DNA of 64,000 bases, from contig DOZJ01000003.1 in the NCBI GenBank assembly GCA_003518055.1, positions 2,046 through 66,045 on the forward strand, written 5' to 3'. Positions within the stretch are counted from its first letter, which is position 1; every line of letters begins with the position of its first letter. The stretch is from Candidatus Falkowbacteria bacterium (GTDB lineage Bacteria; Patescibacteriota; Patescibacteriia; UBA11705). Shown piece by piece: positions 1 through 64,000 of the stretch. Below the pieces are notes generated by a model. It saw nothing but the letters and a program-made list of their open reading frames with translations. It was not told the DNA's origin and did no database searches. A program made the position numbers and the translations under genes.

Positions 1-242
1 GCGTGGTTCAGGGTGAATTTGGATTAGGGGTAAAAATGGATTTGATTCCGGAGAATGAGGAAGTGGCGATTGGAGATTTGGTTATAACATCTGGGTTGGA
101 GGAAAAAGTGCCAAGAGGATTGGTCATCGGGTTGATTGAAAACGTGTTTGGGTCGGATGAAGATATTTTCAAAACTGCAACCGTTAAGTTGCCTATCGAC
201 TTTACCAAACTGAATATGATCAGCGTAATTATTAAACGTTGA
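1..242 (+). CDS. mreC: Rod shape-determining protein MreC, C-terminal fragment; the gene begins upstream of the window
   Basis: Translation ...GDLVITSGLEEKVPRGLVIGLIENV... matches the conserved C-terminal region of MreC. It is followed by mreD and mrdA in canonical order. It ends with TGA at 240-242. Confidence 0.7.
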   Translation, partial: VVQGEFGLGVKMDLIPENEEVAIGDLVITSGLEEKVPRGLVIGLIENVFGSDEDIFKTATVKLPIDFTKLNMISVIIKR

Positions 243-245
243 TAT

Positions 246-779
246 ATGATGTGGAAGACCTTTAAATATTCGCTTTTGGTGCTGATGATAATCTTGTTCC
301 AGGTTTCAGTTTTGCCCTTGATGGGGGATTGGATTCAATCGGTAAATATTGTTTTATTGGTTTTAATTTTGGTTTATTTGACCAAGGGGCTGCCGCTAAC
401 TTTGATGTTGGCGTTGATCCTCGGACCTATACTTGATTTATACCATATGATATTTTTCCCGGGAGTAACGATTTGTCTTATTTTGGCCCTATTGATTGTG
501 GATGCTTTTTTTTCCAAATTTTTTACCAACAAATCATTTTATTCATTTTTGTCGATGATTTTACTGGCGGTATTCTGTTATGGCACTCTACTGAGGCTGC
601 TGTTTGGTCTGCAAACAATTATTACCGCGGGGCAAAATTATCCGATCAATCAATATTTTACCGCCTTTGGTCAATTCGCAGTTGAAGTTTTGGCGGTGAA
701 TTTTATTTGCGGCACGATATTATTTATGCTTTTCTATTTTTTTAGCGATAATTTTAAGTCAGTCATCTTGCGCGATTAG
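246..779 (+). CDS. mreD: Rod shape-determining protein MreD (polytopic membrane protein)
   Basis: 177-aa highly hydrophobic multi-TM protein, positioned between mreC and PBP2 as in mreBCD-mrdA operons. Confidence 0.6.
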   Translation: MMWKTFKYSLLVLMIILFQVSVLPLMGDWIQSVNIVLLVLILVYLTKGLPLTLMLALILGPILDLYHMIFFPGVTICLILALLIVDAFFSKFFTNKSFYSFLSMILLAVFCYGTLLRLLFGLQTIITAGQNYPINQYFTAFGQFAVEVLAVNFICGTILFMLFYFFSDNFKSVILRD

Positions 780-780
780 T

Positions 781-2787
781 ATGAAAGAACGCGAGTTACA
801 AGAAGAAAGCCGGCCTCAGGAGGAATTGTTTTTCCTTGGGGATTCCGGTGTTAAGCATGGTCATTTGACCTCAAACCATGATGAATATTGGGTTGAAGAA
901 GCTTATTTGCAGGGGCAGGGAGACAATGTCCATTATTTTGGAATTAATTTATCTAAACGCCGGTTGACCTTTTTTTTAATTATATTGTTTTTTGGCGTGT
1001 TTATTCTCTTTACGAGAAGCGCGTATCTTCAAGTGATTAAAGTCGATGAGTATCTGTCCATGGCTGAAAATAATCGAATCAGGGTTTATTATTTGCAGGC
1101 GCCGCGGGGCATTATTTATGATCGAAATCAAATTGCTTTGGTCCGAAATGTAGCTAATTTCTCATTATTCATCACCCCAGTTGATTTTCCTCATGATAAG
1201 GACAAGCAAGATGAGATGAAACAAATTTTAACTCAATATTTCAACAACCCAGTGGTGACTGAAGAATTCGATAAAATACTCAGTCTAACTCCGCAGCGAA
1301 AGGAATACTACCAGCCGCACGCGGTGATCAACTCAATCGATTATGATGACGCGATAAGATTGAGATTGGCGAGTGCGGATATGGCCGGAGTGTCGGTTGG
1401 GGTGACACATCAGCGTGAATATTTGATGGCGAGCGATAATGCGCAGGACTATTGGCATAACAGTTTGGCTCATGTTTTGGGTTATGTCGGCAAGGTAAGT
1501 CAGGATGAATATGATGAATTTGGCGATGATGGTTATCTCTTTAATGATATCATCGGCAAGAGCGGTTTGGAAAAATCCTATGAAACAATTCTGAGGGGGG
1601 TCTATGGCCGGAAACAAATCGAGGTTGATTCAATGGGAAAAGAAAAAAAGATTATCGCCCAAGACGAGATCGTCAAAGGCGAAAATTTGATTTTGTCAGT
1701 TGACTACAATATGCAGACCAAACTTGAAGAATTGATTCGGGCCACATTGATAAAGGAAAATTTAACCACCGGCGTCGGTGTGGTTCAAAATCCTCAAACC
1801 GGGGAAATTTTAGCTTTGGTCTCTTTGCCGAGTTTCAATAATAATGTTTTTGTGGCCGGGATTACGGCGGAAGAATATAATATTTTGCTTCAGGATGAAA
1901 ATAAACCGTTGTTCAATCGAGCGATTAGCGGAGAATATCCGTCGGGGTCAACAATTAAACCGATGATAGCGGCTGCGGCGCTGCAAGAGGGAATAATTAC
2001 CGTGGCTACGTCATTTCTCAGTACGGGCGGAATCAGGATTTATGAATGGTTTTTTCCGGATTGGCGCGCTGGAGGTCATGGAGTAACGGATGTAAAAAAA
2101 GCCTTGGCTGATTCGGTCAATACCTTTTTTTACATTATTGGCGGCGGTTACAATGATTTTGACGGTTTGGGTAATAAAAAAATGAAACAGTATGGCGAAT
2201 TGTTCGGTTTCAATCAAAAAACCGGTATTGATTTGCCGGGAGAAAGATCGGGCTTTTTGCCGGATGAAGATTGGAAACAGCTGGTCAAAAATGAACCGTG
2301 GTACATCGGAGATACTTATCACATGGCGATCGGCCAGGGCGATGTTTTGGCCACGCCGCTGCAAATTGCCAATTACACTTCGGCTATTGCTAACGGGGGA
2401 ACCCTGTACCGGCCGCGATTAATACATTCATTGATGAAAACCGAGACCGGCGATATTCAAGAAGTGCTGCCGCAAATAATCAGAACCGGTTTTATCGATC
2501 AGAAAAATTTGGACATTGTAAAACAAGGAATGCGGCAGTCGGTGATGATCGGCAGTTCGCGTTCTCTGAGCAATTTGCCCATTCCTGCCGCTGGAAAAAC
2601 CGGCACAGCCCAATGGGGTGGGGAAGATGATGTGCCGCACGCCTGGTTTACCTCGTTCGCGCCATATGACAATCCGGAGTTAACAGTGACAATATTAATT
2701 GAAGAAGGAAAAGAAGGCAGCGAAACAGCCGCCCCAATCGCCAGAGACTTTTATTCATGGTATTATAGTGAATATATAAACCGTTAA
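781..2787 (+). CDS. mrdA: Penicillin-binding protein 2 (elongasome transpeptidase)
   Basis: 668 aa with an N-terminal TM anchor and a PBP dimerisation region. Transpeptidase motifs are present: active-site S-x-x-K in ...YPSGSTIKPMIAAAAL... and a downstream K-T-G in ...AAGKTGTAQW... Confidence 0.85.
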   Translation: MKERELQEESRPQEELFFLGDSGVKHGHLTSNHDEYWVEEAYLQGQGDNVHYFGINLSKRRLTFFLIILFFGVFILFTRSAYLQVIKVDEYLSMAENNRIRVYYLQAPRGIIYDRNQIALVRNVANFSLFITPVDFPHDKDKQDEMKQILTQYFNNPVVTEEFDKILSLTPQRKEYYQPHAVINSIDYDDAIRLRLASADMAGVSVGVTHQREYLMASDNAQDYWHNSLAHVLGYVGKVSQDEYDEFGDDGYLFNDIIGKSGLEKSYETILRGVYGRKQIEVDSMGKEKKIIAQDEIVKGENLILSVDYNMQTKLEELIRATLIKENLTTGVGVVQNPQTGEILALVSLPSFNNNVFVAGITAEEYNILLQDENKPLFNRAISGEYPSGSTIKPMIAAAALQEGIITVATSFLSTGGIRIYEWFFPDWRAGGHGVTDVKKALADSVNTFFYIIGGGYNDFDGLGNKKMKQYGELFGFNQKTGIDLPGERSGFLPDEDWKQLVKNEPWYIGDTYHMAIGQGDVLATPLQIANYTSAIANGGTLYRPRLIHSLMKTETGDIQEVLPQIIRTGFIDQKNLDIVKQGMRQSVMIGSSRSLSNLPIPAAGKTGTAQWGGEDDVPHAWFTSFAPYDNPELTVTILIEEGKEGSETAAPIARDFYSWYYSEYINR

Positions 2788-3001
2788 ATTTTGGTGAGAT
2801 TTTTGAAAAATAATAATTAATAGTTATATGCAGTTTGATTTTTTTCAAATAATCAAGTATAATATATCTTGTTATAACCACCTGAAAAGATGTGTGTGAA
2901 CAGGCGGTTTTTTAATTAACTACAAATTACGAATCGGCTACAAATTTACAAGTTTTAATTTGTTGATTGGTAGTGAATCAGATTGTCGTAGAAAATTGTG
3001 T

Positions 3002-3460
3002 ATGAATGGAAAAATTTTGACACCGGAGGGTTTGGAAAAATTAAAAGCTGAACTCAAGGAATTGAAAGAAGTAAAATTGCCGGACATCATCGACAAAATT
3101 GAGAAGGCCAAAGAAATGGGCGATTTGTCCGAAAATGCCGAATACCACGATGCTAAGGACCAACAGGGTTTGATCAATGCCAGAATTGTTGAAATTGAGA
3201 ATATCTTGAAGATGGCAGTGGTGGAGGAAGCCACCAGCGGAGACCGAATCGGTGTCGGGTCAAGATTTACGGCCGAAGATGACCGCGGTAAACGCCAGGA
3301 TTTCACCATTGTCGGCTATAATGAAGCTGATCCGACTGCCGGCAAAATTTCCAATGAATCGCCAATGGGCGACGCGTTTATGGGGCGGCAGGCCGGAGAC
3401 TCGGTTGAGGTTGATGCACCAAAGGGTACCATAACGTTTAAAATTATTGATGTAAAGTAA
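3002..3460 (+). CDS. greA: Transcription elongation factor GreA
   Basis: MNGKILTPEGLEKLKAELKELKEV...GDLSENAEYHDAKDQQGLINARIVEIE is a typical GreA N-terminal coiled-coil, followed by an FKBP-like C-terminal domain. The ATG at 3002 was chosen within the longer ORF 2960-3460. Confidence 0.85.
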   Translation: MNGKILTPEGLEKLKAELKELKEVKLPDIIDKIEKAKEMGDLSENAEYHDAKDQQGLINARIVEIENILKMAVVEEATSGDRIGVGSRFTAEDDRGKRQDFTIVGYNEADPTAGKISNESPMGDAFMGRQAGDSVEVDAPKGTITFKIIDVK

Positions 3461-3463
3461 AGA

Positions 3464-3494
3464 ATCGGCCTCACGGCCGGTTTTTTGTTTTTTT
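3464..3494 (+). terminator. Rho-independent terminator after greA
   Basis: cggcc-tcac-ggccg hairpin followed by a T tract (ttttttgtttttttg). Confidence 0.7.
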
Positions 3495-3543
3495 GATATT
3501 TTTGTAGTAGGATAATATTATTACCGCCAGATGGAGGTGGGGG

Positions 3544-3819
3544 ATGAAGAACGAAAAAATATTGGATGTTTTGGACCATTATGAACGGTTTTTAACTGAT
3601 AATGATGTTGAGACGCTCAAAGCATCCAAATTAGATTTCTCACAGTCCCGACAATCAACTTTGGGGCATTGTCTTGATCTGATTTTACGAATTCGTCAGC
3701 TATTAACGATAGATAGAGATGAAGCATTGATTAGGTTTGGTTTTTTGCAAGGAGTTTTTTGGATAATGGGCATAAAAACCATTTATCAGCTGCAAGTTGA
3801 CAACGGTCAATTTGACTAG
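3544..3819 (+). CDS. Hypothetical 91-aa protein
   Basis: ORF preceded by gatggaggtgggggATG (GGAGG RBS). A hairpin plus T-run terminator follows at 3819-3846. Confidence 0.5.
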   Translation: MKNEKILDVLDHYERFLTDNDVETLKASKLDFSQSRQSTLGHCLDLILRIRQLLTIDRDEALIRFGFLQGVFWIMGIKTIYQLQVDNGQFD

Positions 3820-3881
3820 GCCGCGTTAAAAGCGGCTTTTTTGTTAGACTTAATTTATGAGTTGATATGGTTGAGTGATTT

Positions 3882-3910
3882 TTGACTTTTAGCTCAAAAT
3901 TGAGTAGAAT
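3882..3910 (+). promoter_or_regulatory. Sigma70-type promoter upstream of the radical-SAM gene
   Basis: TTGACT (3882-3887), 17-nt spacer, TAGAAT (3905-3910). A ~150-nt leader follows before the ATG at 4067. Confidence 0.5.
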
Positions 3911-4066
3911 TTACTTATAATATTATAAAAATATGCACGCAGGGATAACGATGAATCAGGCAAGAGAGATAAAGAATGCGAATTGATTGGATTAACGCTT
4001 GATGAATTTATTGAGTTGTCATTGAAGTCTTTAACAGAAATTTCTAATGAGTTGGGGTTATAGTTT

Positions 4067-5500
4067 ATGAAAATATTATTAATTCAGCCGCCCAATCAAT
4101 ACGAGGGACACAGCCGCGGCACCGCTTTCTTCCCAATAGGTCTCGGATATGTAGCCGGAGCGCTGCTCGAAGCTGGCCATGAAGTCCAGATTTTCGATAT
4201 CAATGCGTATGATTATTCTAAAACGGAAGTGCTTAGTCGATTGAATGAATTCCAATTTGACGTGATTGGGATCAGTGCCATGAGCACACAGTACAATTAT
4301 GTAAAATGGCTCGCAGCTGAAATAAAAAAGCAAAGGCCTGATATCAAGATAATTTTAGGCTGGGTTTTGGCCAGCTATAATTATCCGGAGGTTTTGAATC
4401 ACACAGCAGTTGATATCTGCGTTATTGGCGAGGGTGAAAATACCATCAAAGAATTGATGTCCAATTTTGATAACTTGAATATTGTTGACGGTATTGCTTA
4501 TAGAGAAGCCGGTAAAATCACAGTTAATAATAATCGGCGATATATAGAAAATTTAAGCCAAACACCGCGAGTGCCATATGAATTATTTCCTATGGAAATA
4601 TACATTGGGATGATCAATGTGATCGGTGTCAAACAAAAAAAACGGACGATCAATATCAGCACCGGCCGTGGCTGTCCGTTCAACTGTCATTTCTGTTCCA
4701 AATCATTTTCCGGCGTAAGGCTGCGGAGTATTGATGAGGTAATGTCGGAAATTGCCGAATTAAAGCAACAGTATCAAATCGAAGGCGTGTTTTTTACTGA
4801 TGAATGTTTGGTCTTTAGCCGGCCGAGAATTCTTGATTTATGCTCCAAAATTAAACCGCTTAATTTGGTTTGGAGTTGTCAGGGACGGGTAAATTTGGTT
4901 GACAAGGAATTGTTGACTGTAATGAAAGAGGCCGGCTGTCGAGCGGTCGGCTACGGTGTCGAGTCCGGCAGTCAGGAGATCTTGCGGGCCATGAATAAGA
5001 ACACTTTGGTTAAACAGGCGGTCGAAGCGATAAAGATGACCGATGAGGTCGGGCTGGAGCCGATTATTCAAATGATGTTTGGCTACCCGGGTGAAAATGA
5101 AAAAACGTTGCAGGAGACGGTCGATTTCTTTACCGCGATTGACCATCCGGGGACTGAGCTTTGCCCCACGACCCCTTTGCCCGGCACATATCTGTGGCAA
5201 TGGTGCAAGGAAAAGGGCTTGATTACCGATGAGAAAGAAGCATTGGAAAAATTAGAAAGTGGCTATATGCCGGACGCGGTAGATGGGTTTCAGATAAATT
5301 TTACGGATTTTCCGGCGGATAAATTACGAGAGGTAAGGTTAGCGGCTGAGGCGCAAATAAGACGCAATTATATCCGGCGGCACCCAATAAAAAGTACGAT
5401 TATGTTTGTGGATAAGGTATTTCGATTTATCAAGCGATTCGGAATTAAGAAAACCATAAAAAAAATCAGTCAAAAGTTAAAGTTAACGCGAGCTGTCTAG
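4067..5500 (+). CDS. B12-binding domain radical SAM protein
   Basis: N-terminal B12-binding-like domain (MKILLIQPP...) followed by the radical SAM CxxxCxxC motif GRGCPFNCHFCS. 477 aa. Confidence 0.75.
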   Translation: MKILLIQPPNQYEGHSRGTAFFPIGLGYVAGALLEAGHEVQIFDINAYDYSKTEVLSRLNEFQFDVIGISAMSTQYNYVKWLAAEIKKQRPDIKIILGWVLASYNYPEVLNHTAVDICVIGEGENTIKELMSNFDNLNIVDGIAYREAGKITVNNNRRYIENLSQTPRVPYELFPMEIYIGMINVIGVKQKKRTINISTGRGCPFNCHFCSKSFSGVRLRSIDEVMSEIAELKQQYQIEGVFFTDECLVFSRPRILDLCSKIKPLNLVWSCQGRVNLVDKELLTVMKEAGCRAVGYGVESGSQEILRAMNKNTLVKQAVEAIKMTDEVGLEPIIQMMFGYPGENEKTLQETVDFFTAIDHPGTELCPTTPLPGTYLWQWCKEKGLITDEKEALEKLESGYMPDAVDGFQINFTDFPADKLREVRLAAEAQIRRNYIRRHPIKSTIMFVDKVFRFIKRFGIKKTIKKISQKLKLTRAV

Positions 5501-5558
5501 GGTGAACGCAGGAAAAATATCTTTTGTTGCGAATATAAATTACAATTCATGAAAATAT

Positions 5559-7040
5559 ATGGCAGACCAAAACAATGATGAAACAATTCGAAGTGAAAAA
5601 ATGAACCGTTTGATTGAGGCTGGAATTCATCCATATCCGGAAAAATTTGATAAACAAAATTTGCTCGCCGAGTGTTCAGCGTTAAAAGAAAGCTCCGGCG
5701 TGAAAACGGCCGGTCGCCTGATTATGTTCCGCGATATGGGCAAGATCACTTTTGGTCATTTGCAGGATGAAAGCGGAAAATTCCAAATAGTGCTCAAAAA
5801 GGACGAGGTTGGTGATGACCAATACAAACTGTTCACCAAAAATATTGATTTGGGTGATTTTGTCGGTGTTGAGGGGGAAATATTTACCACCAAAGCCGGA
5901 GAATTGTCGATCATGGTCAAAAAATGGACATTTTTGGGCAAGGCGCTGTTGCCGCTGCCGGAAAAATGGCACGGATTAAAAGACCGTGGGGTGGCTTATC
6001 GTCAGCGATATTTGGATTTGATCGCTAACCCGGAAACAATGGATCGATTTAAGTTTCGAAGTGATTTTATCAAAGCATTGCGGCAGTTTTATTGGTCCCG
6101 CGGCTTTAGAGAGGTCGAAACTCAGACATTGCTTCATAGCGCCACCGGCGCGCATGCCACACCATACAAAACGCATAATAACGCGCTTGATATTGATGTC
6201 TATTTACGTATTTCGCATGAATTGCCGCTCAAGGAATTAATTGTCGGCGGGTTTGATAAAGTGTTTGAACTCGGCAAGGCGTTTCGTAATGAGGGTCATG
6301 ATCCGTCGCATTTACCGGAGCATACGCATTTGGAGCATTACGCGGCTTATTGGAATTTTGAAGATAATATGAAGTTTACGGAAGATATGATCGACTACCT
6401 GTTTGAAACATTGAAGTTGCCAAGGCAATTAACCATCAGAGACCGAGATGGCCGGGAGAAAAAGGTAGATTTCAGCACCCCATTTGAAAAAATTAATTAC
6501 GTGGAATTGATCAAGAAAGATTCCGGTATTGATATTACCAAAGTTAGAGACCGTGACGAACTGATAAAGGCGATTAAAAAACAAAAGCTGGAGATTGAAG
6601 GTATGGATGAAATGGGATTCGCCAGTTTGGTTGATAATCTCTACAAGAAAATTTCTCGGCCCAAGATTGTTGGCCCGGCGTTTTTGTATTATTATCCGAT
6701 TGAATTGCAGCCTTTGGCGCGGCGGAATGATGGCGATAATAATATTGTCGATCAGTTTCAATTGGTTATCAACGGCTGGGAAATTATCAAGGCATATTCA
6801 GAGTTGGTGGATCCGATTGATCAGGATAATCGGTTCAAAGAACAAGCTGAGCTCAAAGAATCGGGAGATGAGGAAACCATGGAAGGCGATCCGGACTATA
6901 TCACGGCCATGAAACATGGGATGCCGCCGATTTCCGGTTGGGGGATGGGCGTTGACCGTATGCTGACGATTTTGACCGGACAGGAAAATCTTCGCGATGT
7001 GGTGTTGTTTCCATTGATGCGTCCAAAGGATAAAGAATAA
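5559..7040 (+). CDS. lysS: Lysine--tRNA ligase (class II)
   Basis: N-terminal OB anticodon-binding domain; class II motifs FRNEGxD...EFxxxExY-like (FRNEGHDPSHLPEHTHLEHYAAYW); C-terminal GMPPISGWGMGVDRMLTILTG...DVVLFP. Confidence 0.85.
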   Translation: MADQNNDETIRSEKMNRLIEAGIHPYPEKFDKQNLLAECSALKESSGVKTAGRLIMFRDMGKITFGHLQDESGKFQIVLKKDEVGDDQYKLFTKNIDLGDFVGVEGEIFTTKAGELSIMVKKWTFLGKALLPLPEKWHGLKDRGVAYRQRYLDLIANPETMDRFKFRSDFIKALRQFYWSRGFREVETQTLLHSATGAHATPYKTHNNALDIDVYLRISHELPLKELIVGGFDKVFELGKAFRNEGHDPSHLPEHTHLEHYAAYWNFEDNMKFTEDMIDYLFETLKLPRQLTIRDRDGREKKVDFSTPFEKINYVELIKKDSGIDITKVRDRDELIKAIKKQKLEIEGMDEMGFASLVDNLYKKISRPKIVGPAFLYYYPIELQPLARRNDGDNNIVDQFQLVINGWEIIKAYSELVDPIDQDNRFKEQAELKESGDEETMEGDPDYITAMKHGMPPISGWGMGVDRMLTILTGQENLRDVVLFPLMRPKDKE

Positions 7041-7061
7041 TCTAATTAACATTACTATAAT

Positions 7062-7469
7062 ATGAAAGAAATTTTTGAAACCCCAAAAACCGGCAGTGAA
7101 AAACCAGAACAAGAAAAGCCGGCTTTGATAGAAAGATCAAAGCAAGGGAAGGTGGAAAGAAACGCTGAAGATACCAAAAGGGGGCTCCAAGATATAGAAC
7201 GGCTGCGAGAGGAGCTACTTCAGATAATTGGAACCGATAGCTTGAGACGTAAACAAAATGCAACAAGACATGAGGGACGTGATACGAAACGGGAAAGTAA
7301 ACCGATTGGTTCATTCAAGATGTTGAGAAATTTATGGAAAGTGACGCCGCCGGAGGCCAAGACCATTTTGCTCGGCGAATTTTTGTTTAATCCGAATCGG
7401 TTGCGCGAGAGATATGAAGCGGAAAAGGATTTTCAGCAAAATATGGGCGCCCGGTGGAAAAAAGAATAA
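7062..7469 (+). CDS. Hypothetical 135-aa basic protein; intact member of a local paralog pair
   Basis: The C-terminal block WKVTPPEAKTILLGEFLFNPNRLRERYEAEKDFQQNMGARWKKE is repeated, disrupted, at 9775-9921. Confidence 0.5.
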   Translation: MKEIFETPKTGSEKPEQEKPALIERSKQGKVERNAEDTKRGLQDIERLREELLQIIGTDSLRRKQNATRHEGRDTKRESKPIGSFKMLRNLWKVTPPEAKTILLGEFLFNPNRLRERYEAEKDFQQNMGARWKKE

Positions 7470-7477
7470 AACTGAAA

Positions 7478-7740
7478 ATAAAGTGTCATACTACCCGCCT
7501 ACGTTACACCCTCAGCATGACAAGAGGGTTATGCTTCCCGCCTACGTTAAAACTCCGGCGGGCAGGCGAGAGCCCTGCCTACCGGCAGGCAGGCTCAGCA
7601 TGACAAGGAATTTGGGATTATGCTTCAAGAGCCTTAGTATGACAAGGAGTTTTGGGATTATATTTTCCGCCTACGTTAAAACTCCGGCGGGCCGGCAGCC
7701 TCGGTATGACAAAACGAGAAACTCCAGATAACAAAAATCG
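7478..7740. repeat. Intergenic palindromic repeat cluster
   Basis: Two copies of cccgcctacgttaaaactccggcgggc (7536-7565 and 7666-7695). Inverted copy of the gcctgccggtaggcagg palindrome seen at 18740 and 45470. Several catgacaag units. Small ORFs called here (7414-7731, 7618-7818, 7652-7849) are probably spurious. Confidence 0.6.
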
Positions 7741-7811
7741 GAATGATTCAAAAAAAAGGAAAGTAAAAATAAACAAGGTCATTAAACAAAACAAATATCC
7801 CCCAAGAATGG

Positions 7812-9464
7812 TTGGCAACTTCAGACCCAGACAACCAACAAACAGCTGAAAGTCAATCTCCGGAAAAACAAAGAATTGAAGCTCAAAAGCGGGAAGTGAT
7901 AACTCGTGTCGAGCAGTTTTTGGATAAATATTTAACCGGTGAGTGTTCAGAATTTATGGCCGATTCTGATGTTGATTCTATTTTTGATTGCATAGAAGTC
8001 GGGAGTTGGGGTGTCTCATCGAGGGAGTATTATCATTTTGAAAATGATGATGGTGAAGAACAGGAAACTCGGGAAGATGTGGCGCGGCAAAATTTAATCA
8101 AATTGGACAATCTAAGACGAATTGCCAAAAGATTAATCGACGCGGCTGATGATATTGAAATTACGAATGACGGTGTTAATTCTGTTGAATTTAAAATAAC
8201 AATGCCATTCACTGTTTTTGCGTCAAAATATCGTTCTCGTTTGGTGGAGATAAAAGCAGCAACCATCTCGGCCGATAAATTGAAGATCCAGATCAACGGA
8301 GGAAGCGGCGGTAAACTTTATTATAACGATCGTCAAGCTGACAATTGGGATAAAACGGGAAAGGAATGGGTGATAATAGATGATTTGACGGACAAGGTGC
8401 GATCGGGGGAACTCGAGCCGGCGGCGGCTGAAGAATTAGAATCCAACCATTTGTTCATGGATTTGTCACGTTTTGATCGAGAAAAGGTTTACGCGCAGAT
8501 TCTAACTAAATACGCTCAACTTTTGGAGGCGGAAACGAAGCTTACTGATGAATTGTCATCATTACGTAGATTGTATCAGGTGGCGCTTGATTATGGCGCG
8601 AAGTCTTTGGTTAAGGAAGTCTTGGTTCAAGCCACGCAGGGAGATGATGAGTTAATAAAAAATCGGCGGTGGATTCGCCGGTATCACGGCAACAAAACCT
8701 TGGCCCAGTTGAATGAATTTATTAAAGATAAACCAAAAAAATTGACGGAAATGGACGCGGAGCGCTGGCGGCTACACCGTTTCATCGAGCGGTTCGCGTT
8801 TTTATATCAATTTGGCCGGAATAAGATTGATGTGAAATATGATCTGGAAGCGCGATATAATCAGATTCATAATGAATCGATCAATATTGATGGCAAGATT
8901 TATTTGAATATTACAGACGACAGTTATACGATTTATTTTGGCGCCGGCGGATTTACTTCAGTTCGTTGGGATTCTCTAGTTCCAGCGCCGATTCCCGGTT
9001 ATAACAGTTATATCGCGGAGGGAAATTCATTTGACGATGATAAGCAGATTGCTGATGAATGTAGTCAAAAATTACGAGGAAAATTTATTGATACTGATAT
9101 AGTGAATCAGATCGGGGTCCACGGATCCACTCACGAAAAATGGGTGGATAGTGACATTAGAATTGCCAGAAAAGATATTATAAATTGGTGTAAAGAAAAT
9201 GAGCTTGATGAACGTGAAGCGATTGACATGATTGCGGCCATATTCAAAAAGACGGTTGAACAAGCGCGGATCAAGGGGATAACAAAAAGCGTTGCAGCCA
9301 AACAAAATAACTTACAACCACCAATTGAAGAAAAATCGCAATTAGACGAATCGAGCGATGAACCACTGGAAGTTCCTCGATCAAATGAGCCGCGATTTGC
9401 TGCTAGTATTGGAGATTTGATTAAACAAAAAAAACCGCAAAAGTCCGGACAGCAAAAGAAATAA
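7812..9464 (+). CDS. Hypothetical 550-aa acidic protein; start uncertain (TTG at 7812, first in-frame ATG at 7956)
   Basis: Long uninterrupted ORF with no recognisable motif. It lies between the two paralogous small ORFs. Confidence 0.45.
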   Translation: MATSDPDNQQTAESQSPEKQRIEAQKREVITRVEQFLDKYLTGECSEFMADSDVDSIFDCIEVGSWGVSSREYYHFENDDGEEQETREDVARQNLIKLDNLRRIAKRLIDAADDIEITNDGVNSVEFKITMPFTVFASKYRSRLVEIKAATISADKLKIQINGGSGGKLYYNDRQADNWDKTGKEWVIIDDLTDKVRSGELEPAAAEELESNHLFMDLSRFDREKVYAQILTKYAQLLEAETKLTDELSSLRRLYQVALDYGAKSLVKEVLVQATQGDDELIKNRRWIRRYHGNKTLAQLNEFIKDKPKKLTEMDAERWRLHRFIERFAFLYQFGRNKIDVKYDLEARYNQIHNESINIDGKIYLNITDDSYTIYFGAGGFTSVRWDSLVPAPIPGYNSYIAEGNSFDDDKQIADECSQKLRGKFIDTDIVNQIGVHGSTHEKWVDSDIRIARKDIINWCKENELDEREAIDMIAAIFKKTVEQARIKGITKSVAAKQNNLQPPIEEKSQLDESSDEPLEVPRSNEPRFAASIGDLIKQKKPQKSGQQKK

Positions 9465-9553
9465 ATGTTAATCAAACAAATTTTATCCTGAATATTAAAT
9501 AAATTAAATGTATGTGTCCATTTGAGAGACCGGCGTAAAAACCTGAGAGTGCT

Positions 9554-9921
9554 GTGAGTGAAAAAGAAGTGTCTGCGCCAATTGCGGCGGAGATTTCATC
9601 TGAACAGAGTGTTGATCGATCAACTGACAAGGGAATAGAGGATATTGAAGCTCTGAGGGCGGATTTGCATCGTCTTTTCGCCAGTCGCCAAAAAAACGTG
9701 GCTAGAAAGCGACAACTTGCTGCTCAGACGGAATCGACCGCGCGCCGGAACATAAAGAACCGGGTTCATGGCAAATGATACGGTCGCTATGGAAGGTGGC
9801 TCCGCCTGACGCCAAGATGGCTCTGCTTGGTGAATTTTTGTTCAATCCTCGCGCGCTTCGCGAATGATATGAAAATGAACAGAATTTTCAGGAGAAAATG
9901 AAAAGACGGTGGACTGAATAA
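9554..9921 (+). pseudogene. Disrupted paralog of the 7062-7469 gene
   Basis: Same domain order as 7062-7469 but broken by a frame shift at the ATGA overlap (9775-9778) and an in-frame TGA at 9865-9867. The intact copy has AGA (Arg) at the TGA position. The conserved block resumes as YENEQNFQEKMKRRWTE. Confidence 0.55.
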
Positions 9922-10000
9922 AATTCAAATGGGGATAACTGCTTGACGAAAATTTCAGATTTGATAAAGTTTATTAGTAATTATTACCAATAGAGATCCT

Positions 10001-10540
10001 ATGAGAAACTTAACTTTGGCGTTTATAATTGCGATTGTTGTTGTAGTACTTGGTTTTGGCGTTTGGTTTTATTTCTCCGATAAATCCGAACTGACAAATA
10101 TGGACAATGATTCAGATATTTCGGAAAATGTTGAAACCAAAGATAATGATTCAGCAAATGAGGCAGCAAAAACCGAACCGGATGATAGTGAGGTCACGAT
10201 CAAAAATGATGACGGTAGTTTTAATATAACAGTTGGCGTCAATGGTAGCGAAGATGGTTTTGGAGACGTAAAAGAATTTAATTTGAAAGGAGTGAATTTT
10301 GCTTTTGATGTTAAAGAAATTAAAGTGAAAAAAGGGGATACGGTCACGATCAATTTTATGAGTGAAGCCGGTTTCCATGATTTTGTCCTTGATGATTTTA
10401 AAGTAAAAACAAAACAGCTTAAAGCCGGTGAGACTGATTCAGTCGAATTTGTGGCGGATAAAACTGGGACATATGAATATTACTGTTCAGTCGGGGAGCA
10501 TAGGCAAATGGGTATGGTTGGCCGGTTGATTGTGGAATAA
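10001..10540 (+). CDS. Membrane-anchored cupredoxin (type-1 blue copper protein)
   Basis: N-terminal TM, acidic linker, then a cupredoxin fold with ligand pattern ...GFHDF... and YEYYCSVGEHRQMGMVGRLIV (Cys-His-Met). Confidence 0.65.
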   Translation: MRNLTLAFIIAIVVVVLGFGVWFYFSDKSELTNMDNDSDISENVETKDNDSANEAAKTEPDDSEVTIKNDDGSFNITVGVNGSEDGFGDVKEFNLKGVNFAFDVKEIKVKKGDTVTINFMSEAGFHDFVLDDFKVKTKQLKAGETDSVEFVADKTGTYEYYCSVGEHRQMGMVGRLIVE

Positions 10541-10559
10541 TTACAATTTACAGAAATAT

Positions 10560-10588
10560 AAAAAGAACGCGATTGGGCGTTCTTTTGA
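10560..10588. terminator. Bidirectional hairpin terminator
   Basis: aaaagaacgc-gattgg-gcgttctttt, a symmetric hairpin flanked by A and T runs, between convergent genes. Confidence 0.6.
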
Positions 10589-10590
10589 TA

Positions 10591-10839
10591 TTAACAGAGG
10601 GTCAATTCATCTCTTCGATAGACACCGGTTCCGTGATCATGAGCGACAAAATACCATTTTCGAACAAGTCCCGGAACGACAGCTGTTACTTTGCCGTTTT
10701 TGATGTTTGCGGTTCTGGTTTCCAAATAGGTTGGTTCAAAAAAATCAAACATTTTGACATCATTTACCTCTTTGGTTGAAAGCGGGCGAATTTCAGCTAC
10801 GTCGACATGATCATCTTCTCGGATTCGGATTAAGCTCAT
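10591..10839 (-). CDS. Hypothetical 82-aa protein
   Basis: aggagacaaatATG RBS at 10839. The longer 155-aa ORF called in the track has no RBS and overlaps the next gene. Confidence 0.45.
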   Translation of the reverse strand: MSLIRIREDDHVDVAEIRPLSTKEVNDVKMFDFFEPTYLETRTANIKNGKVTAVVPGLVRKWYFVAHDHGTGVYRRDELTLC

Positions 10840-10978
10840 ATTTGTCTCCTTGGGGTAGTTGTGGCTTAATTTTGGTGAATTATAATCATGGAATACAGAT
10901 TTGTCAAGTGTGAGCCCTTTACAAAACCGGAAATTTGTTCTATCATATATATCGGACCCATCAACGGAGGGGGCGAAG

Positions 10979-11665
10979 ATGGAACCATTGACCTTTGATA
11001 AAAGGCTAGAGAATGTTCGCGCCAAGAGTGATGCAATGGCTTTGTTTCCTCGAACCATGCTGGTCTTGACGATTATGACGGCGACGGCCGCTTTTGGCAG
11101 TTATGTCAGTTTTGATCTGGTTTTTAGTAGTTGGACTCAGCCGGTTGGGTTGGTTATTGGGTTGTTCGTCATCCTCGCCTGGGCTAATTATCATAGCAAA
11201 AACGATCAGTTGTTTGCTGTGGTTCCGGGCATGTTGTTTGCGTTTGTGTTGGGCTTGATGATTGGACCAGCGTTGGCTATGTACTTTGAACGGCTTGGCG
11301 CGCAGGTGATGGCGGACGCTTTTTTGATGACCATTGGGCTGACGGCAGTTTTTGGCTTCATTGGCAGTTTCGTGTCATTGCCTTATCGCAAAATCGAAGG
11401 AATTTTGATGGCTGCGCTGTTCGGTTTGATTATTGTGGCCGTGGTGACAATCTTTACGGGAATGCCGTCGCATGAATTCAACACGATTTACAGTATTGTC
11501 GGTTTGGTTATTTTCATCGGGTTTTTTATGGTTGATTTCTGGCGATTGAAGCAAATGGCCAAGCATGGAATGAACGGCTGGGGTAATGCCACGATGATGG
11601 CGCTTGATATTTTCTTGGACATGGCTAACGTGTTTCTCTTCATCTTGGCGCTGGGTGATGATTGA
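10979..11665 (+). CDS. Bax-inhibitor-1/YccA-family 7-TM membrane protein
   Basis: GGAGGGGG RBS before the ATG at 10979. Seven hydrophobic segments with BI-1-like topology. A terminator hairpin follows at 11666-11692. Confidence 0.5.
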   Translation: MEPLTFDKRLENVRAKSDAMALFPRTMLVLTIMTATAAFGSYVSFDLVFSSWTQPVGLVIGLFVILAWANYHSKNDQLFAVVPGMLFAFVLGLMIGPALAMYFERLGAQVMADAFLMTIGLTAVFGFIGSFVSLPYRKIEGILMAALFGLIIVAVVTIFTGMPSHEFNTIYSIVGLVIFIGFFMVDFWRLKQMAKHGMNGWGNATMMALDIFLDMANVFLFILALGDD

Positions 11666-11744
11666 AAGAACTTTATTAAAGTTCTTTTTTGATTAAAAAA
11701 GAACGCTTGTTTCGCGTTCTTGCCTTACTGTTAGTGGAAGGTGA

Positions 11745-12023
11745 TCACTTCGCATCAGGTTGGAATTTCCGGTACTTAAAGTATTGGCCAAACAAGATGA
11801 CGCAGAAGATAATACCAAGGCCGTCCGGAATGATCAAGAACCAGGCTTCGATCACGATTGAGTAGATGATGCGGCTGATATAGACCAAGGGTGGCAGGAT
11901 TGTCATGAAGTAACTCAGACCGGCGCGTTTGTCGTGTTTGTTTTTCCTGATTTGGCTGGGTAGGCCAATAACAATCATAATGATGGCCAAAAGCATGGTT
12001 GAAGTTCCGAAGATTTCCTGCAT
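11745..12023 (-). CDS. Small membrane protein (93 aa)
   Basis: caggaggacaccATG RBS. Two TM helices. Terminator at 11695-11725. Confidence 0.5.
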   Translation of the reverse strand: MQEIFGTSTMLLAIIMIVIGLPSQIRKNKHDKRAGLSYFMTILPPLVYISRIIYSIVIEAWFLIIPDGLGIIFCVILFGQYFKYRKFQPDAK

Positions 12024-12192
12024 GGTGTCCTCCTGATTGTGACACATAATTATATCATAATAATTAATATTTGTCAATGTTTTGTTTAGATTTAGCCTAA
12101 TATTTAATAATTATCCGAGTTGACGATAAATTTTTTCTCCAGTAAATTATATTAGCGGAGAGTAACCATAACAATTGGAAAGTGAGAGGGGG

Positions 12193-12525
12193 ATGAAAAT
12201 CGGCCAGAAGAGAATTCCCGCGTCTGGTCTTAAATTCACGATCGAAGAAGCGGGCAAAGAGCTTGCTCGAGCGACGGTGTTTATCATGACGAATGATTTG
12301 CATGAAAGACCGTTTGCTTTACTCGAAGATGTCTTTGTTGAGCCTGATCATCGCGGCCGCGGCTTAGGCAATGAATTGCTCAGGAGAATCTTGGCTCGGG
12401 TGCGTGAATTAGATTGCTATAAAATCATCGCTACCAGCCGTTTTGAACGCGGTTCGGTGCATGAATGGTACAAAAGATTGAGTTTTGTTTGTCATGGTTA
12501 TGAGTTTCGCCTCGATCTTAATTAA
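12193..12525 (+). CDS. GNAT-family N-acetyltransferase
   Basis: Motif A VFVEPDHRGRGLGNELLRRIL. RBS gagaggggg before the ATG at 12193. Confidence 0.7.
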   Translation: MKIGQKRIPASGLKFTIEEAGKELARATVFIMTNDLHERPFALLEDVFVEPDHRGRGLGNELLRRILARVRELDCYKIIATSRFERGSVHEWYKRLSFVCHGYEFRLDLN

Positions 12526-12627
12526 AAGGATTGTTTAGACTCGGAATCACGGGTCTTTTCTTGACAAAATGGGGGGGCAAATTATGATTAGAAGTCATCA
12601 GTTAACCACTCAAGAGGAGGTTGGATC

Positions 12628-13431
12628 ATGACGCGTGAAGATGCTTTGACCGTTGTGAATCAATATCAGGCTATTGATCGGCGGATTGCCAGATGGGAAT
12701 CCTTCCGGTTTCTTTCTTTGATAACTATTGTGCCTTGGGTCTTGATGACTTTTTTAGGCGCGTTTATGGCTGGCGTTTTTGAAATCGGTTTTTTCTTTCT
12801 GTTTGGATTTGTTGTGGGAATTATTCTGATTATCGTTGGAATGGAAATTCAGTCACGTGTTTTAAGAAAGCTCAAGTTCAAACTCTCATTGTTAACGGGT
12901 GAAAAATGTTTGGTTAAAATTTCGACCGAGCAGGGGAGTGAACAAGCGATTTATTTGGCGGATTATCAGACCGGAGAAATCTTGTGGTCTTTTGATCAGG
13001 CCGACATTCCATTGACAATGACCACACAGCAATCCATGGTAATCCGGGAGTCGGGCGAGGCGGTCATTGATGAAGAATTTCAAAATGAGAATGGAGATTA
13101 TAGCAAGTTCTCTGTTACGGTAGCTTATACTTTGAATGAATCAAAAGATGAGCCGTTGATCTCAAGGTTATATCCGGTTGGCAGTTCGTTTTGGAAGAAT
13201 TTGAATGAATTGTTTGTCGATAGGTTGTCCGAAATCGTTACGCCGTATTTTGAAGAATATAAAAAGCAAACAGAATTTGGCTTTCAGTTTGAATGGATGC
13301 GGAGGTTGGAAGCGGTTATCCGAGAAGTAATGAGTCGGTATGACTATGTGAGAGTGGTGGAAATTCGCTACTCGAGTGAATTGACGCAAAGGCAAGAAGT
13401 GAAGCTGTTCGGGGGATCGGTTGAATTGTAA
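12628..13431 (+). CDS. Hypothetical membrane protein (2 TM), 267 aa
   Basis: Promoter TTGACA-16-TATGAT at 12561-12588, RBS aggaggttggatcATG. Palindromic terminator at 13441-13462. Confidence 0.5.
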   Translation: MTREDALTVVNQYQAIDRRIARWESFRFLSLITIVPWVLMTFLGAFMAGVFEIGFFFLFGFVVGIILIIVGMEIQSRVLRKLKFKLSLLTGEKCLVKISTEQGSEQAIYLADYQTGEILWSFDQADIPLTMTTQQSMVIRESGEAVIDEEFQNENGDYSKFSVTVAYTLNESKDEPLISRLYPVGSSFWKNLNELFVDRLSEIVTPYFEEYKKQTEFGFQFEWMRRLEAVIREVMSRYDYVRVVEIRYSSELTQRQEVKLFGGSVEL

Positions 13432-13490
13432 ATAATAAAAGATGTCAAAGACGTCTTTTTTTGATTAAAAAAAACCATCACGTTGGATGG

Positions 13491-13697
13491 TTAGACTCCG
13501 GACTGCGGTTTTGACTGTCTGACGGCCCATTTGACGAGCGGATAGAGGAACCCAAAGATGTGGACCTTGAATTTATCTTCTTCGTGCAGGTGGTCAAAAA
13601 TCTCGGGGTGGTCCTTGATCAATTTATAGCCGCGATAGCCGAAGTACAGATTAATCACGATCAATAAAATGAGTCCAACCGTTGTTTCTGGTGTCAT
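13491..13697 (-). CDS. Small membrane protein (68 aa)
   Basis: cccggaggaaaaaATG RBS; one TM; terminator at 13468-13490. Confidence 0.45.
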   Translation of the reverse strand: MTPETTVGLILLIVINLYFGYRGYKLIKDHPEIFDHLHEEDKFKVHIFGFLYPLVKWAVRQSKPQSGV

Positions 13698-13878
13698 TTT
13701 TTCCTCCGGGCGTTGGTGGACTTGTTTTTTGACCTGATATTTCCTATAATGGGATTAATTGCAATTATACCTGAAAATATGATATCGTCAAGTTGTAAAA
13801 TCTCCCCTTTGGGGGACTAAATAGATAGCTTTAAGGTTTAAGATTGATATTTTGATTTTAATATTTATTAATTGATGT

Positions 13879-15150
13879 ATGTTGGATATAAAATTTATCA
13901 GAGAAAATTTGCCGGCGGTGATTGAAGCGGCAAAAAACAAAAATATTACAGTTGATTTTGACAAACTGCTTCATTTGGATGACCAAAGACGGGATTTAAC
14001 GCAAAAGTCTGAGGAATTTAGAATGCGGAAGAATGACGCGTCGAAAAAAATTCCCACGTTGTCCGGCGCAGACAAACAAACACTGCTTGATGAGATGAAA
14101 TCTTTGTCTGACGCACAAAACAAGATTGAAGATCAGCTAACCAAGGTTAAGCACGAATTCAATGACGTGATGCTTTTGGTGCCGATGGTGCCTAGTCAAG
14201 AAACTCCCATAGGTAAAGATGATCAAGGAAACGTGGAAATAAAAAGGTGGGGAGAACCGCGGCAGTTTGATTTTGAATTCACTGATCATATAAAATTGGG
14301 TCGTGATCTCGATATCGTCGACAATGAACGGGCAGCCAAAATCGCCGGCAGCCGGTCGTATATCATGAAGGGCGACGGCGCCAGATTGGAATACGCTCTG
14401 TTGAAGTACGCCATGGATTTTATTACAAGAAAAAATTATACCATGATGAGTGTTCCGGTCATGGTCAATCGTTTCGCGCTTGAAGGTACGGGTTTTTTCC
14501 CGGGAAATGAGGAAGAAATATATGAACTTGAGCGTGACAACAAATTTTTAGTTGGAACTTCTGAAGTGTCTCTCGGCGGCTACTATTATGATGAAATTTT
14601 GGAAGGTGAAAAATTGCCGGTAAAATTTTCCGGTATTTCGACCTGTTATCGCCGTGAGGCCGGCAGCTATGGCAAAGATACGCAGGGATTGTATCGAGTT
14701 CATCAGTTCAATAAAATCGAACAGTTTATTATTTGTCGCAATGACAATAATGAGAGTCAAAAAATGTTCGATGAACTGTTGTCTAATACGGAATTATTTT
14801 TGCAAAGTTTGGGCTTGGTTTATCGAGTTTTAAATGTCTGCACCGGCGATATGGGTAAGGGTAAATATTACATGAACGATGTTGAGTGCTGGATGCCAAG
14901 CCGCAACGGGTACGGTGAAACTCACTCTTGCTCCAATTTGCATGACTTTCAATCCAGACGGTTGAATTTACGTTACAAAGATCAGGATGGCAAAGTTCAG
15001 TTTTGTCACACGTTGAATAATACGTTGGTGGCGACGCCGCGAATTTTGATTCCAATCCTCGAAAATAATCAAAATCAGGACGGTTCAATCACGATTCCGG
15101 AGGTTTTACGGCCATATATGGATAATCAGGAGCGTATTGAGAGAAGATAA
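13879..15150 (+). CDS. serS: Serine--tRNA ligase
   Basis: N-terminal coiled-coil (MLDIKFIRENL...). Class II core with ...FRREAGSYGKDTQGLYRVHQFNKIEQF... and C-terminal ...TLNNTLVATPRILIPILENNQ... Confidence 0.85.
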   Translation: MLDIKFIRENLPAVIEAAKNKNITVDFDKLLHLDDQRRDLTQKSEEFRMRKNDASKKIPTLSGADKQTLLDEMKSLSDAQNKIEDQLTKVKHEFNDVMLLVPMVPSQETPIGKDDQGNVEIKRWGEPRQFDFEFTDHIKLGRDLDIVDNERAAKIAGSRSYIMKGDGARLEYALLKYAMDFITRKNYTMMSVPVMVNRFALEGTGFFPGNEEEIYELERDNKFLVGTSEVSLGGYYYDEILEGEKLPVKFSGISTCYRREAGSYGKDTQGLYRVHQFNKIEQFIICRNDNNESQKMFDELLSNTELFLQSLGLVYRVLNVCTGDMGKGKYYMNDVECWMPSRNGYGETHSCSNLHDFQSRRLNLRYKDQDGKVQFCHTLNNTLVATPRILIPILENNQNQDGSITIPEVLRPYMDNQERIERR

Positions 15151-15245
15151 TATACAGATTGTCACGGATATGGTGATGTTTTTGTCTGGCAGCCAACTTA
15201 TAAAAGATGCGGTTTGAATTTTAAAATTACAAAAACAAATAAATT

Positions 15246-16319
15246 ATGAAGAAACTTAAAGCAAACTTCGGCGATCGGTCGTATGAAGTTTTGTACCAAA
15301 AAGGTTTGATAAATAAAGTTGGGGCGTTGGTGAAAAGGATTAAAACTGATAATCTGGCTGTTATTGTTTCTGATTCTTTTTTAAAGAAAACCTATGGTCA
15401 AAAAATTGAGCGCAGTTTAAAGGCGGCTGGATTTAAATTTACTTGGTTTTTGGTATCGAGTGGCGGCGAAAAAAGTCTAAGTGAAGTGGAGAGATTGTAT
15501 CATCATTTTGTTAAATATAAGTCATCACGACGGTCGGCGGTGATTTCGTTGGGTGGCGGTTTGGTTCAGGATTTGTCATGTTACGCATCCGCGACATACA
15601 AACGCGGGTTGAAATTGGTGCAGATTCCAACTACGTTATTGATTCAGGCGGATACGAATTTGGGTGGCTGCGCTGTGGATTTGCCTGAAGGGAAAAGTTT
15701 AGTGGGTGCATTTTATCAACCGAGCTTGGTGATTCAAGACGTAGAATTGCTGCAAAATTTGCCGGAGGTTATTTATCAGGATGGATTGGCGGAGATTATT
15801 AAATATGCCATAAACGCTGATTTTTTTGATCAATTGGAAAAAGATTTTGATAAATTGCTCAAGAAAAATTTATCAACGGTGGAAAAATATGTTTATTTAT
15901 CCAACAAGATCAAATTAAATTTGACTGAAAGAGATGAACACGACTGCCGCGATATCCGAATTCAAATTGATTTGGGGCATACTTTTTCTCACGCGCTTGA
16001 GACAGTAACCGGCTACCGGTTATCACATGGACAGGCGTTGGCTATTGGTCTTCGTGCGGCGGTAATTATGTCTCAAAAACGCGGGTTGCTCAGCGTCTCA
16101 AAACGAGAAAGAATTGAAAAATTACTTTCTGCGACCAATCTGCCGATGTCTGTACCGAAAACAGTCAGATTTGCCAGTTTGATGTCTCATATCAAGACGG
16201 ATAAAAAATGCTATGATAACAAGTTGGTATTTGTGTTAATCAAGGATTTCGGCCGGTTGATTGTGGTTGATAATGTTACCGTTAATGAGGTTAAAAATGT
16301 CTTAAATCAGCTGAAATAA
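15246..16319 (+). CDS. 3-dehydroquinate synthase family protein (AroB-like sugar-phosphate cyclase)
   Basis: GGGLVQDLSCYASATYKRGLKLVQIPTTLLIQADTNLGGCAVDLPEGKSLVGAFYQP matches the DHQS nucleotide and metal-binding core. Confidence 0.65.
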   Translation: MKKLKANFGDRSYEVLYQKGLINKVGALVKRIKTDNLAVIVSDSFLKKTYGQKIERSLKAAGFKFTWFLVSSGGEKSLSEVERLYHHFVKYKSSRRSAVISLGGGLVQDLSCYASATYKRGLKLVQIPTTLLIQADTNLGGCAVDLPEGKSLVGAFYQPSLVIQDVELLQNLPEVIYQDGLAEIIKYAINADFFDQLEKDFDKLLKKNLSTVEKYVYLSNKIKLNLTERDEHDCRDIRIQIDLGHTFSHALETVTGYRLSHGQALAIGLRAAVIMSQKRGLLSVSKRERIEKLLSATNLPMSVPKTVRFASLMSHIKTDKKCYDNKLVFVLIKDFGRLIVVDNVTVNEVKNVLNQLK

Positions 16320-16325
16320 TCAGGC

Positions 16326-16352
16326 TTGACAGATGTCTTGTTATGTTATAAT
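16326..16352 (+). promoter_or_regulatory. Sigma70-type promoter
   Basis: TTGACA (16326-16331) ... TATAAT (16347-16352), followed by the strong RBS aagaggagga and an ATG at 16391. Confidence 0.5.
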
Positions 16353-16450
16353 ATAATTTACCCCATCACCACACAAGAGGAGGACTGAGCATGCCGGTAT
16401 TTCGTTGAGGTTTTGTCACTTTACGGGCCAATAAACAGCTGACAGAACGG

Positions 16451-16726
16451 TTGATTCGAGTGATGGTTCATTTTGGGCAGGAACTTTTATTTGATCCAAA
16501 TCGAGAATCGGGAGAGTCTGGACAGGTGGAAATTGATTTTCCTCGTGATGGCGAACTGGGTGACATTGCGGGGGTGGTCAAGACCAATGGACGCCATGTG
16601 AATTTGGGCGGGCTGTCAGGACTGCACCTGCAAGCTGAAATTGAATCAGACGAAGGTAATTTCAAGGTCAGTTATATGCTGAGTGGCCGTGAGGTATTTG
16701 GCGGCGCATCTTCGATGATTCATTGA
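16451..16726 (+). CDS. Hypothetical protein; continues in frame after a TGA at 16406-16408 that follows a 5-codon RBS-led start at 16391
   Basis: ATG 16391 (MPVFR), TGA, then the same frame stays open to 16726. Local GC ~50%. A terminator hairpin follows at 16753-16777. Confidence 0.35.
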   Translation: MIRVMVHFGQELLFDPNRESGESGQVEIDFPRDGELGDIAGVVKTNGRHVNLGGLSGLHLQAEIESDEGNFKVSYMLSGREVFGGASSMIH

Positions 16727-16819
16727 CCGGGTTGGTACAGTTAAGTATTTTTAGAGCCAAGGTTTTGGCTCTTTTATAATAAAAAAAACAGCTATATTAT
16801 AGCTGAGGCGGTGTTTGGA

Positions 16820-17224
16820 TCACCCAAATAAATTCATGATGCGAAAAATCATTGTTTCGCGTTTGCAGTTTGGCGGAAAACAGAATTGAGGAGTCTCGCG
16901 ATGTCTAAATTTAGCCCGATTCCAGCATTTCAGTGAAATAGTCACACCAAAGGATACTGAGACGGTGACATTATTAACTTGTTTTACAACGGTAAAGTCA
17001 CGTCCGGATTCATCTTCAGGTGAATTGTGGGGGTGGCGAGTGAAGTTGATAATTAACCCGTTATCAATAAGACCTTGCATCAAGTATTCGATTTCATCTT
17101 CAAGCTGTAATCCTCGAACAGCCATTCTGATTGATCGTCTTCCGTTTAATCCATTCAAATCATCTCGGCTTCGGTGTGGAAGCTGTTTTCGGCGAGCTTG
17201 CCGTTGGGGGAGGAGTTTTGGCAT
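16820..17224 (-). CDS. Hypothetical 134-aa basic protein
   Basis: aaggagggccgATG RBS at 17224. Terminator palindrome cagctatattatagctg at 16789-16805. Elevated GC. Confidence 0.45.
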   Translation of the reverse strand: MPKLLPQRQARRKQLPHRSRDDLNGLNGRRSIRMAVRGLQLEDEIEYLMQGLIDNGLIINFTRHPHNSPEDESGRDFTVVKQVNNVTVSVSFGVTISLKCWNRAKFRHRETPQFCFPPNCKRETMIFRIMNLFG

Positions 17225-17351
17225 CGGCCCTCCTTTGCGCGGTAATATTTTCAACCTGCATTTTTTATAATAAACGATAGGTTAAATGTTGTCAACCCAA
17301 TGAGAATACCATAGTTGTTGTGTAAAATTTCCAATATGTTAAAATTATTCC

Positions 17352-18494
17352 ATGTTGAATATCAAACCAAAAACTTGGCTTGAGCTGAGCCCAGAAAATG
17401 CAAAGGCTAATGTGGAAAATTTCCGTCGAAGAGTGGGGGATAGGGTTTTGATCATCGGTGTGGTCAAATCAAATGCCTATGGCCACGGAGCGCATCAAGT
17501 AGTTGAAATGATCAGGGACAAAGTTGATTATTTGGCTGTGGATTCAATCGATGAAGCCATGGAAATTAGAAATGAGGCCGGTGATAAACCGATATTGATT
17601 TTGGGTTATACTTTGTTTGATAATTTGGAAGTGGTTGTTGAAAATGGATTTGAACAGGTTGTGGCCAATCTTGAGACTTTGACTCGGTTGTCAGCCATTT
17701 CAAACCGCTTGGGGAAACAAGTAAAAATTCATTTGAAAATTGAGACCGGCACCTCAAGGCAGGGGATATTTAGAACAGAGCTAGGCTCTTATCTAAAGTT
17801 AATTCAAGACAATAATAATCTTGTACTTCGAGGCGTATCGACTCATTTTGCCAACATTGAAGATACAACCGATTCAACATTTGCCATGAAACAATTGACC
17901 GAGTTTCGGCTGGCGGTTGAATTCATCGAGTCGCAGGGTTTCTCCGGTTTTATCAAACATACAGCCAGCAGCGCCGCAGCCATTTTATTTCCGGAAACTC
18001 ATTTTGATGCGGTTCGTGTCGGTATCAGTTTGTATGGGTTGTGGTCGGCACCGCAAACAGTGGTGACTTCCGGACAAATTAACAACGGTTTTACTCTCCA
18101 GCCGGTGTTGACATGGAAAACCGTCGTGGCCCATATCAAAACCCTGCCGGCCGGAACGTATATCAGTTATGGCTGCACCGAAAAGGTGGAAAGACAAACG
18201 AAGGTCGCGGTTTTACCTATTGGTTATCGAGATGGATTTAACCGGAAATTATCTTCAATCGGTGAAGTATTGATTCACGGCAAGCGTTGTCGGGTTCTTG
18301 GCCGGGTCTGCATGAATATGATTGTGGTTAGTGTTGATCATTTGGATCATGTTACGTTGGAAGATGAGGTTGTGGTAATTGGTAAACAAGGATTAGAAAG
18401 AATTACAGCCGAAGAAATGGCAGCTAAAATCGGGACGATTAATTACGAGGTGGTAACGGGGATTAACTGGCAAATTGAGAAATTTATAGTGTGA
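17352..18494 (+). CDS. alr: Alanine racemase
   Basis: PLP-binding motif VVKSNAYGHGA near the N-terminus. Length and C-terminal beta-domain fit Alr. Confidence 0.85.
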   Translation: MLNIKPKTWLELSPENAKANVENFRRRVGDRVLIIGVVKSNAYGHGAHQVVEMIRDKVDYLAVDSIDEAMEIRNEAGDKPILILGYTLFDNLEVVVENGFEQVVANLETLTRLSAISNRLGKQVKIHLKIETGTSRQGIFRTELGSYLKLIQDNNNLVLRGVSTHFANIEDTTDSTFAMKQLTEFRLAVEFIESQGFSGFIKHTASSAAAILFPETHFDAVRVGISLYGLWSAPQTVVTSGQINNGFTLQPVLTWKTVVAHIKTLPAGTYISYGCTEKVERQTKVAVLPIGYRDGFNRKLSSIGEVLIHGKRCRVLGRVCMNMIVVSVDHLDHVTLEDEVVVIGKQGLERITAEEMAAKIGTINYEVVTGINWQIEKFIV

Positions 18495-18499
18495 TCGTG

Positions 18500-18830
18500 T
18501 TGGTGGGGTAACAATAACTACCGAAGTTTGGCGGTCGGATGTTGGTTTTTTACAAAAATTAGACAGGGGTAACTGGAATGGCGGAAGTAAAGAGTAAAGA
18601 GCGAATAATAAAAATGGCGTAACTGTAACTACGGAATTAACTGTAACTACGGAAGTTTGGCAAGTCGGTTGGGTTTTTTACAAAAGTATGGCAGCAACAA
18701 TAACTACCCACCTACGCTCTTACTGTGTAGAAAGCTACGGCGCCTGCCTGCCGGTAGGCAGGGGCGCGGCGGAAGTTTGGCGGATGGGGAGGCAAAAGTT
18801 TGGCTATAACAATGAAAGTTTGATGATTTT
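18500..18830. repeat. Intergenic repeat cluster: copies of the ~28-nt GTAACTGTAACTACGGAAGTTTGGCGG family plus a ~130-bp segment duplicated at 45370-45500
   Basis: ggggtaacaataactaccgaagtttggcgg, gcgtaactgtaactacggaattaactgtaactacggaagtttggcaag. Also ...ggcagcaacaataactacccacctacgctcttactgtgt...gcctgcctgccggtaggcaggggcgcggcggaagtttggcgg, nearly identical to 45380-45500. Confidence 0.7.
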
Positions 18831-18838
18831 TTGTATAT

Positions 18839-19657
18839 ATGAGTCAATTTATCAAAAAAGATTATAAAAATTTGGAGCTGGCCAACCCGCGCAAGATTAA
18901 GGAGGCCGGCCAAAAGAAAAAACAGCTGCTCAAAGCGGTTGGCTGGGTTGGTGTCGCGGGGGTGATTTTGTTGGTGTATTGGTTGTTTTTTTCACCGCAA
19001 TTCAAAATTCAGGAAATAAACATTGGCGGCATAAACAAGATTAGTCGAGATAAGTTTGACAAGATCGTGAACGATTACCGGTATAGCCTCAAATGGTTGA
19101 TATTTTCTCGAAATAACACGCTGATTTTTTCCGAGGCCGGATTGAAGCAGCGGGTCGGTCAGAGTTATTTGCTCGAGAATATCGAGGTGGAAAAGGATTT
19201 TCCGGCTTATGTGGAAATCTGGGTCGAAGAAAAGGATTCAAATATTGTTTGGCTAACCGGTTCAATGTGTTTCAATCTCGATCAAGACGGGATGGCGATT
19301 GAAAATTGTGAAAGTGCGGTTAGAGCTAATATTATTCGAATCAAGGATGATGCGGATAACCCGGTGGCGGTGGGGAAGGGAACGGTTTCTCCAGCTACTT
19401 TGGCTCAAATGATAAAAATTCAGGAGCTGTTGGCTGGGATTGTTAAACCCGATATATTTTATTATCATGTTGATGGGCCATATTCGGTTCGAGTGACAAC
19501 CGAGCAAAATTATGAAGTCTATTTTAATCTTGAAGAGGGGATAGAGCTTCAAGTTGAACGGTTGCGGCTGCTTTTGGCTCAGGAAGAAATACAACAAAAG
19601 TTGCCGCAAATAAAGTACTTTGATTTGCGTTTTGGTGAGAAAATTTATTATCAGTAA
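18839..19657 (+). CDS. FtsQ/DivIB-like cell-division protein (basic N-terminus, 1 TM, POTRA-like)
   Basis: KKKQLLKAVGWVGVAGVILLVYWLFFSPQFKIQEINIGGINKISRDKFDKI resembles the FtsQ TM plus POTRA start. It is adjacent to alr, as in dcw-type neighbourhoods. Confidence 0.5.
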   Translation: MSQFIKKDYKNLELANPRKIKEAGQKKKQLLKAVGWVGVAGVILLVYWLFFSPQFKIQEINIGGINKISRDKFDKIVNDYRYSLKWLIFSRNNTLIFSEAGLKQRVGQSYLLENIEVEKDFPAYVEIWVEEKDSNIVWLTGSMCFNLDQDGMAIENCESAVRANIIRIKDDADNPVAVGKGTVSPATLAQMIKIQELLAGIVKPDIFYYHVDGPYSVRVTTEQNYEVYFNLEEGIELQVERLRLLLAQEEIQQKLPQIKYFDLRFGEKIYYQ

Positions 19658-19721
19658 TAATTGACAGGTGGTCGTATATTTGTTAAGCTCTTTTGTCCAT
19701 CAACCAAGAGGAGGCGCGGGA

Positions 19722-20201
19722 ATGAAAAGCTCTTTCAAGAAGAGACTGCATATTTTTTTGAGTGAACACACCGACGTTAGGTGCCGGGTTAGAAAAATTT
19801 GGATTATTCATTGCTGTGTTGGAATAATTTGTTTTATTGTCACGGCCGCCCTATTATTGAAACGTTTGGACGAGCCGACGTTTTCAAGCGATGATCCCAA
19901 GGAATTATTTTTGATGGTGATGATGGGTGTTTACGTGGTATACGCGCTTTTGACGTTTATCCTTGCTTTGGTGAGGCGTGAATACACGATTGATCATAAT
20001 CTTGATTTTTCTTTGGTCGATAAGGATGATAATTTTGTTAGCATTAGAAATAATAAGGGACATGAATTGCACATTCCGCGGACGGCGGTGGTTCAAGAGA
20101 ATAATTCTCGATTATCAGAATCATATCTACGGATTTGGTCAGGGGATATTTATGCCAATACTCCGAAGTTATTTATCAAAGACGAGTCGAGTCAAAGGTG
20201 A
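19722..20201 (+). CDS. Hypothetical membrane protein (159 aa)
   Basis: ccaagaggaggcgcgggaATG RBS; two TM segments. Confidence 0.45.
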   Translation: MKSSFKKRLHIFLSEHTDVRCRVRKIWIIHCCVGIICFIVTAALLLKRLDEPTFSSDDPKELFLMVMMGVYVVYALLTFILALVRREYTIDHNLDFSLVDKDDNFVSIRNNKGHELHIPRTAVVQENNSRLSESYLRIWSGDIYANTPKLFIKDESSQR

Positions 20202-21032
20202 TTCTCGATGTGTTTGTTTAAGGATTATGAACCGATGATTGGGTTTATGTAATCACGTTTAATGAGCGTGATTTTTTGTCCTCTATTTTACTCCACTATT
20301 ATTTTACGACACATGATTATTTTAAAGTTAATTTTGAGTGGGAGATGAGTGAAGTTGTGATGAACTAATGAACTAATAATACAAAGAGGGGGAGAAGAGT
20401 ATATTCGAAATAAATAAATTTATCTTTGTTAAATTTAAAATTTAGAATTTTTTTGTGGATAACTCATTTAGACTTTTTATCATTTATTTTGTTGTTGAAT
20501 GTGGTTGTTCTGTACTGATATTAGATAAAATAAGGCTCAAAATCGCGCTATAACGCTTGATTCTCCGCGGTTGATGGTTTGTTACCATAAAATAATAATA
20601 AATATTGATGTATAGTTACGTAATAGCACGTATTTTATAGTTAATTTTGAACGCGACACCCCCCTGATATTTTGGCTAGAATTACAATAAAAATGACCCT
20701 CAAAATTGAGTTGTGTGAGGCGATTCATTTCTTTGTGACTAAGTACATGCGGATAGTATGGAATAAAGTGGAATATAACCATTTGATCGAAAATGAGGTG
20801 TAGTGTCGTAAAAGATATATTTGGCGACACTACATCCGATGTGATTTACTGGCAGCGCGGTGCTGGAATTAGTTGAGCCTCACCGAGTAAATTTGATGAG
20901 GTTGAATGCGGTGCATATGTTTCGTCCCCCATTCTTTCGATTTCAGCGGCGTCTAAAATTTACAGAATTGCAATAGATTATATTTATCAACAGTTCCCCG
21001 TGACGCTATTGGTTATAAGTGTTATAATATAG

Positions 21033-23210
21033 GTGAAAAAAAACAAAAATATGCCAAAAATAAATAGTTCAACTTTACGGAAAAGGAAAAAAATCGCAAT
21101 AGCGTCACTTCTATTGTTTTTTGTAGTTTTTGCGAGCGCAGCTTGGATTTTTTTACCCAATGATCCGGCTGAGGCCGCGGCTACAGATATTTTAATCAGT
21201 GAAGTAAGAGTTTCACCAGCTCAAGTTAGCCCAAATTTACAGCCAAATCCATCATACGAAACATGGACATCATCCAGTCAGCTAGAGCCATGGTATGATA
21301 TGAATGAAGATGAGGTCGCGGATGTTGATGAATATTGTGATTTTGACAGCAGTGGAACCAGAAATTCCTATGATAAGGAAATTTTTTCCGGAGGATCAAT
21401 TACGTTAACCCCGCTCGACAAAGATTGTGGTTCCGTCACTGAGGAAACGACAGATGTTTATCACGGAACGTCTGCGGTAAAGATTGTTACCGGTGATAAT
21501 GAGATTGCGACGGTTAAATTTGCTGACGGCTCAAGAACGGATATTGAAGCTGCCACACAATACACTGTGTCTTTTTATGCCAAAGGAAGTATTGGAAATG
21601 AAAGTATATATTTAAAACTTGATCATTTTGATGTCGGGTTTGTGGAACACACGTGGGATTTTGATCTGGAAACATTTGGTGTTAATGATACAATACCAGC
21701 ATCCAGCTCTATGGTTCGCGAATCTATTTTGACCACATCCTGGACGAGATACTCTTATACATTCACCACTGGTGATGAAGCTGGTTTTTTAGATGTTCAA
21801 ATTATATCAGGAGGAACAGGTATAATGTTTGACGGAAGCGCTGATCAATCAAATCAAACATTTTATATTGATGCTCTTCAGGTTGAGGCTGCAGCGTCGG
21901 CTACCAGTTTTATGTCGGCTGACGTGACAAGCGCGACTTTTTTTGAGCTATATAATCCAACAGCCGCGGCGATTGATCTGAATAATTACAATCTGGAATA
22001 TAAATTTGATGCCAATGAATGGGCTGATTTGGCGGTGGTCTCGGAGGCAACCAGTTTGGCGGCCGGTAAACATTATTTGATTAAGGCGTCCGGTGGTGAT
22101 AAAGTGATCGCAAATGAGGCGACATTTAATAGCGCGTATACCACCAACTCAATCACAATCAGCGGAATGGCGCTTCGTGTGTGTTCGAATTCAGCAGATT
22201 GCGCGTCGACCATCAAGGATACAGTTGGACTCGGTGATGCCACGGTTTACGAAGGTACGGCTATGAGCACCACCGGCTGGAATACAGCGAAAAGTTTTGA
22301 GCGTAAAGCCTACTCAACGTCAACGTCCGTGACCATGGCGTCTGGCGGTGCGGATGAGGTGGCCGGCAACGGCTATGATTCCGAGGTAAACAATAGCGAT
22401 TTTGTGTTATTGACTACCCCTGTCCCCCAAGCGATGGCAGCGACGGCGGAAATTTATGTGGCGCCCGTAACAGGCGGCAGCGCGTCAAGCCAGCGAGCGG
22501 CGCAGGAAAATTATGATATTTTATTAGGATTAGACTTGGATGATTCAGGGGCTGAAGACACGGGAGAGGTCCCTCCTGATGATACTACTATTACTGAGGA
22601 AGAATTATTGATTGAAGAAGATAATGTTGAACCGGATGATCAGACGGATGGATCTGATACTGAGGTGATTGAGGAATCGCCGGAAGAATCATTGATACCC
22701 GAATCACCGGTAGAAAAAAATATTATCATGGAACTTGAGGCCTTGAAGGATTTTATCGCAATTAACGGCGTATTACCAAATGCGGATGATTGGGCCGTAA
22801 TTCATTTTTTGAGCTATGATTCATCCGGATTTGAAGGTGTGTCTCTAAATGATCGAGTCGGGTTGATTGAAGACTATTATGATTTATACGGAAGAATGCC
22901 GAATGACGAGGCTGACTGGGAGGTTGTCTTGTCCATGTCAACCGGTGAGAAAACTGAAGTTAAGATTAATGAATTTGAAATCCGAGCGTTGAAAGAATTT
23001 ATCAGCGTCTATGGCCGGTTGGTTGATTTTAGCGTGCCGCAGGAAGAGCGATTTGTCCACATGGTCGCCTATCATCTGAGGCCGATGGAAAGAAATTTGG
23101 TTTTGGAGAATGCCGCGTTGATAAAATTTGTAACGACATACAATCAGATACCGGATACGCCACTTTTATGGTCAGTACTGAGAGCAATTGCTTATGCCGG
23201 CGTTGAATAA
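21033..23210 (+). CDS. Large N-anchored surface protein with a lamin-tail domain (LTD) and a conserved C-terminal ~160-aa domain
   Basis: Signal-anchor ...IAIASLLLFFVVFASAAWIFL. LTD-like block ...FFELYNPTAAAIDL...KSFERKAYS...NGYDSEVNNSDFVLL. Acidic D/E/T linker. C-terminal domain ending ...LLWSVLRAIAYAGVE, shared with the 2317-aa paralog. Confidence 0.6.
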   Translation: MKKNKNMPKINSSTLRKRKKIAIASLLLFFVVFASAAWIFLPNDPAEAAATDILISEVRVSPAQVSPNLQPNPSYETWTSSSQLEPWYDMNEDEVADVDEYCDFDSSGTRNSYDKEIFSGGSITLTPLDKDCGSVTEETTDVYHGTSAVKIVTGDNEIATVKFADGSRTDIEAATQYTVSFYAKGSIGNESIYLKLDHFDVGFVEHTWDFDLETFGVNDTIPASSSMVRESILTTSWTRYSYTFTTGDEAGFLDVQIISGGTGIMFDGSADQSNQTFYIDALQVEAAASATSFMSADVTSATFFELYNPTAAAIDLNNYNLEYKFDANEWADLAVVSEATSLAAGKHYLIKASGGDKVIANEATFNSAYTTNSITISGMALRVCSNSADCASTIKDTVGLGDATVYEGTAMSTTGWNTAKSFERKAYSTSTSVTMASGGADEVAGNGYDSEVNNSDFVLLTTPVPQAMAATAEIYVAPVTGGSASSQRAAQENYDILLGLDLDDSGAEDTGEVPPDDTTITEEELLIEEDNVEPDDQTDGSDTEVIEESPEESLIPESPVEKNIIMELEALKDFIAINGVLPNADDWAVIHFLSYDSSGFEGVSLNDRVGLIEDYYDLYGRMPNDEADWEVVLSMSTGEKTEVKINEFEIRALKEFISVYGRLVDFSVPQEERFVHMVAYHLRPMERNLVLENAALIKFVTTYNQIPDTPLLWSVLRAIAYAGVE

Positions 23211-23223
23211 AAATTTACAAAAA

Positions 23224-23249
23224 TAAAAAGGGGCTCACTCCCCTTTTTT
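23224..23249 (+). terminator. Rho-independent terminator
   Basis: aaaagggg-ctcact-cccc followed by tttttt. Confidence 0.7.
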
Positions 23250-23304
23250 GATATGTTTATTCGCGTTATTGTCAATTAAACTATATGACAGCAAAGAATA
23301 ATAA

Positions 23305-23530
23305 TTAAACTCGGAAATATTGGCTGGAATATTGGTCTTTTTTTATTTTAGCGATGTTTTTATCCACTTGATGATAAAACGCCGGATAATGCTGCCTGAC
23401 AATCATGCGGCCGCGGTATTTTTGATAATATGGCGGTTTTTGGATGTGGGCAATTTCATGAGCGAGGGTTCTGAGTAAAGAATTGATGCTTTTTGGTTTG
23501 TTAAATATAATTTTTTCGTTTTATTTATCC
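23305..23530 (-). pseudogene. 5-prime-truncated duplicate of the HExxH (DUF45/SprT-like) gene at 31002-31400
   Basis: ~190 bp (23318-23505) is ~95% identical to 31012-31200. It encodes ...SINSLLRTLAHEIAHIQKPPYYQKYRGRMIVRQHYPAFYHQVDKNIAKIKKDQYSSQYFRV* (stop at 23305-23307). The frame closes with TAA immediately upstream and has no ATG. Confidence 0.55.
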
Positions 23531-23693
23531 ACACATTTAGACTGTGATCAATAAAAGTGCTATAATAAATGCATAAACTAATATGGTATATTTTCATAAA
23601 GCTGAACCAGTTAATTGTGACAAAAGATAACCAATCAAAGGGTGTGTGTCACTCTATGATTTTTGTTAAAGATAACAGTTTTTATATAAATAA

Positions 23694-26600
23694 ATGATTC
23701 ATATGAAAAAAACAAACAGGCGATCGCGTTCGAATCATAATTTGTTGATCGCGTTTTTAATGGTTTTTATTCTTGGCACAACAGGGTATCTAACTTTGAT
23801 AAAACCTTTGGCGGTTAAAGCCGGGACATCGCCGCTTCTTATCAGTGAGGTGAAGTTTACGGGTGAAGTTGGCGGGAATTATGTTGAATTGTATAACCGC
23901 TCTGGCAGTGCCCTGTCAACGGAAGAAAATGTAGGCGTTCAATACAAGTTTCCCAGCGGCGAGTGGACTAATTTACACGTGGCATTCAGTAATGAATCAA
24001 TCCCAGCCAGTGGATTTGTTTTGTTTGGAACAGCGGGCGGTGACTTAGCTTTTGCCGATGAGGCCGCGTTTAATACCGCTATGGCCGCGAATAATAATTC
24101 CATTAACGGACTTAGTTTACGTTTGTGCGCTATATTAAGCAGTTGTGTCGATGGTAATTTGCTTGATGTCGTGGGTTTTGGTTCAAGCTCCACCACTGAA
24201 GGAACCGCAATCAGCCTCACAGATTGGGACCCGAGCAAAAGTTTTGAACGTAAGGCGATTTTTGATTCGACGGTTGGCGCTATGATTGCCGGTGGCGAGG
24301 ATGAAACGGCCGGAAATGGTTTTGATTCCGATGATAATAATTGGGATTTTGTGATGCAATCGACGGGCAATCCGCAAAATTTATCCAGCGCGGTTGAATC
24401 TTTGGATAACGCGGTATTTGAAGATGTTGTTCCCTTTATAGATCATGGACAGGTTTTCAGTTATCATGATAATGCGGATTTGTATTTGTTTGCCGCCATC
24501 TATGATGATAGTAATATTGCAACCACAGGAGCAAAAATATTTTATCGTGTCGGGACCAGCGGTGTTTTTACACAGGCTGACTCAACCAAAACCGTTGGGG
24601 CGTATGATCTGACAGGGTCTGCCTGGTATGCTTTTGTTATTCCCCAAGCAAGTTTGCAAAGCGCTGTTTCCGGGGGCGGAGTAGTCCAGTATTATCTTCA
24701 GGTGACCGATGGCGAAAATACAGCAACAATGCCGGATTACAATCCCAGCACCACGCCATTTAATATTGGCGTGACGGATGACTATGCCGGAGTTAAGTCA
24801 TTTTCCGGGGTGATAACCGATAGTCAGTTGAATTTTGTAAGGGCTTTGGTGCTTATAGAGAATTCAGGGTTTTATGCTGTTTCAAGCGCTGAGAATGGGG
24901 CTTACAGTTTCAGCAGTTTGCCAACTTCATATGAACCTGATGGGGCTTATCGGGTGATAATGGTGGCGCCAAATTATAGCTCTGCAATGGTAAGCGGCAT
25001 GAATGGATCTACGACTGTGAACGCGCAACTGCCGTTGTCATATGGGGATTTCGGTGGCGGAGACTTTGTTGGTCCTTATGTCAACTATACCGCTCCGAAC
25101 GCGGAAATGTTTGGAGCCCCGGTGGCGATATGTAATTTAAATACATCCCCGGAATCTCTGCCTGCCGGAGTAAATTTTTGTTCACCTATAATGGTCGGTT
25201 TTTCTGAAGCAATGAATAGCGGTACGGTTAATACGACAAATGTGAAACTGTACAATTTTACGACCAGCGCTTATGTTGACAATTTAGGGATAACAGCTAC
25301 AGCCCAAGATAATGAGTTTCAGGTTTTTTCCACCACTCCCCTGTCCGTCAATACGACATACGCTTTGATTTTAACCACGGATGTTCGAGATCAAGCGGGA
25401 AATGCTTTGGTGGGAAATCGAAGTGACGGTAGTTATGAAATTACTTTTACGACGGGAGGGGCGGCTTTTACCGGTGGTGGTGGTCAAACCTTCGGTTCCG
25501 GTCAGTTCCAGCCACCGTTTGTGCGAACGGTCAGTCCGAATTCAGGATCTTTTAATATCGCCATGAACGCCAATGTGTTGGTTGATTTTACGACGGCCGT
25601 AAACGTTGAAAGCGCCAACTTGGCTCGGGTTAATTTGGTCGATTTGGATTCGTCTGAGGTTGTGAGCTTGACTCGCACCTACAGCAACGATAAAACAAAA
25701 ATTATTTTAAATCCGAATTCAACTTTATCAGCTAATCAAGACTATGAAATTCGAGTTGCGGGCTCTTTTGAAAGTAGTGTCGGAGTGACGTTGGGAGATC
25801 CGCAAAACAGTCAGAATACGGATGACTACGTTTTCTTCCGCTCGTCGTTTACCACCGGTTCAACTTTAGATTCAACCGGACCGAGAGTTTTGGGCACGCT
25901 TCCGGCATCAGCTCAGACTGATGTGGCTGTGGGTTTGGGTTCGATTGAGATTGGCGTAAGCGAATCTCTTGATGCGGCGACAGTTAATACGTCAAATGTC
26001 ACCTTTAAACGAGGGAGCACGAATATTGCCGCCGATATCGAGTACGATGAAGCGTCTAAAACAATTCGATTGTTCCCTTCCAGCGCGTTGACGGCCAATG
26101 CCAGTCATACTGTAGCCGTCAAAACCGATGTGACTGATATCAATGGCAATGCTTTTAACAGTGATAATGACGGTACAAATGGTGAAGTTGATGATATTTA
26201 TACTTTTCAATTCACGACTTCCAGTACAATTGAAACAACCGCTCCGACGGTAACGAATGTCCGGTGCGATGATTATCAGTGTGTCGTGACATACAGTGAA
26301 GCGATGAATCGAGTGACAGTGACAGATACAACCGATTGGGTTGATAGTGTGGGAAAATGGGAAACCAGCGTCTTGAATAGGCTTAATTATAGTATTTCCG
26401 TTGATAAAGGGGCTGGATTGGCTACCGTGGACATAACAGAAGCGACTTTTAAATATGATGGTAATACCAATAGCGTAATTATATCCAATTTAAGGTTATA
26501 TGAAGATGTGGTTGATCTTAACAATCCGGTTCCATTAACTTTGTCGGTTTATAATGCGGCCGGCCCGGCTGATGGCGTGAGAGATATTGTCGGAAATGTC

Positions 26601-29600
26601 ATTGCCGCTTCAATCAGTATTAGCGGTACAGTTGAATCTAGCGCTCAAACCCAAGGTTTCATCGGGCCGGGCGCGACCGGGTTTGGCACGTCAGGCGTGA
26701 GCGATTTTGGAATGCATAGCGCGGCTACCATGGGCGAGAAACCAATTGGAGTTTTTCCGATGAATTCACTGGCCGGTGTAACCTCTCGCTATTTTGTTGA
26801 TTTGCCTGTGACCACGGTTATTCCGAACGGTGGAAAAATTGAATTAACATTCCCCAATGGATTTGATATTACAAATGCGGTGATTGATACCAACAGTCCG
26901 ATGAATAATGATATATCTCGCGGTTCTTCCACCATGACTTTGTCTTGCGTGGGAACTCAAGCAACGAGAACCATTACCTGTACGACTACCGGTGCTTCTG
27001 ATGCCAATGATTATTTATCTTTTGAATTAAAAACTATAATTAATAGTTCTATTCCCAAAGATTTCAACACTTCAGGTTATACGGTTGATGTTAAAACCAA
27101 GTCGGCTGATGGTTTGACTCTGTTGGAATCAATGACGACCATGCCGTTTTTCGTCACCGCGGCCGGATCCAATTCTATCACGGTCAAAGTTTATGCCGGC
27201 GGTCAGCTCGATGCCACCACCGGTACGGATGATATTGATGATGTAACCATGAATTTGTTTGTCGGTTCCCCCATGACCGGTCCCATGGATCAAACGATTA
27301 CTTTTACTAACGGCTATGCGACAACAACGATCAGTAATTTACCCGCCGGCGAATACTTTGTCTTTACCGAGCCATCAATGACAATTGGCGCCAACGAATA
27401 TGTCGGGGTGTCACCGGAGCAATTTTCACTAAATAACAACGTTACCAAGTCATTTTCGTTGAGTAAAATGGATAATTCAACGGCGGCGCCGCTGACAGTC
27501 AAGATTACCGGGGCCTTTGGCGAGACTGAAGATATTGATATTTTCGCCGGTAGTTCCAAGGGCTTTGTGGTCAAAACAATCAGTGATATCGGGACCGTAA
27601 CAAATCAGTCTTATACATTATATTTGCCTTACAACAGCGATTGGAGTATCGGTCTCGGGCCGGCAATGCCGAAAGGCGCAATCAGCGGTCAAGTCGCCAT
27701 GCCCGATTGGATGCCGCCGAAAAATAAAATGGTTCGAGTGACCGGCGTGGGCGAGACAGTCGCTTTGACCAATATGGAAACGCAGGCTGATGTTACCAGT
27801 GCTGGAGTCTCATTTACGGTGGCCTCTGCCGATTATCAAATTAACGGTTCGGTGGTTGACGGCAATGATCAAGGAATCGCTAACGCGGAGCTGTGGGCTT
27901 ACCAACCAATGGGTTTTGGCGGCAGCGGTAATAACACTCGAGCGACAACCGGCGGCAACTTCTCATTGAAGGTAGCGGAGTATGGAACGTACAAAGTAGG
28001 CGCCTTTTTACCTGGTATTCCCCAATCACCGGAATTAACATTGGAGGTAAAAGTTAACACCGGCGCCATTGATGGTAACGCCTCAGCGGATGTTTATCTA
28101 AACGGGACATTGATAACCGCTGGTAGTCCGTTTAAAATAAAATTAAGGAAAGCTGATTACACCATATCGGGTAAAGTGACGGATTCCAGCAACAATCCAA
28201 TGCAATACGCGCCGATTTGGGCCGAGGAATCCACCACGAAACAGACGGTTAACGCCATGACCGATTCCAGCGGAAATTATGTGCTTTATGTCGGTAATGG
28301 TACTTGGGTTGTCAGATCGGCGGTGCCTTTCGGTTCCAATATTTGCGGCAGTCTGACTAAAACGGTGACAATTTCCAGCGCATCCAAATCCGGTCAAAAT
28401 TTGCAACCATCATCAAGCACTTGTTACACTTTGAGCGGAACCGTGACTATTGGCGGATCGGTTGTTACCGGCGCCCCGGTGTTTATCGATGAATGGTCAG
28501 GGACGCTGGCGAGCGGTAATCCAATCGGGGTTTTTAGAGACTCGCGAACAGATTCCGCAGGACAATATTCGACACGAATTTCGAACGGCACATATCGCGT
28601 TGGGACTTGGTCAGAGGATTATGGCGAGCGGGCTATTTTAGTCACGGTTAATGGCCAGGATTCAACGGCAAATCATATCACTGTAGAGGTGGCTGATTTA
28701 AAAACATTGACCGTTAATTTTACCGGTGGCGCCAGCGACATGACTGGTTTCATGGAGGTGCGGAACGCCACAAGCACTGAACGCCGCGGTCGTCCGATCA
28801 ATGATTTATCGAATGCTGAAATTATTCAAGTTAGCGCCGGGACTTATAATGTATTTGTTCATATTGACGGTGTGGGTGACTTTAGCCAAAGCAGCGTTGA
28901 TTTAACCGCTAACGCCGTTATTACATTCAATGTGTCATCAGTGACTCGATTTGGCATTACAGGCACGGTCGAGGATGTTGATGGCAATCCGATCGAAAGC
29001 GCTTGGGTTTGGGTTCATGATCCAAATAGCAATTATAGAACAGGAGCAGCGACCAACTCGTCTGGCGCTTATACTTTGAGTGTAAAGGAAGGTTCAGGGA
29101 TGAAAATCGGTGTTGATAAACCGAATTATGTCTCCCCTGCCCCCAGAACATTAAACGTCACTGAAGCGGCTACGATAGATTTTACCGACGCTGAGAATGC
29201 CGCTTTGACCGCGACGAATTATGTGGTTTCTGGTACGGTGACGGGAACGAATTTGACTGAGGGTTTTGTGTGGGCGGAAACCGCTACGGGTGGTTGGTCA
29301 GGTAGTCCGATTGATTTGGACGGAACCTTTTCATTGCCGGTGACAAACGGAACGTGGACACTCAAAGGTATTGCTCCGCTTCACGCGCAAACGACCTATA
29401 GTGGTTCGATAACGATTAATAATGACAGTGTAACCGGTTTAAGCTTTCCTTTGACGGTTGATGTCACGAAGACAGTCAAAACGGCCATAAATTCGATTAC
29501 TCCTTCTGTCGGTGGTGTCATTCAAGACGATACGGTAGGGGCAAAAGTCGTAGTACCACCGAATGCTTTAGGCAGCGGATCGACGTCAGGAAATATGACA

Positions 29601-30647
29601 ATGCAAAAATCATATACGGCTCCGGCTACTGGCTTATACGCGCCGTTATCAGGTGAGTCAGTCAATATATCAGTTACCGATAACAATGGTCAGCAGATTA
29701 CCAATTTAAACGATGACGTGGAGTTGACTCTAGATTATTTGACTACAAGTTTACCGAGCGGAATTTCCGAAGGCGATTTGATTCCGGCTTATTGGGATAC
29801 TACAACAAATCAATGGATCCCGCTCAGCGGAGTGCAGAATTCGTCAGACAACTCATTTACAGCTCAAACCAATCACTTTACCATTTTTGGTGTGGTTTAT
29901 TCCCCGCTGTCAGTAACGACAGCATCTGGCAGCAGTCGATCCAGCCAGGAGGCGTCACAAGAGCTTGTTGATTCGATAACCGGTGATGGCTCTGGTAGTT
30001 CGACATCGATTCCGGCGACTGAAGAAACGACAGAGCCGGAAACCGCAGAACCGGAGTTAATACCCGATGAGTCAGTAACGGAAACACCTGAGACGTCCGT
30101 GGAAGCTGAAGAAGAGATGGTGAAAACATATACCCCGGATTTACCGGCAGAGCGTGATTTGGATAATGAACGAGACGCCATAAGTCGATATATCAGTTTG
30201 GAGAAAGAATTACCAACTGGTGATGACTGGAAGGTTGTCCAATTCATCAGCTACGGAAGTACGTCTGTGACTGAAGTTTTGACGACTCGGGAGCGTTCTG
30301 GTTTAGTATCTGATTATAAGGATTTGTACGGCCATTTACCGGTGACCGAGACTGATTGGAAGGATATAGATTTGATTGCTCGCGGTGAACAACCGACCCG
30401 GATTTTGACGCTTGAGGCATCAGCTATCAAGGAATTCGTAATGATTTATGGTCGATTGGTCAATTTTCAGACAGCAGCAGATGAGGATTTTATTCATATG
30501 GTGGCTTATCGCTATCGAGTGGAACAACGCGATTTGGCCAGGGAAAATACGGCTTTGGGCATATTTTCTAAGGCTTATGGTCATCTGCCCAATTCAACCC
30601 ACTTTTGGTCGGTATTGAGAGCTATATCCTATGCTAACGTGGAATAA
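23694..30647 (+). CDS. Giant (2317-aa) N-anchored surface protein with an LTD, bacterial Ig-like and carboxypeptidase-regulatory-like repeats, and the same C-terminal domain as 21033-23210
   Basis: Signal-anchor LLIAFLMVFILGTTGYLTLI. LTD LLISEVKFTGEVGGNYVELYNRSG...SFERKAIF...NGFDSDDNNWDFV. Many ~90-aa beta-rich repeats (e.g. ...NTSNVTFKRG...DINGNAF..., ...YTISGKVTDSSNNP...DSSGNYVLYV...). Acidic T/E linker. C-terminus ...FWSVLRAISYANVE. Confidence 0.6.
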   Translation: MIHMKKTNRRSRSNHNLLIAFLMVFILGTTGYLTLIKPLAVKAGTSPLLISEVKFTGEVGGNYVELYNRSGSALSTEENVGVQYKFPSGEWTNLHVAFSNESIPASGFVLFGTAGGDLAFADEAAFNTAMAANNNSINGLSLRLCAILSSCVDGNLLDVVGFGSSSTTEGTAISLTDWDPSKSFERKAIFDSTVGAMIAGGEDETAGNGFDSDDNNWDFVMQSTGNPQNLSSAVESLDNAVFEDVVPFIDHGQVFSYHDNADLYLFAAIYDDSNIATTGAKIFYRVGTSGVFTQADSTKTVGAYDLTGSAWYAFVIPQASLQSAVSGGGVVQYYLQVTDGENTATMPDYNPSTTPFNIGVTDDYAGVKSFSGVITDSQLNFVRALVLIENSGFYAVSSAENGAYSFSSLPTSYEPDGAYRVIMVAPNYSSAMVSGMNGSTTVNAQLPLSYGDFGGGDFVGPYVNYTAPNAEMFGAPVAICNLNTSPESLPAGVNFCSPIMVGFSEAMNSGTVNTTNVKLYNFTTSAYVDNLGITATAQDNEFQVFSTTPLSVNTTYALILTTDVRDQAGNALVGNRSDGSYEITFTTGGAAFTGGGGQTFGSGQFQPPFVRTVSPNSGSFNIAMNANVLVDFTTAVNVESANLARVNLVDLDSSEVVSLTRTYSNDKTKIILNPNSTLSANQDYEIRVAGSFESSVGVTLGDPQNSQNTDDYVFFRSSFTTGSTLDSTGPRVLGTLPASAQTDVAVGLGSIEIGVSESLDAATVNTSNVTFKRGSTNIAADIEYDEASKTIRLFPSSALTANASHTVAVKTDVTDINGNAFNSDNDGTNGEVDDIYTFQFTTSSTIETTAPTVTNVRCDDYQCVVTYSEAMNRVTVTDTTDWVDSVGKWETSVLNRLNYSISVDKGAGLATVDITEATFKYDGNTNSVIISNLRLYEDVVDLNNPVPLTLSVYNAAGPADGVRDIVGNVIAASISISGTVESSAQTQGFIGPGATGFGTSGVSDFGMHSAATMGEKPIGVFPMNSLAGVTSRYFVDLPVTTVIPNGGKIELTFPNGFDITNAVIDTNSPMNNDISRGSSTMTLSCVGTQATRTITCTTTGASDANDYLSFELKTIINSSIPKDFNTSGYTVDVKTKSADGLTLLESMTTMPFFVTAAGSNSITVKVYAGGQLDATTGTDDIDDVTMNLFVGSPMTGPMDQTITFTNGYATTTISNLPAGEYFVFTEPSMTIGANEYVGVSPEQFSLNNNVTKSFSLSKMDNSTAAPLTVKITGAFGETEDIDIFAGSSKGFVVKTISDIGTVTNQSYTLYLPYNSDWSIGLGPAMPKGAISGQVAMPDWMPPKNKMVRVTGVGETVALTNMETQADVTSAGVSFTVASADYQINGSVVDGNDQGIANAELWAYQPMGFGGSGNNTRATTGGNFSLKVAEYGTYKVGAFLPGIPQSPELTLEVKVNTGAIDGNASADVYLNGTLITAGSPFKIKLRKADYTISGKVTDSSNNPMQYAPIWAEESTTKQTVNAMTDSSGNYVLYVGNGTWVVRSAVPFGSNICGSLTKTVTISSASKSGQNLQPSSSTCYTLSGTVTIGGSVVTGAPVFIDEWSGTLASGNPIGVFRDSRTDSAGQYSTRISNGTYRVGTWSEDYGERAILVTVNGQDSTANHITVEVADLKTLTVNFTGGASDMTGFMEVRNATSTERRGRPINDLSNAEIIQVSAGTYNVFVHIDGVGDFSQSSVDLTANAVITFNVSSVTRFGITGTVEDVDGNPIESAWVWVHDPNSNYRTGAATNSSGAYTLSVKEGSGMKIGVDKPNYVSPAPRTLNVTEAATIDFTDAENAALTATNYVVSGTVTGTNLTEGFVWAETATGGWSGSPIDLDGTFSLPVTNGTWTLKGIAPLHAQTTYSGSITINNDSVTGLSFPLTVDVTKTVKTAINSITPSVGGVIQDDTVGAKVVVPPNALGSGSTSGNMTMQKSYTAPATGLYAPLSGESVNISVTDNNGQQITNLNDDVELTLDYLTTSLPSGISEGDLIPAYWDTTTNQWIPLSGVQNSSDNSFTAQTNHFTIFGVVYSPLSVTTASGSSRSSQEASQELVDSITGDGSGSSTSIPATEETTEPETAEPELIPDESVTETPETSVEAEEEMVKTYTPDLPAERDLDNERDAISRYISLEKELPTGDDWKVVQFISYGSTSVTEVLTTRERSGLVSDYKDLYGHLPVTETDWKDIDLIARGEQPTRILTLEASAIKEFVMIYGRLVNFQTAADEDFIHMVAYRYRVEQRDLARENTALGIFSKAYGHLPNSTHFWSVLRAISYANVE

Positions 30648-30710
30648 TTAGATAAGAAAAAAAGGGCTCTTGGCTCTCTTTTTTCTTTGTGGTATACTTT
30701 TTTTAGCTAA

Positions 30711-30986
30711 GTGAGTCGTGATAATCAGTTTATTAAATTTTGTGATGTAAGTATGTCAATTTTAGAAAAAATATTTTCGAGTAAAAAATTGTTTCAGTAT
30801 TTTGTTTTGGTGGTGGTGACCTTGTTTTTGGTCAATTTGATTTTAACGGTAATATTATTGACAAAAGTTACAACGTTAAGAGGCGCCGTTGATACTTACC
30901 AATCAAAGGAATCGCAAATGTTAAATCAAATTTACGGCCGAACGTGGACGATTCAGGGGGCTTTGGAAACGAAGAACAACAATTAG
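30711..30986 (+). CDS. Small membrane protein (91 aa)
   Basis: One TM (FQYFVLVVVTLFLVNLILTVILL). It sits between the giant gene and the HExxH gene. Confidence 0.4.
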   Translation: MSRDNQFIKFCDVSMSILEKIFSSKKLFQYFVLVVVTLFLVNLILTVILLTKVTTLRGAVDTYQSKESQMLNQIYGRTWTIQGALETKNNN

Positions 30987-31001
30987 ATATTAACAGATCC
31001 G

Positions 31002-31400
31002 TCACGAGCGAAAATATTGGCTGAAGTACGGATCTTTTTTTATTTTGATGATGTTTTTATCGACTTGATGATAAAACGCCGGATAATGCTGTCTGACAAT
31101 CATGCGGCCGCGGTATTTTTGATAATATGGCGGTTTTTGGATGTGGGCAATTTCATGAGCGAGGGTTCTGAGTAAAGTATTAATGCTTTTGGGTTTATTG
31201 GTCTTTGGTGTCAGGACATCAAGCGCGATAGTCTTTTTTTGGAAATTGATATACCCCAAAATTAATCTCTTGCCGGTTGCTGATTGACGGCGGCTGATGA
31301 TTCGTAGTTTGTATTCATCATAGCCAAAAAGTTTTCTCACGATTTGGTGAAAAATCAACTCGACAAATTCAAGGTAGCGGTCATTTTTGTAGGCTGGCAT
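31002..31400 (-). CDS. HExxH zinc-metallopeptidase-like protein (DUF45/YgjP/SprT-like), 132 aa
   Basis: ...LRTLAHEIAHIQKPPYYQKYRGRMIVRQHYPAFYHQV... : HExxH followed by an H..(F/Y)(W/Y) segment as in DUF45/M48-like families. Confidence 0.5.
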   Translation of the reverse strand: MPAYKNDRYLEFVELIFHQIVRKLFGYDEYKLRIISRRQSATGKRLILGYINFQKKTIALDVLTPKTNKPKSINTLLRTLAHEIAHIQKPPYYQKYRGRMIVRQHYPAFYHQVDKNIIKIKKDPYFSQYFRS

Positions 31401-31429
31401 AGATTAAACAGAAATTAGGGGGAAATTAA

Positions 31430-31530
31430 ACCCCGCTCAAGTTGGATCTGGCGGGGTAACTCTAACTACAAAAGTTTGGCGGGTTGGGTTAGTTTTTACA
31501 AAAGTTTGGCGAGGTAAGGTTGTAAATTGG
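31430..31530. repeat. Copies of the GTAACTNTAACTAC(A/G)GAAGTTTGGCGG repeat family
   Basis: ggcggggtaactctaactacaaaagtttggcgggttgggttagtttttacaaaagtttggcgagg. Confidence 0.6.
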
Positions 31531-31532
31531 AA

Positions 31533-32756
31533 TTATGGAAGATACAGCAGCGGATCGACTGGGATACCATTGAGACGGACTTCAAAGTGAAGGTGCGGTC
31601 CGGTGGTCAGGTTGCCGGCGCCGGGTGTCCCAGGGGCGCCGCCGCTTAGGCCAATAACTTCACCTTTGGATACATATTCATCCACAGAGACATAAAGGGC
31701 GCTGACGTGGCCGTAGACGGTCGAGAGGCCATTGGCATGGATTAGAGCAATATAGCTGTACCCCATTCCGGCATCTCGGGCTTTGAGTACATAACCATCG
31801 GCAGAGGCTCTGATCGGAGTGGATTGGGCTGCTCGGATATCGATGGCCGGATGTTCAAAAATATGACGAAAGGGATAAGATTTGTCGTGAAAATAGGCGG
31901 TTACCGTATTTTTTGTTACTGGCCAAATTAGAGTGCTGTCTGTCAGGGCCGGTTGTTCGGTGTCAGTGGCGGCGTCAATTTGTTCTCGTTTAAGTTTTTC
32001 GAGATTATAAATTTCGTTATTGGCCGCTTCTTGTTCTTGTTTGGCCTGCCAGAAAAGATCGTAAAATTTTTGTTCTGACTCTTTGGTGTCAAACAGCAGA
32101 TCATCTTTATAATTGACTTCGCCCGCGAATTCCGCTTGCTGAATTTTTAATTCTTGTTTTAAATCGGTTAATTGCGTGTGTTTTTTGTCCATGTCGGATT
32201 TCTGGGTTTCAAGCTCCCCTTTTAGCCGTTTGATGCTATCAAGGGATTTTTGAAGGTTGTTGGATAATATTTTGGTGTTTTCAAGATGAATGAAAAAATC
32301 CGAGAGTGAATTGTTTAGAACAAAAATTTCTAGCGCGCCGGTGTCGTTTTGATAATGAAGGTGTTTCAGCGTTTCGCCTAACTCCCCTTTTTTCTTGTCG
32401 ATTTCATTCTCATGAGTCAAAATCTGCAATTCTGTTTGCCGGATTTCCAACTCGTTTTTTTTGACTTCTTGCTCGGTGGTCTCAATTTCGAGCTTGGTTT
32501 GGGCGATTTTATTGGTCAGAACGTCAATTTGATTTTGCAGGGATACGGCTTCTTCTTGTTTCTGCTGGATGTTTTTTTTGTAGATAGCTTGTTGCTTTTC
32601 CAATTCTTGAATTTTTTCTTGCGTAGATTTGATTTGGCTGTCGAGGTCATCAACGGTTTGAGCTATGATTGGGAGTCTCGGCAAAAGAAAAAATATACTT
32701 ATAACCGATAAGCCGCCAATCCATTTGATAGATTGTTTGAAATAGGATTTCATCAC
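31533..32756 (-). CDS. M23-family peptidase with an N-terminal coiled-coil (EnvC/LytM-like murein hydrolase or activator)
   Basis: Signal/TM, long heptad-rich region (KIQELEKQQAIYKKNIQQKQEE...). C-terminal LytM domain ...HANGLSTVYGHVS...GPHLHFEVRLNGIPVDP. Confidence 0.7.
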   Translation of the reverse strand: MMKSYFKQSIKWIGGLSVISIFFLLPRLPIIAQTVDDLDSQIKSTQEKIQELEKQQAIYKKNIQQKQEEAVSLQNQIDVLTNKIAQTKLEIETTEQEVKKNELEIRQTELQILTHENEIDKKKGELGETLKHLHYQNDTGALEIFVLNNSLSDFFIHLENTKILSNNLQKSLDSIKRLKGELETQKSDMDKKHTQLTDLKQELKIQQAEFAGEVNYKDDLLFDTKESEQKFYDLFWQAKQEQEAANNEIYNLEKLKREQIDAATDTEQPALTDSTLIWPVTKNTVTAYFHDKSYPFRHIFEHPAIDIRAAQSTPIRASADGYVLKARDAGMGYSYIALIHANGLSTVYGHVSALYVSVDEYVSKGEVIGLSGGAPGTPGAGNLTTGPHLHFEVRLNGIPVDPLLYLP

Positions 32757-32826
32757 AATTATTATAACAGATTTTGTTTAAAATGTGAATTCGGCTGTTG
32801 AAATAAAAAAACAGCCCCATGAGGGG

Positions 32827-34362
32827 CTATTGTTGACTAAGGTTTAATAGAGCGTGTTTTAACCGGTTAAGGCATTTGGTTTTGCCCAGAACTCCGGCGA
32901 TTTCGAATGGTCCGGGTGATTTTTCCCGGCCGGACAGGGCAACCCGAAGCGGCCAAAGCACATCACCATTTTGAAGGTTGTTGTGATCAATCATGTTTCT
33001 GATTTCTTTTTCGAGTTGGTCGGCGGTAAAGTGATCTTCCGGTGTTTTGATGAGTATTTCAAGGAGATATTGCAGGGCTTGGATGGTGGTGTCTTTGTCC
33101 GATTTTTTAAAAATTAACATTGTCGGATCAAGGTCCAGTTTGGCTGGGAAGACAAATTTGATCGCGTCGGAAATTTCGTTCAGGCGGCGGATGCGATTTT
33201 TTTCCAGCGAACAATAACGTTTAATGTCATTAAAGGTAATTTTTTCTTTGGTTAGCCGGTTGGTGTATTTGTTGTCGCTTTCATCGGTAACTAATTCAGC
33301 TGAGATTAAATAAGGTATACATTCGGTTGTGAATTGATCGTCGGATAAGCCTCGGAGATATACGCCATTGATCCAATCCAATTTTTCCAGATCAAAAACC
33401 GCGCCTTTTTTGTGGACATTATCAAGAGAAAATTGTTTGATCATCTCGTCGCGCGTATAAACTTCTTGTTCAGTCCCCGCGTTCCAGCCGAGCAAAGCAA
33501 TGAAATTTATTAAAGCGTCTTTCAAAAAGCCGGCTTGGATAAAGTCTTTGACGGAGACGTCGCCGTCGCGCTTACTCATTTTCTTTTTATTATTGTTGAG
33601 AATTTGGGGTAGGTGCGCGAAAACCGGAGCCTGCCAACCGAAAGATTCATATAACAAAACATGTTTTGGCGTGCTGGCAATCCATTCATCGCCGCGCATG
33701 ATGTGCGTGATTTTCATCAAGTGGTCGTCAATGATGTTGGCAAAGTGATAGGTCGGGAAACCGTCTGTTTTTACTAAGACAAAATCATCCAGATCTTTGG
33801 TGTTGACTTTGATGGCGCCGCGGATCGTGTCTTCAAATACAACCTCTTTTTCCTCAGGCATTTTGAATCGGATGACAAATGGGGCTTTTTGTTTTAACTT
33901 TTGTGTCACTTCGTCTTTTGATAAATGGCGGCACAAACCATCGTATTTGGGCGGCAGATTATCTTTTTTTTGCTGTTCGCGGAGATCGTCCAAGCGTTCT
34001 TTGGAACAGAAACAATAGTAGGCTTTATTTTTGGCCAGTAAAGTTTTTATGTGTTTTTGGTAAATGTCCAGACGTTCAGATTGAACATAGGGTCCATAGT
34101 CCCCTTTTTGATTGATTTTACCGTTGTCCAGATATGGTCCTTCATCATAGTCTAAACCAGCCCACTCCAAGGTCTGAAGCAGGTCTTCGAGGGCGCCCGG
34201 CACAAACCGCGTGCGGTCGGTGTCTTCGATGCGAACAATAAAGGTGCCGTCTTGATGACGAGCGAAAAGATAGTTGTATAAGATAGTGCGCAGATTGCCG
34301 ATGTGGACATAGCCGGTCGGGCTAGGGGCAATACGGACGCGGATGTTGGTGTTGGTGGGCAT
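32827..34362 (-). CDS. gltX: Glutamate--tRNA ligase
   Basis: RIAPSPTGYVHIGNLRT (HIGH motif) and KMSKRDG (KMSKS motif). 511 aa. Confidence 0.85.
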   Translation of the reverse strand: MPTNTNIRVRIAPSPTGYVHIGNLRTILYNYLFARHQDGTFIVRIEDTDRTRFVPGALEDLLQTLEWAGLDYDEGPYLDNGKINQKGDYGPYVQSERLDIYQKHIKTLLAKNKAYYCFCSKERLDDLREQQKKDNLPPKYDGLCRHLSKDEVTQKLKQKAPFVIRFKMPEEKEVVFEDTIRGAIKVNTKDLDDFVLVKTDGFPTYHFANIIDDHLMKITHIMRGDEWIASTPKHVLLYESFGWQAPVFAHLPQILNNNKKKMSKRDGDVSVKDFIQAGFLKDALINFIALLGWNAGTEQEVYTRDEMIKQFSLDNVHKKGAVFDLEKLDWINGVYLRGLSDDQFTTECIPYLISAELVTDESDNKYTNRLTKEKITFNDIKRYCSLEKNRIRRLNEISDAIKFVFPAKLDLDPTMLIFKKSDKDTTIQALQYLLEILIKTPEDHFTADQLEKEIRNMIDHNNLQNGDVLWPLRVALSGREKSPGPFEIAGVLGKTKCLNRLKHALLNLSQQ

Positions 34363-34370
34363 AAACTACG

Positions 34371-34600
34371 AAAGTTAGATTGTCAGATGTGAATTAGGGT
34401 GTAACTATAACTACGGAAGTTTGGCGGGGTAACTGTAACGGCGGAAGTTTGGCGGGGTAACTGTAACTACGGAAGTTAGGCGGGTGTAACTGTAACTACG
34501 GAAGTAACTATAACTACGGAAGTTAGGCGGGGGTAACTGTAACTACGGAAGTAACTGTAACTACGGAAGTTAGGCGGGGTAAGTTAAGGTTTATTTAAGT
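34371..34600. repeat. Tandem array of seven or more directly abutting ~28-nt units, (G)GGTAACTGTAACTACGGAAGTT(T/A)GGCGG
   Basis: ggtgtaactataactacggaagtttggcgg / ggtaactgtaacggcggaagtttggcgg / ggtaactgtaactacggaagttaggcgg / gtgtaactgtaactacggaagtaactataactacggaagttaggcgg / gggtaactgtaactacggaagtaactgtaactacggaagttaggcgg. There are no unique spacers. Confidence 0.8.
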
Positions 34601-34976
34601 TTGGATTTATTATACGATAAATGTTAACATTTTTTTGATTAAAGTGAACTAATAAACCAAGTTTTATTCCCGACAATTTTAAATATTCTTTGACTTGATA
34701 AAAATGCTTTTGGGAAATTAGGGATGAGGCTTTAATTTCTATAATAATACAATCTTCAATCAGAAAGTCAATCTTACGATAAGTAATCTCACGACCGTAT
34801 AATTGAAGTGGAATTTTGGATTCTTTTACGTAATTTATTGTTTTTTGTTTGAGTAGTGATTCAAGTAGTTGACAATATGATGCTTCCCTGAGACCGTAAC
34901 CGAGTTGTTTGTATATTTGATAAAATAGTCCGTTCAAGACATATGAAAGATCCTCAAAATAAAAATGAGTCTGCAT
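34584..34976 (-). CDS. GxxExxY-family protein
   Basis: ...YKQLGYGLREASYCQLLE... (G-x-x-E-x-x-Y) and ...LKLSGIKLGLLVHFN... match the GxxExxY family signature. Confidence 0.6.
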   Translation of the reverse strand: MQTHFYFEDLSYVLNGLFYQIYKQLGYGLREASYCQLLESLLKQKTINYVKESKIPLQLYGREITYRKIDFLIEDCIIIEIKASSLISQKHFYQVKEYLKLSGIKLGLLVHFNQKNVNIYRIINPNLNKP

Positions 34977-35105
34977 ATGGTTTATTATACCATATGGTGA
35001 TAAGTATGGTAAGATAACGGCTGATAAAATAATTATTGTTTGTGTGCGTTAACAGTTAAAAAATACTTATTTTAGCTAAACTTCCGTAGTTATCGTTATA
35101 CCCTA

Positions 35106-35134
35106 TTGACAAATTATAATAAGTATGATATAAT
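35106..35134 (+). promoter_or_regulatory. Consensus sigma70 promoter
   Basis: TTGACA (35106-35111), 17 nt, TATAAT (35129-35134). Confidence 0.5.
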
Positions 35135-35295
35135 GGCTAATCAAGCTGAGAAATTCATTGGCACATTGGCATTCATATATAAGACATTTGGATCTTTTTG
35201 TTGAGGGGTAACTGTAACTACGGAAGTATTACTACTAACGTTTTTACATTCATATAGTATATCGCTTGTCGTGATATTATATATAAAGACACCTC

Positions 35296-35324
35296 TTGAC
35301 AAAATGATTTAGATGTGATATAAT
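35296..35324 (+). promoter_or_regulatory. Consensus sigma70 promoter feeding a ~355-nt leader and the high-GC ORF
   Basis: TTGACA (35296-35301), aaatgatttagatgtga (17 nt), TATAAT (35319-35324). Confidence 0.55.
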
Positions 35325-35682
35325 GTTAAGCATGAACTTTGATATAACCATAACTACCAGACTACGCTGAAGCTACGTCTGGCACAGCGAAAGTTTAGCA
35401 GCAGCAAGAAGGCAGCAACTATTATTGAATTTGAGTTTGTGTCAACCTGAACTTGTTTCAGGTTCTACAAAATCAGATTCAATGATGGTTGTGAGATGTC
35501 TCCAACCTGTCCGGTGTAAATGGTCAAGACCAAAGAACTTCTTAAGCTTCACTCTGGTCCCCACATATCAAAACCGGGACCTATGAGCCGATTAGCGGCT
35601 GACAAAAGTGAAGTCGAAGATCAGCGGTCAAGACCAACCAAATCGTTTTTGGGGCACAGCCCCGCTTCATGGAGGAATCCAG

Positions 35683-36768
35683 ATGACCGAGCAGAGCACC
35701 CGCATCTCCACCCTCGTCGACTACGTCAACAACCACGGCACGTCGATCCGGCCCAACGTCATGGTCGAGTCCGATCTCGTCACCGGGCGCCCCTTCCCCG
35801 CGCGTTTCGCGCGGGTGCTGGTGGCGACCCAGCAGCTGTTCAACAACATCGACGTGAAGATGCTGCAGGAGCAGATTTTCAGGCTCAACGGCGAGCAGCG
35901 CGACGCCGGCAAGCCGATGCTCGACGGCAGCCACATCACGCTCAGCGAGGCGCTCGCGAACGCCGCGGCGGTCATCAAGTACCGCGACGCCATCGACCCG
36001 CTCCTGATCAACCGCGACGCGCGACTCACCGGCTTCCAGGTGTCCGAGCTGTCGCTCGACCCGACGGAGCTGGAGAAGCACCTCGCGGCAGGCGCCGGCA
36101 CGATCGACATGACCCGTGTCGCGGCCTGGTCCAAGAAGCAGAGCCTCTACGAGGCCGCGCTCGCGGCCCGCGCGGCGATCTTCGACGACCTGCGCAGCCG
36201 CGACGTCACCCCCGAGGAGCCCAACGGCTGGAGCCTGGCCCAGTGCCAGACGTCCGACTTCTGGGCGGCCTACGAGGAGGCGATCAAGGCCTTCGCGGTC
36301 GAGGTCGGCTTCGAGTGGGACGGCACGCCGACCACGCCGACTCCGCCGGTCTACCCCGTCACGGTCGTCCGCGTGTTCCACCGGGACGACATGTCGACCG
36401 GCTTCCGGTACATCCCCATGGTGGCGGACGGTCGGCACAAGGCGGCCGTGCAGATCCTCTGGGAGCAGCACGTCGAGTGGTCCCAGGAGCGCCAGAAGCC
36501 GCCGACGTTCTACCGCCGGTTCGTGTCGGAGGTCTGCGTCCCCCTGAACCTGCTGCAGGACATGCTCCGCAGCGAGGGCGTCAAGGACGACCGGCCGACG
36601 GTCGAGGCGAAGGTCTCGAGCCTCGCCGCGTCCCTGTCCGCCATTAGGGACAACCGGAACGCCGAGTACGAGGGCGGCCGGCGCAACCGCGACGAGGACA
36701 ACGACCGCCGCGGCAGCCGGGGCAAGCGCGGCAACACCCGCCAGAACCACCCCTACTCCCGCGGCTGA
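35683..36768 (+). CDS. Hypothetical 361-aa protein encoded at ~66% GC (GC3 >90%); probable foreign (horizontally acquired) gene
   Basis: GGAGG (35671-35675) then ATG at 35683. Codons are almost all G/C-ending (gtc gag tcc gat ctc gtc acc ggg cgc ccc...). C-terminal R/G/D/N-rich tail ...GGRRNRDEDNDRRGSRGKRGNTRQNHPYSRG. Overlapping ORFs on other frames and the other strand (35520-36647, 35581-36840 etc.) are high-GC artefacts. Confidence 0.6.
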   Translation: MTEQSTRISTLVDYVNNHGTSIRPNVMVESDLVTGRPFPARFARVLVATQQLFNNIDVKMLQEQIFRLNGEQRDAGKPMLDGSHITLSEALANAAAVIKYRDAIDPLLINRDARLTGFQVSELSLDPTELEKHLAAGAGTIDMTRVAAWSKKQSLYEAALAARAAIFDDLRSRDVTPEEPNGWSLAQCQTSDFWAAYEEAIKAFAVEVGFEWDGTPTTPTPPVYPVTVVRVFHRDDMSTGFRYIPMVADGRHKAAVQILWEQHVEWSQERQKPPTFYRRFVSEVCVPLNLLQDMLRSEGVKDDRPTVEAKVSSLAASLSAIRDNRNAEYEGGRRNRDEDNDRRGSRGKRGNTRQNHPYSRG

Positions 36769-36841
36769 CCGCAACCAACCCACCTCCCGATCTTTCCGTC
36801 TCGAATCTGAGGCATCACAAGCGAAAAACTCTACGAACATA

Positions 36842-36874
36842 AAGACCTAGCATTGCCTGGGTCTTTTTCGTTTT
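36842..36874 (+). terminator. Rho-independent terminator after the high-GC ORF
   Basis: aagacc-tagcattgcctg-ggtctt followed by tttcgtttt. Confidence 0.55.
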
Positions 36875-37051
36875 AAAAGTGTGGGCTGTTTAGTTATCAA
36901 TTCACATCTGTCAGTAGACAATGATATGTTTGCTATTTTTGTAAAGCCGTTAGTTTCTAGTTGTCAGAAATAGTAGGTTGCTTCGTCGTTACTACGTACT
37001 CCTCGCAACATAAAAAGGATCAAAAAAATAAAAAAAGATGTTGGTTGATTC

Positions 37052-37080
37052 TTGACTTAACAATCTGTTTGCAGTATGAT
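37052..37080 (+). promoter_or_regulatory. Sigma70-type promoter
   Basis: TTGACT (37052-37057), 17 nt, TATGAT (37075-37080). Confidence 0.5.
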
Positions 37081-37155
37081 AAATTTAATACAGTTAATAA
37101 AAGGAGGCATCTATCCCCTGCTCGAGGAGGCGCAGGGAGCCAAGGAGGTGACCTA

Positions 37156-37743
37156 ATGTCAAATAAAGACACGGCTGGTGGTTTTTTCCGGGTCACCGAT
37201 GACTTTTGGGCCAATTTGCTCCTTAGGGAGATGAAGTTTCACGCCGGAGACAACGGTTTTGATGTGGCGGAAATATTCATCGACAGAGATCGCCGGCTGG
37301 TGCTAATGGTGCCGAGATTGCCGTCAGATATCACCAAGTTGAATTTGATGGAGGTTGAGCGACTGATCGCCGAGCCTGATGATTTTGAGGAAATGGATGA
37401 CATGCCGTTTTCTCTTTCCGTTATCCGGTCTGCGGGATTGGTGTATTTCATCAAGTTTAATGTGGGTGAAATAAATGTCTCCGTATTGATGCCGGTTCCA
37501 TATTCTTTGTACAGTCAGGATTTTGACGGCTATGTCGGTTTCGTCAAGGTAAATAATGTAACATGGACTGACGCCAAAAACCTGGACCTAGATTCTTCGA
37601 AGTTTTCGGTTGTTTATCGAGATTATGTTTCGGGCTTCATGGAAATTTGCCTCGCGGTTGGCCGCGATGAACAAAATAAACCGATTCCGGTACTGCCATC
37701 GGTCACGATGAGCACTGACGGACGGAAATTTATAAGAGTATAA
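37156..37743 (+). CDS. Hypothetical 195-aa protein
   Basis: caaggaggtgacctaATG. The upstream 55 nt carry three SD-like motifs and a ccctgc/gcaggg hairpin. No recognisable domain. Confidence 0.5.
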   Translation: MSNKDTAGGFFRVTDDFWANLLLREMKFHAGDNGFDVAEIFIDRDRRLVLMVPRLPSDITKLNLMEVERLIAEPDDFEEMDDMPFSLSVIRSAGLVYFIKFNVGEINVSVLMPVPYSLYSQDFDGYVGFVKVNNVTWTDAKNLDLDSSKFSVVYRDYVSGFMEICLAVGRDEQNKPIPVLPSVTMSTDGRKFIRV

Positions 37744-37892
37744 AAACAGACTTTAACGAAGTCTGCTTTTGTTTATATACTGTAACTGCGAAAGTATGGC
37801 CGTGGGGGCTACTTATACAAAATGAGTATAGTTAAAGTAAAAAGTGGAGGGAAAAGTTTTTACAAAAGTTTGGCGGGTGTAGCTGTAATAAA

Positions 37893-38348
37893 TTATTCAA
37901 TGTATTTCAAAATTATCTCTAGCGACCCATGACGCTGGGTATGGATGTATTTTTTTAGTTCGTCTTTGGTGACCCATTTGAAATCATCGGCTTCGAGTTC
38001 GTCGCTTTGATCAAGATGAAAGTCATTGTCAGTGCCGGAAAAGGTTAAAATAAAAATTGTTTGCTCTTGGCCAATGTAGCCTTCCGCCTCATAGTATTTA
38101 AGCTTCAAAATTTTTTTTGGCCAGTCATAACGATATTGCTCGGGCAGTTTTTCTTTGACAGTTAAAAATTGTGGCTCAACGCCCAATTCTTCCGAGGCTT
38201 CACGCACCACTGCTTGTTCCGGCGTTTCTCCTTGGTCCACTCCCCCTTGAGGAAATTGCCAATGATTAAAACGCGGGTTGTGTTGGATTAAAAATTTGTC
38301 ATTTTGGGTAATAACGGCGATAACATTGGGGCGATATTTGTTTGGCAT
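37893..38348 (-). CDS. NUDIX hydrolase
   Basis: NUDIX box GGVDQGETPEQAVVREASEELGV. Confidence 0.8.
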   Translation of the reverse strand: MPNKYRPNVIAVITQNDKFLIQHNPRFNHWQFPQGGVDQGETPEQAVVREASEELGVEPQFLTVKEKLPEQYRYDWPKKILKLKYYEAEGYIGQEQTIFILTFSGTDNDFHLDQSDELEADDFKWVTKDELKKYIHTQRHGSLEIILKYIE

Positions 38349-38449
38349 AGAGTTTTTACAAAGTGGTTATAGTTTTTTACAAAAGTATAACAGCAACTAC
38401 GAAAGCTTGACGGTTAGTGGCAGGGTTTTACAAAAGGTTGGCGGGGCGG

Positions 38450-39199
38450 TTAGGAAGGTTTGCGGTCTTTGTGGGCCAATGAATGTTTCAGGCAGATTAG
38501 GGGAAAAACAATTACAGCTTTGAAAATTCTGTTGATTCGTTTGGGTTGTTTATATAGACGAAAAAGCCACTCTAATCCGAGTCGGCGCATGATTTCGGGG
38601 GCTCTGGTTTGGCGGCCGGTGATAAAGTCAAAGCTGCCGCCGACCCCCAGACCGAGCTTGGCGGTGATGTTGAGGTCGCGAAGCTGATGGAGCAATGATT
38701 CTTGAATTGGCGCGCCATGGGTGGTAAAAATAATATCAGGTTTAGTGTTATTGATATGATCCAATAAATCGTTGGTAATGTCAGCGCTTTTGTACCCATG
38801 AAGTTTGAGATTCGGATAATCGTTTAGCACGGATTTTTTTATTTCGATCAGTGAAGACAAAGAGTCGGGGTGATTGATGATAAATATGGTTAGCCTCCGG
38901 TCGTGTGCCAGCTGCAAAAGATATTTGGTCAAATCCGAACCGGTGTGACGATGCTGGATTTGTTGGCCGGAAAGAAAGGCGCCGATTTTTAACCCAAAGC
39001 CGTCAGGAATGTTCATGTCGCCTTGGTTAAGAACATCTTGGAACTTTTTATTTTGGCGCGCGTGAAGACATATTTCCGGATTGGGCGTAAATAAAAGTTT
39101 TAATTTTGTTTGACGCAAAAAACCGTCAATCTCTTGATAGAGATCGGATTCCGAGCAATCATGAATAACGGTATCGAGGATGGTAATTTTTTGAGTCAT
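38450..39199 (-). CDS. WecB/TagA/CpsF-family glycosyltransferase
   Basis: 249 aa. ...DGFGLKIGAFLSGQ...TTHGAPIQE...GLGVGGSFDFITGRQTRAPEIMRRLGLEWLFRL matches the WecG/TagA family. Confidence 0.7.
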   Translation of the reverse strand: MTQKITILDTVIHDCSESDLYQEIDGFLRQTKLKLLFTPNPEICLHARQNKKFQDVLNQGDMNIPDGFGLKIGAFLSGQQIQHRHTGSDLTKYLLQLAHDRRLTIFIINHPDSLSSLIEIKKSVLNDYPNLKLHGYKSADITNDLLDHINNTKPDIIFTTHGAPIQESLLHQLRDLNITAKLGLGVGGSFDFITGRQTRAPEIMRRLGLEWLFRLYKQPKRINRIFKAVIVFPLICLKHSLAHKDRKPS

Positions 39200-39249
39200 A
39201 AGAAAAACAGCAAATTAGCTGTTTTCAGTATATATAAAGTGATTGATTT

Positions 39250-39612
39250 TTACAATTCCGGAAACGGCTCCAACGAATAAATTTTTTGTCTGTCGGATTC
39301 CGAGATTAAATTTTTATCGGATAAAATTTTGACCAAAGTCTTAAATTTTGAGTCTTCTTTGCGAATTAAAACCACCAAATCTCCGCGCAGATCAGCCAGT
39401 TTTTCATCCAAGTAATCCTTGGTGACCATGGTGGCTTCGATACGGTTAATTCTGGATTCAATAACGTCAAAGCGCTGATCAATGGCATTAAAGCGCTGAT
39501 CAATGGCATCAAAACGTCGATCAATTGATTCGAATTTTTGATCAACAACAGTTGAGAATTGGTTGATCGCGGCCAAAATTTCTTGTTTATCCGTATGGTC
39601 CATATTTTTCAT
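39250..39612 (-). CDS. Hypothetical heptad-repeat protein
   Basis: Contains 21-bp tandem DNA repeats (39466-39540) encoding IDRRFDAIDQRFNAIDQRFDVIESRINRIE. Confidence 0.5.
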   Translation of the reverse strand: MKNMDHTDKQEILAAINQFSTVVDQKFESIDRRFDAIDQRFNAIDQRFDVIESRINRIEATMVTKDYLDEKLADLRGDLVVLIRKEDSKFKTLVKILSDKNLISESDRQKIYSLEPFPEL

Positions 39613-39689
39613 TGAATGGATTTATTATATCATGATGACAAATCAACGCAATGTTTCGGATTGTGACCAAATTTGGTATAATTAAATTA

Positions 39690-39960
39690 GAAATCTGGCA
39701 GTGGTTTCGGATAACCTGAGCCGGAAAGGGGTTTGTCATGCTCAGGGGTGAATATCTGCCGTGCCTCGGGTGCGCCTATTACAAAAATTGCCCATGGGCG
39801 CGAAACCAGAAACTCTGTCCTGGATTCCGGAGTGCGATTTCACCGGAATGCCTTGAGGAGAACCGTCGTGAAGCGGAAAGACGCTTGCGGCGCGATCCCC
39901 GGTCGGCCTTGTCATTGGCCCAGTGGCTGCATTTGGGTCAAGACGCGGCTTAACCAACCC
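39690..39960 (+). ncRNA. GC-rich (~56%) short transcription unit; candidate structured ncRNA, or alternatively a 71-aa Cys-containing protein (39738-39953)
   Basis: TATAAT at 39677-39682, ~270 nt, then a strong terminator at 39962-39995. ORFs open on both strands and all frames (39733-40017, 39738-39953, 39742-39957), typical of GC-rich non-coding sequence. Internal hairpins ttccgg-agtgcgatttca-ccggaa and gcccatgggc. Confidence 0.3.
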
Positions 39961-39961
39961 A

Positions 39962-39995
39962 AAAGAGCTGGCTCACTGAGCGAGCTCTTTGACTT
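39962..39995 (+). terminator. Rho-independent terminator
   Basis: aaagagct-ggctcactgagcg-agctcttt, an 8-bp stem, followed by gactttgtg. Confidence 0.6.
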
Positions 39996-40018
39996 TGTGA
40001 TGCAAAACTTGACATAGT

Positions 40019-40046
40019 AAAATGTTAGGTTATAATAAATTAGCAC
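40019..40046 (+). promoter_or_regulatory. Sigma70-type promoter of clpB
   Basis: TTGACA (40019-40024), 16 nt, TATAAT (40041-40046). Confidence 0.5.
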
Positions 40047-40169
40047 TCGTTATTATTGACTGCCAACGGGGCTTTACTGGATGATTTTAAATAATCTATT
40101 CTATAATAATTTTAGTAATGAGTGATTGGTGTTCAGAATTTACGATTTAGAATTTTAAAATTTAATTTT

Positions 40170-42800
40170 ATGGATATCAATAAATTTACCACAAAAGCTC
40201 AAGAGGCGCTCCAAGCGGCTCAAGCTTTGATGTTTGAACGAAAGCACGCGCAAGTTGATGTGTCTCATTTGTTGTACGCACTATTGGAACAGGAACAAAG
40301 CATTGTCACCACGATTTTGCGTAACAGTGAAGTCGATATGTCCGCGTTGATCACGGAGGTTGAATCTTTGATGCGTCAGATGCCGGAATCATTTACGGAA
40401 AATGTGGCGGACGGACAAGTGATGGTGACTCCGGCGATGAATTTTGTAATAGTCAACTCAGAGAAAATCGCGCGAAAAATGGGTGATGATTATGTCAGCA
40501 CCGAGCATTTGTTTCTGGCGCTGTTAACGGTCAACTCCCCCATCAAACGGGTCTTGGAATATTATCAAATAAACGAGAAAGTGGTTCTCGAGCAGTTGAA
40601 AAATCTTCGCGGCGCGCAGAAGGTTGATTCTCGTGAACCGGAAGCCAAATATCAGGCGTTGGAAAAATACGCGGTTAATTTGACTGAGATGGCGCGGCAG
40701 GAAAAATTGGATCCGATAATCGGTCGAGATGAAGAAATTAGACGAATTTTGCAGGTATTATCACGCCGAACCAAAAATAACCCAGTCTTGATCGGTGAGC
40801 CGGGTACGGGTAAGACCGCGGTGGTGGAAGGTTTGGCTCAAAGAATCGTATCCGGAGATGTGCCGGAAAATTTGAAAAATAAAGAAGTCCTATCGATCGA
40901 TATCAGTTCTTTGATTGCCGGTGCCAAATTTCGGGGCGAATTTGAAGATCGATTAAAGGCAGTGCTGAAAGAAATTAAACAATCAGGAGATAAATATATT
41001 ATTTTTATCGATGAACTTCATACCATCGTCGGTGCCGGAGCGACTGAAGGGTCAATTGACGCCTCCAATATGCTCAAACCGGCGTTGGCGCGCGGTGAAT
41101 TGCGTTGTGTTGGCGCGACCACGACCAAAGAGTATCAAAAATATATTGAAAAGGACGCGGCTTTGGAGCGCCGATTCCAACCGGTTCGAATTGATCAACC
41201 GAGCGTGGATGATACGATCGCGATATTGCGTGGTATCAAGGAAAAATATGAGATTCATCACGGTGTGCGAATAACCGATGATGCTATTGTGGCGGCGGCG
41301 AAATTGTCAAACCGATATATCACGGAACGGTTTTTACCTGATAAAGCCATTGACTTGATTGATGAGGCCACTTCAGCGCTGAGAATCGAATTGAACAGTA
41401 TGCCGATTGAACTGGATCAGGCCAAGCGCCGATTAATGAAATTGGAAATTGAAAAGAGCGCTTTGGAAAAAGAAAAGAGTGCTAAAACCAAAGATCGGCT
41501 GATGGAAATTAAGAAAGAAATGGCTGAAATCAAAGAAAAGACCAAGGAGCTGGAGCTGCATTGGACCAAAGAAAAAGAAATTATTTCGGCGATGCAAGAC
41601 GCGCAAAAGCAGATTGATAAATTGAAACAAGAGGCGGAAATATTGGAACGCCAATCAGAATTCGACAAGGTGGCGGAGATTCGTTACGGCCGGATTCCTG
41701 ATCTGGAAAAGAAAATGAACTCCAGCCGGGAAAAACTGCGCAAGTTGCAGAGTGGTCCGGGCGGCAAACAAATTTTAAAGGAAGAAGTGACGGAAGAAGA
41801 TATTGCCGATGTTTTGTCCAAATGGACCGGCATTCCGGTGATCAAAATGCTGCAAACCGAGGCGGAGAGATTGGTTAGGGCTGAGGAAGTTTTGGCTGAA
41901 CGGGTGGTCGGACAAAAGATGGCGATCAAATCCGTCGCCAACGCGTTGAGGCGGTCACGGGCCGGATTGGCCGAGGAGAACAAACCGATCGGGTCATTTC
42001 TCTTCATGGGGCCGACAGGTGTGGGTAAAACCGAATTGGCCAAAGCGTTGGCTGAATTTATGTTTGATGATGAAGAAGCGATAATCCGGGTTGATATGAG
42101 TGAATATATGGAAAAGCACGCGGTGTCAAAGTTTATCGGTTCACCTCCCGGATATATTGGTTATGAAGAAGGCGGACAGTTGACAGAGCAAGTGCGGCGA
42201 AAACCATATTCAGTTATATTGTTTGACGAGATTGAAAAAGCGCACCCTGAAGTGTTCAATTCTTTGTTACAAATGCTTGACGACGGACAAATGACTGACG
42301 CCAAGGGACGGAAAGTTAATTTCAAGAATACAATTATAATCATGACCAGCAATATCGGCAGTGATTTGATTTTGAGTTCGTCAACCAAAACTTCACTTGG
42401 TTTTGGCGAGGCGGAAACAGAAAGCCAGAAAGCAGATGATTTGCGTGATCGGATCATGAAGCTGCTCCGTGAGCAATTTAAACCGGAATTCCTCAATCGA
42501 ATTGATGAAATTATCATGTTTGAAGCTTTGAGCCGCGACGATATCAGGCAGGTGGTTGACTTGCAGCTGGAGCGGGTTGCCAAACGATTGGTGGAAAAAG
42601 ATTTGGAGTTAGTTTTCACCAGTAATTTGAAAGATATGCTGGCCAAAGAAGGTTATGATCCGGCTTTTGGCGCGAGGCCGCTCAAACGGTTGATCCAAAA
42701 TAAGATTCTCGATCCCCTAGCCCTTCAAATTATCGAAGGTAAAACTAAAAAGAAGATTAAAGTGGATTTTGTCGCCGAGCAGGTGAAGTTCGGGCGGTAA
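40170..42800 (+). CDS. clpB: ATP-dependent chaperone ClpB
   Basis: [18 protein letters not shown]... N-domain. Two AAA+ modules with Walker [16 protein letters not shown] and [15 protein letters not shown]. Long coiled-coil middle domain. 876 aa. Confidence 0.9.
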
Positions 42801-43004
42801 AGATATTTTAGAATTAATGTCATAAGGACGTAAAATACAAAAGTTGCCGGTTGTGATAACAGTTGGCAATTTTTGTTTAGTTTTGGTTTTTTTGTGGGAT
42901 TTTACGGTTTATTGTTTGTGCTGGTTCGTTAATTACGCTGATCGGATAAATTCAACTACAAATAGTCGCCGAGTTGTGTTATAATGGGATTAAAGAAAAA
43001 AAAT

Positions 43005-44378
43005 ATGCGGAGAAAAATATTTTACACCATCATGGTTTTGATCATAGGTTTGGGGTCTTTTTCGCCGTTCGCGGCGACAGAAGCGATTGAATTTAATCGG
43101 CATCTAGTCATAAGCGATGATCAGATGTTCAATCCGAGTGCTATGACACTGGCTGAAATCCAAAAGTTTTTGGAATTGAAAAATTCGTATTTAGCGACTT
43201 TGACTGTGCCTGACATTGACGGCGCGCAAAAAACAGCGGCGGCCATAATCGACGGCGCGGCTAAACGTCATGGTGTTAATCCAAAATTGATTCTGGTAAT
43301 GCTGCAAAAAGAGCAAAGTTTGGTCGAGGATCCTAATCCCAGTTACAAACAAATCGATTGGGCTATGGGTTATGGCGTGTGTGACAGCTGCAGTCTCAAT
43401 GATCCGTTATTGTTGATTTATAAAGGTTTTGCCAATCAAGTGGATAAGGCAATCGCCCGATTGAGATGGTATAGTGACAATCCAACCGTATTTAAAACAG
43501 TCGGCCAAACATATATTATTGATGGACAAGACGTAACGCCGATGACTCAAGCGACGGCAAATTTATACAGCTACACGCCGCATATTCACGGTAATTATTT
43601 GTTTTGGAAAATATGGCAGCGGTGGTTCAAACAATATTATCCCGATGGATCGCTGTTAAAAACTTATGACGCTCCCACTGTCTGGTTAATTCAATTCGGA
43701 GAAAAAAGAGCCTTTGTCAACATGTCTTCTCTTATATCCCGATATGATCCAAAGCGGATTTTGACCGTCACCACCGAAGAACTTGATAAATATGAAGTCG
43801 GCGCCCCGATCAAATATCCGAATTATTCGCTCTTGAAAGAACCGACTGGATCAATTTATTTACTCGTAGGCGACACATTGAAACATATTGATACTATGGA
43901 CACGTTCAGGTTATTAGGATTTAATCCGCTAGAAATTATCGAGGTGGAGACCGGTGATCTTGACGGCTATAATATTGGTGAGGAAATTACCATGAAAAGT
44001 TCATATCCGCTTGGAGCTTTGCTGCAAAACAAAGACACCGGTGGAGTTTATTACGTTCAGAACGGAGTCAAACATCCATTGATCGCGATTGAGATTATGA
44101 GGATAAATTATCCCGGTTATCGCTTGATTCCGGTAGACGCGGTCGAGCTTGAAAATTTTGATGATGGTGATATGATTGGATATCGTGAAGGAGCGCTGCT
44201 CAAGGGTTCGGATAAACCAACCGTTTATGTCGTGTCAGGCGCTACCCGACGGCCGATCGTGTCAGGCGAGGTCTTTGAACGGCTTGGTTACAAGTGGACT
44301 GATGTTTATACCGTATCCGAAGGATCTTTGGTGGTGCTGCCGCTCGGTCAAAGCGTGGATTTGTCATTTAAAGAATAA
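43005..44378 (+). CDS. Secreted hypothetical protein with four ~80-aa internal repeats
   Basis: Signal peptide MRRKIFYTIMVLIIGLGSFSPFAATEA. Repeats contain PTVWLIQFGEKRAF / GSIYLLVGDTLKHI / GGVYYVQNGVKHPL / PTVYVVSGATRRPI. TATAAT at 42980-42985 overlaps the upstream ATG, so 43005 was chosen as the start. Confidence 0.5.
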   Translation: MRRKIFYTIMVLIIGLGSFSPFAATEAIEFNRHLVISDDQMFNPSAMTLAEIQKFLELKNSYLATLTVPDIDGAQKTAAAIIDGAAKRHGVNPKLILVMLQKEQSLVEDPNPSYKQIDWAMGYGVCDSCSLNDPLLLIYKGFANQVDKAIARLRWYSDNPTVFKTVGQTYIIDGQDVTPMTQATANLYSYTPHIHGNYLFWKIWQRWFKQYYPDGSLLKTYDAPTVWLIQFGEKRAFVNMSSLISRYDPKRILTVTTEELDKYEVGAPIKYPNYSLLKEPTGSIYLLVGDTLKHIDTMDTFRLLGFNPLEIIEVETGDLDGYNIGEEITMKSSYPLGALLQNKDTGGVYYVQNGVKHPLIAIEIMRINYPGYRLIPVDAVELENFDDGDMIGYREGALLKGSDKPTVYVVSGATRRPIVSGEVFERLGYKWTDVYTVSEGSLVVLPLGQSVDLSFKE

Positions 44379-44385
44379 AGTTTGA

Positions 44386-45186
44386 TTGAACGACATTATG
44401 ATTGTATTTGCGGCGGTGGTCCCCCACCCGCCATTAATCATTCCCAGCTTGGGAAAAGATAATACAAAAAAATTGACTAAAACTCAAGAAGCTTTTGAAA
44501 TTTTAAAAAAAGAATTTGAGGCGGCTAAACCTGATACGGTTGTAATATTTTCACCGCATGGAGATATATATCCGGATGCGTTTACCATCAATACTTTGCC
44601 TGAATATGAGTTGAATTTTGAAGATTTCGGCGACTTTGAAACTCGGATGAATTTTGTCGGTGACCTAGGATTGATCAATCGATTCCGGGAACAAGTGGAA
44701 ACTACCCTACCGGTGGTGTTAAAATCAGAGTCGGTGCTTGATTATGGCGTGGGCATTCCATTGTATTCTCTCGCTCAGGCATATAAAAATTTCAAAATAA
44801 TGCCGATAAATTCTTCCTTACTTGACCTCGAACAGCATTTGAATTTTGGCGAGGAATTGAAAGAAGCGATATTTTCAAGTGAAAAAAAGGTGGCGATAAT
44901 CGCCTCAGCTGATTTGAGTCATCGGCTGTCAAAAAATGCTCCAGCCGGGTTTTCACCGAAAGCCAAGGATTTTGATAAAAAAATTATTCAGTATTTGAAA
45001 CAAAAAAAAGTAGATCAGATGATCCAATTCGATTCCCAGCTGCTCAAGGAGGCCGAAGAGTGCGGGTTGAGACCGATTATGATGTTGATGGGAGTGATTA
45101 GGAATATGAATTATGATTTTCAGGTTTTGAGTTATGAGTCGCCTTTTGGGGTGGGATATTTGGTGGGAGAGTGTTTGTTGAAGTAA
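44386..45186 (+). CDS. LigB-superfamily protein (class III extradiol dioxygenase subunit B-like / MEMO1-like)
   Basis: N-terminal ...IVFAAVVPHPPLIIP... and ...VVIFSPHGD... histidine motifs typical of PF02900-like folds. 266 aa. Confidence 0.45.
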   Translation: MNDIMIVFAAVVPHPPLIIPSLGKDNTKKLTKTQEAFEILKKEFEAAKPDTVVIFSPHGDIYPDAFTINTLPEYELNFEDFGDFETRMNFVGDLGLINRFREQVETTLPVVLKSESVLDYGVGIPLYSLAQAYKNFKIMPINSSLLDLEQHLNFGEELKEAIFSSEKKVAIIASADLSHRLSKNAPAGFSPKAKDFDKKIIQYLKQKKVDQMIQFDSQLLKEAEECGLRPIMMLMGVIRNMNYDFQVLSYESPFGVGYLVGECLLK

Positions 45187-45545
45187 CTGTAACTACGAAA
45201 GTTTGGCAGCAAGTAGATAGTTTTACGAAAATTAGGCGGGCGTAACTGTAACTACGGAATTAACTGTAACTACCCGCCTACGCTCTTACTTCCACCTACG
45301 CATAACGCTTATGCCTTCGCTAAAGCTATGGCATACAGGTCGGTGGACAGGGTGTAGAGCTACGGCGGGCGCGGCGGAAGTTTGGCAAGTCGGTTGGGTT
45401 TTTTACAAAAGTATGGCAGCAACAATAACTACCCACCTACGCTCTTACTGTGTGAGCTACGGCGCCTGCCTGCCGGTAGGCAGGGGCGCAGCGGAGGTTT
45501 GGCGGGGATTGGTTGCGTAGGGTTAATTCAGGGAAAAGAAAGGCG
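45187..45545. repeat. Intergenic repeat cluster: GTAACTGTAACTAC family units plus a ~130-bp near-identical copy of 18640-18790
   Basis: aactgtaactacgaaagtttggcagc..., gcgtaactgtaactacggaattaactgtaactacccgcctacgctcttac..., ggcggaagtttggcaagtcggttgggttttttacaaaagtatggcagcaacaataactacccacctacgctcttactgtgtgagctacggcgcctgcctgccggtaggcaggggcgcagcggaggtttggcgg. Confidence 0.7.
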
Positions 45546-45594
45546 GATTATGTTCGCTTTTTTTAGTCTGTTAAGGTAAAATAAAGGTGAAACT

Positions 45595-47481
45595 ATGACT
45601 AAAATCGCTCACGTGACGCCATTAAGAAAACTGCCAAGAGAGATGGATTACTTTGATTATATTATTCCCGATAAGCTCGCGGCGGTGGTTAAGGTTGGTT
45701 CACTGGTTGAAATTCCGTTCAAGCAAAGTATGGTTCAAGGGTTGGTCGTGGGGATAGATAAGGAAAGTAAATTCAAAAAATTGAAAATGATTGATGATAT
45801 AATCGACTCTGAGCTGGTCCTGCCGGAATGGCAGATAAATTTTATCAAATGGTTTGCTGATTATTATTTTTATTCATTGTCATCAACTGTTCGGATGTTC
45901 GTGCCGGAAAAACCTAAACTTAAAAGAAAGGCAAAGGAGCCCGCGATTGGTCAAATTAGCGCAACGGTTAAACATAACAAAGAAATTGATAAATTGGGGC
46001 AGCTGTTGATGAAAAAAAGCCAACGTGAGAATTTAATTATTAATCATGATCAGGAAAAGAATAATCAATTGATAATAAATTTGATTGAACAAACGGTTAC
46101 TGCCGGCCGGCAAATCATAATCATGGTGCCGCACGTGGAAAAAATTAAAGACGTGTTGCAAATAATTCCCGAGAAATTTTCGGCCTTGATCGCCGTCGTT
46201 GACAGCGGTCTTTTTCGCCAAAAAAACGCTTGGCATGAGGCTTGGCGGAATATTCGCTTGAATCAAAAACAGATTATTGTCGGTACGCGATCGGCTCTTT
46301 TGACGCCGGTTGATGATTTGGCTTATGTCTACATAAATGAAGCGGAATCGATTGATTACAAGAATTGGGACCAAAATCCGCGATATCATGGAACCACATT
46401 AGCGCGGAAAATGGCTGAACTGACCGGCGCGAAAGTAATTCTCAGTTCCCCGGCGCCGAATATTGAAGATTATTTTGTGATTAAGAAAAACAATCAGCCG
46501 ATTATAACCTTGGGAGCTAACATTAAAACAGATGAATTACAGATCATTGATTTGAATAGTGTCAGGCGAAAAGAATTTACCTATTATAGTCCGCAGTTGC
46601 TTGATAATATCAGGCGGACATTGGCGACAGGAAAGAGGGTTGTTTTGTTTTTGAATAAACGAGGATTCTCCAGTCAAACGAGATGTAATGCCTGCGATTT
46701 TATTGCCAAGTGTCCTAGTTGTGATTTGCCGCTCGTGTCAACGGAAACAGAGTTGGTGTGTTATTCGTGTCAACATCGTGAGCCGGCTTTGACCGTATGC
46801 CCCAAATGTCATCGTGGTCAATTAAAGGATTTGGGGCTGGGAATTGATCAAGCGGCCGCGGATTTGAAGGGTGAATTTGCCGGCGTAAGTATTGCCGATC
46901 CGAAAGCGCGGATTTATTTGACGACAACATTACCCACTGATAAAACCGTATTTAATGATGTTGCTTTTATCGGGGTTATCTCTTGGGACAGTATGTTGTA
47001 TTTGACTGATTTTCGGCTGATGACGCGATTTTTTCAGCAGATATGGACATTGACCGTGCTCAAGAGAATGTGGGCGCCAGAAGCCAAAATTTTGCTTCAA
47101 ACGGCATTGCCGGACACTTTGGCGATAAAATATATATATCAGGATTATAAGCGGTATTTTGATTCAGAATTAGCAAAAAGAGAGATGTTTCATTATCCGC
47201 CCCAAAGCCGACTGATCAGTATTTTTACCCAGAATAAGGATAAAAAGACCGGTCAAGCTGAAGCTAAACAGCTGTACGAACAGCTATATAGGCAGTTTTA
47301 TGCTGACAAAAATTTGCAGATATCTGTCCCCTATCAGCCGCATAGGCAGATGACTCGGGGGCAGTATCGATATTATATTTTGATAAAAATTCTTAATGAT
47401 GACACGGCGATTCGAAGCTGGATTAAAGAGTTTTTGCCGGATTACTGGACCATTGACATTGACCCGATGAATGTAGTATAA
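45595..47481 (+). CDS. Primosomal protein N' (PriA)-like protein with no recognisable Walker A motif
   Basis: PriA-like N-terminal 3-prime-DNA-binding domain (...VVKVGSLVEIPFKQSMVQGLVVGI...). Cys-rich zinc-binding insert CNACDFIAKCPSCDLPL...CYSCQHRE...CPKCHRG. No GxxGxGK(T/S) found by eye. Confidence 0.5.
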   Translation: MTKIAHVTPLRKLPREMDYFDYIIPDKLAAVVKVGSLVEIPFKQSMVQGLVVGIDKESKFKKLKMIDDIIDSELVLPEWQINFIKWFADYYFYSLSSTVRMFVPEKPKLKRKAKEPAIGQISATVKHNKEIDKLGQLLMKKSQRENLIINHDQEKNNQLIINLIEQTVTAGRQIIIMVPHVEKIKDVLQIIPEKFSALIAVVDSGLFRQKNAWHEAWRNIRLNQKQIIVGTRSALLTPVDDLAYVYINEAESIDYKNWDQNPRYHGTTLARKMAELTGAKVILSSPAPNIEDYFVIKKNNQPIITLGANIKTDELQIIDLNSVRRKEFTYYSPQLLDNIRRTLATGKRVVLFLNKRGFSSQTRCNACDFIAKCPSCDLPLVSTETELVCYSCQHREPALTVCPKCHRGQLKDLGLGIDQAAADLKGEFAGVSIADPKARIYLTTTLPTDKTVFNDVAFIGVISWDSMLYLTDFRLMTRFFQQIWTLTVLKRMWAPEAKILLQTALPDTLAIKYIYQDYKRYFDSELAKREMFHYPPQSRLISIFTQNKDKKTGQAEAKQLYEQLYRQFYADKNLQISVPYQPHRQMTRGQYRYYILIKILNDDTAIRSWIKEFLPDYWTIDIDPMNVV

Positions 47482-47550
47482 TATGAGCGTTTTGTATCAG
47501 GGCAATTTGTTAATTAGATAATGCAAATCAATAAATCTAACGGCATATAT

Positions 47551-48042
47551 ATGATTTTACCAATAATTAAATATCCTAATAAAAATCTTCGAAAAAAATC
47601 TCAGGATTTATCCAAAGAACAGATTCTGTCTCCCGAGACTCAAGGATTTATCGTCAATTTGATTGAGACCATGTTTAAGGAAGACGGTTTGGGGTTGGCG
47701 GCGGTACAGGTTGATAAGCATTGGAACATGTTTGCCGTGGCCACCGAGGACGGCCCGATGGTTTTTATCAATCCGAAAATTGTTTATAAATCGTGGCTCA
47801 AAGAAACAGACGAAGAAGGTTGTTTGTCGGTTCCGGGTGTATATGGTTTGGTCAAACGGCCAAAAACCGTCATTATTAAGGCACTGGACCGCAATGGAAA
47901 TAAATTGTCGATGAAAGCCAAAGGGCTTTTTGCCCGAGTGCTGCAGCATGAAGCTGATCACACGCAAGGTGTTTTATTTATTGACAAGACAAATAAAATT
48001 ACCCGAGGTGATGATGTTTTGCGAGAATTAAACACTAAATAA
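47551..48042 (+). CDS. def: Peptide deformylase
   Basis: Motifs GLAAVQV, EGCLSVPG, QHEADH. MILPIIKYPN start. Confidence 0.85.
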   Translation: MILPIIKYPNKNLRKKSQDLSKEQILSPETQGFIVNLIETMFKEDGLGLAAVQVDKHWNMFAVATEDGPMVFINPKIVYKSWLKETDEEGCLSVPGVYGLVKRPKTVIIKALDRNGNKLSMKAKGLFARVLQHEADHTQGVLFIDKTNKITRGDDVLRELNTK

Positions 48043-48099
48043 TTTTGAATTTTTTTTGAATTAAAGTGGTTGACGGCCAATCAGTTACAAGATAAAAAT

Positions 48100-49074
48100 A
48101 TGGGTGAGAAAAAAAGAAAAATAGTTTTCATGGGTACTTCAGAATTTGCCGTGCCAATATTAACACGGTTAAATCAGTGTCATGAAGTGGTTCTGGTGGT
48201 TGCGTCGCCGGATAAGCCGGCCGGCCGGAAACAGATTCTAACGCCGCCGCCGGTAAAGGTTTTGGCCCAAGAGTTGGGCTTGCCGGTGGAACAGCCGGTA
48301 AAATTGAGGGGAAATGAAAATTTTTTAAATCGATTAAATGAGATCAGTCCGGAATTAATTGTGGTGGTGGCGTATGGAAAAATTTTACCGGCTGAAATAA
48401 TTAATCTGCCTGAGCATGGGTGTGTAAACGTGCACGGTTCCATTCTGCCGAAATATCGAGGTCCGTCGCCGATTCAAACCGCGATCTTGAATGGTGATAA
48501 GGAAACGGGCGTGTCGTTCATCTTGATGGATCTGGGTATGGACACGGGTGATATTATTGAGTCTCATTCACTTGAAATAACCGCTGATGATAATTTTAAT
48601 ACTTTAAGTGGTAAATTATCCACGCTAGCTGCGGACAAAATATGTCCAATTGTAGACGGATATATAAAAGGAGAACTAAATCTTGAAGTTCAAGAAGATG
48701 ATGATGCGACGTATTGCTACAAGATGACTGAGGAGTTGGGAAAAATTCAATGGTCATTGTCGGCTCGAGCGATTGCCAATCGAGTCAGAGCCATCAGCGA
48801 GAAGGTCGGGGTTTATGGATTTTATGATAAAAAACGTTTGAGCATCATTGAAGCTGATTTTATTGATAGTGCCTGTCCTGAAGACAAGGCGGAATTACCT
48901 GTTGGGACGGTTTTAATGGGAATAGAGACTGAAACCAACCAGAAAATCATTTGCGTAAAATGCGGCAAAGGCCGACTGATTTTGAAGAAAGTCCAACTTG
49001 AGGGCCGGCAACCAATGGAAATAAAGGATTTTATCAACGGACAGCAAAAGTTCGTGGGATCAGTGCTAACATAA
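48100..49074 (+). CDS. fmt: Methionyl-tRNA formyltransferase
   Basis: IVFMGTSEFAVP... ...VNVHGSILPKYRGPSPIQTAIL... N-terminal formyltransferase domain plus C-terminal domain. def-fmt order. Confidence 0.85.
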   Translation: MGEKKRKIVFMGTSEFAVPILTRLNQCHEVVLVVASPDKPAGRKQILTPPPVKVLAQELGLPVEQPVKLRGNENFLNRLNEISPELIVVVAYGKILPAEIINLPEHGCVNVHGSILPKYRGPSPIQTAILNGDKETGVSFILMDLGMDTGDIIESHSLEITADDNFNTLSGKLSTLAADKICPIVDGYIKGELNLEVQEDDDATYCYKMTEELGKIQWSLSARAIANRVRAISEKVGVYGFYDKKRLSIIEADFIDSACPEDKAELPVGTVLMGIETETNQKIICVKCGKGRLILKKVQLEGRQPMEIKDFINGQQKFVGSVLT

Positions 49075-49080
49075 TACAAA

Positions 49081-49104
49081 AGGAGCCATTGGGGCTCTTT
49101 TTTG
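49081..49104 (+). terminator. Rho-independent terminator after fmt
   Basis: gagcc-attgg-ggctc followed by ttttttg. Confidence 0.6.
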
Positions 49105-49152
49105 TCGGAGTTCATTGAATATGCGATAATTCAAGTGTAAAAATCAAAGAAT

Positions 49153-49578
49153 ATGATAATAAAACTTTCAGGTTGCGCCATTGTTAACGAACGGGGGGAA
49201 ATGCTTCTGTTGTGGAAAATAAACCAAGGTCATTATGAGTTTCCCGGCGGCAAGGTTGAGTCCGGAGAGACGCTGGAACAAGCGGCAATTCGTGAATGTC
49301 GGGAGGAATTGGGAGTTGATGTGACGTTGGGTGACTATATTGGAGCGGAAGAATTTGAAACCAAGGGAGGTAAATTTCGGAGTCATAAATTTTTTGGGAT
49401 GATAAAAAAAGGACAAACACCCAAAGTTAATGAACCGGAAAAATTTGAAAAATTATTTTGGCTGCCCATGGATCGTTATACTGAATTTTCCTGCGCTCCA
49501 AATGTAAAAAAAGTCTGTCAAAGATACATTGATGGTGAACTCAAATTACCATTTGAAATTAAAATGAAAATAAGATAA
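49153..49578 (+). CDS. NUDIX hydrolase
   Basis: NUDIX box GGKVESGETLEQAAIRECREELGV. Confidence 0.8.
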   Translation: MIIKLSGCAIVNERGEMLLLWKINQGHYEFPGGKVESGETLEQAAIRECREELGVDVTLGDYIGAEEFETKGGKFRSHKFFGMIKKGQTPKVNEPEKFEKLFWLPMDRYTEFSCAPNVKKVCQRYIDGELKLPFEIKMKIR

Positions 49579-49596
49579 AACGATAAAAAATATTTT

Positions 49597-50367
49597 ATGT
49601 CAGATTACTACTCTATCCCCAGGGCGGCAAATTGGAATTTTGATCCGAAAAAGAAAAATAATTTCAAGCTTAGCCGATCAAAGCTAGATTTATACATGGA
49701 ATGTCCACGGTGTTTTTATTTGGATAATCGTTTGGGGTTGAAACGTCCGTCTGGATTCCCTTTTAACTTGAACAGCGCGGTCGATACGCTGCTGAAAAAA
49801 GAATTTGATATTCATCGAGCTAAAAGACAGGCTCATCCGTTAATGAAAAAATACAAAATTGAAGCTGTGCCAGCTGATCACGAGCAGCTGAATGTGTGGC
49901 GGGAAAATTTTCAGGGAATTACCTATGATCACAAAGAAACCGGTTTGAAGATCACCGGCGCTATTGATGATTTGTGGATTGATAAACAAGGCAAGTATAT
50001 CGTGGTCGATTACAAGGCAACCAGCAAAGATGAAGTCATTAAGGATATCAACAAACCGTGGCAGATCGGTTATAAACGACAAATGGAGGTGTATCAGTGG
50101 CTTTTGCGTCAAAATGGCTACAAAGTAGCCGACACCGGATACTTTGTCTATTGCAATGGTCGGACCGATCTTGAAGCCTTTGATGCCAAACTGGAATTTG
50201 ACATCAGTATTATCCCCTACCTTGGTAATGATTCGTGGGTGGAGCCGGCAATTATAAAGGCTTATAAATGTTTGAAAAGCAATACGCTGCCTAAATCAAG
50301 CAAAAATTGTGATTATTGCCGGTATCGAAGTGTCGTTAGTAAGGTTGAAGGTCATGGTAGCGTTTAA
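49597..50367 (+). CDS. Cas4-like PD-(D/E)xK nuclease (RecB-family fold; no CRISPR locus nearby)
   Basis: N-terminal Cys (YMECPRCFYLD); core ...GAIDDLWIDKQGKYIVVDYKATS... (D...D-x-K); C-terminal Cys cluster ...AYKCLKSN...KNCDYCRYRS, as in Fe-S Cas4/DUF83 nucleases. Confidence 0.6.
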   Translation: MSDYYSIPRAANWNFDPKKKNNFKLSRSKLDLYMECPRCFYLDNRLGLKRPSGFPFNLNSAVDTLLKKEFDIHRAKRQAHPLMKKYKIEAVPADHEQLNVWRENFQGITYDHKETGLKITGAIDDLWIDKQGKYIVVDYKATSKDEVIKDINKPWQIGYKRQMEVYQWLLRQNGYKVADTGYFVYCNGRTDLEAFDAKLEFDISIIPYLGNDSWVEPAIIKAYKCLKSNTLPKSSKNCDYCRYRSVVSKVEGHGSV

Positions 50368-50417
50368 ATACGGTAAATTGTGTTGCAATTTAATCAGAAA
50401 GGGTTAAGAAAAATTTT

Positions 50418-50801
50418 ATGAAAAAATTAAACTGTTCATTGCGGCTCCCCTCTTGGGTTTACGGTGGTGTGATTAGTCTGGCAGTATTTTTAATGTTGTA
50501 TTATTTTAATAACATAATTCAAGATTGGAATTTGGCTGGACCGGTGGAGAGTTTTTTGGCCGTAATTGTCAGAGGCGGGCTTTTGGTTGTCATGATTCCA
50601 TTGTATATTTTGTTTAGTTATATTGGGTTTATTCTGGACGCGATTTTCCACACCGGAGTTGGATATGAATCTTTGGGTGTGTTTCCGGCCGGCGTTATGT
50701 TTATGAAAGCGGTAGGGCTGGTTTATTTTTTTACAGTCGGCGCGGTGGCGGTGGTTATTTATCGTAAGGTTTGGCCATCAATTCCCAAGAAATTAAATTA
50801 A
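50418..50801 (+). CDS. Hypothetical membrane protein (4 TM)
   Basis: 127 aa, hydrophobic. Confidence 0.45.
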   Translation: MKKLNCSLRLPSWVYGGVISLAVFLMLYYFNNIIQDWNLAGPVESFLAVIVRGGLLVVMIPLYILFSYIGFILDAIFHTGVGYESLGVFPAGVMFMKAVGLVYFFTVGAVAVVIYRKVWPSIPKKLN

Positions 50802-50984
50802 CTTTTTTGTTGTTTGCGTTGATAGAGTGATAATCTAAAAAGGGATGACAAGCTCTGTGGCTTAATGATGTAATCCAGCGGTTTTCAGGCTGGTGTTTTA
50901 TATATAAACAATGGCGGTTATTGACGTTATGAGTCGCCTATGTTAAGGTGATTTGTTGTAACTTGACAAAATAACGGAGGAAGC

Positions 50985-53078
50985 ATGAGCAACGAACACA
51001 AATATTTTTGGGAAGAAGCAGTGGCCATTTTACGACGATTGCGGATTCGCACCAAACAAAAATATTTTGAACTTTGCAACATTGATAATCGATTTTCTCG
51101 AACCCCGGGATCTTTTTATCGTGACTGCTGGGTGGAAAAGGGTAAATGGCCCGGTTTCTTGGGATTCAAACCGTTTCGGACTGAGAAAACCAGTTACGTC
51201 ACGTGGGAAGAAGCAGCTGTCGCGGCCAGAAAATTGGGGTTTGCTACTGCGGATGATTATAAATTAGACTATGAAACAGATCCCAAATTGCACTCAAGCC
51301 CGCAAAAACTTTATAGATATGTATGGAAGAAAAATGGTGGCTGGCCCGGCTTTTTGGGTACAATCGGCAAAAAGAAACGAAAAAAATTTTACGCTACTTG
51401 GGCTGAAGCGTCAGCCGCTGCTCGGCGGTTAAAATTCAAAACCATTCGAGAGTATGTTAACGGTCGGAAACAAGATCCACGACTTCACTCTAAACCAAAC
51501 AAACTATATGCGGCTGAGTGGAAATCGAATGGCGGTTGGAAAGGATTTCTTGGAAATTCAGGCATAAGAAAACGACAGGATATTTATCCTACGTGGAATC
51601 TCGCTTCAGCTGCAGCCAAAAAACTGGGAATTAAACGAAGTGAAGATTATAGTAAAGTGTATAAAAAAGACCCCAAGCTGCCGGGCAACCCCAATCTCGC
51701 TTATGAGGATGTTTGGCAGAAGAATGGACGCTGGGCCGGATTCTTGGGGACAAGGACAAAACCTAATCCGGATGAAAAATACGCGACTTGGGAAGAAGCA
51801 TCGGCCGCTGCCAAAAAAATTGGGTTTATTTCGACTGATGATTATAACCAGCGATTTGCTGAAACTGATCCGAAATTGCCGGGAAAACCAAGTGACAAGT
51901 ATCGGAGTGTTTGGAAAAAAAACGGCCGTTGGATCGGTTACCTTGGTTTAAAAATGGTTTCACCCATCCGCGGTCATAAATATGTTACTTGGCATGAAGC
52001 ATCTAAGGCCGCTCAAAGATTAGGCATCAAAAATGGAATAGAATACAAACGTCGATACAAAAGTGATCCAAAGCTGCCGCTGAAGCCGGCCCAATTGTAT
52101 AAGATTGAATGGAAGAAGCGCGGCAGCATGGCTGGTTTTCTGGCACGAATATTTTCATATGTCAGATGGGAAGAAGCATCGGCCGCCGCTCGAAAATTGA
52201 ATATTCGGACCATCAAAGAATATCAGAAAAAACATTGTTTGGATCCACGATTGCCAAGCAATCCGGCCCATACTTACAAATCTGTCTGGGTGAAAAAAGG
52301 TCTTTGGCTGGGATTCCTCGGCAAAACTAAGGTGGAAAAATACGCTACTTGGGATGAGGCGGTGAAGGCGGTTAGACGATTAAGAATTACGTCATGCCGC
52401 GATTATCAAAATCGATACCGTTGTGACCCGAAGTTGCCGGTCAGACCATATATAAATTACAGAAACGTTTGGGTTTTGCTCGGTAAGTGGAGTGGTTTTA
52501 TCGGTCGGAAATCTCATTTTTATTCGACTTGGCAGGAAGCGTCAAAGGCCGCGATTGCTTTGGGCATCAAGACTCAAAAAGAGTACAAACAGAATTATTG
52601 GGATGATCCAAAATTACCAAGCACTCCAGATGTGGTTTATCAATCGTTGTGGAAAGTTAATGGCGGTTATTGGGGGTTTTTGGGTAAAACAAAGAAATAT
52701 CAATCTTGGTCAGAAGCGGCAAAAGCGGCGCGCAGTCTAAAAATCAGGAATAATCAAGAGTACAAAATAAAATACAAGTTGAATCCGAAATTACCGGCCT
52801 GTCCGGATCATTATTATAAAAATGATTGGAAAAGAAATGGCTGCTGGAACGGATTCCTCGGATTGACGCCAAAAAAATATTATGACACATGGATTGAAGC
52901 GTCGACTGCGACGATAACATTGGGAATTAAATATCAGCAAGAATATCGTCAACGATACAAACAAGATCCCCGGCTTCCGCCTAGCCCGGATTTAGTTTAC
53001 AAGGATGTCTGGGTTGATAACGGGCGCTGGCTGGGATTTCTCGGCCGGACAAATAGAATATTGAAAGCTCGCAAATAA
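50985..53078 (+). CDS. Basic 697-aa protein built from ~11 tandem ~60-aa repeats, consensus Y-x-T-W-E-E-A-S-x-A-A-R-K-L-G-I-K-T-x-x-E-Y-x(4)-K-x-D-P-K-L-P-x-x-P-x(3)-Y-x(3)-W-K-K-N-G-G-W-x-G-F-L-G
   Basis: Repeats visible by eye, e.g. YVTWEEAAVAARKLGFATADDYKLDYETDPKLHSSPQKLYRYVWKKNGGWPGFLG; YATWEEASAAAKKIGFISTDDYNQRFAETDPKLPGKPSDKYRSVWKKNGRWIGYLG; YQSWSEAAKAARSLKIRNNQEYKIKYKLNPKLPACPDHYYKNDWKRNGCWNGFLG. Confidence 0.55.
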   Translation: MSNEHKYFWEEAVAILRRLRIRTKQKYFELCNIDNRFSRTPGSFYRDCWVEKGKWPGFLGFKPFRTEKTSYVTWEEAAVAARKLGFATADDYKLDYETDPKLHSSPQKLYRYVWKKNGGWPGFLGTIGKKKRKKFYATWAEASAAARRLKFKTIREYVNGRKQDPRLHSKPNKLYAAEWKSNGGWKGFLGNSGIRKRQDIYPTWNLASAAAKKLGIKRSEDYSKVYKKDPKLPGNPNLAYEDVWQKNGRWAGFLGTRTKPNPDEKYATWEEASAAAKKIGFISTDDYNQRFAETDPKLPGKPSDKYRSVWKKNGRWIGYLGLKMVSPIRGHKYVTWHEASKAAQRLGIKNGIEYKRRYKSDPKLPLKPAQLYKIEWKKRGSMAGFLARIFSYVRWEEASAAARKLNIRTIKEYQKKHCLDPRLPSNPAHTYKSVWVKKGLWLGFLGKTKVEKYATWDEAVKAVRRLRITSCRDYQNRYRCDPKLPVRPYINYRNVWVLLGKWSGFIGRKSHFYSTWQEASKAAIALGIKTQKEYKQNYWDDPKLPSTPDVVYQSLWKVNGGYWGFLGKTKKYQSWSEAAKAARSLKIRNNQEYKIKYKLNPKLPACPDHYYKNDWKRNGCWNGFLGLTPKKYYDTWIEASTATITLGIKYQQEYRQRYKQDPRLPPSPDLVYKDVWVDNGRWLGFLGRTNRILKARK

Positions 53079-53128
53079 ATCTTGCGGGTTTTTTAATCAA
53101 AAAACCGGCGCTAAGCCGGTTGTCTGGG

Positions 53129-53626
53129 TTATCTGGCAATCAGAAATTTACGTTTATTATCGCTCAGATTCATGAAGTCATCGGCGGCCTCAATTAACTT
53201 GGCACTGGTTGATTCTTTGAAGGCGACCACTTCTACGCGGCAGCCGGTGGTGTTCTGAAGATATTCAATCAATGGGACATAATCACCGTCACCCGAAACC
53301 AAAATGATCACATCCAAGCTTTTGGCCAGTTTAATGGCGTCGACGGCAATACCGACGTCCCAATCGGCTTTTTTGCTCCCATCGGGAAATATTTGCAGGT
53401 CTTTGGTTTTGACTTCATAGCCTGATTTGGCCAGAGCGTCAAAAAATTTCCCCTCGGCGCCCTCAAGTGTGGCTATGCCATAAGCAATGGCTCGGATCAG
53501 TTTTCGATTGCCGACCGATTCGGTTAGAATATTACCAAAGCTGACTTTTTTCTTGTATAAGGCTTTGGCGCTGTAATAAAGATTTTGAATGTCGACGAGC
53601 ACGCCGACGCGTTGGTCTTGATACAT
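53129..53626 (-). CDS. NYN-domain (LabA-like, PIN-related) protein
   Basis: ...VGVLVDIQNLYYS... and ...VIILVSGDGDYVPLIEYL... are the conserved NYN/LabA acidic motifs. Confidence 0.7.
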   Translation of the reverse strand: MYQDQRVGVLVDIQNLYYSAKALYKKKVSFGNILTESVGNRKLIRAIAYGIATLEGAEGKFFDALAKSGYEVKTKDLQIFPDGSKKADWDVGIAVDAIKLAKSLDVIILVSGDGDYVPLIEYLQNTTGCRVEVVAFKESTSAKLIEAADDFMNLSDNKRKFLIAR

Positions 53627-53711
53627 AGATTTTGATAAACGGTAAGAGTTAAGTTGTGATTATATTTTTAGTAATAGAAATAAAAGTAAAACCGGTACGC
53701 ATAAAGCGTCA

Positions 53712-55220
53712 TTAAGATGATTTTTGGTGTGTCTTTTCGGTTGGAGATTGACTAAATAATTGTAGCACAGCTGTTAGAAATATGATATATCCGATTCCGA
53801 GCGGATGGTTCAGATATGGACTGAATGCGTGGACGGTTGAAAGAAAAATTAAACCAAGCAAAAAACCGTACAATAACCAAGCATTGTCTTGGGTTGATGT
53901 CCGGATCAATGACCAGGTTTTTTTGCCGATTGATATCAATAAACCAAGATAAATGAATAATCCAAAGAGGCCGATTTTCAAGATAATATCAAGATAGCCC
54001 CACTCAAAAGCATAAGTAGTGTATTCGCCGGTGGGATTTTTTTCAAGCACCCGGGGATCAAGACTGGTATAGGTGACGGTTGAGCCAAAACCGGAGCCGA
54101 TAACCGGATGGGTGGTCAAACTTTTAGCTAGGTTCGGTAATTGACTCCACCGGCTGGAAACGGCTGATTCGTTGAGGTTGATTCTATCTTTGAGCATTTC
54201 ACTCGGGTTAATTGCCGGTAGATTGGGCCAAGGAAAATAGATGACGGCCAGAAGCGCGGCCACGCTGACGATCAAGATACCCATAAGGTTTATGATCAGA
54301 CCCGCTCCCCGTTTAATTTTATGTTTATTGAGGTATAAAAAGATAATGAGAAAAATAAACCCGGTTAAAAGTAGTCCAACCCAATTGCTGCGGGAGAGAT
54401 TTAAGATTGAAACCGCTGTAAGCGCGATGATGGCGATATATGGTAACAGGTTGGATTTTGTTGGCCGCAGTTGGCTGTTAATTAAAAACAAGAGCGATAA
54501 AATTATAAAAAAACCAATACCGGTGTAAATGTGGCTTTGAAAAAAAATGCGGTAAAAACTGCCTGACAACAAGGTAATCTCCCCTATTCCTGTGTCCCTA
54601 ACCCAGCGATAGACCGGTTTAATGGCGCTGAAATTATGAGAAAAATAATAAAGCAAGCCCATACTTTTGAGCACGGTCCAGGCAATACCGGCTGAAATAA
54701 CGGAAATCAGCGGTTTTAACGTATCTTTTGATGTCAAACCATCGACGGCAGGCCCAAGATAAAGGAAAAACAACCAAGCATTGAAATCAGAATAAATGTT
54801 GATTAAACCATTATGTCTGATTAAACCAAAAATCAAGCTCCACAGAACGACAAAGCCTAGAATCAGGAACCACTTGAAATTAAAAACAGAAAAAATATTA
54901 GTTCGACGGAAACGAACTAGGCCGACACACCAAGCAAGGATTATCGCACAAAAGATTCCAAGGCGAATGCCAATTTCCTGATTGGCAACGATTAAATTGA
55001 ACAAATGGCCTTGAGAACCGATGGTCAGTTCAGAAAACGCGATCATTAACCCGAGTGGTAGCCGGTATAATGATAAACCAAAGGTGATGAGAACAATTAG
55101 AATGAACAGGGTGTTTCCCAATATGTTGTTGTCATTGGCAATAAAAGAAAACACTTCAAAGATAAAAAAAAGCGGCAGGCACCATAAAAACCATTTTGAC
55201 GAGAAAAAAATATTTTTCAT
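53712..55220 (-). CDS. O-antigen ligase / Wzy-like polysaccharide polymerase family membrane protein
   Basis: ~12 TM segments with a large external loop near the C-terminus. Start taken at MKNIFFSS (55220). Adjacent to GT2 and GT4 genes. Confidence 0.5.
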   Translation of the reverse strand: MKNIFFSSKWFLWCLPLFFIFEVFSFIANDNNILGNTLFILIVLITFGLSLYRLPLGLMIAFSELTIGSQGHLFNLIVANQEIGIRLGIFCAIILAWCVGLVRFRRTNIFSVFNFKWFLILGFVVLWSLIFGLIRHNGLINIYSDFNAWLFFLYLGPAVDGLTSKDTLKPLISVISAGIAWTVLKSMGLLYYFSHNFSAIKPVYRWVRDTGIGEITLLSGSFYRIFFQSHIYTGIGFFIILSLLFLINSQLRPTKSNLLPYIAIIALTAVSILNLSRSNWVGLLLTGFIFLIIFLYLNKHKIKRGAGLIINLMGILIVSVAALLAVIYFPWPNLPAINPSEMLKDRINLNESAVSSRWSQLPNLAKSLTTHPVIGSGFGSTVTYTSLDPRVLEKNPTGEYTTYAFEWGYLDIILKIGLFGLFIYLGLLISIGKKTWSLIRTSTQDNAWLLYGFLLGLIFLSTVHAFSPYLNHPLGIGYIIFLTAVLQLFSQSPTEKTHQKSS

Positions 55221-55648
55221 ACTATTTCCGGTAGATAGAGTTTGTACAAGCGGTGATCCAGATCGTCGGACATGAAGTATGTGAATGGTTCGAGGTCGGC
55301 TTGCAGGCTTTTGTCTATGACCGGGTGGTCTTTGACATTCCCCAAAGCGATGTCGATAATTAATTGGTTGTCTTGAAGCCAAAGATGATCAATGTCATGA
55401 TGATAAAAATATCCGGACTGGATGTACAGCCGATGATTAGAGCCTCTGTTTATGTATCGGCGCAAATCATCAAGCAAGCTTTCAAGATTAACAGATATAA
55501 CCAAAGATTCGATCACTCGCCCCCGATGAAATCCCGCGCCGGATTGCTCCAGAAGGAATTCCTCCACCAGATTTTTTAGCCGCATAAAATCAATGGCCGG
55601 CGAAATTACCTTTATTATTGGAGTGATTTTTTTGTGAAGTAATATCAT
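55217..55648 (-). CDS. Hypothetical 143-aa protein
   Basis: ORF between the ligase-like gene and the GT2 gene; start taken at MILLHKK (55648). Confidence 0.35.
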   Translation of the reverse strand: MILLHKKITPIIKVISPAIDFMRLKNLVEEFLLEQSGAGFHRGRVIESLVISVNLESLLDDLRRYINRGSNHRLYIQSGYFYHHDIDHLWLQDNQLIIDIALGNVKDHPVIDKSLQADLEPFTYFMSDDLDHRLYKLYLPEIV

Positions 55649-55653
55649 ATTGG

Positions 55654-56541
55654 TTACAGTTTTGATTGAGTGCGCGGTTTTATTTTTAATAGTTGAACGA
55701 TATAGGCGAGAAAAAGGCTGATCGGCGACAGTATGAGCAGCAGCAGGTATTGCGGCCATGGGCGGTATTTTTTGAAAAAGATAAGCATGCCGGTGATAAA
55801 TCGTCGTTGTTTCGGCAGAGATGATTTTTGTTCGAAACTTTTGCCTTCAAAGTGAAAGACTTCGGAAAGCGGAACGTAACGAATCTTTTGCCCCTTTATG
55901 GTCAAATTGTAACACAGATCAACATCTTCCCACCAGATGGGATACTCTTCATTCCAACCGTCAAGCAGACGAATAACTTCAGCGCGAATAAAAACAAAGG
56001 CGCCCATAATTTGGTCCACCTCAGATTCTTGCGTATAGTCAAAATCTTTTCTGAGATATTTTTTTAGGCATTTGGGTTGGAATAAATGATGTAGTTTGAG
56101 TAGGATCAAAACTTGATCGCAAATAGTCGGGTTGGTTTTGATATTGGGCTGGGTGGTCCGGTCGCCATAAAGCAGTTTGGTGGTGCAGGCGGCGATGTCG
56201 CGATGGGAATCCATATACTGTTTCAATTTGAAGACGGTATTTTCGGTGAATTCCATGTCGGGATTCATAAATAAAGTATATTCCCCCTTTGCTTCTTTCA
56301 AACCCTGATTATTGGCCTTGGCAAATCCCAGATTTTGGCGATTCTCAATGATAAGCAGTTGGCCGGTTTGAATCTGGGGCTGAAATTGGCGGCGTAAATA
56401 TTCGGTTGAACCGTCGTTTGATGCATTATCCACAATAATCACTTCAAAAGTAATATTTTCCGTAAATTTAAAAATCGTTTCCAAACACTTTAGTAGAAAT
56501 TCCCGAACATTCCAATTTACGATGATAATCGAGACATCCAT
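55654..56541 (-). CDS. Family 2 glycosyltransferase
   Basis: MDVSIIIVNWNVREFLLKCL...EVIIVDNASNDGS... (GT-A DxD region). Confidence 0.75.
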   Translation of the reverse strand: MDVSIIIVNWNVREFLLKCLETIFKFTENITFEVIIVDNASNDGSTEYLRRQFQPQIQTGQLLIIENRQNLGFAKANNQGLKEAKGEYTLFMNPDMEFTENTVFKLKQYMDSHRDIAACTTKLLYGDRTTQPNIKTNPTICDQVLILLKLHHLFQPKCLKKYLRKDFDYTQESEVDQIMGAFVFIRAEVIRLLDGWNEEYPIWWEDVDLCYNLTIKGQKIRYVPLSEVFHFEGKSFEQKSSLPKQRRFITGMLIFFKKYRPWPQYLLLLILSPISLFLAYIVQLLKIKPRTQSKL

Positions 56542-56580
56542 AGAATTTGAAACCAGTATCGACTGCCGACAGTGGTGTTT

Positions 56581-57795
56581 TTATGATTTTTCGTTTAAAT
56601 ATGAATCAACCAGACTCATCATTTTATCAACGCGTGCCTGCCAGGTGTGAGACTTGATTAGATTTTGACGGTTTAAGACTTGTTGAGGTGAGTTGTCCTT
56701 GAGCGCCCGGTTGATAAGATCACTAAAGGCGTTAGCATCGGAAGCGGTTTTTATATCATTCGGAAAAAGCTCGGTGCCGGCCACTGGCGTGCTGACAATC
56801 GGTTTGCCGGCAGCCAAATATTCATACAGCTTCATCGGGTTCATAGATTCGACAAACGCTGATTGACGATGCGGCATGATGGCGACATCAAACCGGTGAA
56901 GATAAGCCGGCAGCAAGCGGTAATCAACGCGGCCGGTCAAAATGACATTGGGTAGGTCGGCAATCTTTTTATCCCAAGCTTTTTTGACTGCAGCCCAAAT
57001 CGGACCGCAGACAATGAAAGTTTTTTCCGGATTTAATTTTACAACGGCGGCGAATAGGTCGAGGTCAAAGCGGCCTTCAATGGTACCAACATAACCGATA
57101 AAGGGTCCTTTTTTATTATCGATAATCGTTGGCTGCGATATTAATTTCGGATCAATAAAATGGTCAAAATCAACGCCGTTAGGGACCCAATAAACATGGT
57201 CTGACCGGTCGTTTTGATGGAAAAAATCCTTCATGGCGGATGAAACCGTGAAGATTAAGTCAGCTTTGGCGGCGATGGTTTGATATTTGTCGGTTAACTT
57301 TTTGCGGCTCATCAGCTTTGAATAGGCGGTGTGCTCCAACCAATTGTCAACCGTATCGAAAACAAAAAGTTTTTCATCCAATCGGCCAATAAATTCGGTG
57401 AACATCGGATTATATGACCAAAAAATAATATTATTTAAATTGAGAGATTTTTTGACCCGATTCAATTCTCTAGCGACAATTTTCCAGGAGAAATTATTAT
57501 CAATCGTTGAGTAAACGTAAAGATCAGGTGCTTGGCGGAAGCAGGCGCTGGTCAAGTCGCCGTAGATCATTTCGCCGTTTTTAACACCGGTAAGAATGTT
57601 TTGAATATAATGTTTAACGGTTTTTTTGAGGCCGATGGGGAAAAAATCAACGCTGACAATTCTCTCGACGTTTGGGTGCCGGAGCAAAGCATTTAAAATA
57701 AAATAATTGCGATTGACAATCCCCCGGTGCCAATCTGACATCGTGGACATGTTAAACATGACTATATCGAATTTACTTTGATCGGATTTTAACAT
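56581..57795 (-). CDS. Family 4 (GT-B, RfaG-like) glycosyltransferase
   Basis: C-terminal GT1/GT4 domain ...GYVGTIEGRFDLDLF...IVCGP...E(x7)E-like ...MKLYEYLAAGKPIVSTPV. Confidence 0.65.
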   Translation of the reverse strand: MLKSDQSKFDIVMFNMSTMSDWHRGIVNRNYFILNALLRHPNVERIVSVDFFPIGLKKTVKHYIQNILTGVKNGEMIYGDLTSACFRQAPDLYVYSTIDNNFSWKIVARELNRVKKSLNLNNIIFWSYNPMFTEFIGRLDEKLFVFDTVDNWLEHTAYSKLMSRKKLTDKYQTIAAKADLIFTVSSAMKDFFHQNDRSDHVYWVPNGVDFDHFIDPKLISQPTIIDNKKGPFIGYVGTIEGRFDLDLFAAVVKLNPEKTFIVCGPIWAAVKKAWDKKIADLPNVILTGRVDYRLLPAYLHRFDVAIMPHRQSAFVESMNPMKLYEYLAAGKPIVSTPVAGTELFPNDIKTASDANAFSDLINRALKDNSPQQVLNRQNLIKSHTWQARVDKMMSLVDSYLNEKS

Positions 57796-57842
57796 GGGAT
57801 ATGGATATTGGAGAACAGCTTTATAATAAAATACGACCGCGG

Positions 57843-58328
57843 TTAATTATCCGGACCGTCTTGATCAGTCTCAGGGCCGGCCACGTCATCGATTTTTTTG
57901 CTTAAATCCTTGACCCGCTGCATGACCTGAAGAAATTCTTCTTCTTCATCATCAGATAGATTGTCGGGCATGACATGGTAAGCGGATTTGAGCGACGAGA
58001 GAGTATTTTGCATTTTTCCCGTAATGGCCTGCATCATCACTTCTCGTGACGGCATCCGATCCTTGTGCATGACTCTCGGCCCCTTGTAGTAGCCAAGAGA
58101 CTGCATGGTTTCATCGTCTTCATCCGGCCATGGTTCTTGGGTGCTTTGGCTGTTGAGCAAGACGAATCGATCGTCACGATTAAGCAATTCAATCAAATGA
58201 TCCGGTTCAAATTTTAAGTTATTTTTTTCTTCATCCATTAGATCGTATAGCTTTAGAATCGGAATCAAAAATTCGTCTTCTTCGAGTAGAATGGTTTCGG
58301 CGAGTTGCTTGATTTCATCGTCAGTCAT
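57843..58328 (-). CDS. Hypothetical acidic 161-aa protein
   Basis: ORF with D/E-rich composition. Confidence 0.4.
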   Translation of the reverse strand: MTDDEIKQLAETILLEEDEFLIPILKLYDLMDEEKNNLKFEPDHLIELLNRDDRFVLLNSQSTQEPWPDEDDETMQSLGYYKGPRVMHKDRMPSREVMMQAITGKMQNTLSSLKSAYHVMPDNLSDDEEEEFLQVMQRVKDLSKKIDDVAGPETDQDGPDN

Positions 58329-58378
58329 ATGAATTCATGATAATAATTTTTGAGAATGAAAGTCTTGAACGAGAGAGG

Positions 58379-59395
58379 TTAAAATAAGGTTTGTTTTGTC
58401 CCCTCGGTGTCAGCACCATCGTTTGACGGTGTCAGATTCGGCGCGTATAGACGATTGCCGAGTGCGAATAGGCGGTCGGAAATGTTTTCACCGCGGGTTT
58501 GCAACTCTTCGGTTAGCATATAAGCTAGGTTGGTTTTTGAAGACAACTGATCAAGGTGGTGGAGGGCGAGAGCCTCGGTGGTCATGGGTTTGATCGGACT
58601 GCCGAATTCCAACTCGCCATGGTGGCTGAGAATAACATGCTGGACCTGCAAAGCGGTTTCAGCTGGGAAATCTTTGATGGCGGCAATCAGAGCGGAAATT
58701 TTGTTGCTGATGATTGTAATGTGGCCGAGAAGGTGGCCGGCGGTGGTCCGGGTGGTGGCGGTTTCCGTGTTCAATTCATAAACTTTGCCGGCGTCATGAA
58801 GGATAATCCCGGCGGTCAGAATATCCATGTTTAATTTGGGATAAATATCTTTGAGCGGCCGGCTGAGGAGCAGCATGTCGGTTATATGCTCCATTAAACC
58901 ATGCAAATATGCGTGGTGAATGTATTCGGCGGCGGGGCAAAGCTTGAATTTTTCAATAAAGTTCTTATCTTTGAAAATTTCTTTCAATAATTTTTGGATA
59001 AACGGATCAGCCACTTCGTTGATAGCGTTTTTGATTTGAAGATATAGTTTTTCCGGATCGTGAATAGATGATTTGATATAATCAGATGAATTGACGCTTT
59101 GGCGATCAATGACCATGAGATGTTTGATGGTTAACTGTTTTTGATTTTTAAATTCAGAAACCGTCCCATCGACGCTGACAATGTCACCCGGATTGGCCGG
59201 TTCGCAATCGGCGAGAGCATCCGACCAGATTTTAGCCGGTATGTCGCCGGTTTTATCCTGAAGAATTAAATCCTTGTAGGTCTTCCCAGCGGCGGTGGTT
59301 TTGGTATTTTGATTTTTGAGGGCGAAACTGACACCCTGAATGTCATCATTGGGTTTCAAATCAGCGATATACAGCTGCTTCATAGCGGGAGTCAT
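58379..59395 (-). CDS. YhaM-like 3-prime-5-prime exonuclease (N-terminal OB fold plus HD domain)
   Basis: ...LKNQNTKTTAAGKTYKDLILQDKTGDIPAKIW... OB region; HD motifs HHAYLHGLMEHITD and IILHDAGK. Confidence 0.6.
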   Translation of the reverse strand: MTPAMKQLYIADLKPNDDIQGVSFALKNQNTKTTAAGKTYKDLILQDKTGDIPAKIWSDALADCEPANPGDIVSVDGTVSEFKNQKQLTIKHLMVIDRQSVNSSDYIKSSIHDPEKLYLQIKNAINEVADPFIQKLLKEIFKDKNFIEKFKLCPAAEYIHHAYLHGLMEHITDMLLLSRPLKDIYPKLNMDILTAGIILHDAGKVYELNTETATTRTTAGHLLGHITIISNKISALIAAIKDFPAETALQVQHVILSHHGELEFGSPIKPMTTEALALHHLDQLSSKTNLAYMLTEELQTRGENISDRLFALGNRLYAPNLTPSNDGADTEGTKQTLF

Positions 59396-59448
59396 TTTAG
59401 ATAATTATAGACTAATTATAGCAGGATTTTTCAGGAGAATAAACATTA

Positions 59449-59691
59449 TTGACACGGTTTGGTATTTGTGGTAATATATCCAATTCGTTAACAACCATGG
59501 AGGAGGGCGCGATGGATTGGTGGATGCATCTGTTGCTGTGGATCTTGGGTCCGGTGCTGATTGCGCCTTTAGCTTATGTTAAATGTCGCGTTGTGGATAA
59601 AGTTGATCATAAATTGGCTTTGGTAGGGGGGGCGATTTATACCGGAGCTTATTATTTAGTCGGACTGGTAATATATTTTTGTTCTATGTAG
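59449..59691 (+). CDS. Small membrane protein (80 aa)
   Basis: ccatggaggagggcgcgATG RBS; two TM. Confidence 0.4.
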   Translation: MTRFGICGNISNSLTTMEEGAMDWWMHLLLWILGPVLIAPLAYVKCRVVDKVDHKLALVGGAIYTGAYYLVGLVIYFCSM

Positions 59692-59727
59692 CAATAAAAA
59701 AACTCAAGTATTACTTGAGATTTTTGT

Positions 59728-60078
59728 TTATATTTGCCGTTCGGCAACTAAATTTTGCAGATCAGTCATTAGAGATAGGCCGTGAGGTTTAACTCTGATC
59801 ATGTCAGCTCTAGGATGAGTCGCTTGATCTCGGGCCGTGTGAAGAGCACAAACCAGATTTGGGTGATTGGCTTTGATGTGATCCAACAGCTCCAAGCCAT
59901 TCATTTTCGGCATATCCAAATCAATAATAGCGGCCTGAATCTTGTGACCCTTACGATGAAGAATGTCGATGGCTTCGGCTCCGTCAGCGGCTTCGTAACT
60001 TTTCATGCGGTTACGAGTAGCCATGTGACGGAGCATGTCTCGAATATCTTCATCATCATCCACGATTAGGACTTTCAT
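59728..60078 (-). CDS. Stand-alone response-regulator receiver domain (CheY-like)
   Basis: MKVLIVDDDEDIRDMLRHM...AAIIDLDMPKMNGLELLDHIK... with the conserved acidic pocket, phospho-acceptor Asp and Lys. Confidence 0.75.
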   Translation of the reverse strand: MKVLIVDDDEDIRDMLRHMATRNRMKSYEAADGAEAIDILHRKGHKIQAAIIDLDMPKMNGLELLDHIKANHPNLVCALHTARDQATHPRADMIRVKPHGLSLMTDLQNLVAERQI

Positions 60079-60186
60079 CCCTTTAACGCCTCCATGTGGT
60101 CGAACGTAAAAGGAATACTATCAAATACACGTGATTTTGTCAATTGGGTCGGTGGATAGTTTAATTTGGCTAAAATAGGTGTCTTA

Positions 60187-60215
60187 TTGACGAGGTTTGG
60201 AGATTGTGTTATAAT
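60187..60215 (+). promoter_or_regulatory. Sigma70-type promoter for the 60248 operon
   Basis: TTGACG (60187-60192), 17 nt, TATAAT (60210-60215); RBS aaggagga. Confidence 0.5.
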
Positions 60216-60247
60216 TCGATGTTGCAACCCATAACAAGGAGGATGAG

Positions 60248-60781
60248 ATGGATCGGAAGCCGCTATTTATCACTACTTTTCGTGAGTGGGATTTTCATGA
60301 TATTCGTACTGGTCAGACAGTGATGGTTCCGGCGGGACGTTATCAAGTCGCACGAATTGACTGTCCCCGATTTCATTGTGACAAGCTGGTTTTGATGAAT
60401 TATTCACCTGACGCTTGTATCGGGATGGCTGAAGGCGCGGTTCGGCAATGGCACGATGGCCAGATCAGTCCCAAGACGCTGGTTCCAATTTCTTGGGGAG
60501 ATTTTCAAATCAGATTTGAAAATGACGATGCCCCAGAAAGAAATATTGGTTATGATGAAATAAATCCGAGAGCTGATTTTGGTTTTGGTCATGATGGTAA
60601 TATGATTATCCATGAAATCTTTGTGGCGACTCATAACAGTCAGCATATCGATCGTTCAATCAATGCTGTGAATTTTGAACTGGCAGCGGTTCTGGTCGCT
60701 TATTTCCGCGGGTTTGGGTTCGTGGTAGACTGCGATCAGCAGCTAGAAACTATCCGTGTTCGTCATCCCCAGTTGGTGTAA
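60248..60781 (+). CDS. Hypothetical 177-aa protein
   Basis: ORF with RBS; no recognisable motif. Confidence 0.45.
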   Translation: MDRKPLFITTFREWDFHDIRTGQTVMVPAGRYQVARIDCPRFHCDKLVLMNYSPDACIGMAEGAVRQWHDGQISPKTLVPISWGDFQIRFENDDAPERNIGYDEINPRADFGFGHDGNMIIHEIFVATHNSQHIDRSINAVNFELAAVLVAYFRGFGFVVDCDQQLETIRVRHPQLV

Positions 60782-60856
60782 AAAAATAAGCTTACATTCA
60801 GTCGTAACTGATGTAAAAATTATTTTCAACCAAAACCAAAGAATCGGAGGGCTGGC

Positions 60857-61225
60857 ATGAGACAGATTAGAATTGATGATTGTAATTTTCTCGTTCAAGA
60901 AGGTGCGATTGAAACTCAAGCTCTACTTCGCGGCCAGCGGGCTGAAGTTTTCCGGCCGATTATTCGTTTTGAACGTATTCGGGTGATTCCGTTGTATCTG
61001 TTTGAAGCCGGCAGCCATACGATTATCGGATCTGAGGTTTTGGTCGTGGTTGACGACGTAATGTATTATTTTTACGATGAACGTCTTGAAATTGATGAAT
61101 ATCTGCTGATTTGTGACGGAAGGTTGTATCGTCCCACGGAAGAACCGGTAGAGGTAAACTTGCATTTTTCTCTGCGTCAAGTCAAGATTGAACCGGCTGT
61201 GACGACGCAGCTCGAAAAGATTTAA
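60857..61225 (+). CDS. Hypothetical 122-aa protein
   Basis: RBS cggaggg; terminator at 61229-61254 (ctcca-gaaag-tggag followed by T8). Confidence 0.45.
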   Translation: MRQIRIDDCNFLVQEGAIETQALLRGQRAEVFRPIIRFERIRVIPLYLFEAGSHTIIGSEVLVVVDDVMYYFYDERLEIDEYLLICDGRLYRPTEEPVEVNLHFSLRQVKIEPAVTTQLEKI

Positions 61226-61289
61226 AAAACTCCAGAAAGTGGAGATTTTTTTATTTACAAGAAAAACCAACGACGAATAGCTGATGTAT

Positions 61290-61515
61290 GCTTTTAAAAG
61301 CGTGCCGGTGACAGCAGTGGTCATCCTTCGATCCTGCCGATCGAGAACCTTCCGCCTTCACTATCGTTTCGGCGGACAAGCAGGGTGACAAAATGTTTTA
61401 TGCACGCTTCGACCATTCGACTAGGCTCGGGGCAAGCTTGGCGTCCCGGATAAACCAACGGGGCAGGTATGGTGACATACGTTCCCCGTGTTATGCTGGT
61501 GGTTTTCATTCGGAT
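61290..61515. ncRNA. GC-elevated (~55%) 220-nt segment between convergent genes; candidate structured RNA of unknown class
   Basis: Hairpins include cgggg-caggtatggtgacatacgtt-ccccg and ccgcc-ttcactatcgttt-cggcgg. The only ORF here (61321-61509, minus strand) translates to low-complexity junk. Strand and boundaries are undetermined. Confidence 0.25.
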
Positions 61516-61522
61516 TAAAATG

Positions 61523-61996
61523 TCATGTGAAAAATTTCAAATAGTAAGCGGCGATGCTGAAAGCGATCGAGACATTGAGGCTTTCCTTTGTTCCGGTCAT
61601 TGGGAGGTGTAGAACGTGGTCACAGCGGTTCAAAAGTTGTGGTGATAACCCTTTGACTTCATTGCCGACCATTAGCGCTAGCTTAGATTTTGGTTTGAAT
61701 CGGCGAATGTCGAGGCTCTCCCCTGTCATCTCTAGGGCAATGATGATATAACCGTTTTGTTTTAATTTTTCAATCACGCGCCAAGTATGGAATTCGTATT
61801 TCCACGGTACGGTATGATGGGCACCAAGAGCGGTTTTGGCGATTTTTTGTTCATTTTTGTCCGGCCGGCCGGAATAGCCGGTCAGATAGATTTTTTCAAT
61901 TCCAACCGCGTCAGCCGTGCGAAAAATCGAGCCGACATTGTATAGACTGCGAATATTGGGTAAAATTACGGTTATTTTCGGGTCTTTAATTGACAT
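61523..61996 (-). CDS. SpoU/TrmH-family RNA 2-prime-O-methyltransferase
   Basis: ...VILPNIRSLYNVGSIFRTADAVGIEKIYL...IALEMTGESL...ALMVGNEVKGLS... matches the SPOUT motifs. Confidence 0.7.
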   Translation of the reverse strand: MSIKDPKITVILPNIRSLYNVGSIFRTADAVGIEKIYLTGYSGRPDKNEQKIAKTALGAHHTVPWKYEFHTWRVIEKLKQNGYIIIALEMTGESLDIRRFKPKSKLALMVGNEVKGLSPQLLNRCDHVLHLPMTGTKESLNVSIAFSIAAYYLKFFT

Positions 61997-62050
61997 AATT
62001 ACTGATAGGTGATATCATAATGAGTTCACCTTACCACAAGGAGGCTGGGA

Positions 62051-62353
62051 ATGAAAAACGAGATTGATAACGAGATCGGTACCCCATACATGTTCATATC
62101 AATCATTTTATTTCTGTTCGGTGTCCTATCCTTTGTGGCTATCTTTTTGCGAGTGTTGATTGTAAACAATGTTATCAGATCCAACACGGTTGAAGGACAG
62201 CAATATTTATTGCAGAATATGCCGTCATACTTGTTTCTCGTGATGGTAGGCGTTCTGAGCTTTGGTCTTGAAATAATCATGATGAAGCTGTTGCAAATCC
62301 AGAATAATCAACAGGTGCTCATGGACGAATTAAGGGAAATCGCTGGTAAGTAA
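62051..62353 (+). CDS. Small membrane protein (100 aa)
   Basis: caaggaggctgggaATG RBS; two TM. Confidence 0.4.
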   Translation: MKNEIDNEIGTPYMFISIILFLFGVLSFVAIFLRVLIVNNVIRSNTVEGQQYLLQNMPSYLFLVMVGVLSFGLEIIMMKLLQIQNNQQVLMDELREIAGK

Positions 62354-62420
62354 TGAGAATCTACGGATGCTTACATTGAAATTGTGAGATAGTTATAACC
62401 GAGAATAATTCTCGGTTTTT

Positions 62421-63467
62421 TCATTGTAGAAACATCGCGTCGCCAAAACTATAAAAGCGGTATTTTTTTTTGATGGCCAAATTATACAGTTCCAATGTTT
62501 TTTCGCGGCCGATAAAGGCTGAAACCAGCATCAAGAGAGATGATTGAGGCAGATGGAAGTTGGTGATCATGGCGTCAATGACTTTGAACTTGTAGCCGGG
62601 GTAAATAAAAATATTAATTTCTCTCTTTATTGTTCTGGCTGGTTTGGTGGAGATAATATCCGGGGCTAAGGCTTCGAGCGTTCTTACCGACGTGGTACCG
62701 ACAGCAATCACCCGCCCGCCGGTTTTTTTTACCGCGCGGATTTTTTTTATTAAGGCCGATTTAATTTCAATAGCTTCGGCGTGTAGTTGGTGTTTTTCCA
62801 CGTCATCAACCGTAACCGGAGAAAAAGTCCCTAGACCGACGTGCAAAGTAAGAAATCCAACCCCAATCCCCTGCTTTTTTATTTTGGTCAACAATCGGCT
62901 GGTGAAATGTAGGCCGGCGGTCGGCGCGGCGGCGGAGCCTGATTGACGAGCGTATATTGTTTGATAAAAAGATTTAAGTTTAGCGTCCGTGGTTTTGAGT
63001 GAAGGATGAATGTAAGGTGGAATTGGGGTTTCACCGAAACGATTTAAAATCGCTTCGAATTTTTTTTCGGACACATTAAATTTGACGCGCCAGCTCTTGT
63101 CGTCAATTTTTGTGATTAAAACGGCTGATAATAAACTTGGAAAATTGACGCGGCTGCCCGGTTTCAAGTGGTGGCCGCGGATCATTGTTTCCCACTCTCC
63201 ATAGCCTAGATTTTTCAACAGTAAAAATTCAATTTTCCCGCCGGTTTCAGCTTTGAAGCCGTGAAGCCGGGCCGGTCTGACTTTGGTATCATTTAAAATC
63301 AATAAATCGCCCGGCCGCAGATAATCAGGCAGATGATTAAATGTTTGATGCGTGACTTTTTGCTCTTTTGAATCGTAAATGAGAAGTTTGCAGCTATCCC
63401 TTGGTGTTGCCGGGTGGCTGGCAATGAGAGTTGGCGGCAAATGATAATTAAAATCAGAGACTTTCAT
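62421..63467 (-). CDS. queA: S-adenosylmethionine:tRNA ribosyltransferase-isomerase
   Basis: MKVSDFNYHLPPTLIASHPATPRDSCKLLIY... canonical QueA N-terminus; 348 aa. Confidence 0.8.
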   Translation of the reverse strand: MKVSDFNYHLPPTLIASHPATPRDSCKLLIYDSKEQKVTHQTFNHLPDYLRPGDLLILNDTKVRPARLHGFKAETGGKIEFLLLKNLGYGEWETMIRGHHLKPGSRVNFPSLLSAVLITKIDDKSWRVKFNVSEKKFEAILNRFGETPIPPYIHPSLKTTDAKLKSFYQTIYARQSGSAAAPTAGLHFTSRLLTKIKKQGIGVGFLTLHVGLGTFSPVTVDDVEKHQLHAEAIEIKSALIKKIRAVKKTGGRVIAVGTTSVRTLEALAPDIISTKPARTIKREINIFIYPGYKFKVIDAMITNFHLPQSSLLMLVSAFIGREKTLELYNLAIKKKYRFYSFGDAMFLQ

Positions 63468-63915
63468 GTATTTTTTGTTTTAGCATATCAATACTCAGAC
63501 GGTCATCATATTCTTCACCCACGTAGCTGAATAATACGTCGTGTTCTGATGATATTAAGTAAACAGCAGGCTTGGATGTCTTGTGGGTTTTGTAAACAGT
63601 GGTTAAACCAAGATCAGTGATGAGTTTTGTGTCCGGATCGGATAGAATCGGAAAGGGCAGCTTTAGAAACGTTTTCAATAGGCTGGATTTGAGCTGACTG
63701 TCATTGGAAATGGCGACGATCTTGATATTTTTTTGATTGAAGAAGTCTATGTTTTTGGCTAATTCAATTAATTGTTTTTTGCAATAACCGCACCAGGCGC
63801 CGCGAAAAAATATTAAAAGCACCGGATTGTTTTGGCCGTATTCATAAAGATTGAAATTGGAATTGTCAGGTGCCGTCAAGGTAAAATCGTTGAATCGCAT
63901 ATAAATTAACAACAA
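63454..63915 (-). CDS. Thioredoxin-fold redoxin (AhpC/TSA/TlpA-like)
   Basis: ...VLLIFFRGAWCGYCKKQLIEL... contains a CxxC active site in a redoxin context. Confidence 0.55.
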   Translation of the reverse strand: MLLIYMRFNDFTLTAPDNSNFNLYEYGQNNPVLLIFFRGAWCGYCKKQLIELAKNIDFFNQKNIKIVAISNDSQLKSSLLKTFLKLPFPILSDPDTKLITDLGLTTVYKTHKTSKPAVYLISSEHDVLFSYVGEEYDDRLSIDMLKQKIHESL

Positions 63916-64000
63916 TCGTCGAGATGAAGGTTTTGGCTGATATTTTCGGCTTCAGCTTCATATTTTTTTAGGCAGTCTTCAGAGCAGAATTTCACTCCGT

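Follow-up and report, generated by a model that had tools for sequence, protein, structure and literature searches.

Members of the CPR/Patescibacteria live attached to other cells, and the biology of their surface has hardly been characterised. In a Candidatus Falkowbacteria genome two genes for giant proteins lie one after the other, and both are followed on the opposite strand by sequence encoding an HExxH motif. [quoted passage not shown] A sequence-only reading had proposed a cassette duplicated as a unit, in which the HExxH protein would serve the N-anchored giants as their dedicated peptidase and the C-terminal domain could be a distal tip that binds a host or partner. Here we analyse the locus within its window, that is, the whole stretch of 64,000 nucleotides, and by comparison with related loci (L numbers below). 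The explanation that we favour, and to which we give about an even chance when it is taken as a whole, is that paralogues with an envelope-anchoring tail occupy a variable surface-protein slot, that the HExxH gene goes with an M23 peptidase gene and adjoins the giants through local gene order only, and that the second HExxH sequence is a non-coding fragment stemming from a recent recombination or gene-conversion event.

Two paralogous giant proteins

The slot is flanked by a conserved Ala-racemase/FtsQ block on one side and by a conserved GluRS-M23-HExxH block on the other. Both giant open reading frames were recovered on the forward strand, giant 1 at 21033–23210 (725 aa) and giant 2 at 23694–30647 (2317 aa). 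A terminator-like hairpin with a T-run, readable on both strands, lies after giant 1 at 23225–23248, and the window holds no tRNA or Rfam match. When the giants are compared by BLASTP, two strong segments are obtained, the last ~255 residues (38% identity, E = 2e-43) and the lamin-tail domain (LTD) blocks (42% identity over 173 residues, E = 2e-35), which bears out the pairwise similarity that had been read from the C-terminal parts; the C-terminal domains proper are 42% identical as protein. The two giants are thus true and old paralogues sharing an alignable C-terminal domain. Both already exist in the L002 lineage, where the giant 2 orthologue has 2547 aa and is 60% identical, and giant 1 orthologues of 704–717 aa are found in L002/L013 and L004.

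Giant 1 consists, in order, of a predicted signal peptide (residues 1–48), a first LTD strand (~53–62), a CBM_4_9/GTA_spike_fiber jelly-roll (~125–300), the remaining LTD (~299–473), an acidic linker (~474–555) and the C-terminal four-repeat domain (556–725). Giant 2 has a predicted signal peptide (1–43), the LTD (~44–235), a long beta array of Big_5 and CarboxypepD_reg domains, an acidic linker (~2072–2147) and the C-terminal domain (2148–2317). The acidic D/E/T/P linker described earlier is therefore found in both proteins, and other parts of the described architecture hold less evenly. A hydrophobic segment is present at both N-termini (KD 2.55 and 2.2); the anchoring that had been ascribed to it is not established, and the segments end in AxA-type signal-peptidase motifs (AEA/A and VKA/G, the slash marking the putative cut, by sequence inspection). 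The shared block, an LTD-type beta-sandwich close to each N-terminus, scores below the gathering cut-off of Pfam PF00932 (34.3 bits, a profile of 109 positions) in matches called near full length, with 32.8 bits over positions 22–91 for giant 1 and 24.9 bits over positions 4–107 for giant 2. Ig-like and carboxypeptidase-regulatory-like repeats had been ascribed to both giants and occur in giant 2, which matches CarboxypepD_reg (PF13620; E = 2e-29, 102.2 bits against a cut-off of 32.3) and Big_5 (PF13205; E = 2.9e-25, 89.5 bits against 23.6) in three stretches each, whereas the Pfam search found neither of them, nor other Ig repeats, in giant 1. Residues 125–300 of giant 1 pass the cut-offs of CBM_4_9 (PF02018; 27.1 bits, cut-off 25.9) and of the NCBIfam model GTA_spike_fiber (NF048003; 45.3 bits, cut-off 36), and this jelly-roll appears to be inserted behind the first strand of the LTD. 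For an extracellular giant, a conserved domain at the C-terminus had been called unusual, yet secreted giants of this kind are the usual Gram-positive arrangement. In the literature that we searched, LTD giants of Patescibacteria are not described.

A helical C-terminal domain found across Patescibacteria

The C-terminal domain is encoded on the forward strand at 22698–23207 in giant 1 (HMM E = 3e-57) and at 30135–30644 in giant 2 (E = 2e-61). It is an all-helical domain of ~165 aa built from four homologous helix-hairpin units of ~40 aa, whose relationship to one another is supported by shuffle z-scores of 3–7 and by hhalign probabilities of 87–98% (E from 4e-6 to 5e-14). An AF2 model of the giant 2 domain shows a compact and confident fold (pLDDT 96.6, pTM 0.88) when an alignment of 26 sequences is supplied, compared with a mediocre pLDDT of 72 from three sequences. 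No Pfam or NCBIfam family matches the domain, and the 26 domain sequences match none of SLH, PG_binding_1, SH3b, LysM and DUF4214 at E ≤ 1. A profile search of PDB sequences gave nothing below E = 0.25, and DUF4214 proteins turn up in Foldseek comparisons only at E of 4.6–8.8 (BFVD).

An exhaustive HMMER search recovers 1182 cluster representatives at E ≤ 1e-3, of which 978 also pass E ≤ 1e-10. The single 107-aa fragment returned by a word-indexed homology search (with the domain alone or a five-sequence profile) thus reflects a limit of the tool and not rarity of the domain, and a GTDB peptide-pattern scan finds close relatives in only two Falkowbacteria genomes, because its patterns are narrow. 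Among the top matches, 146 of 149 have the domain ending within 5 residues of the protein C-terminus; the number of units varies from 2 to about 8 with occasional partial extra copies, and a hydrophobic N-terminal segment is present in 97 of 120 full-length carriers. The passenger domains include fn3, CHB_HEX_C_1, Cohesin (in several carriers), Ig-like, LTD, polysaccharide deacetylase and alpha-alpha toroid; Dockerin is seen in one carrier, and PG_binding_1 or SH3_3 in a few. The domain has a median pI of 9.1 across the family, but in the two giants and the proteins closest to them it is acidic (pI 4.5–6). Carriers with a taxon name, which are few, all come from Patescibacteria or Parcubacteria. 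The suggestion that the domain recurs in other Patescibacteria proteins is borne out: it is a real surface-protein module, Patescibacteria-wide and so far unannotated, of which our literature searches found no description.

Across the carrier loci L014, L015, L018 and L019 no conserved neighbour gene is seen. A PMT-type glycosyltransferase gene stands beside the carriers at L014, L015 and L018, apparently in one orthologous context, and is absent at L019; as a general partner of the carriers it was set aside and kept as a mere lead.

What the C-terminal domain may do

SLH, SH3b, LysM and pseudomurein-binding repeats hold proteins non-covalently on the cell envelope. SLH domains in particular, which occur in S-layer proteins and exoenzymes of Gram-positive bacteria, are terminal tandems of short helical repeats that a linker connects with a wide range of unrelated extracellular passengers, with several paralogues per genome. 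The domain of the giants is likewise a terminal set of tandem helical repeats, linker-joined to varied passengers and common to paralogues of one genome. It differs in having four units of ~40 aa where SLH has three of ~55 aa, in lacking a Pfam SLH match in all 26 members, and in coming from Patescibacteria. By this analogy the domain probably ties its carriers to the cell envelope.

Two further systems are comparable. Pseudomurein-binding motifs (PMB; PF09373), found in surface proteins of Methanobacteriales and in PeiW/PeiP, bind the cell wall (PMC3466432, PMC2989375), and they share with the unit of the giants a short repeat in which a helix is followed by a "(G)xLP" turn. Giant 1 matches PF09373 with E = 5.9e-4 and 20.2 bits over one stretch of 13 residues, below the cut-off of 24.9, and such matches occur in 2 of the 26 family members, so that the likeness is taken as an analogy and not as identity. 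In Apilactobacillus kunkeei the proteins Giant1–5, five giants in tandem, have in common an SH3b-like domain at the C-terminus, for which binding to the wall has been proposed (PMC12863079). The resemblance lies in consecutive paralogous large secreted proteins that vary in their N-terminal and stalk parts and agree in the C-terminal domain, while the Falkowbacteria locus, in another phylum, has two giants of 725 and 2317 aa and an all-helical four-repeat domain instead of a beta fold.

The giants would then leave the cell by the Sec route, with an N-terminal signal peptide that is presumably cleaved, and the C-terminal domain, preceded by a flexible acidic linker, would hold them non-covalently on their own envelope, be it on peptidoglycan, on the S-layer or on a wall glycopolymer. 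The outward-facing, ligand-binding end may be formed by the LTD, CBM and Ig-like parts. A ligand on the own cell is favoured because the domain is kept across lineages with presumably different hosts. Attachment, which had been one of several roles offered for the domain, is in our view the best-supported one. The size of the family, its C-terminal placement, the N-terminal hydrophobic segments of most carriers, the diversity of passengers, the varying number of units and the mostly basic pI all speak for it. More tentatively, and with somewhat less than an even chance, the domain could be a Patescibacteria-specific envelope anchor with a fold unrepresented in the PDB, which would imply a conserved, radiation-specific ligand such as a wall glycopolymer or an S-layer component.

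Several observations count against anchoring. With ~20 residues, the hydrophobic segment at the N-terminus is long and might stay in the membrane as an anchor, in which case the C-terminal domain would be the distal part. A search for the domain on endolysins in phage sequences (IMG/VR and GenBank phages) was negative, so wall binding receives no support of the endolysin type. The acidity of the domain in the giants' clade suits binding of wall polyanions poorly, and would fit better with a dockerin-like protein-protein module that plugs surface proteins onto a scaffold, be it an S-layer lattice, a pilus or a membrane receptor. The C-terminal position and the promiscuity of passengers are the same as those expected of an anchor, helical repeats are a common protein-binding architecture, and the Cohesin and Dockerin domains of some carriers point the same way. 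No candidate partner was found, however, and the carriers have no conserved neighbour gene, while the occasional PG_binding_1 or SH3_3 domain is compatible with docking and wall binding alike; we consider docking unlikely.

If the anchoring reading is true, the domain would be a marker of the proteins that CPR display on their surface and point to a conserved component of their envelope. Since the C-terminal tail already picks out more than 1000 secreted protein clusters, one domain profile would allow surface-displayed proteins to be listed easily in any CPR genome, and the domain is a possible tag for display or localisation experiments.

The HExxH gene and its M23 neighbour

The intact HExxH gene (31002–31400, reverse strand, 132 aa) closes the GluRS-M23-HExxH run. 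Its conserved upstream partner (31533–32756, reverse strand; Peptidase_M23 E = 1.3e-23) encodes a coiled-coil peptidase, an EnvC/PcsB-like cell-wall hydrolase. The HExxH gene lies directly downstream of the M23 gene on the same strand in all seven lineages examined (window, L001-3, L004/5, L006/7, L008, L009 and L010), and in four of these (L006/7, L008, L009 and L010) there is no carrier of the C-terminal domain within 10 kb. Both occur together only in the window, L001-3 and L004/5, and the HExxH neighbour is absent at four other carriers (L014, L015, L018 and L019). The HExxH gene therefore belongs with the M23 peptidase gene and not with the giants, and the co-occurrence across genomes on which the proposal of a dedicated peptidase had staked itself does not hold. 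The protein has neither a signal peptide nor a hydrophobic segment and its pI is 10.2, so it is probably cytoplasmic.

The HExxH motif is invariant in the family and is accompanied by a conserved downstream His. These features, together with the small size and basic character of the protein, resemble SprT-like and WLM proteins, but the window protein scores below the SprT-like cut-off (PF10263; 15.1 bits, E = 0.021, cut-off 25.6). Among 35 homologues, weak SprT-like matches are found in 23 (best E 0.0022) and WLM matches (PF08325) in nine, all under the cut-offs, and DUF45/YgjP-like (PF01863) is matched by none at E ≤ 1; PDB sequences gave no match for the protein. Of the earlier DUF45/SprT-like label, the DUF45 part is thus dropped and the SprT-like part kept as a distant relationship, and the protein is predicted to be a distant SprT-like/WLM-like zincin. 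Its fixed place after an M23 peptidase gene sets it apart and is, to our knowledge, not a SprT trait. The gene is better studied with the M23 (EnvC/PcsB-like) hydrolase than with adhesins.

The HExxH fragment and the history of the locus

As had been noticed, the 3' half of the HExxH gene occurs a second time between the giants. This fragment (23308–23502, reverse strand) aligns with 31005–31199 and comprises the C-terminal 64 codons and the stop, with HEIAH retained (HMM positions 64–127, E = 1e-34); the direct repeat of 23312–23502 with 31009–31199 is 92% identical over 191 nt, with nine synonymous and five nonsynonymous codon differences. It has a stop codon upstream and no start codon and is a pseudogene, a non-coding remnant. 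It is absent from L002, the closest two-giant relative.

Duplication of a whole cassette would account for several features of this layout. The fragment is convergent with giant 1 and lies ~100 nt past its stop, which mirrors the one-giant relative L004, where an intact HExxH gene lies 66 nt past the 717-aa gene, and exactly such an order would result if a tandem duplication had one of its ends within the HExxH gene; the long N-terminal hydrophobic segments would agree with N-anchored giants. The ages do not fit, however. The C-terminal domains of the giants are 42% identical as protein and both giants exist in L002, whereas the fragment is 92% identical as DNA and lineage-specific, and it must therefore either postdate the duplication of the giants by far or have been gene-converted. 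Tandem duplication would also be expected to leave similarity between the upstream regions of giants 1 and 2, and none was found (blastn, word size 7). The small single-pass membrane gene (30711–30986, forward strand; hydrophobic segment KD 3.1), whose likely start is the ATG at 30753, giving 77 aa, was supposed to stand in both copies; it is kept in L001/L002, only downstream of giant 2 orthologues, and has no counterpart after giant 1. The constant place of the HExxH gene after M23, also where giants are missing, its absence beside other domain carriers and the lack of an export signal on its product largely refute the peptidase link, and conservation over more than 1000 clusters with unrelated passengers is not what a host-specific tip would be expected to show. 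The cassette proposal as a whole is in our view improbable. Highly improbable, too, is that the domain serves sorting, as an export or maturation signal recognised and perhaps removed by Patescibacteria-specific machinery like the T9SS C-terminal domain, for although its strictly C-terminal place and fusion to unrelated passengers would suit this, the carriers already have Sec-type N-termini, the 2 to ~8 units with partial extra copies are typical of avidity-based binding repeats and not of a recognition tag, and no machinery gene is seen conserved beside the carriers.

The AT-rich region upstream of giant 1

The intergenic region of 20202–21032 that precedes the giants is AT-rich, as described (GC 0.344). 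An Rfam search of 20150–21100 for structured RNA gave nothing at E ≤ 1. An origin of replication was considered here and rejected, the five perfect DnaA-box 9-mers of the window being unclustered and a GC-skew switch being absent. The region contains the 9-mer TTATCCACA at 20454–20462, and at 20803–20830 a clade-conserved element of 28 nt, identical at 29–30 of 30 nt in L013, L012/L004 and L008.

Two paralogous giant proteins

Both ORFs described in the sequence-only reading are present, giant 1 at 21033-23210 (+; 725 aa, HCC23227.1 of Candidatus Falkowbacteria) and giant 2 at 23694-30647 (+; 2317 aa), and their claimed similarity is real and well above chance. BLASTP aligns two strong matching segments: the last ~255 residues, comprising linker and C-terminal domain (38% identity, E=2e-43), and a 173-residue block corresponding to the lamin tail domain (LTD) profile (42% identity, E=2e-35). 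The Pfam scores of this block, 32.8 bits in giant 1 and 24.9 bits in giant 2, are both under the 34.3-bit cut-off. Ig-like and carboxypeptidase-regulatory repeats had been proposed for both proteins and are found in giant 2 (Big_5 in three stretches, CarboxypepD_reg in three or more); giant 1 has neither, and carries instead a CBM_4_9 / 'GTA_spike_fiber' jelly-roll at residues ~125-300. On one side of this jelly-roll is the strand 'ILISEV' (residues 53-59) and on the other 'FFELYN' (303-308). Since these two motifs are only ~10 residues apart in giant 2, an insertion of ~240 residues containing the jelly-roll seems to interrupt the giant 1 LTD (window 21189-21932, residues ~53-300), which would be a nested-domain arrangement. 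The giant-1 orthologues of 704-717 aa likewise seem to have an interrupted LTD, as read in the one of 717 aa.

The hydrophobic N-termini are confirmed, but by the -3/-1 rule they look like cleavable signal peptides rather than the signal-anchors first suggested: each combines a basic segment with a hydrophobic run of ~20 residues and a motif of the AxA type (AEA|A at 46-48 in giant 1, VKA|G at 41-43 in giant 2).

The C-terminal domain family

The C-terminal domain consists of four ~40-residue units with the pattern E..A...F...YG.LP....W..V..IAY. Unit-against-unit alignments exceed shuffles with z-scores of 3-7, and when the profiles of the units are compared with one another they match at 87-98% probability (E from 4e-6 to 5e-14). 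An AlphaFold2 model built from a 26-sequence alignment is compact and all-helical with eight main helices (pLDDT 96.6, pTM 0.88). No family of Pfam (2025 copy) or NCBIfam (2026) and no PDB sequence matches the domain; the pseudomurein-binding repeat alone recurs as a weak hit, below cut-off in 2/26 members.

The domain is widespread in other Patescibacteria proteins. Searched exhaustively with HMMER, 1.84 billion cluster representatives yielded 1182 carriers at E<=1e-3 (978 at E<=1e-10), and every carrier with an organism name belongs to Patescibacteria or Parcubacteria and is called 'hypothetical'. The median carrier length is 549 aa, with extremes of 120 and 3508 aa. In 146 of the best 149 of the 1182, no more than 5 residues follow the domain; some carriers have an additional half-domain or as many as about eight units. 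A hydrophobic N-terminal segment is present in 97 of 120 full-length carriers. The passengers are highly diverse and include fn3, CHB_HEX_C_1, Fn3_assoc, Cohesin, Ig-like, LTD, polysaccharide deacetylase, alpha-alpha toroid and Dockerin domains, with PG_binding_1 added in two carriers and SH3_3 in one.

At L014 6172-7719, L015 6265-7806 and L018 2937-6703, carriers of ~460-600 aa adjoin, in divergent orientation, PMT/PMT_2-type (protein O-mannosyltransferase-like) genes and glycosyltransferase, sulfotransferase and ABC-2 clusters, probably as one orthologous context, which is absent at the carrier in L019. This setting hints that some carriers are glycoproteins or tied to envelope glycan synthesis.

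A possible role in envelope retention

SLH, SH3b, LysM, choline-binding and pseudomurein-binding repeats are envelope-retention modules with a shared signature. The domain resembles them in five properties, namely strictly C-terminal position, a flexible linker before it, a variable number of repeats, unrelated extracellular passengers and radiation-wide conservation, and for this reason we propose that it retains the giants on the envelope, a reading by analogy to which we assign an even chance. The giants would be exported via Sec and lose their signal peptide, after which the C-terminal domain would hold the protein on an envelope component of its own cell and the LTD, CBM and Ig-like parts would be displayed outward. 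The function of the pseudomurein-binding motif has been described (PMC3466432, PMC2989375), and a close architectural precedent is provided by Apilactobacillus kunkeei, whose five tandem giants all end in an SH3b-like domain for which wall binding has been proposed (PMC12863079).

Several points count against retention. The domain is acidic in the clade of the window (pI 4.5-6, against a family median of 9.1), the N-terminus of the giants could itself be a retained anchor, no fold or sequence link to known binding domains was found, and phage sequences gave no support. On rival readings the domain would serve in protein docking, as a distal adhesin tip or in sorting. This leaves a large C-terminal repeat family in Patescibacteria surface proteins, unannotated and with a confidently predicted fold, which would belong among the terminal anchoring modules.

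The HExxH gene and its neighbourhood

The HExxH ORF (31002-31400, -) is 100% identical to hypothetical protein DF272_03565 of a Candidatus Falkowbacteria MAG, which together with the giant 1 match places the window in a CPR/Patescibacteria genome. Its 35 homologues of ~130 aa all come from Falkowbacteria or other Patescibacteria and share the invariant core AHEIAH-QKPPY...R-HYP-FY, with sub-threshold matches only to SprT-like (23/35), WLM (9/35) and M48 (6/35) families. The protein has a pI of 10.2 and no hydrophobic segment, and no PDB relative was found.

The idea of a cassette in which giants travel with a dedicated peptidase is not supported by comparison. In all seven lineages whose neighbourhood was read, the HExxH gene lies directly 3' of an M23 peptidase gene (31533-32756, -, in the window) on the same strand, usually after 30-130 nt and twice with a small ORF in between. 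The closest relative (L001-3; HExxH 76% identical) has both giants (704 and 2547 aa) with a membrane ORF of 77 aa after them, and L004/5 (64% identical) only a giant-1-type gene of 717 aa, with an intact, convergent HExxH gene 66 nt after it. HMM search of six-frame translations found no carrier within 10 kb in L006/7, L008, L009 and L010, and four other carriers (L014, L015, L018, L019) have neither HExxH nor M23 neighbours. The giants so fill a variable slot between FtsQ and a GluRS-M23-HExxH run, and the HExxH gene pairs with M23 and not with the giants. Between M23 and HExxH genes, L001 (1056-1550, -) and L002 (9501-9995) hold a 164-aa ORF without Pfam match where the window has a 132-nt gap.

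Origin of the HExxH fragment

The reported half-copy between the giants is real: a 191-nt direct repeat (23312-23502 versus 31009-31199) is 92% identical and codes for the final 64 residues of the HExxH protein, HEIAH included. With a stop codon upstream and no start codon, this copy is only part of a gene. Comparison with the intact gene shows 14 differing codons (9 synonymous, 5 nonsynonymous) and complete identity over codons 8-34. Duplication of the cassette as a unit fares less well, as nothing similar to the small membrane ORF (30711-30986, +) was found after giant 1.

The C-terminal domains of the two giants are 42% identical. Giant 2 and giant 1 share 60% (overall) and 48% identity with their respective L002 orthologues, and the paralogues are therefore older than the split of the two lineages. 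The fragment is 92% identical to the window's own HExxH gene against 78% to that of L002, whose 202-nt inter-giant spacer lacks it, and therefore a recent recombination event is required, whatever its first origin. Two histories are considered, neither preferred. A recent ectopic copy of the HExxH gene is favoured by the absence in L002 and by the dissimilar upstream regions of giants 1 and 2. A tandem duplication of old date that broke within the HExxH gene, its relic kept similar by gene conversion and lost in L002, is favoured by the fragment's position, which mimics the L004 arrangement.

Intergenic elements and neighbouring ORFs

A 177-aa membrane ORF (19668-20201, +; GTG start, weak DUF7378 match) separates FtsQ from the long intergenic region; it may be lineage-specific or spurious because L004 and L017 have no called counterpart. 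In a 28-nt element, GTGTCGTAAAAGATATATTTGGCGACAC (20803-20830, +), the arms of a 6-bp inverted repeat enclose an AT-rich centre that is conserved. The element is identical at 29-30 of 30 nt upstream of giant-1 orthologues (L013/L017 and L012/L004), with diverged flanks, and also occurs in L008 (10608-10636), where the slot is without giant. It has no Rfam match and could be an operator or small RNA.

Perfect DnaA-box 9-mers (TTATCCACA) number five in the window against 0.69 expected, at 20454-20462 (-), 23525-23533 (+), 5407, 56426 and 59592. An oriC is rejected because they are unclustered and the GC skew is uniformly positive (window GC ~42%), without a switch. One lies in the intergenic region upstream of each giant and one in the L002 spacer between its giants, and the 9-mer may be a shared promoter-region motif.

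The GC content of a 386-aa ORF without Pfam match (35608-36768, +) is 68%, against 42.5% for the window, and long overlapping ORFs are present on both strands. Its protein is conserved with L002 only (39% identity, E=8e-70). In four related genomes the syntenic gene has 63-67% GC at loci of 37-41%, a conserved compositional anomaly. Adjoining it is a PD-(D/E)XK nuclease family gene (34584-34976, -; PDDEXK_3, E=6e-26).

Follow-up and report, generated by a model that had tools for sequence, protein, structure and literature searches.

The question raised by this locus is what kind of element is formed by a 28-nt sequence that is set head to tail between two genes in the chromosome of Candidatus Falkowbacteria (CPR), an uncultured groundwater bacterium, and recurs in other intergenic regions. 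The genomes of CPR/Patescibacteria are small and streamlined. The window studied here, that is, the whole stretch of 64,000 nt that was analysed, had received a first-pass annotation in which the array was described as CRISPR-like but spacer-less, and its unit as a REP/BIME/MITE-like element. As set out below, the array belongs to a family of two monomers, X and Y, which is a lineage-specific, non-palindromic short repeat, an unusual variant of an ordinary bacterial interspersed repeat, and is neither a CRISPR nor a defence system.

The main array lies between the stop codon of a PDDEXK_3 (GxxExxY) gene and the start codon of gltX, both encoded on the - strand. Its seven X units, of 28, 28, 29, 18, 29, 18 and 28 nt (u1 at 34401, u2 at 34429, u3 at 34457, u4 at 34486, u5 at 34504, u6 at 34533 and u7 at 34551), abut directly, with no spacers between them, so that the claim of a spacer-less array stands, with exact limits; in u2 the TAC is replaced by GGC. 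Periods of 28, 18 and 47 were returned by TRF, the 47-nt period (93% matches) corresponding to a higher-order dimer formed by the last five units of the array. The degenerate Y that closes the array extends into the PDDEXK_3 ORF at its 3' end. Logan short-read contigs end within the array. Taking into account that the ENA, JGI and metaSPAdes assemblies agree exactly in this sequence, it is no assembly artefact.

Both the repeat length, which is typical of CRISPR, and the head-to-tail order could suggest a degenerate or unusual CRISPR array, and the breaking of short-read contigs in the array could suggest an error of assembly, but either reading has a practically negligible probability. The units are also dispersed singly, and three independent assemblers gave an identical sequence. 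A CRISPR is ruled out by the sequence itself, since there are no unique spacers between the abutting units and no cas genes (Cas1, Cas2 or an effector) in the Pfam annotation of the entire window and its flanks; neither a leader nor a repeat-family match (Rfam CRISPR-DR models) was found.

The 28-nt unit is one subfamily, X, of a family of non-palindromic monomers of about 27-30 nt, its consensus being GTAACTGTAAC-TAC-GGAAGTTTGGCGG. The second unit type, Y, reads TTTTTTACAAAAGTWTGGCRG, its consensus in parts being GGTTTTT-TAC-AAAAGTWTGGCRG. A 16-nt core, TAC-RR-AAGTWTGGCRG, with its TAC, AAGT and GGC blocks, is kept across these diverged subfamilies. The usual pattern is an X alternating with a Y, the two being joined by some 10 nt of GT-rich linker; the resulting head-to-tail runs between genes account for about 16% of all intergenic sequence in the window. 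The variant GGCGGAAG, carried by u2 and by the unit at 18568, is the right-end footprint of a long form. A single X unit folds at -3.8 kcal/mol (z -0.3), which is no structure beyond that of shuffled sequences, and the array as a whole is less stable than its shuffles on both strands (z +2.5 on the + strand, +1.6 on the - strand). Since the unit has neither a palindrome nor terminal inverted repeats, it is not a REP, BIME or MITE, and its poor folding and direct copies also speak against that assignment; what is REP-like in the family resides in GC-rich hairpin modules nested in some units, and not in the unit itself.

A profile search of the window and its flanks (nhmmer, E<0.01) gave 22 matches, all of them intergenic, in agreement with what had been annotated. 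When the 28-mer was searched with up to 3 mismatches, 8 matches were obtained, and 15 with the 20-mer core, the expectation from 100 shuffles being 0.00 in both cases. All the dispersed sites that had been claimed are real (18508-18661, 31456-31513, 35076-35098 in reverse, 35208-35227, 37779-37877, 38353-38445 and 45183-45505). As for the "at least eight" intergenic regions, the window contains seven and not eight, because the copies at 35.08 kb and 35.2 kb occupy a single region. Copies occur beyond the window as well, a point in favour of the first-pass annotation: the left flank holds, at a distance of about 8.4 kb, one Y unit and two X units (L087 836-968), and Y-type units appear in the right flank (L097 4395-4500, reverse complement). 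The features found are collected in the table; at 37.8 kb and 38.4 kb, the copies have diverged and belong chiefly to the Y type.

Table. Repeat units, hairpin modules and an IS200-type derivative located in the 64-kb window
Feature	Position	Strand	Evidence or context
GC-rich hairpin module cluster: CCGCCTACG... starts, CCTGCCTACCGGCAGGCAGG hairpin, YAGYATGACAAG motifs	7483..7710	+	repeat comparison, fold
X, 11-nt GT-rich linker, Y, then X' with GGCGGAAG variant	18508..18588	+	13 nt past alr stop
Composite A: short x, X, linker, Y, X cut by 63-nt module (18708-18770) after CTAC	18616..18783	+	alignment, fold
Two degenerate monomers (CAAAAGTTTGGCTA, TAACAATGAAAGTTTGATGA)	18793..18826	+	upstream of ftsQ; weak profile matches
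X, linker, Y	31456..31513	+	M23-peptidase stop (- strand) on one side, its terminator hairpin (31431-31459) on the other
Partial X unit, 15 nt (AACTACGAAAGTTAG)	34364..34378	+	abuts gltX ATG at 34362; profile E 0.25
Main array, 7 X units head to tail	34401..34578	+	sequence reading, TRF, profile search
Linker and degenerate Y (GTAAGTTAAGG TTTATTTAAGT...)	34579..34600	+	closes array; read from sequence
Sole inverted X copy	35076..35098	-	profile search
Solo 20-nt left part of X, exact core	35208..35227	+	downstream of perfect promoter 35106-35134
X-like unit cut after CTAC by 31-nt hairpin module (35358-35388)	35343..35402	+	downstream of promoter 35296-35324
Diverged X-like unit (37779-37800) and canonical Y (37857-37877)	37779..37877	+	convergent genes; past terminator 37747-37765
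Monomer run Y, Y, X-like, Y	38353..38445	+	NUDIX start to WecG stop (- strand genes)
X, linker, Y	45183..45241	+	first GTAAC of X gives LigB/Memo-like gene its TAA stop
Composite B: composite A plus exact 102-nt hairpin module (45274-45375)	45239..45505	+	alignment
tnpA-less IS200-type derivative, about 265 nt	61246..61512	+	inserted after TTATTTAC

Regarding the position of the copies with respect to genes, it had been stated that they often sit right after a stop codon. This is the case at 45183, where the TAA lies inside the unit, and at 18508, but other copies follow terminator T-tracts, those at 37779 and L087:836 beginning directly after one. The public gene call for 44386-45186 has a different start codon. 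No element made by the X/Y units was detected when the repeat loci were scanned for promoters and terminators. The neighbours of the repeats are housekeeping genes, namely alr/ftsQ, gltX, the M23 peptidase, NUDIX/WecG and LigB-like/priA.

It has to be noted that the orientation of the copies is nearly uniform. The presence of "both orientations" had been overstated, since 21 of the 22 copies lie on the + strand, which is the G-rich one (binomial p = 1e-5), the copy at 35076-35098 being the exception. The GC skew is positive across the whole window, and in the right-hand continuation the Y units lie again on the G-rich strand. This polarity is independent of the direction of the neighbouring genes, as units of the + strand occur both between - strand genes (31.4, 34.4 and 38.4 kb) and between + strand genes (18.5 and 45.2 kb). 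The intergenic module starts of the form CC(G/A)CCTACG follow the same rule, seven out of seven being on the + strand. The stretch examined comprises about 85-95 kb of one genome and a single GC-skew arm, so that a link of the polarity with replication would rest on the GC skew.

In several loci the units are interrupted by GC-rich hairpin modules of 31, 51, 60/63 or 102 nt, which sit exactly after the TAC of the unit and fold better than their shuffles (z -1.3 to -2.2). In the left flank (L087) a Y unit is cut immediately after TTTTTTAC by a 51-nt module. The modules at 7538 and 7667 have no TAC before them. Two loci separated by 26.7 kb have in common blocks of 79 nt at 100% identity and of 51 nt at 96% identity. 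With respect to composite B, composite A represents the "empty" site and differs from it by the exact 102-nt insert between CTAC and GG (entry point between ...TAACTGTAACTAC and GGAAGTTTGGC...), a 3-nt indel and 2 substitutions. Composite B also holds a 60-nt module at 45433-45492, and it appears in three other assemblies, one SNP aside. In their manner of insertion the modules resemble IS200/IS605 miniatures, with a fixed tetranucleotide on the 5' side, no target duplication and a precise empty site; the A/B pair of empty and filled sites is equally readable as the result of a precise deletion.

With respect to a possible mobilising enzyme, for which a RAYT-like partner had been suggested, the gene of an IS200-type Y1 transposase (Y1_Tnp) does exist 100-700 nt past position 64000, just outside the window, at L091 2766-3191, but the end hairpins of this IS200 copy (CACCAGC-GTAA-GCTGGTG) are unlike the X/Y units. 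They also differ from the module hairpins, for which reason the enzyme is a candidate only. BLAST with word size 7 detected no resemblance of the IS ends to the X/Y loci, and no RAYT gene turned up in roughly 95 kb of sequence. The element IS608 inserts 3' of TTAC, excises precisely and uses the lagging-strand template (PMC5027513).

The family was then sought elsewhere, and its annotation as a genome-specific repeat proved sound. The exact 20-mer core had no matches in 185,579 species genomes or in JGI metagenome contigs, nor did the 20-mer with one ambiguous base in viral contigs, and blastn of the repeat against plasmids and phages gave none. Rfam yielded only noise, both across the whole window at the gathering threshold, with no family for the repeats, and at an E-value threshold on 7.4-7.85, 34.3-35.6 and 45.1-45.65 kb and on L087 6.9-7.45 kb. 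A literature search on interspersed repeats in Falkowbacteria or other CPR retrieved nothing. Among 5.8 billion proteins, the nearest GltX is 75% identical, with nothing between 75% and 100%, and it belongs to the sole near relative (L006), a species that was also the only one recovered when metagenomes were scanned with a conserved two-hairpin pattern. In 21 kb of DNA syntenic between both genomes, the relative has no X units. At the spacer next to the M23-peptidase gene it keeps the terminator hairpin and lacks X/Y units; at one syntenic spacer it carries Y-like TTTACAAAGT motifs. Upstream of gltX it has a two-hairpin element homologous to the cluster at 7483..7710, and its gltX promoter region has been replaced in the genome studied here.

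The same comparison bears on the proposal that the array marks a recombination-prone accessory region. The PDDEXK_3 gene and the array do constitute an indel with respect to the relative, but the high-GC gene is conserved and syntenic there, and the other repeats lie among housekeeping genes. Unit u1 and the inverted X copy form an inverted pair (34395-34425 / 35075-35105; 31 nt, 90%) that encloses the remainder of the array, PDDEXK_3 and its promoter. A mobile element composed of PDDEXK_3 and these terminal inverted repeats was considered and is unsupported: the gene is single-copy and without close paralogues, and its one distant homologue (41% identity) has no X units nearby. Direct mobility was not seen, the sequences of three loci being identical or 1 SNP apart across assemblies. 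No copy-number polymorphism was detected at these loci (ENA, JGI and Logan; several samples), a comparison that is a weak test because all the samples represent one population.

Taking all this together, we lean, with a confidence little better than even, towards considering X/Y as a selfish or neutral polar mini-satellite whose growth relies on tandem duplication together with gene conversion and which serves as an insertion site for hairpin elements, which may move as single-stranded DNA. The monomers would thus be satellite-like DNA without a dedicated cellular function. Their local growth would occur by slipped-strand or unequal-crossover duplication, as suggested by the higher-order repeat of 47 nt in the array next to gltX. 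Copying between loci would involve composite blocks, with the GGAAGTTTGGC motif as the anchor for recombination or gene conversion, a step suggested by the 168-nt composite that is found both at 18.6 kb and at 45.2 kb. The site just after TAC would act as the entry and exit point for the GC-rich hairpin modules, which would behave like tnpA-less IS200/IS605-type derivatives, inserting as single-stranded DNA into the lagging-strand template, 3' of CTAC or TTAC, with no target duplication and with precise excision. Either such a strand-specific process or selection against inverted copies could be the source of the uniform polarity. Assembly breaks, changed intercistronic spacing and rearrangement hot spots would be by-products.

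Other explanations have to be weighed against this one. It is unlikely, though conceivable, that a Y1 (HUH) transposase moves the X/Y units themselves in single-stranded form, as REP/RAYT-like or IS200-derived miniatures. Such an origin would fit the uniform polarity on the presumed lagging-strand template, the Y1 gene adjoining the window and its derivative inside it, and the richness of the units in TAAC, CTAC and TTAC, which resemble the cleavage and target sites of the IS200/IS605 elements (IS608: PMC5027513). However, Y1 transposases recognise subterminal hairpins, whereas the units have none, the IS ends are dissimilar and no RAYT was seen in the approximately 95 kb covered; moreover, a higher-order structure in tandem speaks for duplication instead of independent insertions. 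A role of the monomers as protein-binding sites is unlikely as well. According to this proposal they would be a polar chromosome-organising or replication-linked motif, or the operator of a regulon, with the arrays as high-avidity sites, and the 16-nt core maintained across diverged monomers could indeed reflect binding-site selection. The strict chromosome-strand bias, regardless of transcription direction, and the TTTACAAAGT motifs of the 75%-identity relative point in the same direction. However, many of the copies follow a gene or a terminator instead of lying at a promoter, the relative is without X units at all the syntenic sites, and no candidate for a binding protein stands out in the window. 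Furthermore, the known polar motifs KOPS and Chi are 8-mers also found within genes, whereas X/Y units never are.

Another option, quite unlikely, is that the arrays are a strand-specific chromosomal feature of this CPR lineage, either "landing pads" steering Y1/HUH elements away from genes or a replication-oriented protein-binding motif exploited by them; the pads would present C/TTAC targets on the lagging-strand template to single-stranded hairpin elements. Very unlikely is a function of the array as RNA, whether as a CsrA/Rsm-like sponge sRNA transcribed from the + strand or as a C-rich, unstructured (rut-like) leader of gltX on the - strand. The sponge would rest on the ACGGAAG motif, of which there are seven copies, all predicted to fall in loops of 5 nt, with the ACGGA of every unit presented by a weak UAACU/AGUUA stem. 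The leader would agree with a - strand RNA that is C-rich, G-poor and unstructured, and with the location of the array in the PDDEXK_3-gltX intercistronic region, where a separate gltX promoter was not detected. Although the GGA motifs are present, no promoter or terminator of the + strand flanks the array, which is less structured than its shuffles and matches no Rfam family, and csrA was not seen in the region examined. In addition, with respect to the flanking genes the units are sense in some cases and antisense in others, which would yield no consistent RNA.

The X/Y repeats can be placed among the known repeats by their likeness to each of them. In organisation, they resemble the mycobacterial interspersed repetitive units (MIRU) and other mini-satellites of VNTR type: in both cases direct, non-palindromic units occur dispersed and in tandem in the intergenic spaces of housekeeping genes, may touch stop or start codons, and show one dominant orientation. 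MIRU are established as intercistronic, direct repeats of about 46-101 nt with a dominant orientation. The presence of direct tandem units dispersed between genes is shared by X/Y, but its units measure 18-29 nt, it contains no small ORFs coupling the flanking genes, its polarity follows the chromosome strand and not the operon, no copy-number polymorphism appears across samples of one population, and it consists of two alternating subfamilies with nested hairpin inserts. The BOX elements of Streptococcus pneumoniae and the neisserial NIME/dRS3 are also modular intergenic mosaics whose modules recombine, one of them being tandemly amplified to a variable extent; however, the modules of those elements contain inverted repeats or are predicted to form a stable structure, whereas X/Y shows neither feature and keeps a strict polarity.

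REP/BIME elements with their RAYT (TnpA_REP) share with X/Y a short, extragenic and genome-specific nature and the association with Y1/HUH, and the nested modules recall them in the tetranucleotide (CTAC here, GTAG in E. coli) beside GC-rich hairpins. In contrast, the X/Y unit is non-palindromic, its copies are direct and not alternating, and the Y1 gene close by, an ordinary tnpA of IS200 type, comes with end hairpins that are unrelated. The likeness to IS200/IS605 and PATE-like elements concerns only the hairpin modules, on account of their exact insertion 3' of C/TTAC without target duplication, the clean filled/empty pair, the single strand, and the presence of an IS200 copy and its derivative; the module hairpins differ from those of the resident IS, and the X/Y monomers have no counterpart in such elements.

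No new molecular machine is indicated by the X/Y family. Its repeats explain the fragmentation of short-read assemblies of this genome at the repeat sites, and they should warn annotators that 28-nt arrays of this kind are not CRISPRs. If the polarity were found to track replication genome-wide, this small chromosome region would offer a compact natural case of strand-specific repeat dynamics, probably taking place on single-stranded DNA.

The repeat is a real and well-defined feature: a lineage-specific, non-palindromic and strictly polar monomer family, whose members are arranged in tandem runs and carry discrete hairpin insertions, always at one fixed position. The 28-nt unit (X) gives 8 matches at ≤3 mismatches and its 20-nt core 15, with 0.00 expected from shuffles, and a profile built from eight units, run on the window plus flanking DNA, detects 22 copies with E<0.01, every one intergenic and all but one (35076-35098) on the + strand. 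Reading across all intergenic regions shows that X alternates with a second subfamily, Y, which has the sequence GGTTTTTTAC-AAAAGTWTGGCRG; both share the core TAC-RR-AAGTWTGGCRG and diverge in the 11 nt preceding it, and they are usually ordered as X, a GT-rich linker of ~10 nt and Y. Monomer runs and nested modules amount to ~1.3 kb, which corresponds to 2% of the window's total length and to roughly 16% of what is intergenic in it. Taking into account that GC skew is positive across the entire window and that the majority of genes lie on +, this would be the leading strand. The genes adjacent to repeats are housekeeping genes (alanine racemase/FtsQ, M23 peptidase, GluRS, NUDIX/WecG, a LigB/Memo-like protein and PriA).

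Coordinates of the repeat units, hairpin modules and associated elements (L087, DNA left of the window; L091, DNA beyond position 64000)
Feature	Position	Strand	Remarks
Full X units, 28-29 nt, n=5	34401, 34429, 34457, 34504, 34551	+	GTAACTRTAACTACGGAAGTTWGGCGGG
Truncated X units, 18 nt, n=2	34486, 34533	+	GTAACTGTAACTACGGAA
Partial X unit, 15 nt	34364-34378		abuts gltX start codon
Degenerate linker and unit	34579-34600		extends into 3' end of PDDEXK_3 ORF
X-linker-Y	18508, 18637, 31456, 45183, 45260		in window
X-linker-Y	L087 836-968		~8.4 kb left of window
Module, 63 nt	18708-18770		
Module, 60 nt	45433-45492		
Module, 102 nt	45274-45375		
Module, 31 nt	35358-35388		
Module, 51 nt	L087		within Y unit, directly after TTTTTTAC
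Related module cluster	7483-7710		CCGCCTACG starts and same CCTGCC hairpin
IS200-type element, Y1 (PF01797) transposase gene	L091 2670-3290		100-700 nt past position 64000
tnpA-less IS derivative, ~265 nt	61246-61512	+	directly after TTATTTAC, between convergent genes
PDDEXK_3 promoter	35012-34984	-	

At gltX, the array proper (34401-34578, +) consists of seven units abutting without gaps, as the first-pass annotation had described for 34371-34600, and X has here been amplified alone, unlike the usual X-linker-Y order. Tandem Repeats Finder gives three periods (28, 18 and 47 nt), of which the longest is a higher-order dimer (29+18) present in 2.7 copies with 93% matches. The array sequence is identical across ENA (MEGAHIT), JGI and metaSPAdes assemblies (exact protein matches locate the window in groundwater metagenome DNA, on ENA ERZ5996431 NODE_7 208-64207, reverse complement, and on JGI 3300009031 and ENA ERZ909580 contigs), and Logan short-read contigs terminate within it; thus, it is real and repetitive, and no artefact. 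The GltX encoded here is listed by NCBI under Candidatus Falkowbacteria bacterium. The dispersed sites previously listed are likewise all genuine, those at 37.8 kb and 38.4 kb being diverged, and the intergenic regions involved number seven instead of the eight or more claimed, since the copies at 35.08 kb and 35.2 kb share one.

An X unit with its TAGGGT prefix also forms a 31-nt inverted repeat, 90% complementary (34395-34425/35075-35105), which encloses the remainder of the array and the single-copy PDDEXK_3 (GxxExxY) gene, whose product lacks close paralogues and homologues alike (best match 41% identity). The bracketed segment is wholly missing at the syntenic site of the nearest species genome, Falkowbacteria CG10_big_fil_rev_8_21_14_0_10_39_11 (locus L006; GltX 75% identical). 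In neither species is gltX preceded by a Shine-Dalgarno sequence (window 34363-34400; L006 9960-9988). A TATAAT box lies ~10 nt 5' of the gltX ATG in L006, where the mRNA may thus be leaderless; in the window a partial repeat unit occupies that place and no promoter is detectable there, so that transcription of gltX may rely on read-through that starts at the PDDEXK_3 promoter.

Several units carry a GC-rich, hairpin-forming module placed exactly 3' of TAC, and each of the seven module starts in intergenic DNA falls on +. Modules borne by X have common termini (5' CCRCCTACGCT..., 3' ...GCRCRGC) and differing interiors, some with an additional nested CCTGCCNNCCGGNNGGCAGG hairpin. The cleanest evidence is the putative filled/empty pair formed by composites A (18616-18783) and B (45239-45505), which are one shared 168-nt mosaic, B differing from A by an exact 102-nt insertion between ...TAACTGTAACTAC and GGAAGTTTGGC..., a 3-nt indel and two substitutions. 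The second array unit (34429) and the unit at 18568 contain ...GGCGGAAG, the right-end junction of a long form, which indicates that at least some short units arose from long ones by deletion. The related cluster at 7483-7710 has five YAGYATGACAAG motifs and no Rfam match; one two-hairpin unit in it (7526-7600) is kept in L006 (9790-9870) upstream of gltX, with the hairpin loops flipped, at the exact position of the window's array and PDDEXK_3.

In the IS200/IS605 family each element has its own target tetra- or pentanucleotide (TTAC for IS608) and inserts on its 3' side; excision is precise, the target is not duplicated, and lagging-strand template is the preferred substrate (PMC5027513). The modules resemble these elements in their insertion after CTAC/TTAC, in their exact empty site and in their restriction to a single strand; in insertion site they also agree with the miniature elements derived from that family. 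A resident IS200-type element (L091, also in L097 and L098) has classic subterminal hairpins, with CACCAGC/GCTGGTG hairpins at its ends, and NODE_7 breaks within it. Its right-hand junctions differ between assemblies (AhpC side, TsaD side) and GC skew flips sign across the copy in L097, implying at least two IS copies or an IS-mediated inversion. In the tnpA-less derivative the left end can be recognised (77% over 57 nt), the right end also matches the IS, and a CCGCC...GGCGG hairpin resembles the ones found at 7.5 kb as well as in L006. By analogy, the modules may be linked to single-strand transposition, although their hairpins are unlike those of the resident IS, whose ends show no BLAST similarity to the X/Y loci.

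The exact core has no match in 185,579 species genomes, the JGI metagenome contig collection or viral contigs, nor does the repeat match plasmid and phage collections, which bears out its reading as a genome-specific interspersed repeat. L006 is colinear with the window over ~29-42 kb, and its syntenic spacers are shorter, with no X units and, of Y, nothing beyond faintly similar TTTACAAAGT motifs; L006 retains the terminator hairpin of the M23-peptidase gene, and the X-linker-Y between stop codon and hairpin is missing. Other CPR loci compared have no similar arrays. No GltX between 75% and 100% identity exists in a 5.8-billion-protein collection, making a comparison finer than L006 impossible. 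Within the sampled population, the three repeat loci checked are invariant but for one SNP, and thus give no direct sign of repeats still moving. The proposed accessory nature of the region holds for PDDEXK_3 and the array, which L006 lacks, but not for the high-GC gene, which is present there.

Public calls of this gene (35520-36866, ~64% GC, no Pfam family) are probably on the wrong strand: the + ORF (35608-36768, 386 aa) is 39% identical to its L006 counterpart (59% positives, E 8e-77), the 419-aa − ORF aligning through low complexity only (E 9e-20), and it is + that carries the signals, namely extended -10 promoters at 35106-35134 and 35296-35324, both perfect (12/12), and a terminator at 36841-36866. 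Other repeats were also observed. In L087, 7036-7320, at ~1.9-2.2 kb to the left of where the window begins, holds three tandem copies of a separate 95-nt repeat (TRF score 456); every copy has two hairpins, TCCCGCACTAAAGTGCGGGGA and GGGCTTCAGCCC, and Rfam gives no match. A 191-nt duplicate (92% identity) links 31009-31199 to 23312-23502, the latter lying in the long spacer before a 2317-aa gene and being a fragment of the 132-aa gene at 31002-31400. The repeats at 50985-53078 (families D4, D5, D12) are internal to a 697-aa protein (public annotation INT_rpt) and unrelated to X/Y.

Among known families, MIRU-type intergenic mini-satellites and BOX/NIME mosaic elements behave most similarly, but X/Y differs in unit length, in being unstructured and in following the chromosome strand. 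The earlier REP/BIME/MITE label was only partly apt, since palindrome and alternating orientation (REP/BIME), as well as TIR and TSD (MITE), are lacking; no integrase or RAYT gene occurs in the window and flanks. The first-pass exclusion of CRISPR stands, spacers and, in the same DNA, cas genes being missing, and a CRISPR or artefactual origin can practically be dismissed.

On balance, we lean towards a selfish or neutral polar mini-satellite that is also a target for hairpin elements. Arrays would grow locally by slippage or unequal crossover, as the higher-order repeat suggests; composite blocks bounded by GGAAGTTTGGC would spread between loci by gene conversion or recombination, and hairpin modules may move as single-stranded DNA. 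Mobilisation of the X/Y units themselves by Y1 seems unlikely, being weakened by units without any hairpin. Slightly less likely still is a polar protein-binding motif, with which the conserved core agrees, and against which stand the position of the copies and the fact that the relative lacks them. That the array works at the RNA level, as a GGA-loop sponge or C-rich gltX leader, is quite improbable: scans of the repeat loci indicate that the units generate neither a sigma-70-like promoter nor an intrinsic terminator, and their sense is inconsistent between loci. Compared with dinucleotide shuffles, the array folds more poorly on either strand (z +2.5, +1.6), a single unit gives z -0.3, and Rfam returns no family at gathering or permissive thresholds.

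In the literature searched, repeat systems such as this polar mini-satellite are undescribed in CPR genomes, and its strict polarity and clean filled/empty site open a single-stranded-DNA mechanism to direct testing.

What the first reader, a model, noticed from the sequence alone, without database searches (positions are those of the whole stretch)
35100..36880. A single ~1.1-kb gene at ~66% GC embedded in a ~40% GC genome
From ~35655 to ~36770 the base composition jumps from the window norm (~40% GC) to about two-thirds GC; this was counted by eye over several 60-nt stretches, not computed. Nearly every codon of the 361-aa ORF 35683-36768 ends in G or C (gtc gag tcc gat ctc gtc acc ggg cgc ccc ...), which is the codon dialect of Actinobacteria or their phages. 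All out-of-frame and antisense ORFs are open as well. Yet the gene sits in a native-looking expression context: two textbook TTGACA-17-TATAAT promoters (35106-35134, 35296-35324), a GGAGG RBS 7 nt before the ATG, and a hairpin plus T-run terminator (36842-36874). Its flanks (35330-35682 and 36770-36960) are only ~45% GC. The protein has no motif I recognise: no Walker, HExxH, nuclease or RT signatures. It ends in an R/G/D/N-rich low-complexity tail (...GGRRNRDEDNDRRGSRGKRGNTRQNHPYSRG) suggestive of nucleic-acid binding. The locus lies in the most repeat-laden and accessory-looking part of the window, beside a tandem repeat array, a GxxExxY gene, an unknown 195-aa gene and a NUDIX gene. Possible explanations: (1) recent horizontal acquisition of a host- or phage-derived effector, anti-phage or host-interaction gene from a high-GC donor, plausible if this organism is an epibiont of Actinobacteria; (2) the catalytic or sensor part of an undescribed accessory system whose partner is 37156-37743; (3) an assembly chimera or contaminant.
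Basis: seen in the sequence. Interest (0 to 1): 0.88.

Follow-up and report, generated by a model that had tools for sequence, protein, structure and literature searches.

The report
Inherited GC-rich gene in Falkowbacteria
One gene in this low-GC groundwater bacterium (Candidatus Falkowbacteria) is about 69% GC, and the same odd gene sits at the same spot in every related lineage examined, so it is an inherited gene whose extreme composition is actively kept up, which is not what standard theory predicts.

Summary
ORF 35683-36768 (+) is 69.0% GC with GC3 0.972, in a 42% GC window (z = 10.3).

It is not a chimera. Three separate assemblies are 100% identical across both junctions.

It is not a recent transfer. 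Ten lineages of the Falkowbacteria-like clade (gltX 57-75% identical) all carry a 62-69% GC gene (GC3 0.80-0.99) in the same slot and orientation. Each has a near-perfect TTGACA-N17-TGnTATAAT promoter. Nine have a GGAGG site, nine an intrinsic terminator, and all eight loci that reach far enough have a homologous ~200-aa gene downstream. An outgroup lacks both genes.

The protein evolves very fast (41% identity where gltX is 75%). Its similarity groups mirror the gltX/M23 tree, which indicates vertical descent. Synonymous sites are saturated yet still G/C.

The GC plateau starts and stops with the ORF, and the transcribed leader stays AT-rich. This points to a translation- or mRNA-linked selective force. 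It argues against transfer, hypermutation or biased gene conversion.

Function is unknown. No family, structure or defence-system match was found. Nine of ten proteins end in an R/K/G-rich tail. GenBank annotates the antisense ORF instead of this gene.

The parts
35106..35134 (+). Upstream promoter P1, TTGACA-17-TGATATAAT (12/12 with extended -10)
   Evidence: A counterpart exists in L004. P1 was seen only in the window+L004 pair.
35296..35324 (+). Proximal promoter P2, TTGACAAAAT...TGATATAATG
   Evidence: The same perfect promoter is present in 9 of 10 lineages and is 11/12 in L015. Only 6 perfect matches occur in the whole 64-kb window.
35331..35682 (+). About 350-nt 5' leader, not GC-rich in its 5' part (0.37-0.47). 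It holds a long stem-loop at 35415-35492 and a GGTCCC/GGGACC hairpin at 35556-35581.
   Evidence: RNAalifold on the window and L004 leaders: 68 pairs, 18 with changes on both sides. Rfam sees only a generic hairpin at 35415-35492. The evidence rests on two sequences only.
35671..35675 (+). GGAGG ribosome-binding site, 7 nt before the ATG
   Evidence: A GGAGG-type site is present in 9 of 10 lineages.
35683..36768 (+). GC-rich protein-coding gene, 361 aa (P0001). GC 0.690, GC3 0.972. Mostly helical, with an R/G/D/N-rich basic C-terminal tail.
   Evidence: Orthologue at 41% identity in L004. From composition alone 5.5 in-frame stops are expected; 0 are observed. The first ~60 nt are less GC-rich.
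36769..36840 (+). Short C-rich 3' UTR including CACCTCC (36781-36787), which resembles the anti-Shine-Dalgarno sequence
   Evidence: A similar CCTCC motif occurs after the stop codon in L014 and L015 only.
36841..36876 (+). Intrinsic terminator: 10-bp stem followed by TTTTTCGTTTTAA
   Evidence: A hairpin-plus-T-run terminator lies 60-110 nt after the stop in 9 of 10 lineages, 7 of them with the TTTTCNTTTTAAAA-type tail.
37156..37743 (+). Conserved 195-aa partner gene of unknown function, GC 0.456, with its own promoter-like site at 37052-37080
   Evidence: Homologous (20-52% identity) and adjacent in all 8 loci that include it. Otherwise found only in the same two genomes at sequence-search level. 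No Pfam, PADLOC, NCBIfam or PDB match.
35581..36840 (-). Spurious antisense ORF (419 aa) that GenBank annotates as HCC23235.1 / DF272_03585
   Evidence: This frame is expected to carry only 0.1-5.4 stops per gene from composition alone, and it is interrupted in L016, L017 and L018.
34584..34976 (-). PD-(D/E)XK (PDDEXK_3, 'GxxExxY') gene inserted in the AT-rich spacer between gltX and the promoters. It is not part of the conserved module.
   Evidence: Pfam E = 6e-26. It has no counterpart in L004.
32827..34362 (-). gltX (glutamate-tRNA ligase), the divergently transcribed syntenic anchor
   Evidence: It is adjacent in all 10 lineages.

Best explanation
SHOWN: 35683-36768 (+) is a genuine protein-coding gene. 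It has been inherited vertically within the Falkowbacteria-like clade of Patescibacteria, together with the ~200-aa gene downstream of it. It forms its own transcription unit: a consensus extended -10 sigma-70 promoter (two in this genome), a structured leader, a GGAGG site and an intrinsic terminator.

SHOWN: its protein sequence diverges 3-6 times faster than its neighbours. Its nucleotide composition stays at 62-69% GC (GC3 0.80-0.99) in genomes of about 35-48% GC, even though synonymous sites have turned over completely.

INFERRED: the plateau begins and ends with the ORF, its length scales with ORF length, and the transcribed leader stays AT-rich. The force holding the composition is therefore most likely selection acting on the translated mRNA. 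It would be an extreme natural case of the translation-dependent selection for genic G+C that has been shown experimentally in E. coli and Caulobacter. Very high expression would intensify it. A weakly constrained protein would let it also reshape first and second codon positions. The result is an mRNA folded about twice as stably per nucleotide as its neighbours.

GUESSED: the product is an abundant nucleic-acid-binding protein, or possibly a secreted one, with a basic tail.
For: Coding status: GC1/2/3 periodicity of 0.62-0.67 / 0.38-0.46 / 0.80-0.99 in all 10 genes. There are 0 in-frame stops against 78 expected over the 10 genes. Window and L004 align at 41% identity with conserved blocks.

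Vertical descent: same slot, orientation and signals in 10 of 10 lineages. The outgroup lacks the island and the partner gene. All detectable similarity links (window-L004; L004-L011; L011-L013; L015-L016-L017; L014-L018; L014-L017) agree with the gltX and M23 trees.

Not a leftover from transfer: third-position identity at conserved fourfold codons is 0.43 against 0.41 random. Only one relative, and none on a high-GC contig, was found in 1.84e9 representative proteins; every contig fetched for either sequence type shares the low-GC flanks. No relatives were found in phage or viral collections. Lys is 6.9% and K/(K+R) is about 0.48.

ORF-bound force: mean GC is 0.30-0.33 upstream, 0.54-0.56 in the first 60 nt of the ORF, 0.64-0.72 up to the stop, and about 0.37 within 90 nt after it. 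Islands of 951-1710 nt track ORF length.

Not ordinary codon adaptation: ClpB (also behind a perfect promoter) and GreA have GC3 0.47-0.49 with AAA>AAG and GAA>GAG.

No ongoing hypermutation: 0-1 SNP across strain-level contigs.

mRNA folding: -0.43 to -0.52 kcal/mol/nt against -0.19 to -0.28 in neighbours. Versus synonymous-codon shuffles, mean z is -3.5 for the 10 genes and -0.85 for 9 neighbour genes.

Precedent: Kelkar, Phillips & Ochman 2015, PMC4478552. There the effect needs a ribosome-binding site and is independent of tRNA-optimal codons.
Against: High expression is inferred only from consensus signals. No transcript or protein data were available.

No ribosomal-protein or EF-Tu genes lie in the window. 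Whether truly abundant genes of these genomes are also GC-enriched is therefore untested. If the force were general, it is unclear why only this gene responds; it is the only island in 194 kb.

The window's own gene shows no significant excess folding (z = -1.1).

Homology between the three protein subgroups and L012 is not demonstrable by sequence, so replacement within the slot cannot be fully excluded.

Protein function is unknown. Both AlphaFold models were unusable (pLDDT 35 and 39).
Confidence: 0.6

Rival explanations
1. A locus-specific GC-biased mutational process or GC-biased gene conversion hotspot drives both the high GC and the fast protein divergence. This would resemble gBGC hotspots in vertebrates.
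For: GC is raised at all three codon positions and dN is 3-6 times that of neighbours. A single mutational or conversion bias would explain both. One Rifle scaffold carries a diverged, still GC-rich variant of the gene's 5' end.
Against: The plateau edges coincide with the start and stop codons in 10 lineages with ORFs of 316-569 codons. The transcribed leader, up to 350 nt, remains AT-rich (L013: 0.17-0.33). There are 0-1 SNPs among strain-level contigs, so the rate is not visibly elevated. GC dips in the first 60 nt of the ORF, as expected from selection on translation initiation.
Confidence: 0.13
2. The composition insulates this one mRNA. It would stay intact and translatable when AU-rich mRNAs, or the tRNAs that read A/U-ending codons, are destroyed. 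Possible triggers are RNase toxins, anticodon nucleases, or dormancy.
For: Third-position A is 0.008 and T is 0.019. The longest A/T run is 3-6 nt in all ten genes. The effect is ORF-bound. The mRNA is very stably folded. From general knowledge, Patescibacteria carry many toxin-antitoxin modules.
Against: No linked toxin or nuclease is conserved at the locus; the PD-(D/E)XK gene is specific to the window genome. GC1 and GC2 are also raised, which a purely third-position mechanism does not need. There is no PADLOC match. The idea is speculative.
Confidence: 0.15
3. Horizontal acquisition from a high-GC donor (Actinobacteria, their phages or a host), either recent or repeated into the same slot.
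For: The codon pattern superficially matches high-GC organisms. The protein subgroups are mutually unrecognisable.
Against: 10 of 10 lineages share the slot, orientation, promoter, RBS and terminator. Similarity groups follow the host phylogeny. Synonymous saturation shows no amelioration. Only the L004 orthologue, and no high-GC copy, appears in 1.84e9 representative proteins or in the phage and viral sets. All contigs share the low-GC flanks. Lys content is typical of a low-GC proteome.
Confidence: 0.04
4. The gene is codon-matched to a high-GC host cell, because the DNA or mRNA is delivered to and expressed in that host, as with T-DNA.
For: Composition is ORF-bound. The basic C-terminal tail resembles type IV secretion signals (own knowledge). 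Divergence is fast, as in effectors.
Against: There are no border repeats, relaxase or transfer genes at the locus. The host of Falkowbacteria is unknown. The 5' GC dip and GGAGG site indicate expression in the bacterium itself.
Confidence: 0.02
5. Assembly chimera or contaminant; or the real gene is the antisense ORF as annotated in GenBank.
For: Contigs often break inside the island. GenBank annotates the minus-strand ORF.
Against: Three assemblies made with two assemblers are 100% identical across both junctions. The same architecture appears in 10 lineages from different sites. The antisense frame is open trivially and is broken in L016, L017 and L018. The sense frame has 0 stops against 78 expected. 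All expression signals are on the + strand.
Confidence: 0.01

Closest known systems
Compositionally atypical genes taken as horizontally acquired islands, with amelioration expected (Lawrence & Ochman model; own knowledge)
   Same: A sharp single-gene GC and codon-usage outlier beside a tRNA-synthetase gene, in a repeat-rich spacer.
   Different: It is syntenic in all ten related lineages and congruent with the host tree. There is no donor homologue. No amelioration has occurred despite saturated synonymous sites. No mobility genes are conserved at the locus.
Translation-dependent selection for higher genic G+C in expressed genes (Raghavan et al. 2012; Kelkar, Phillips & Ochman 2015, PMC4478552)
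   Same: A G+C preference at synonymous sites that is confined to the translated region and independent of the genome's tRNA-adapted codon preferences.
   Different: The published effect is a modest genome-wide tendency measured with reporter genes. Here a single natural gene sits 25-30 percentage points above its genome, with GC3 up to 0.99, and first and second codon positions are shifted as well.
GC-biased gene conversion hotspots causing extreme GC and aberrant protein divergence (for example the sand-rat Pdx1 region; own knowledge)
   Same: Very high GC is coupled to unusually fast protein divergence in one gene.
   Different: Those regions are not bounded by ORFs and depend on meiotic recombination. 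Here the boundaries follow the start and stop codons, and no recombination signal was seen.
mRNAs that lack a toxin's cleavage motif and so escape mRNA interferases (for example ACA-less transcripts and MazF; own knowledge)
   Same: Sequence composition of a coding region is shaped independently of the protein.
   Different: No toxin is linked here. The bias is a blanket G/C preference. It is not avoidance of one specific motif.

Membership tests
Recently acquired genomic island (HGT) | Patchy distribution among close relatives, with empty sites in sister lineages | tested here: not met
   Present in 10 of 10 clade members at the same slot. Absent only in the outgroup, where gltX is 51% identical.
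Recently acquired genomic island (HGT) | Homologues in donor-like (high-GC) taxa or mobile elements | tested here: not met
   Exhaustive phmmer over 1.84e9 representatives found only the Falkowbacteria orthologue. No matches in phage or viral sets.
Recently acquired genomic island (HGT) | Composition decaying towards that of the host (amelioration) as time passes | tested here: not met
   Synonymous sites are saturated (0.43 against 0.41 random), yet GC3 is 0.97 and 0.85. GC3 is 0.80-0.99 across both major clades.
Recently acquired genomic island (HGT) | Gene tree incongruent with the host tree | tested here: not met
   All detectable similarity links agree with the gltX and M23 NJ trees.
Targeted hypermutation locus (DGR-like) | Reverse transcriptase and template/variable repeat pair nearby; within-population variability | tested here: not met
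   No such repeats or RT in 34.3-38 kb or among the window's genes. Strain-level contigs are 99.98-100% identical over the island.
Structured non-coding RNA | No codon periodicity; match to an RNA family or covarying structure across the element | tested here: not met
   Three-base GC periodicity is strong and the ORF is maintained. Rfam gives only sub-threshold hairpin hits in the leader.
Ordinary translational codon bias of a highly expressed gene | Same preferred codons as other well-expressed genes of the genome | tested here: inconclusive
   ClpB and GreA prefer AAA, GAA and A/T-ending codons, with GC3 0.47-0.49. No ribosomal-protein or EF-Tu genes lie in the window, so the proper reference set is missing.
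Translation-linked selection for genic G+C (Raghavan/Kelkar-Ochman) | Effect confined to the translated region and independent of tRNA-optimal codons | tested here: met
   The GC plateau is bounded by start and stop codons while the leader stays AT-rich. G/C endings are preferred in every codon family.
Translation-linked selection for genic G+C (Raghavan/Kelkar-Ochman) | Fitness depends on genic G+C only when the gene is translated | not testable with these tools
   This needs expression of native and AT-recoded variants, with and without an RBS.
Helix-hairpin-helix DNA-binding proteins (Pfam HHH_5 / HHH_3) | Score above the Pfam gathering threshold | tested here: not met
   Only the L014 protein matches, at E = 0.07 and 14 bits against a cut-off of 27. 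The window protein has no match.
Known anti-phage defence systems (PADLOC) | HMM match of either gene of the pair | tested here: not met
   0 families for 7 GC-rich proteins and the window's 195-aa partner.

The most novel reading that the evidence does not exclude
A whole clade of Patescibacteria holds one fast-evolving, strongly promoted gene at GC3 0.8-0.99 by selection on the translated mRNA itself. The gene's composition would then be a functional trait. For example, it could make this the one message that stays stable and translatable when AU-rich mRNAs or their tRNAs are destroyed. Alternatively it could act as a compositional tag recognised by the gene's own basic-tailed product. This would be the clearest natural demonstration that selection, and not mutation or transfer, can set base composition gene by gene.
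Probability: 0.3. Interest if true: 0.9.

Novelty: categorically new. Interest (0 to 1): 0.82.

Why it matters
Three consequences follow.

First, compositional outliers are routinely read as horizontal transfer, and amelioration is used as a clock. Here is a single-gene GC island that is demonstrably ancient, vertically inherited and not ameliorating, so both assumptions fail for it.

Second, it offers a natural and extreme test case for a long-debated question: is bacterial base composition set by mutation, by gene conversion or by selection? The signal here is ORF-bounded and replicated in ten lineages, which makes the question experimentally approachable by recoding, half-life measurements and population SNP spectra.

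Third, it exposes a blind spot. Gene callers and GenBank annotate the wrong frame or strand, and assemblies break inside the island. An apparently core, probably highly expressed gene pair of Falkowbacteria is therefore almost absent from protein databases.

Tried and rejected
Searches for the 361-aa protein that found nothing:
- Pfam, PHROGs, PADLOC, NCBIfam.
- PDB profile searches with four alignments.
- Phage tblastn.
- IMG/VR scans with two alignments.

Structure: AlphaFold2 on the single sequence and on the two-sequence alignment gave pLDDT 35 and 39. No fold search was run because the models are meaningless.

Wider sequence scans: genome contigs and metagenome-contig scans with the two-sequence alignment returned only the L004 type again.

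Profile-profile comparison: hhalign between protein subgroups was significant only for window+L004 against L011+L013 (E = 2e-4).

RNA and repeats:
- Rfam on 33-39 kb gave only sub-threshold miRNA-like hairpins.
- tRNA scan of the window found none.
- The 15-nt inverted repeat 34381-34395 / 36899-36913 that brackets the unit is at chance level by my estimate (about 0.3 expected).

Overlapping coding: the antisense and +2 frames as a reason for the high GC were rejected. Their openness follows trivially from GC3, and they are broken in lower-GC3 lineages.

Strain variants: looked for in order to obtain a mutation spectrum, but contigs are identical.

Literature: two searches for a prior description found nothing relevant.
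Full report
OBSERVATION

The ORF 35683-36768 (+) is 361 aa. Its GC is 0.690 and its GC1/GC2/GC3 values are 0.646/0.450/0.972. The rest of the 64-kb window is 0.421 GC. Sliding 1086-nt windows outside the locus give mean 0.421, sd 0.026 and maximum 0.498, which puts the ORF at z = 10.3. The 29 other ORFs of 200 codons or more have GC3 0.451 +/- 0.037.

- Two promoters matching the consensus 12/12, each with a TG extension, at 35106-35134 and 35296-35324.
- GGAGG at 35671-35675, 7 nt before the ATG.
- A terminator stem at 36841-36866 followed by a T-run.

NOT AN ARTEFACT

The exact protein is encoded on three separately assembled contigs: ENA MEGAHIT of SRR2177951, and Logan assemblies of SRR5855240 and SRR5855242. 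These are 100% identical to window 34842-38425, 34918-37793 and 35354-37517. Each spans both compositional junctions.

WHAT ORGANISM

The neighbouring proteins are recorded as Candidatus Falkowbacteria (TPA record, locus tags DF272_, contig of 353,838 bp). The window encodes ordinary Patescibacteria housekeeping genes: PBP2, GreA, several aminoacyl-tRNA synthetases, Alr, FtsQ, ClpB, PriA, Def, Fmt and QueA.

RELATIVES AND SYNTENY

A word-indexed search of 5.8 billion proteins found only the protein itself. An exhaustive phmmer search of 1.84 billion representatives found one relative, P0002, at 41-42% identity. P0002 lies in Ca. Falkowbacteria CG10_big_fil_rev_8_21_14_0_10_39_11, in the same gene order: M23 peptidase, gltX, the gene, a 197-aa gene, NUDIX, WecG, ClpB. 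That orthologue is 65.4% GC with GC3 0.85, in a 40% GC genome.

I then used gltX as an anchor and fetched eight more distant loci. gltX identity is 57-75% among the ten lineages (60-75% to the window). Every locus has a 62-69% GC gene in the same slot, on the strand divergent from gltX, with GC3 of 0.80-0.99. These lineages include MAGs labelled Kuenenbacteria and Parcubacteria.

Across the ten loci:
- All have a near-perfect TTGACA-N17-TGnTATAAT promoter: nine are perfect and L015 matches 11/12.
- Nine have a GGAGG-type ribosome-binding site.
- Nine have a hairpin-plus-T-run terminator 60-110 nt after the stop, seven of them with the TTTTCNTTTTAAAA-type tail.
- All eight loci that extend far enough have a homologous ~200-aa gene downstream, at 20-52% identity.

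An outgroup with gltX 51% identical and a 28.5% GC genome has neither the island nor the partner gene. Across about 194 kb of clade DNA there is exactly one such island per locus.

VERTICAL DESCENT WITH FAST DIVERGENCE

Between the window and L004, the flanking proteins are 66-86% identical, the 195-aa partner is 52% identical, and the GC-rich protein is 39-41% identical. The dN values are:
- GC-rich gene: 0.60
- 195-aa partner: 0.39
- NUDIX: 0.21
- gltX: 0.17
- M23 peptidase: 0.14
- ClpB: 0.09

Among the ten proteins only the nearest relatives are recognisable to one another. The detectable links are:
- window-L004
- L004-L011, E = 7e-4
- L011-L013, E = 1.5e-4
- L015-L016, E = 1e-16
- L015-L017, E = 3e-6
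- L014-L018, E = 2e-7
- L014-L017, E = 0.025

Every one of these links agrees with the NJ trees of gltX and M23, and none crosses the two major clades. This is the pattern expected for one ancestral gene that diverges quickly. Independent captures would not give it.

Nine of the ten proteins end in an R/K/G-rich tail. L014 instead has a weak N-terminal helix-hairpin-helix match, below the Pfam threshold, followed by a Lys/Ala/Pro-rich stretch.

IT IS CODING, AND ON THE + STRAND

From position-specific base composition alone, the sense frames of the ten genes should contain 78 stop codons in total. They contain none.

The antisense frame and the +2 frame owe their openness to having their first codon position on the G/C-only third position. 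The antisense frame is expected to carry only 0.1-5.4 stops per gene, and it is interrupted in L016, L017 and L018.

GenBank nevertheless annotates the antisense 419-aa ORF as HCC23235.1, and the true protein is absent from NCBI. Gene callers also mis-framed the gene in L011, L013 and L014.

Nine of ten assemblies of the L013-type strain end at variable positions inside or at the edge of the island. I interpret these breaks as GC-related coverage dropouts; that is an inference. Mis-framing, assembly breaks and fast divergence together explain why the family is nearly invisible in protein databases.

WHY THE GC IS NOT A LEFTOVER

At conserved fourfold-degenerate codons, the window and L004 share the third base in 43% of cases. 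The expectation from composition alone is 41%. The synonymous sites have therefore turned over completely, yet they remain G or C. NG86 dS is only 0.85 for this gene, while neighbouring genes saturate. This is consistent with synonymous sites being confined to two states.

G/C endings are preferred in every codon family: AAG 272 to AAA 12, GAG 284 to GAA 42, CAG 168 to CAA 2, and TTA 0. The amino-acid composition shifts only moderately. Ala rises from 6.2% to 11.7% and Ile falls from 8.0% to 3.7%, but Lys stays at 6.9%. From general knowledge, that does not look like an actinobacterial proteome.

No copy exists on any high-GC contig. No relative appears in the phage or viral sets.

WHAT KIND OF FORCE

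A meta-profile of the ten loci gives these mean GC values:
- 300 to 90 nt upstream of the start codon: 0.28-0.37
- Last 60 nt before the start codon: 0.44-0.48
- First 60 nt of the ORF: 0.54-0.56
- Rest of the ORF, up to the stop codon: 0.60-0.72
- From 90 nt after the stop: about 0.37

Island length tracks ORF length, from 951 to 1710 nt. The transcribed leader, 65-350 nt long, stays AT-rich; in L013 it is 0.17-0.33 GC. These features argue against a transcription-coupled bias, a locus-bound mutational bias or a gene-conversion tract. They point to the translated mRNA as the target.

The dip at the 5' end of the ORF is the usual signature of selection for accessible initiation sites. It indicates that the gene is expressed in the bacterium itself.

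Strain-level contigs are 99.98-100% identical across the island, so there is no sign of ongoing hypermutation.

ClpB and GreA serve as proxies for well-expressed genes, and ClpB also sits behind a perfect promoter. Both use genome-typical A/T-ending codons. The bias is therefore not the genome's ordinary codon adaptation. This test is incomplete, however, because the window has no ribosomal-protein genes.

GC1 and GC2 are also raised, to about 0.63 and 0.42 against about 0.50 and 0.30 in neighbours. A purely wobble-position or tRNA explanation is therefore insufficient.

The mRNAs fold at -0.43 to -0.52 kcal/mol/nt, against -0.19 to -0.28 for neighbouring genes. They are also more stable than their own synonymous-codon shuffles. 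Mean z is -3.5 for the ten genes (range -0.8 to -7.1; the window gene is -1.1). Nine neighbour genes give a mean z of -0.85.

An experimentally documented force of the right kind exists. In E. coli and Caulobacter, selection for higher genic G+C acts only when the gene is translated, and it is independent of tRNA-optimal codons (Kelkar, Phillips & Ochman 2015, PMC4478552, citing Raghavan et al. 2012).

My best reading is that this gene is an extreme natural case of such selection. Very high expression would amplify it, and a weakly constrained protein would leave it free to act at all three codon positions. Why only this gene responds remains unexplained.

FUNCTION

Function is unknown. The anatomy is that of a monocistronic unit:
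- Strong promoter(s).
- A structured leader. The window and L004 share 68 predicted pairs, 18 of them with compensatory changes.
- A consensus ribosome-binding site.
- A strong terminator.
- A conserved partner gene with its own promoter-like site.

This anatomy, together with the basic tail, suggests an abundant nucleic-acid-binding protein or possibly a secreted one. That is a guess.

VERDICT

The favoured explanation, recent transfer from a high-GC donor, is not supported, and the chimera explanation is excluded. What is there is stranger: a clade-wide, vertically inherited, fast-evolving gene whose extreme, ORF-bounded G+C content is itself the conserved character.

Noticed in passing
window 34395-34597 (tandem array); further copies at 18508-18656, 31456-31475, 35080-35099 (-), 35208-35227, 45183-45261; degenerate copies at 37779-37800 and 37850-37896: A 20-28-nt intergenic repeat family (core GTAACTGTAACTACGGAAGT, often followed by TTAGGCGGGG). 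There are 15 copies within 3 mismatches against 0 expected. Exact-match search found it in none of the other lineages' loci, so it looks like a genome-specific REP-like element.
   Followed up: partly
window 34584-34976 (-); L017 6544-6927: The AT-rich spacer between gltX and the GC-rich gene's promoter holds a PDDEXK_3 ('GxxExxY') gene in the window genome and a 23S_rRNA_IVP-family gene in L017. Other lineages have neither. The spacer seems to be a landing site for small, possibly selfish genes.
   Followed up: partly
window 35581-36840 (-): GenBank (HCC23235.1, DF272_03585) annotates the antisense ORF instead of the real gene. Gene callers likewise chose wrong frames in L011, L013 and L014 (called frames have GC1 of 0.89-0.98).
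   Followed up: yes
L020-L028 (L013-type strain); L001-L003, L005-L007: Nine of ten assemblies of one strain end at variable positions inside or at the edge of the GC island. In other samples the island sits on 2-3.6-kb contigs. The likely cause is coverage dropout at high GC in low-GC genomes, which would fragment MAGs at this locus.
   Followed up: partly
window 37893-38348 (-) and 38450-39199 (-); L012-L017: NUDIX and WecG are separate genes in the window and L004. In six other lineages they form a single fused WecG-NUDIX protein of 388-435 aa.
   Followed up: no
window 36781-36787; L014 and L015 3' UTRs: A CACCTCC / CCTCC motif, resembling the anti-Shine-Dalgarno sequence, lies 10-40 nt after the stop codon in three of the ten loci. 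It could pair with the gene's own GGAGG site, or it may only reflect C-richness.
   Followed up: no
window 35105-35336 compared with L004 9526-9711: The region containing both promoters, including the ~160 nt between them, is 73-79% identical between the two genomes. This is unusually conserved for intergenic DNA here and might hold a small RNA or an operator.
   Followed up: no
L018 1-1900: In Parcubacteria GW2011_GWC2_38_7 the GC-rich sequence continues about 700 nt past the stop of the 357-aa ORF into a second high-GC3 ORF (194-889, -). This is either a frameshifted longer gene or two GC-rich genes.
   Followed up: no
L024 1-534: A Rifle scaffold joins the normal L013-type sequence to a diverged, still GC-rich version of the gene's 5' end (identical up to L013 position 7335, then many mismatches). 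It is either a co-existing variant or a scaffold chimera.
   Followed up: partly
window 50985-53078 (+); 23694-30647 (+): A 697-aa protein with ten Pfam INT_rpt repeats (E = 4e-133), and a 2317-aa giant protein whose orthologues in related loci carry CarboxypepD_reg and Big_5 domains.
   Followed up: no
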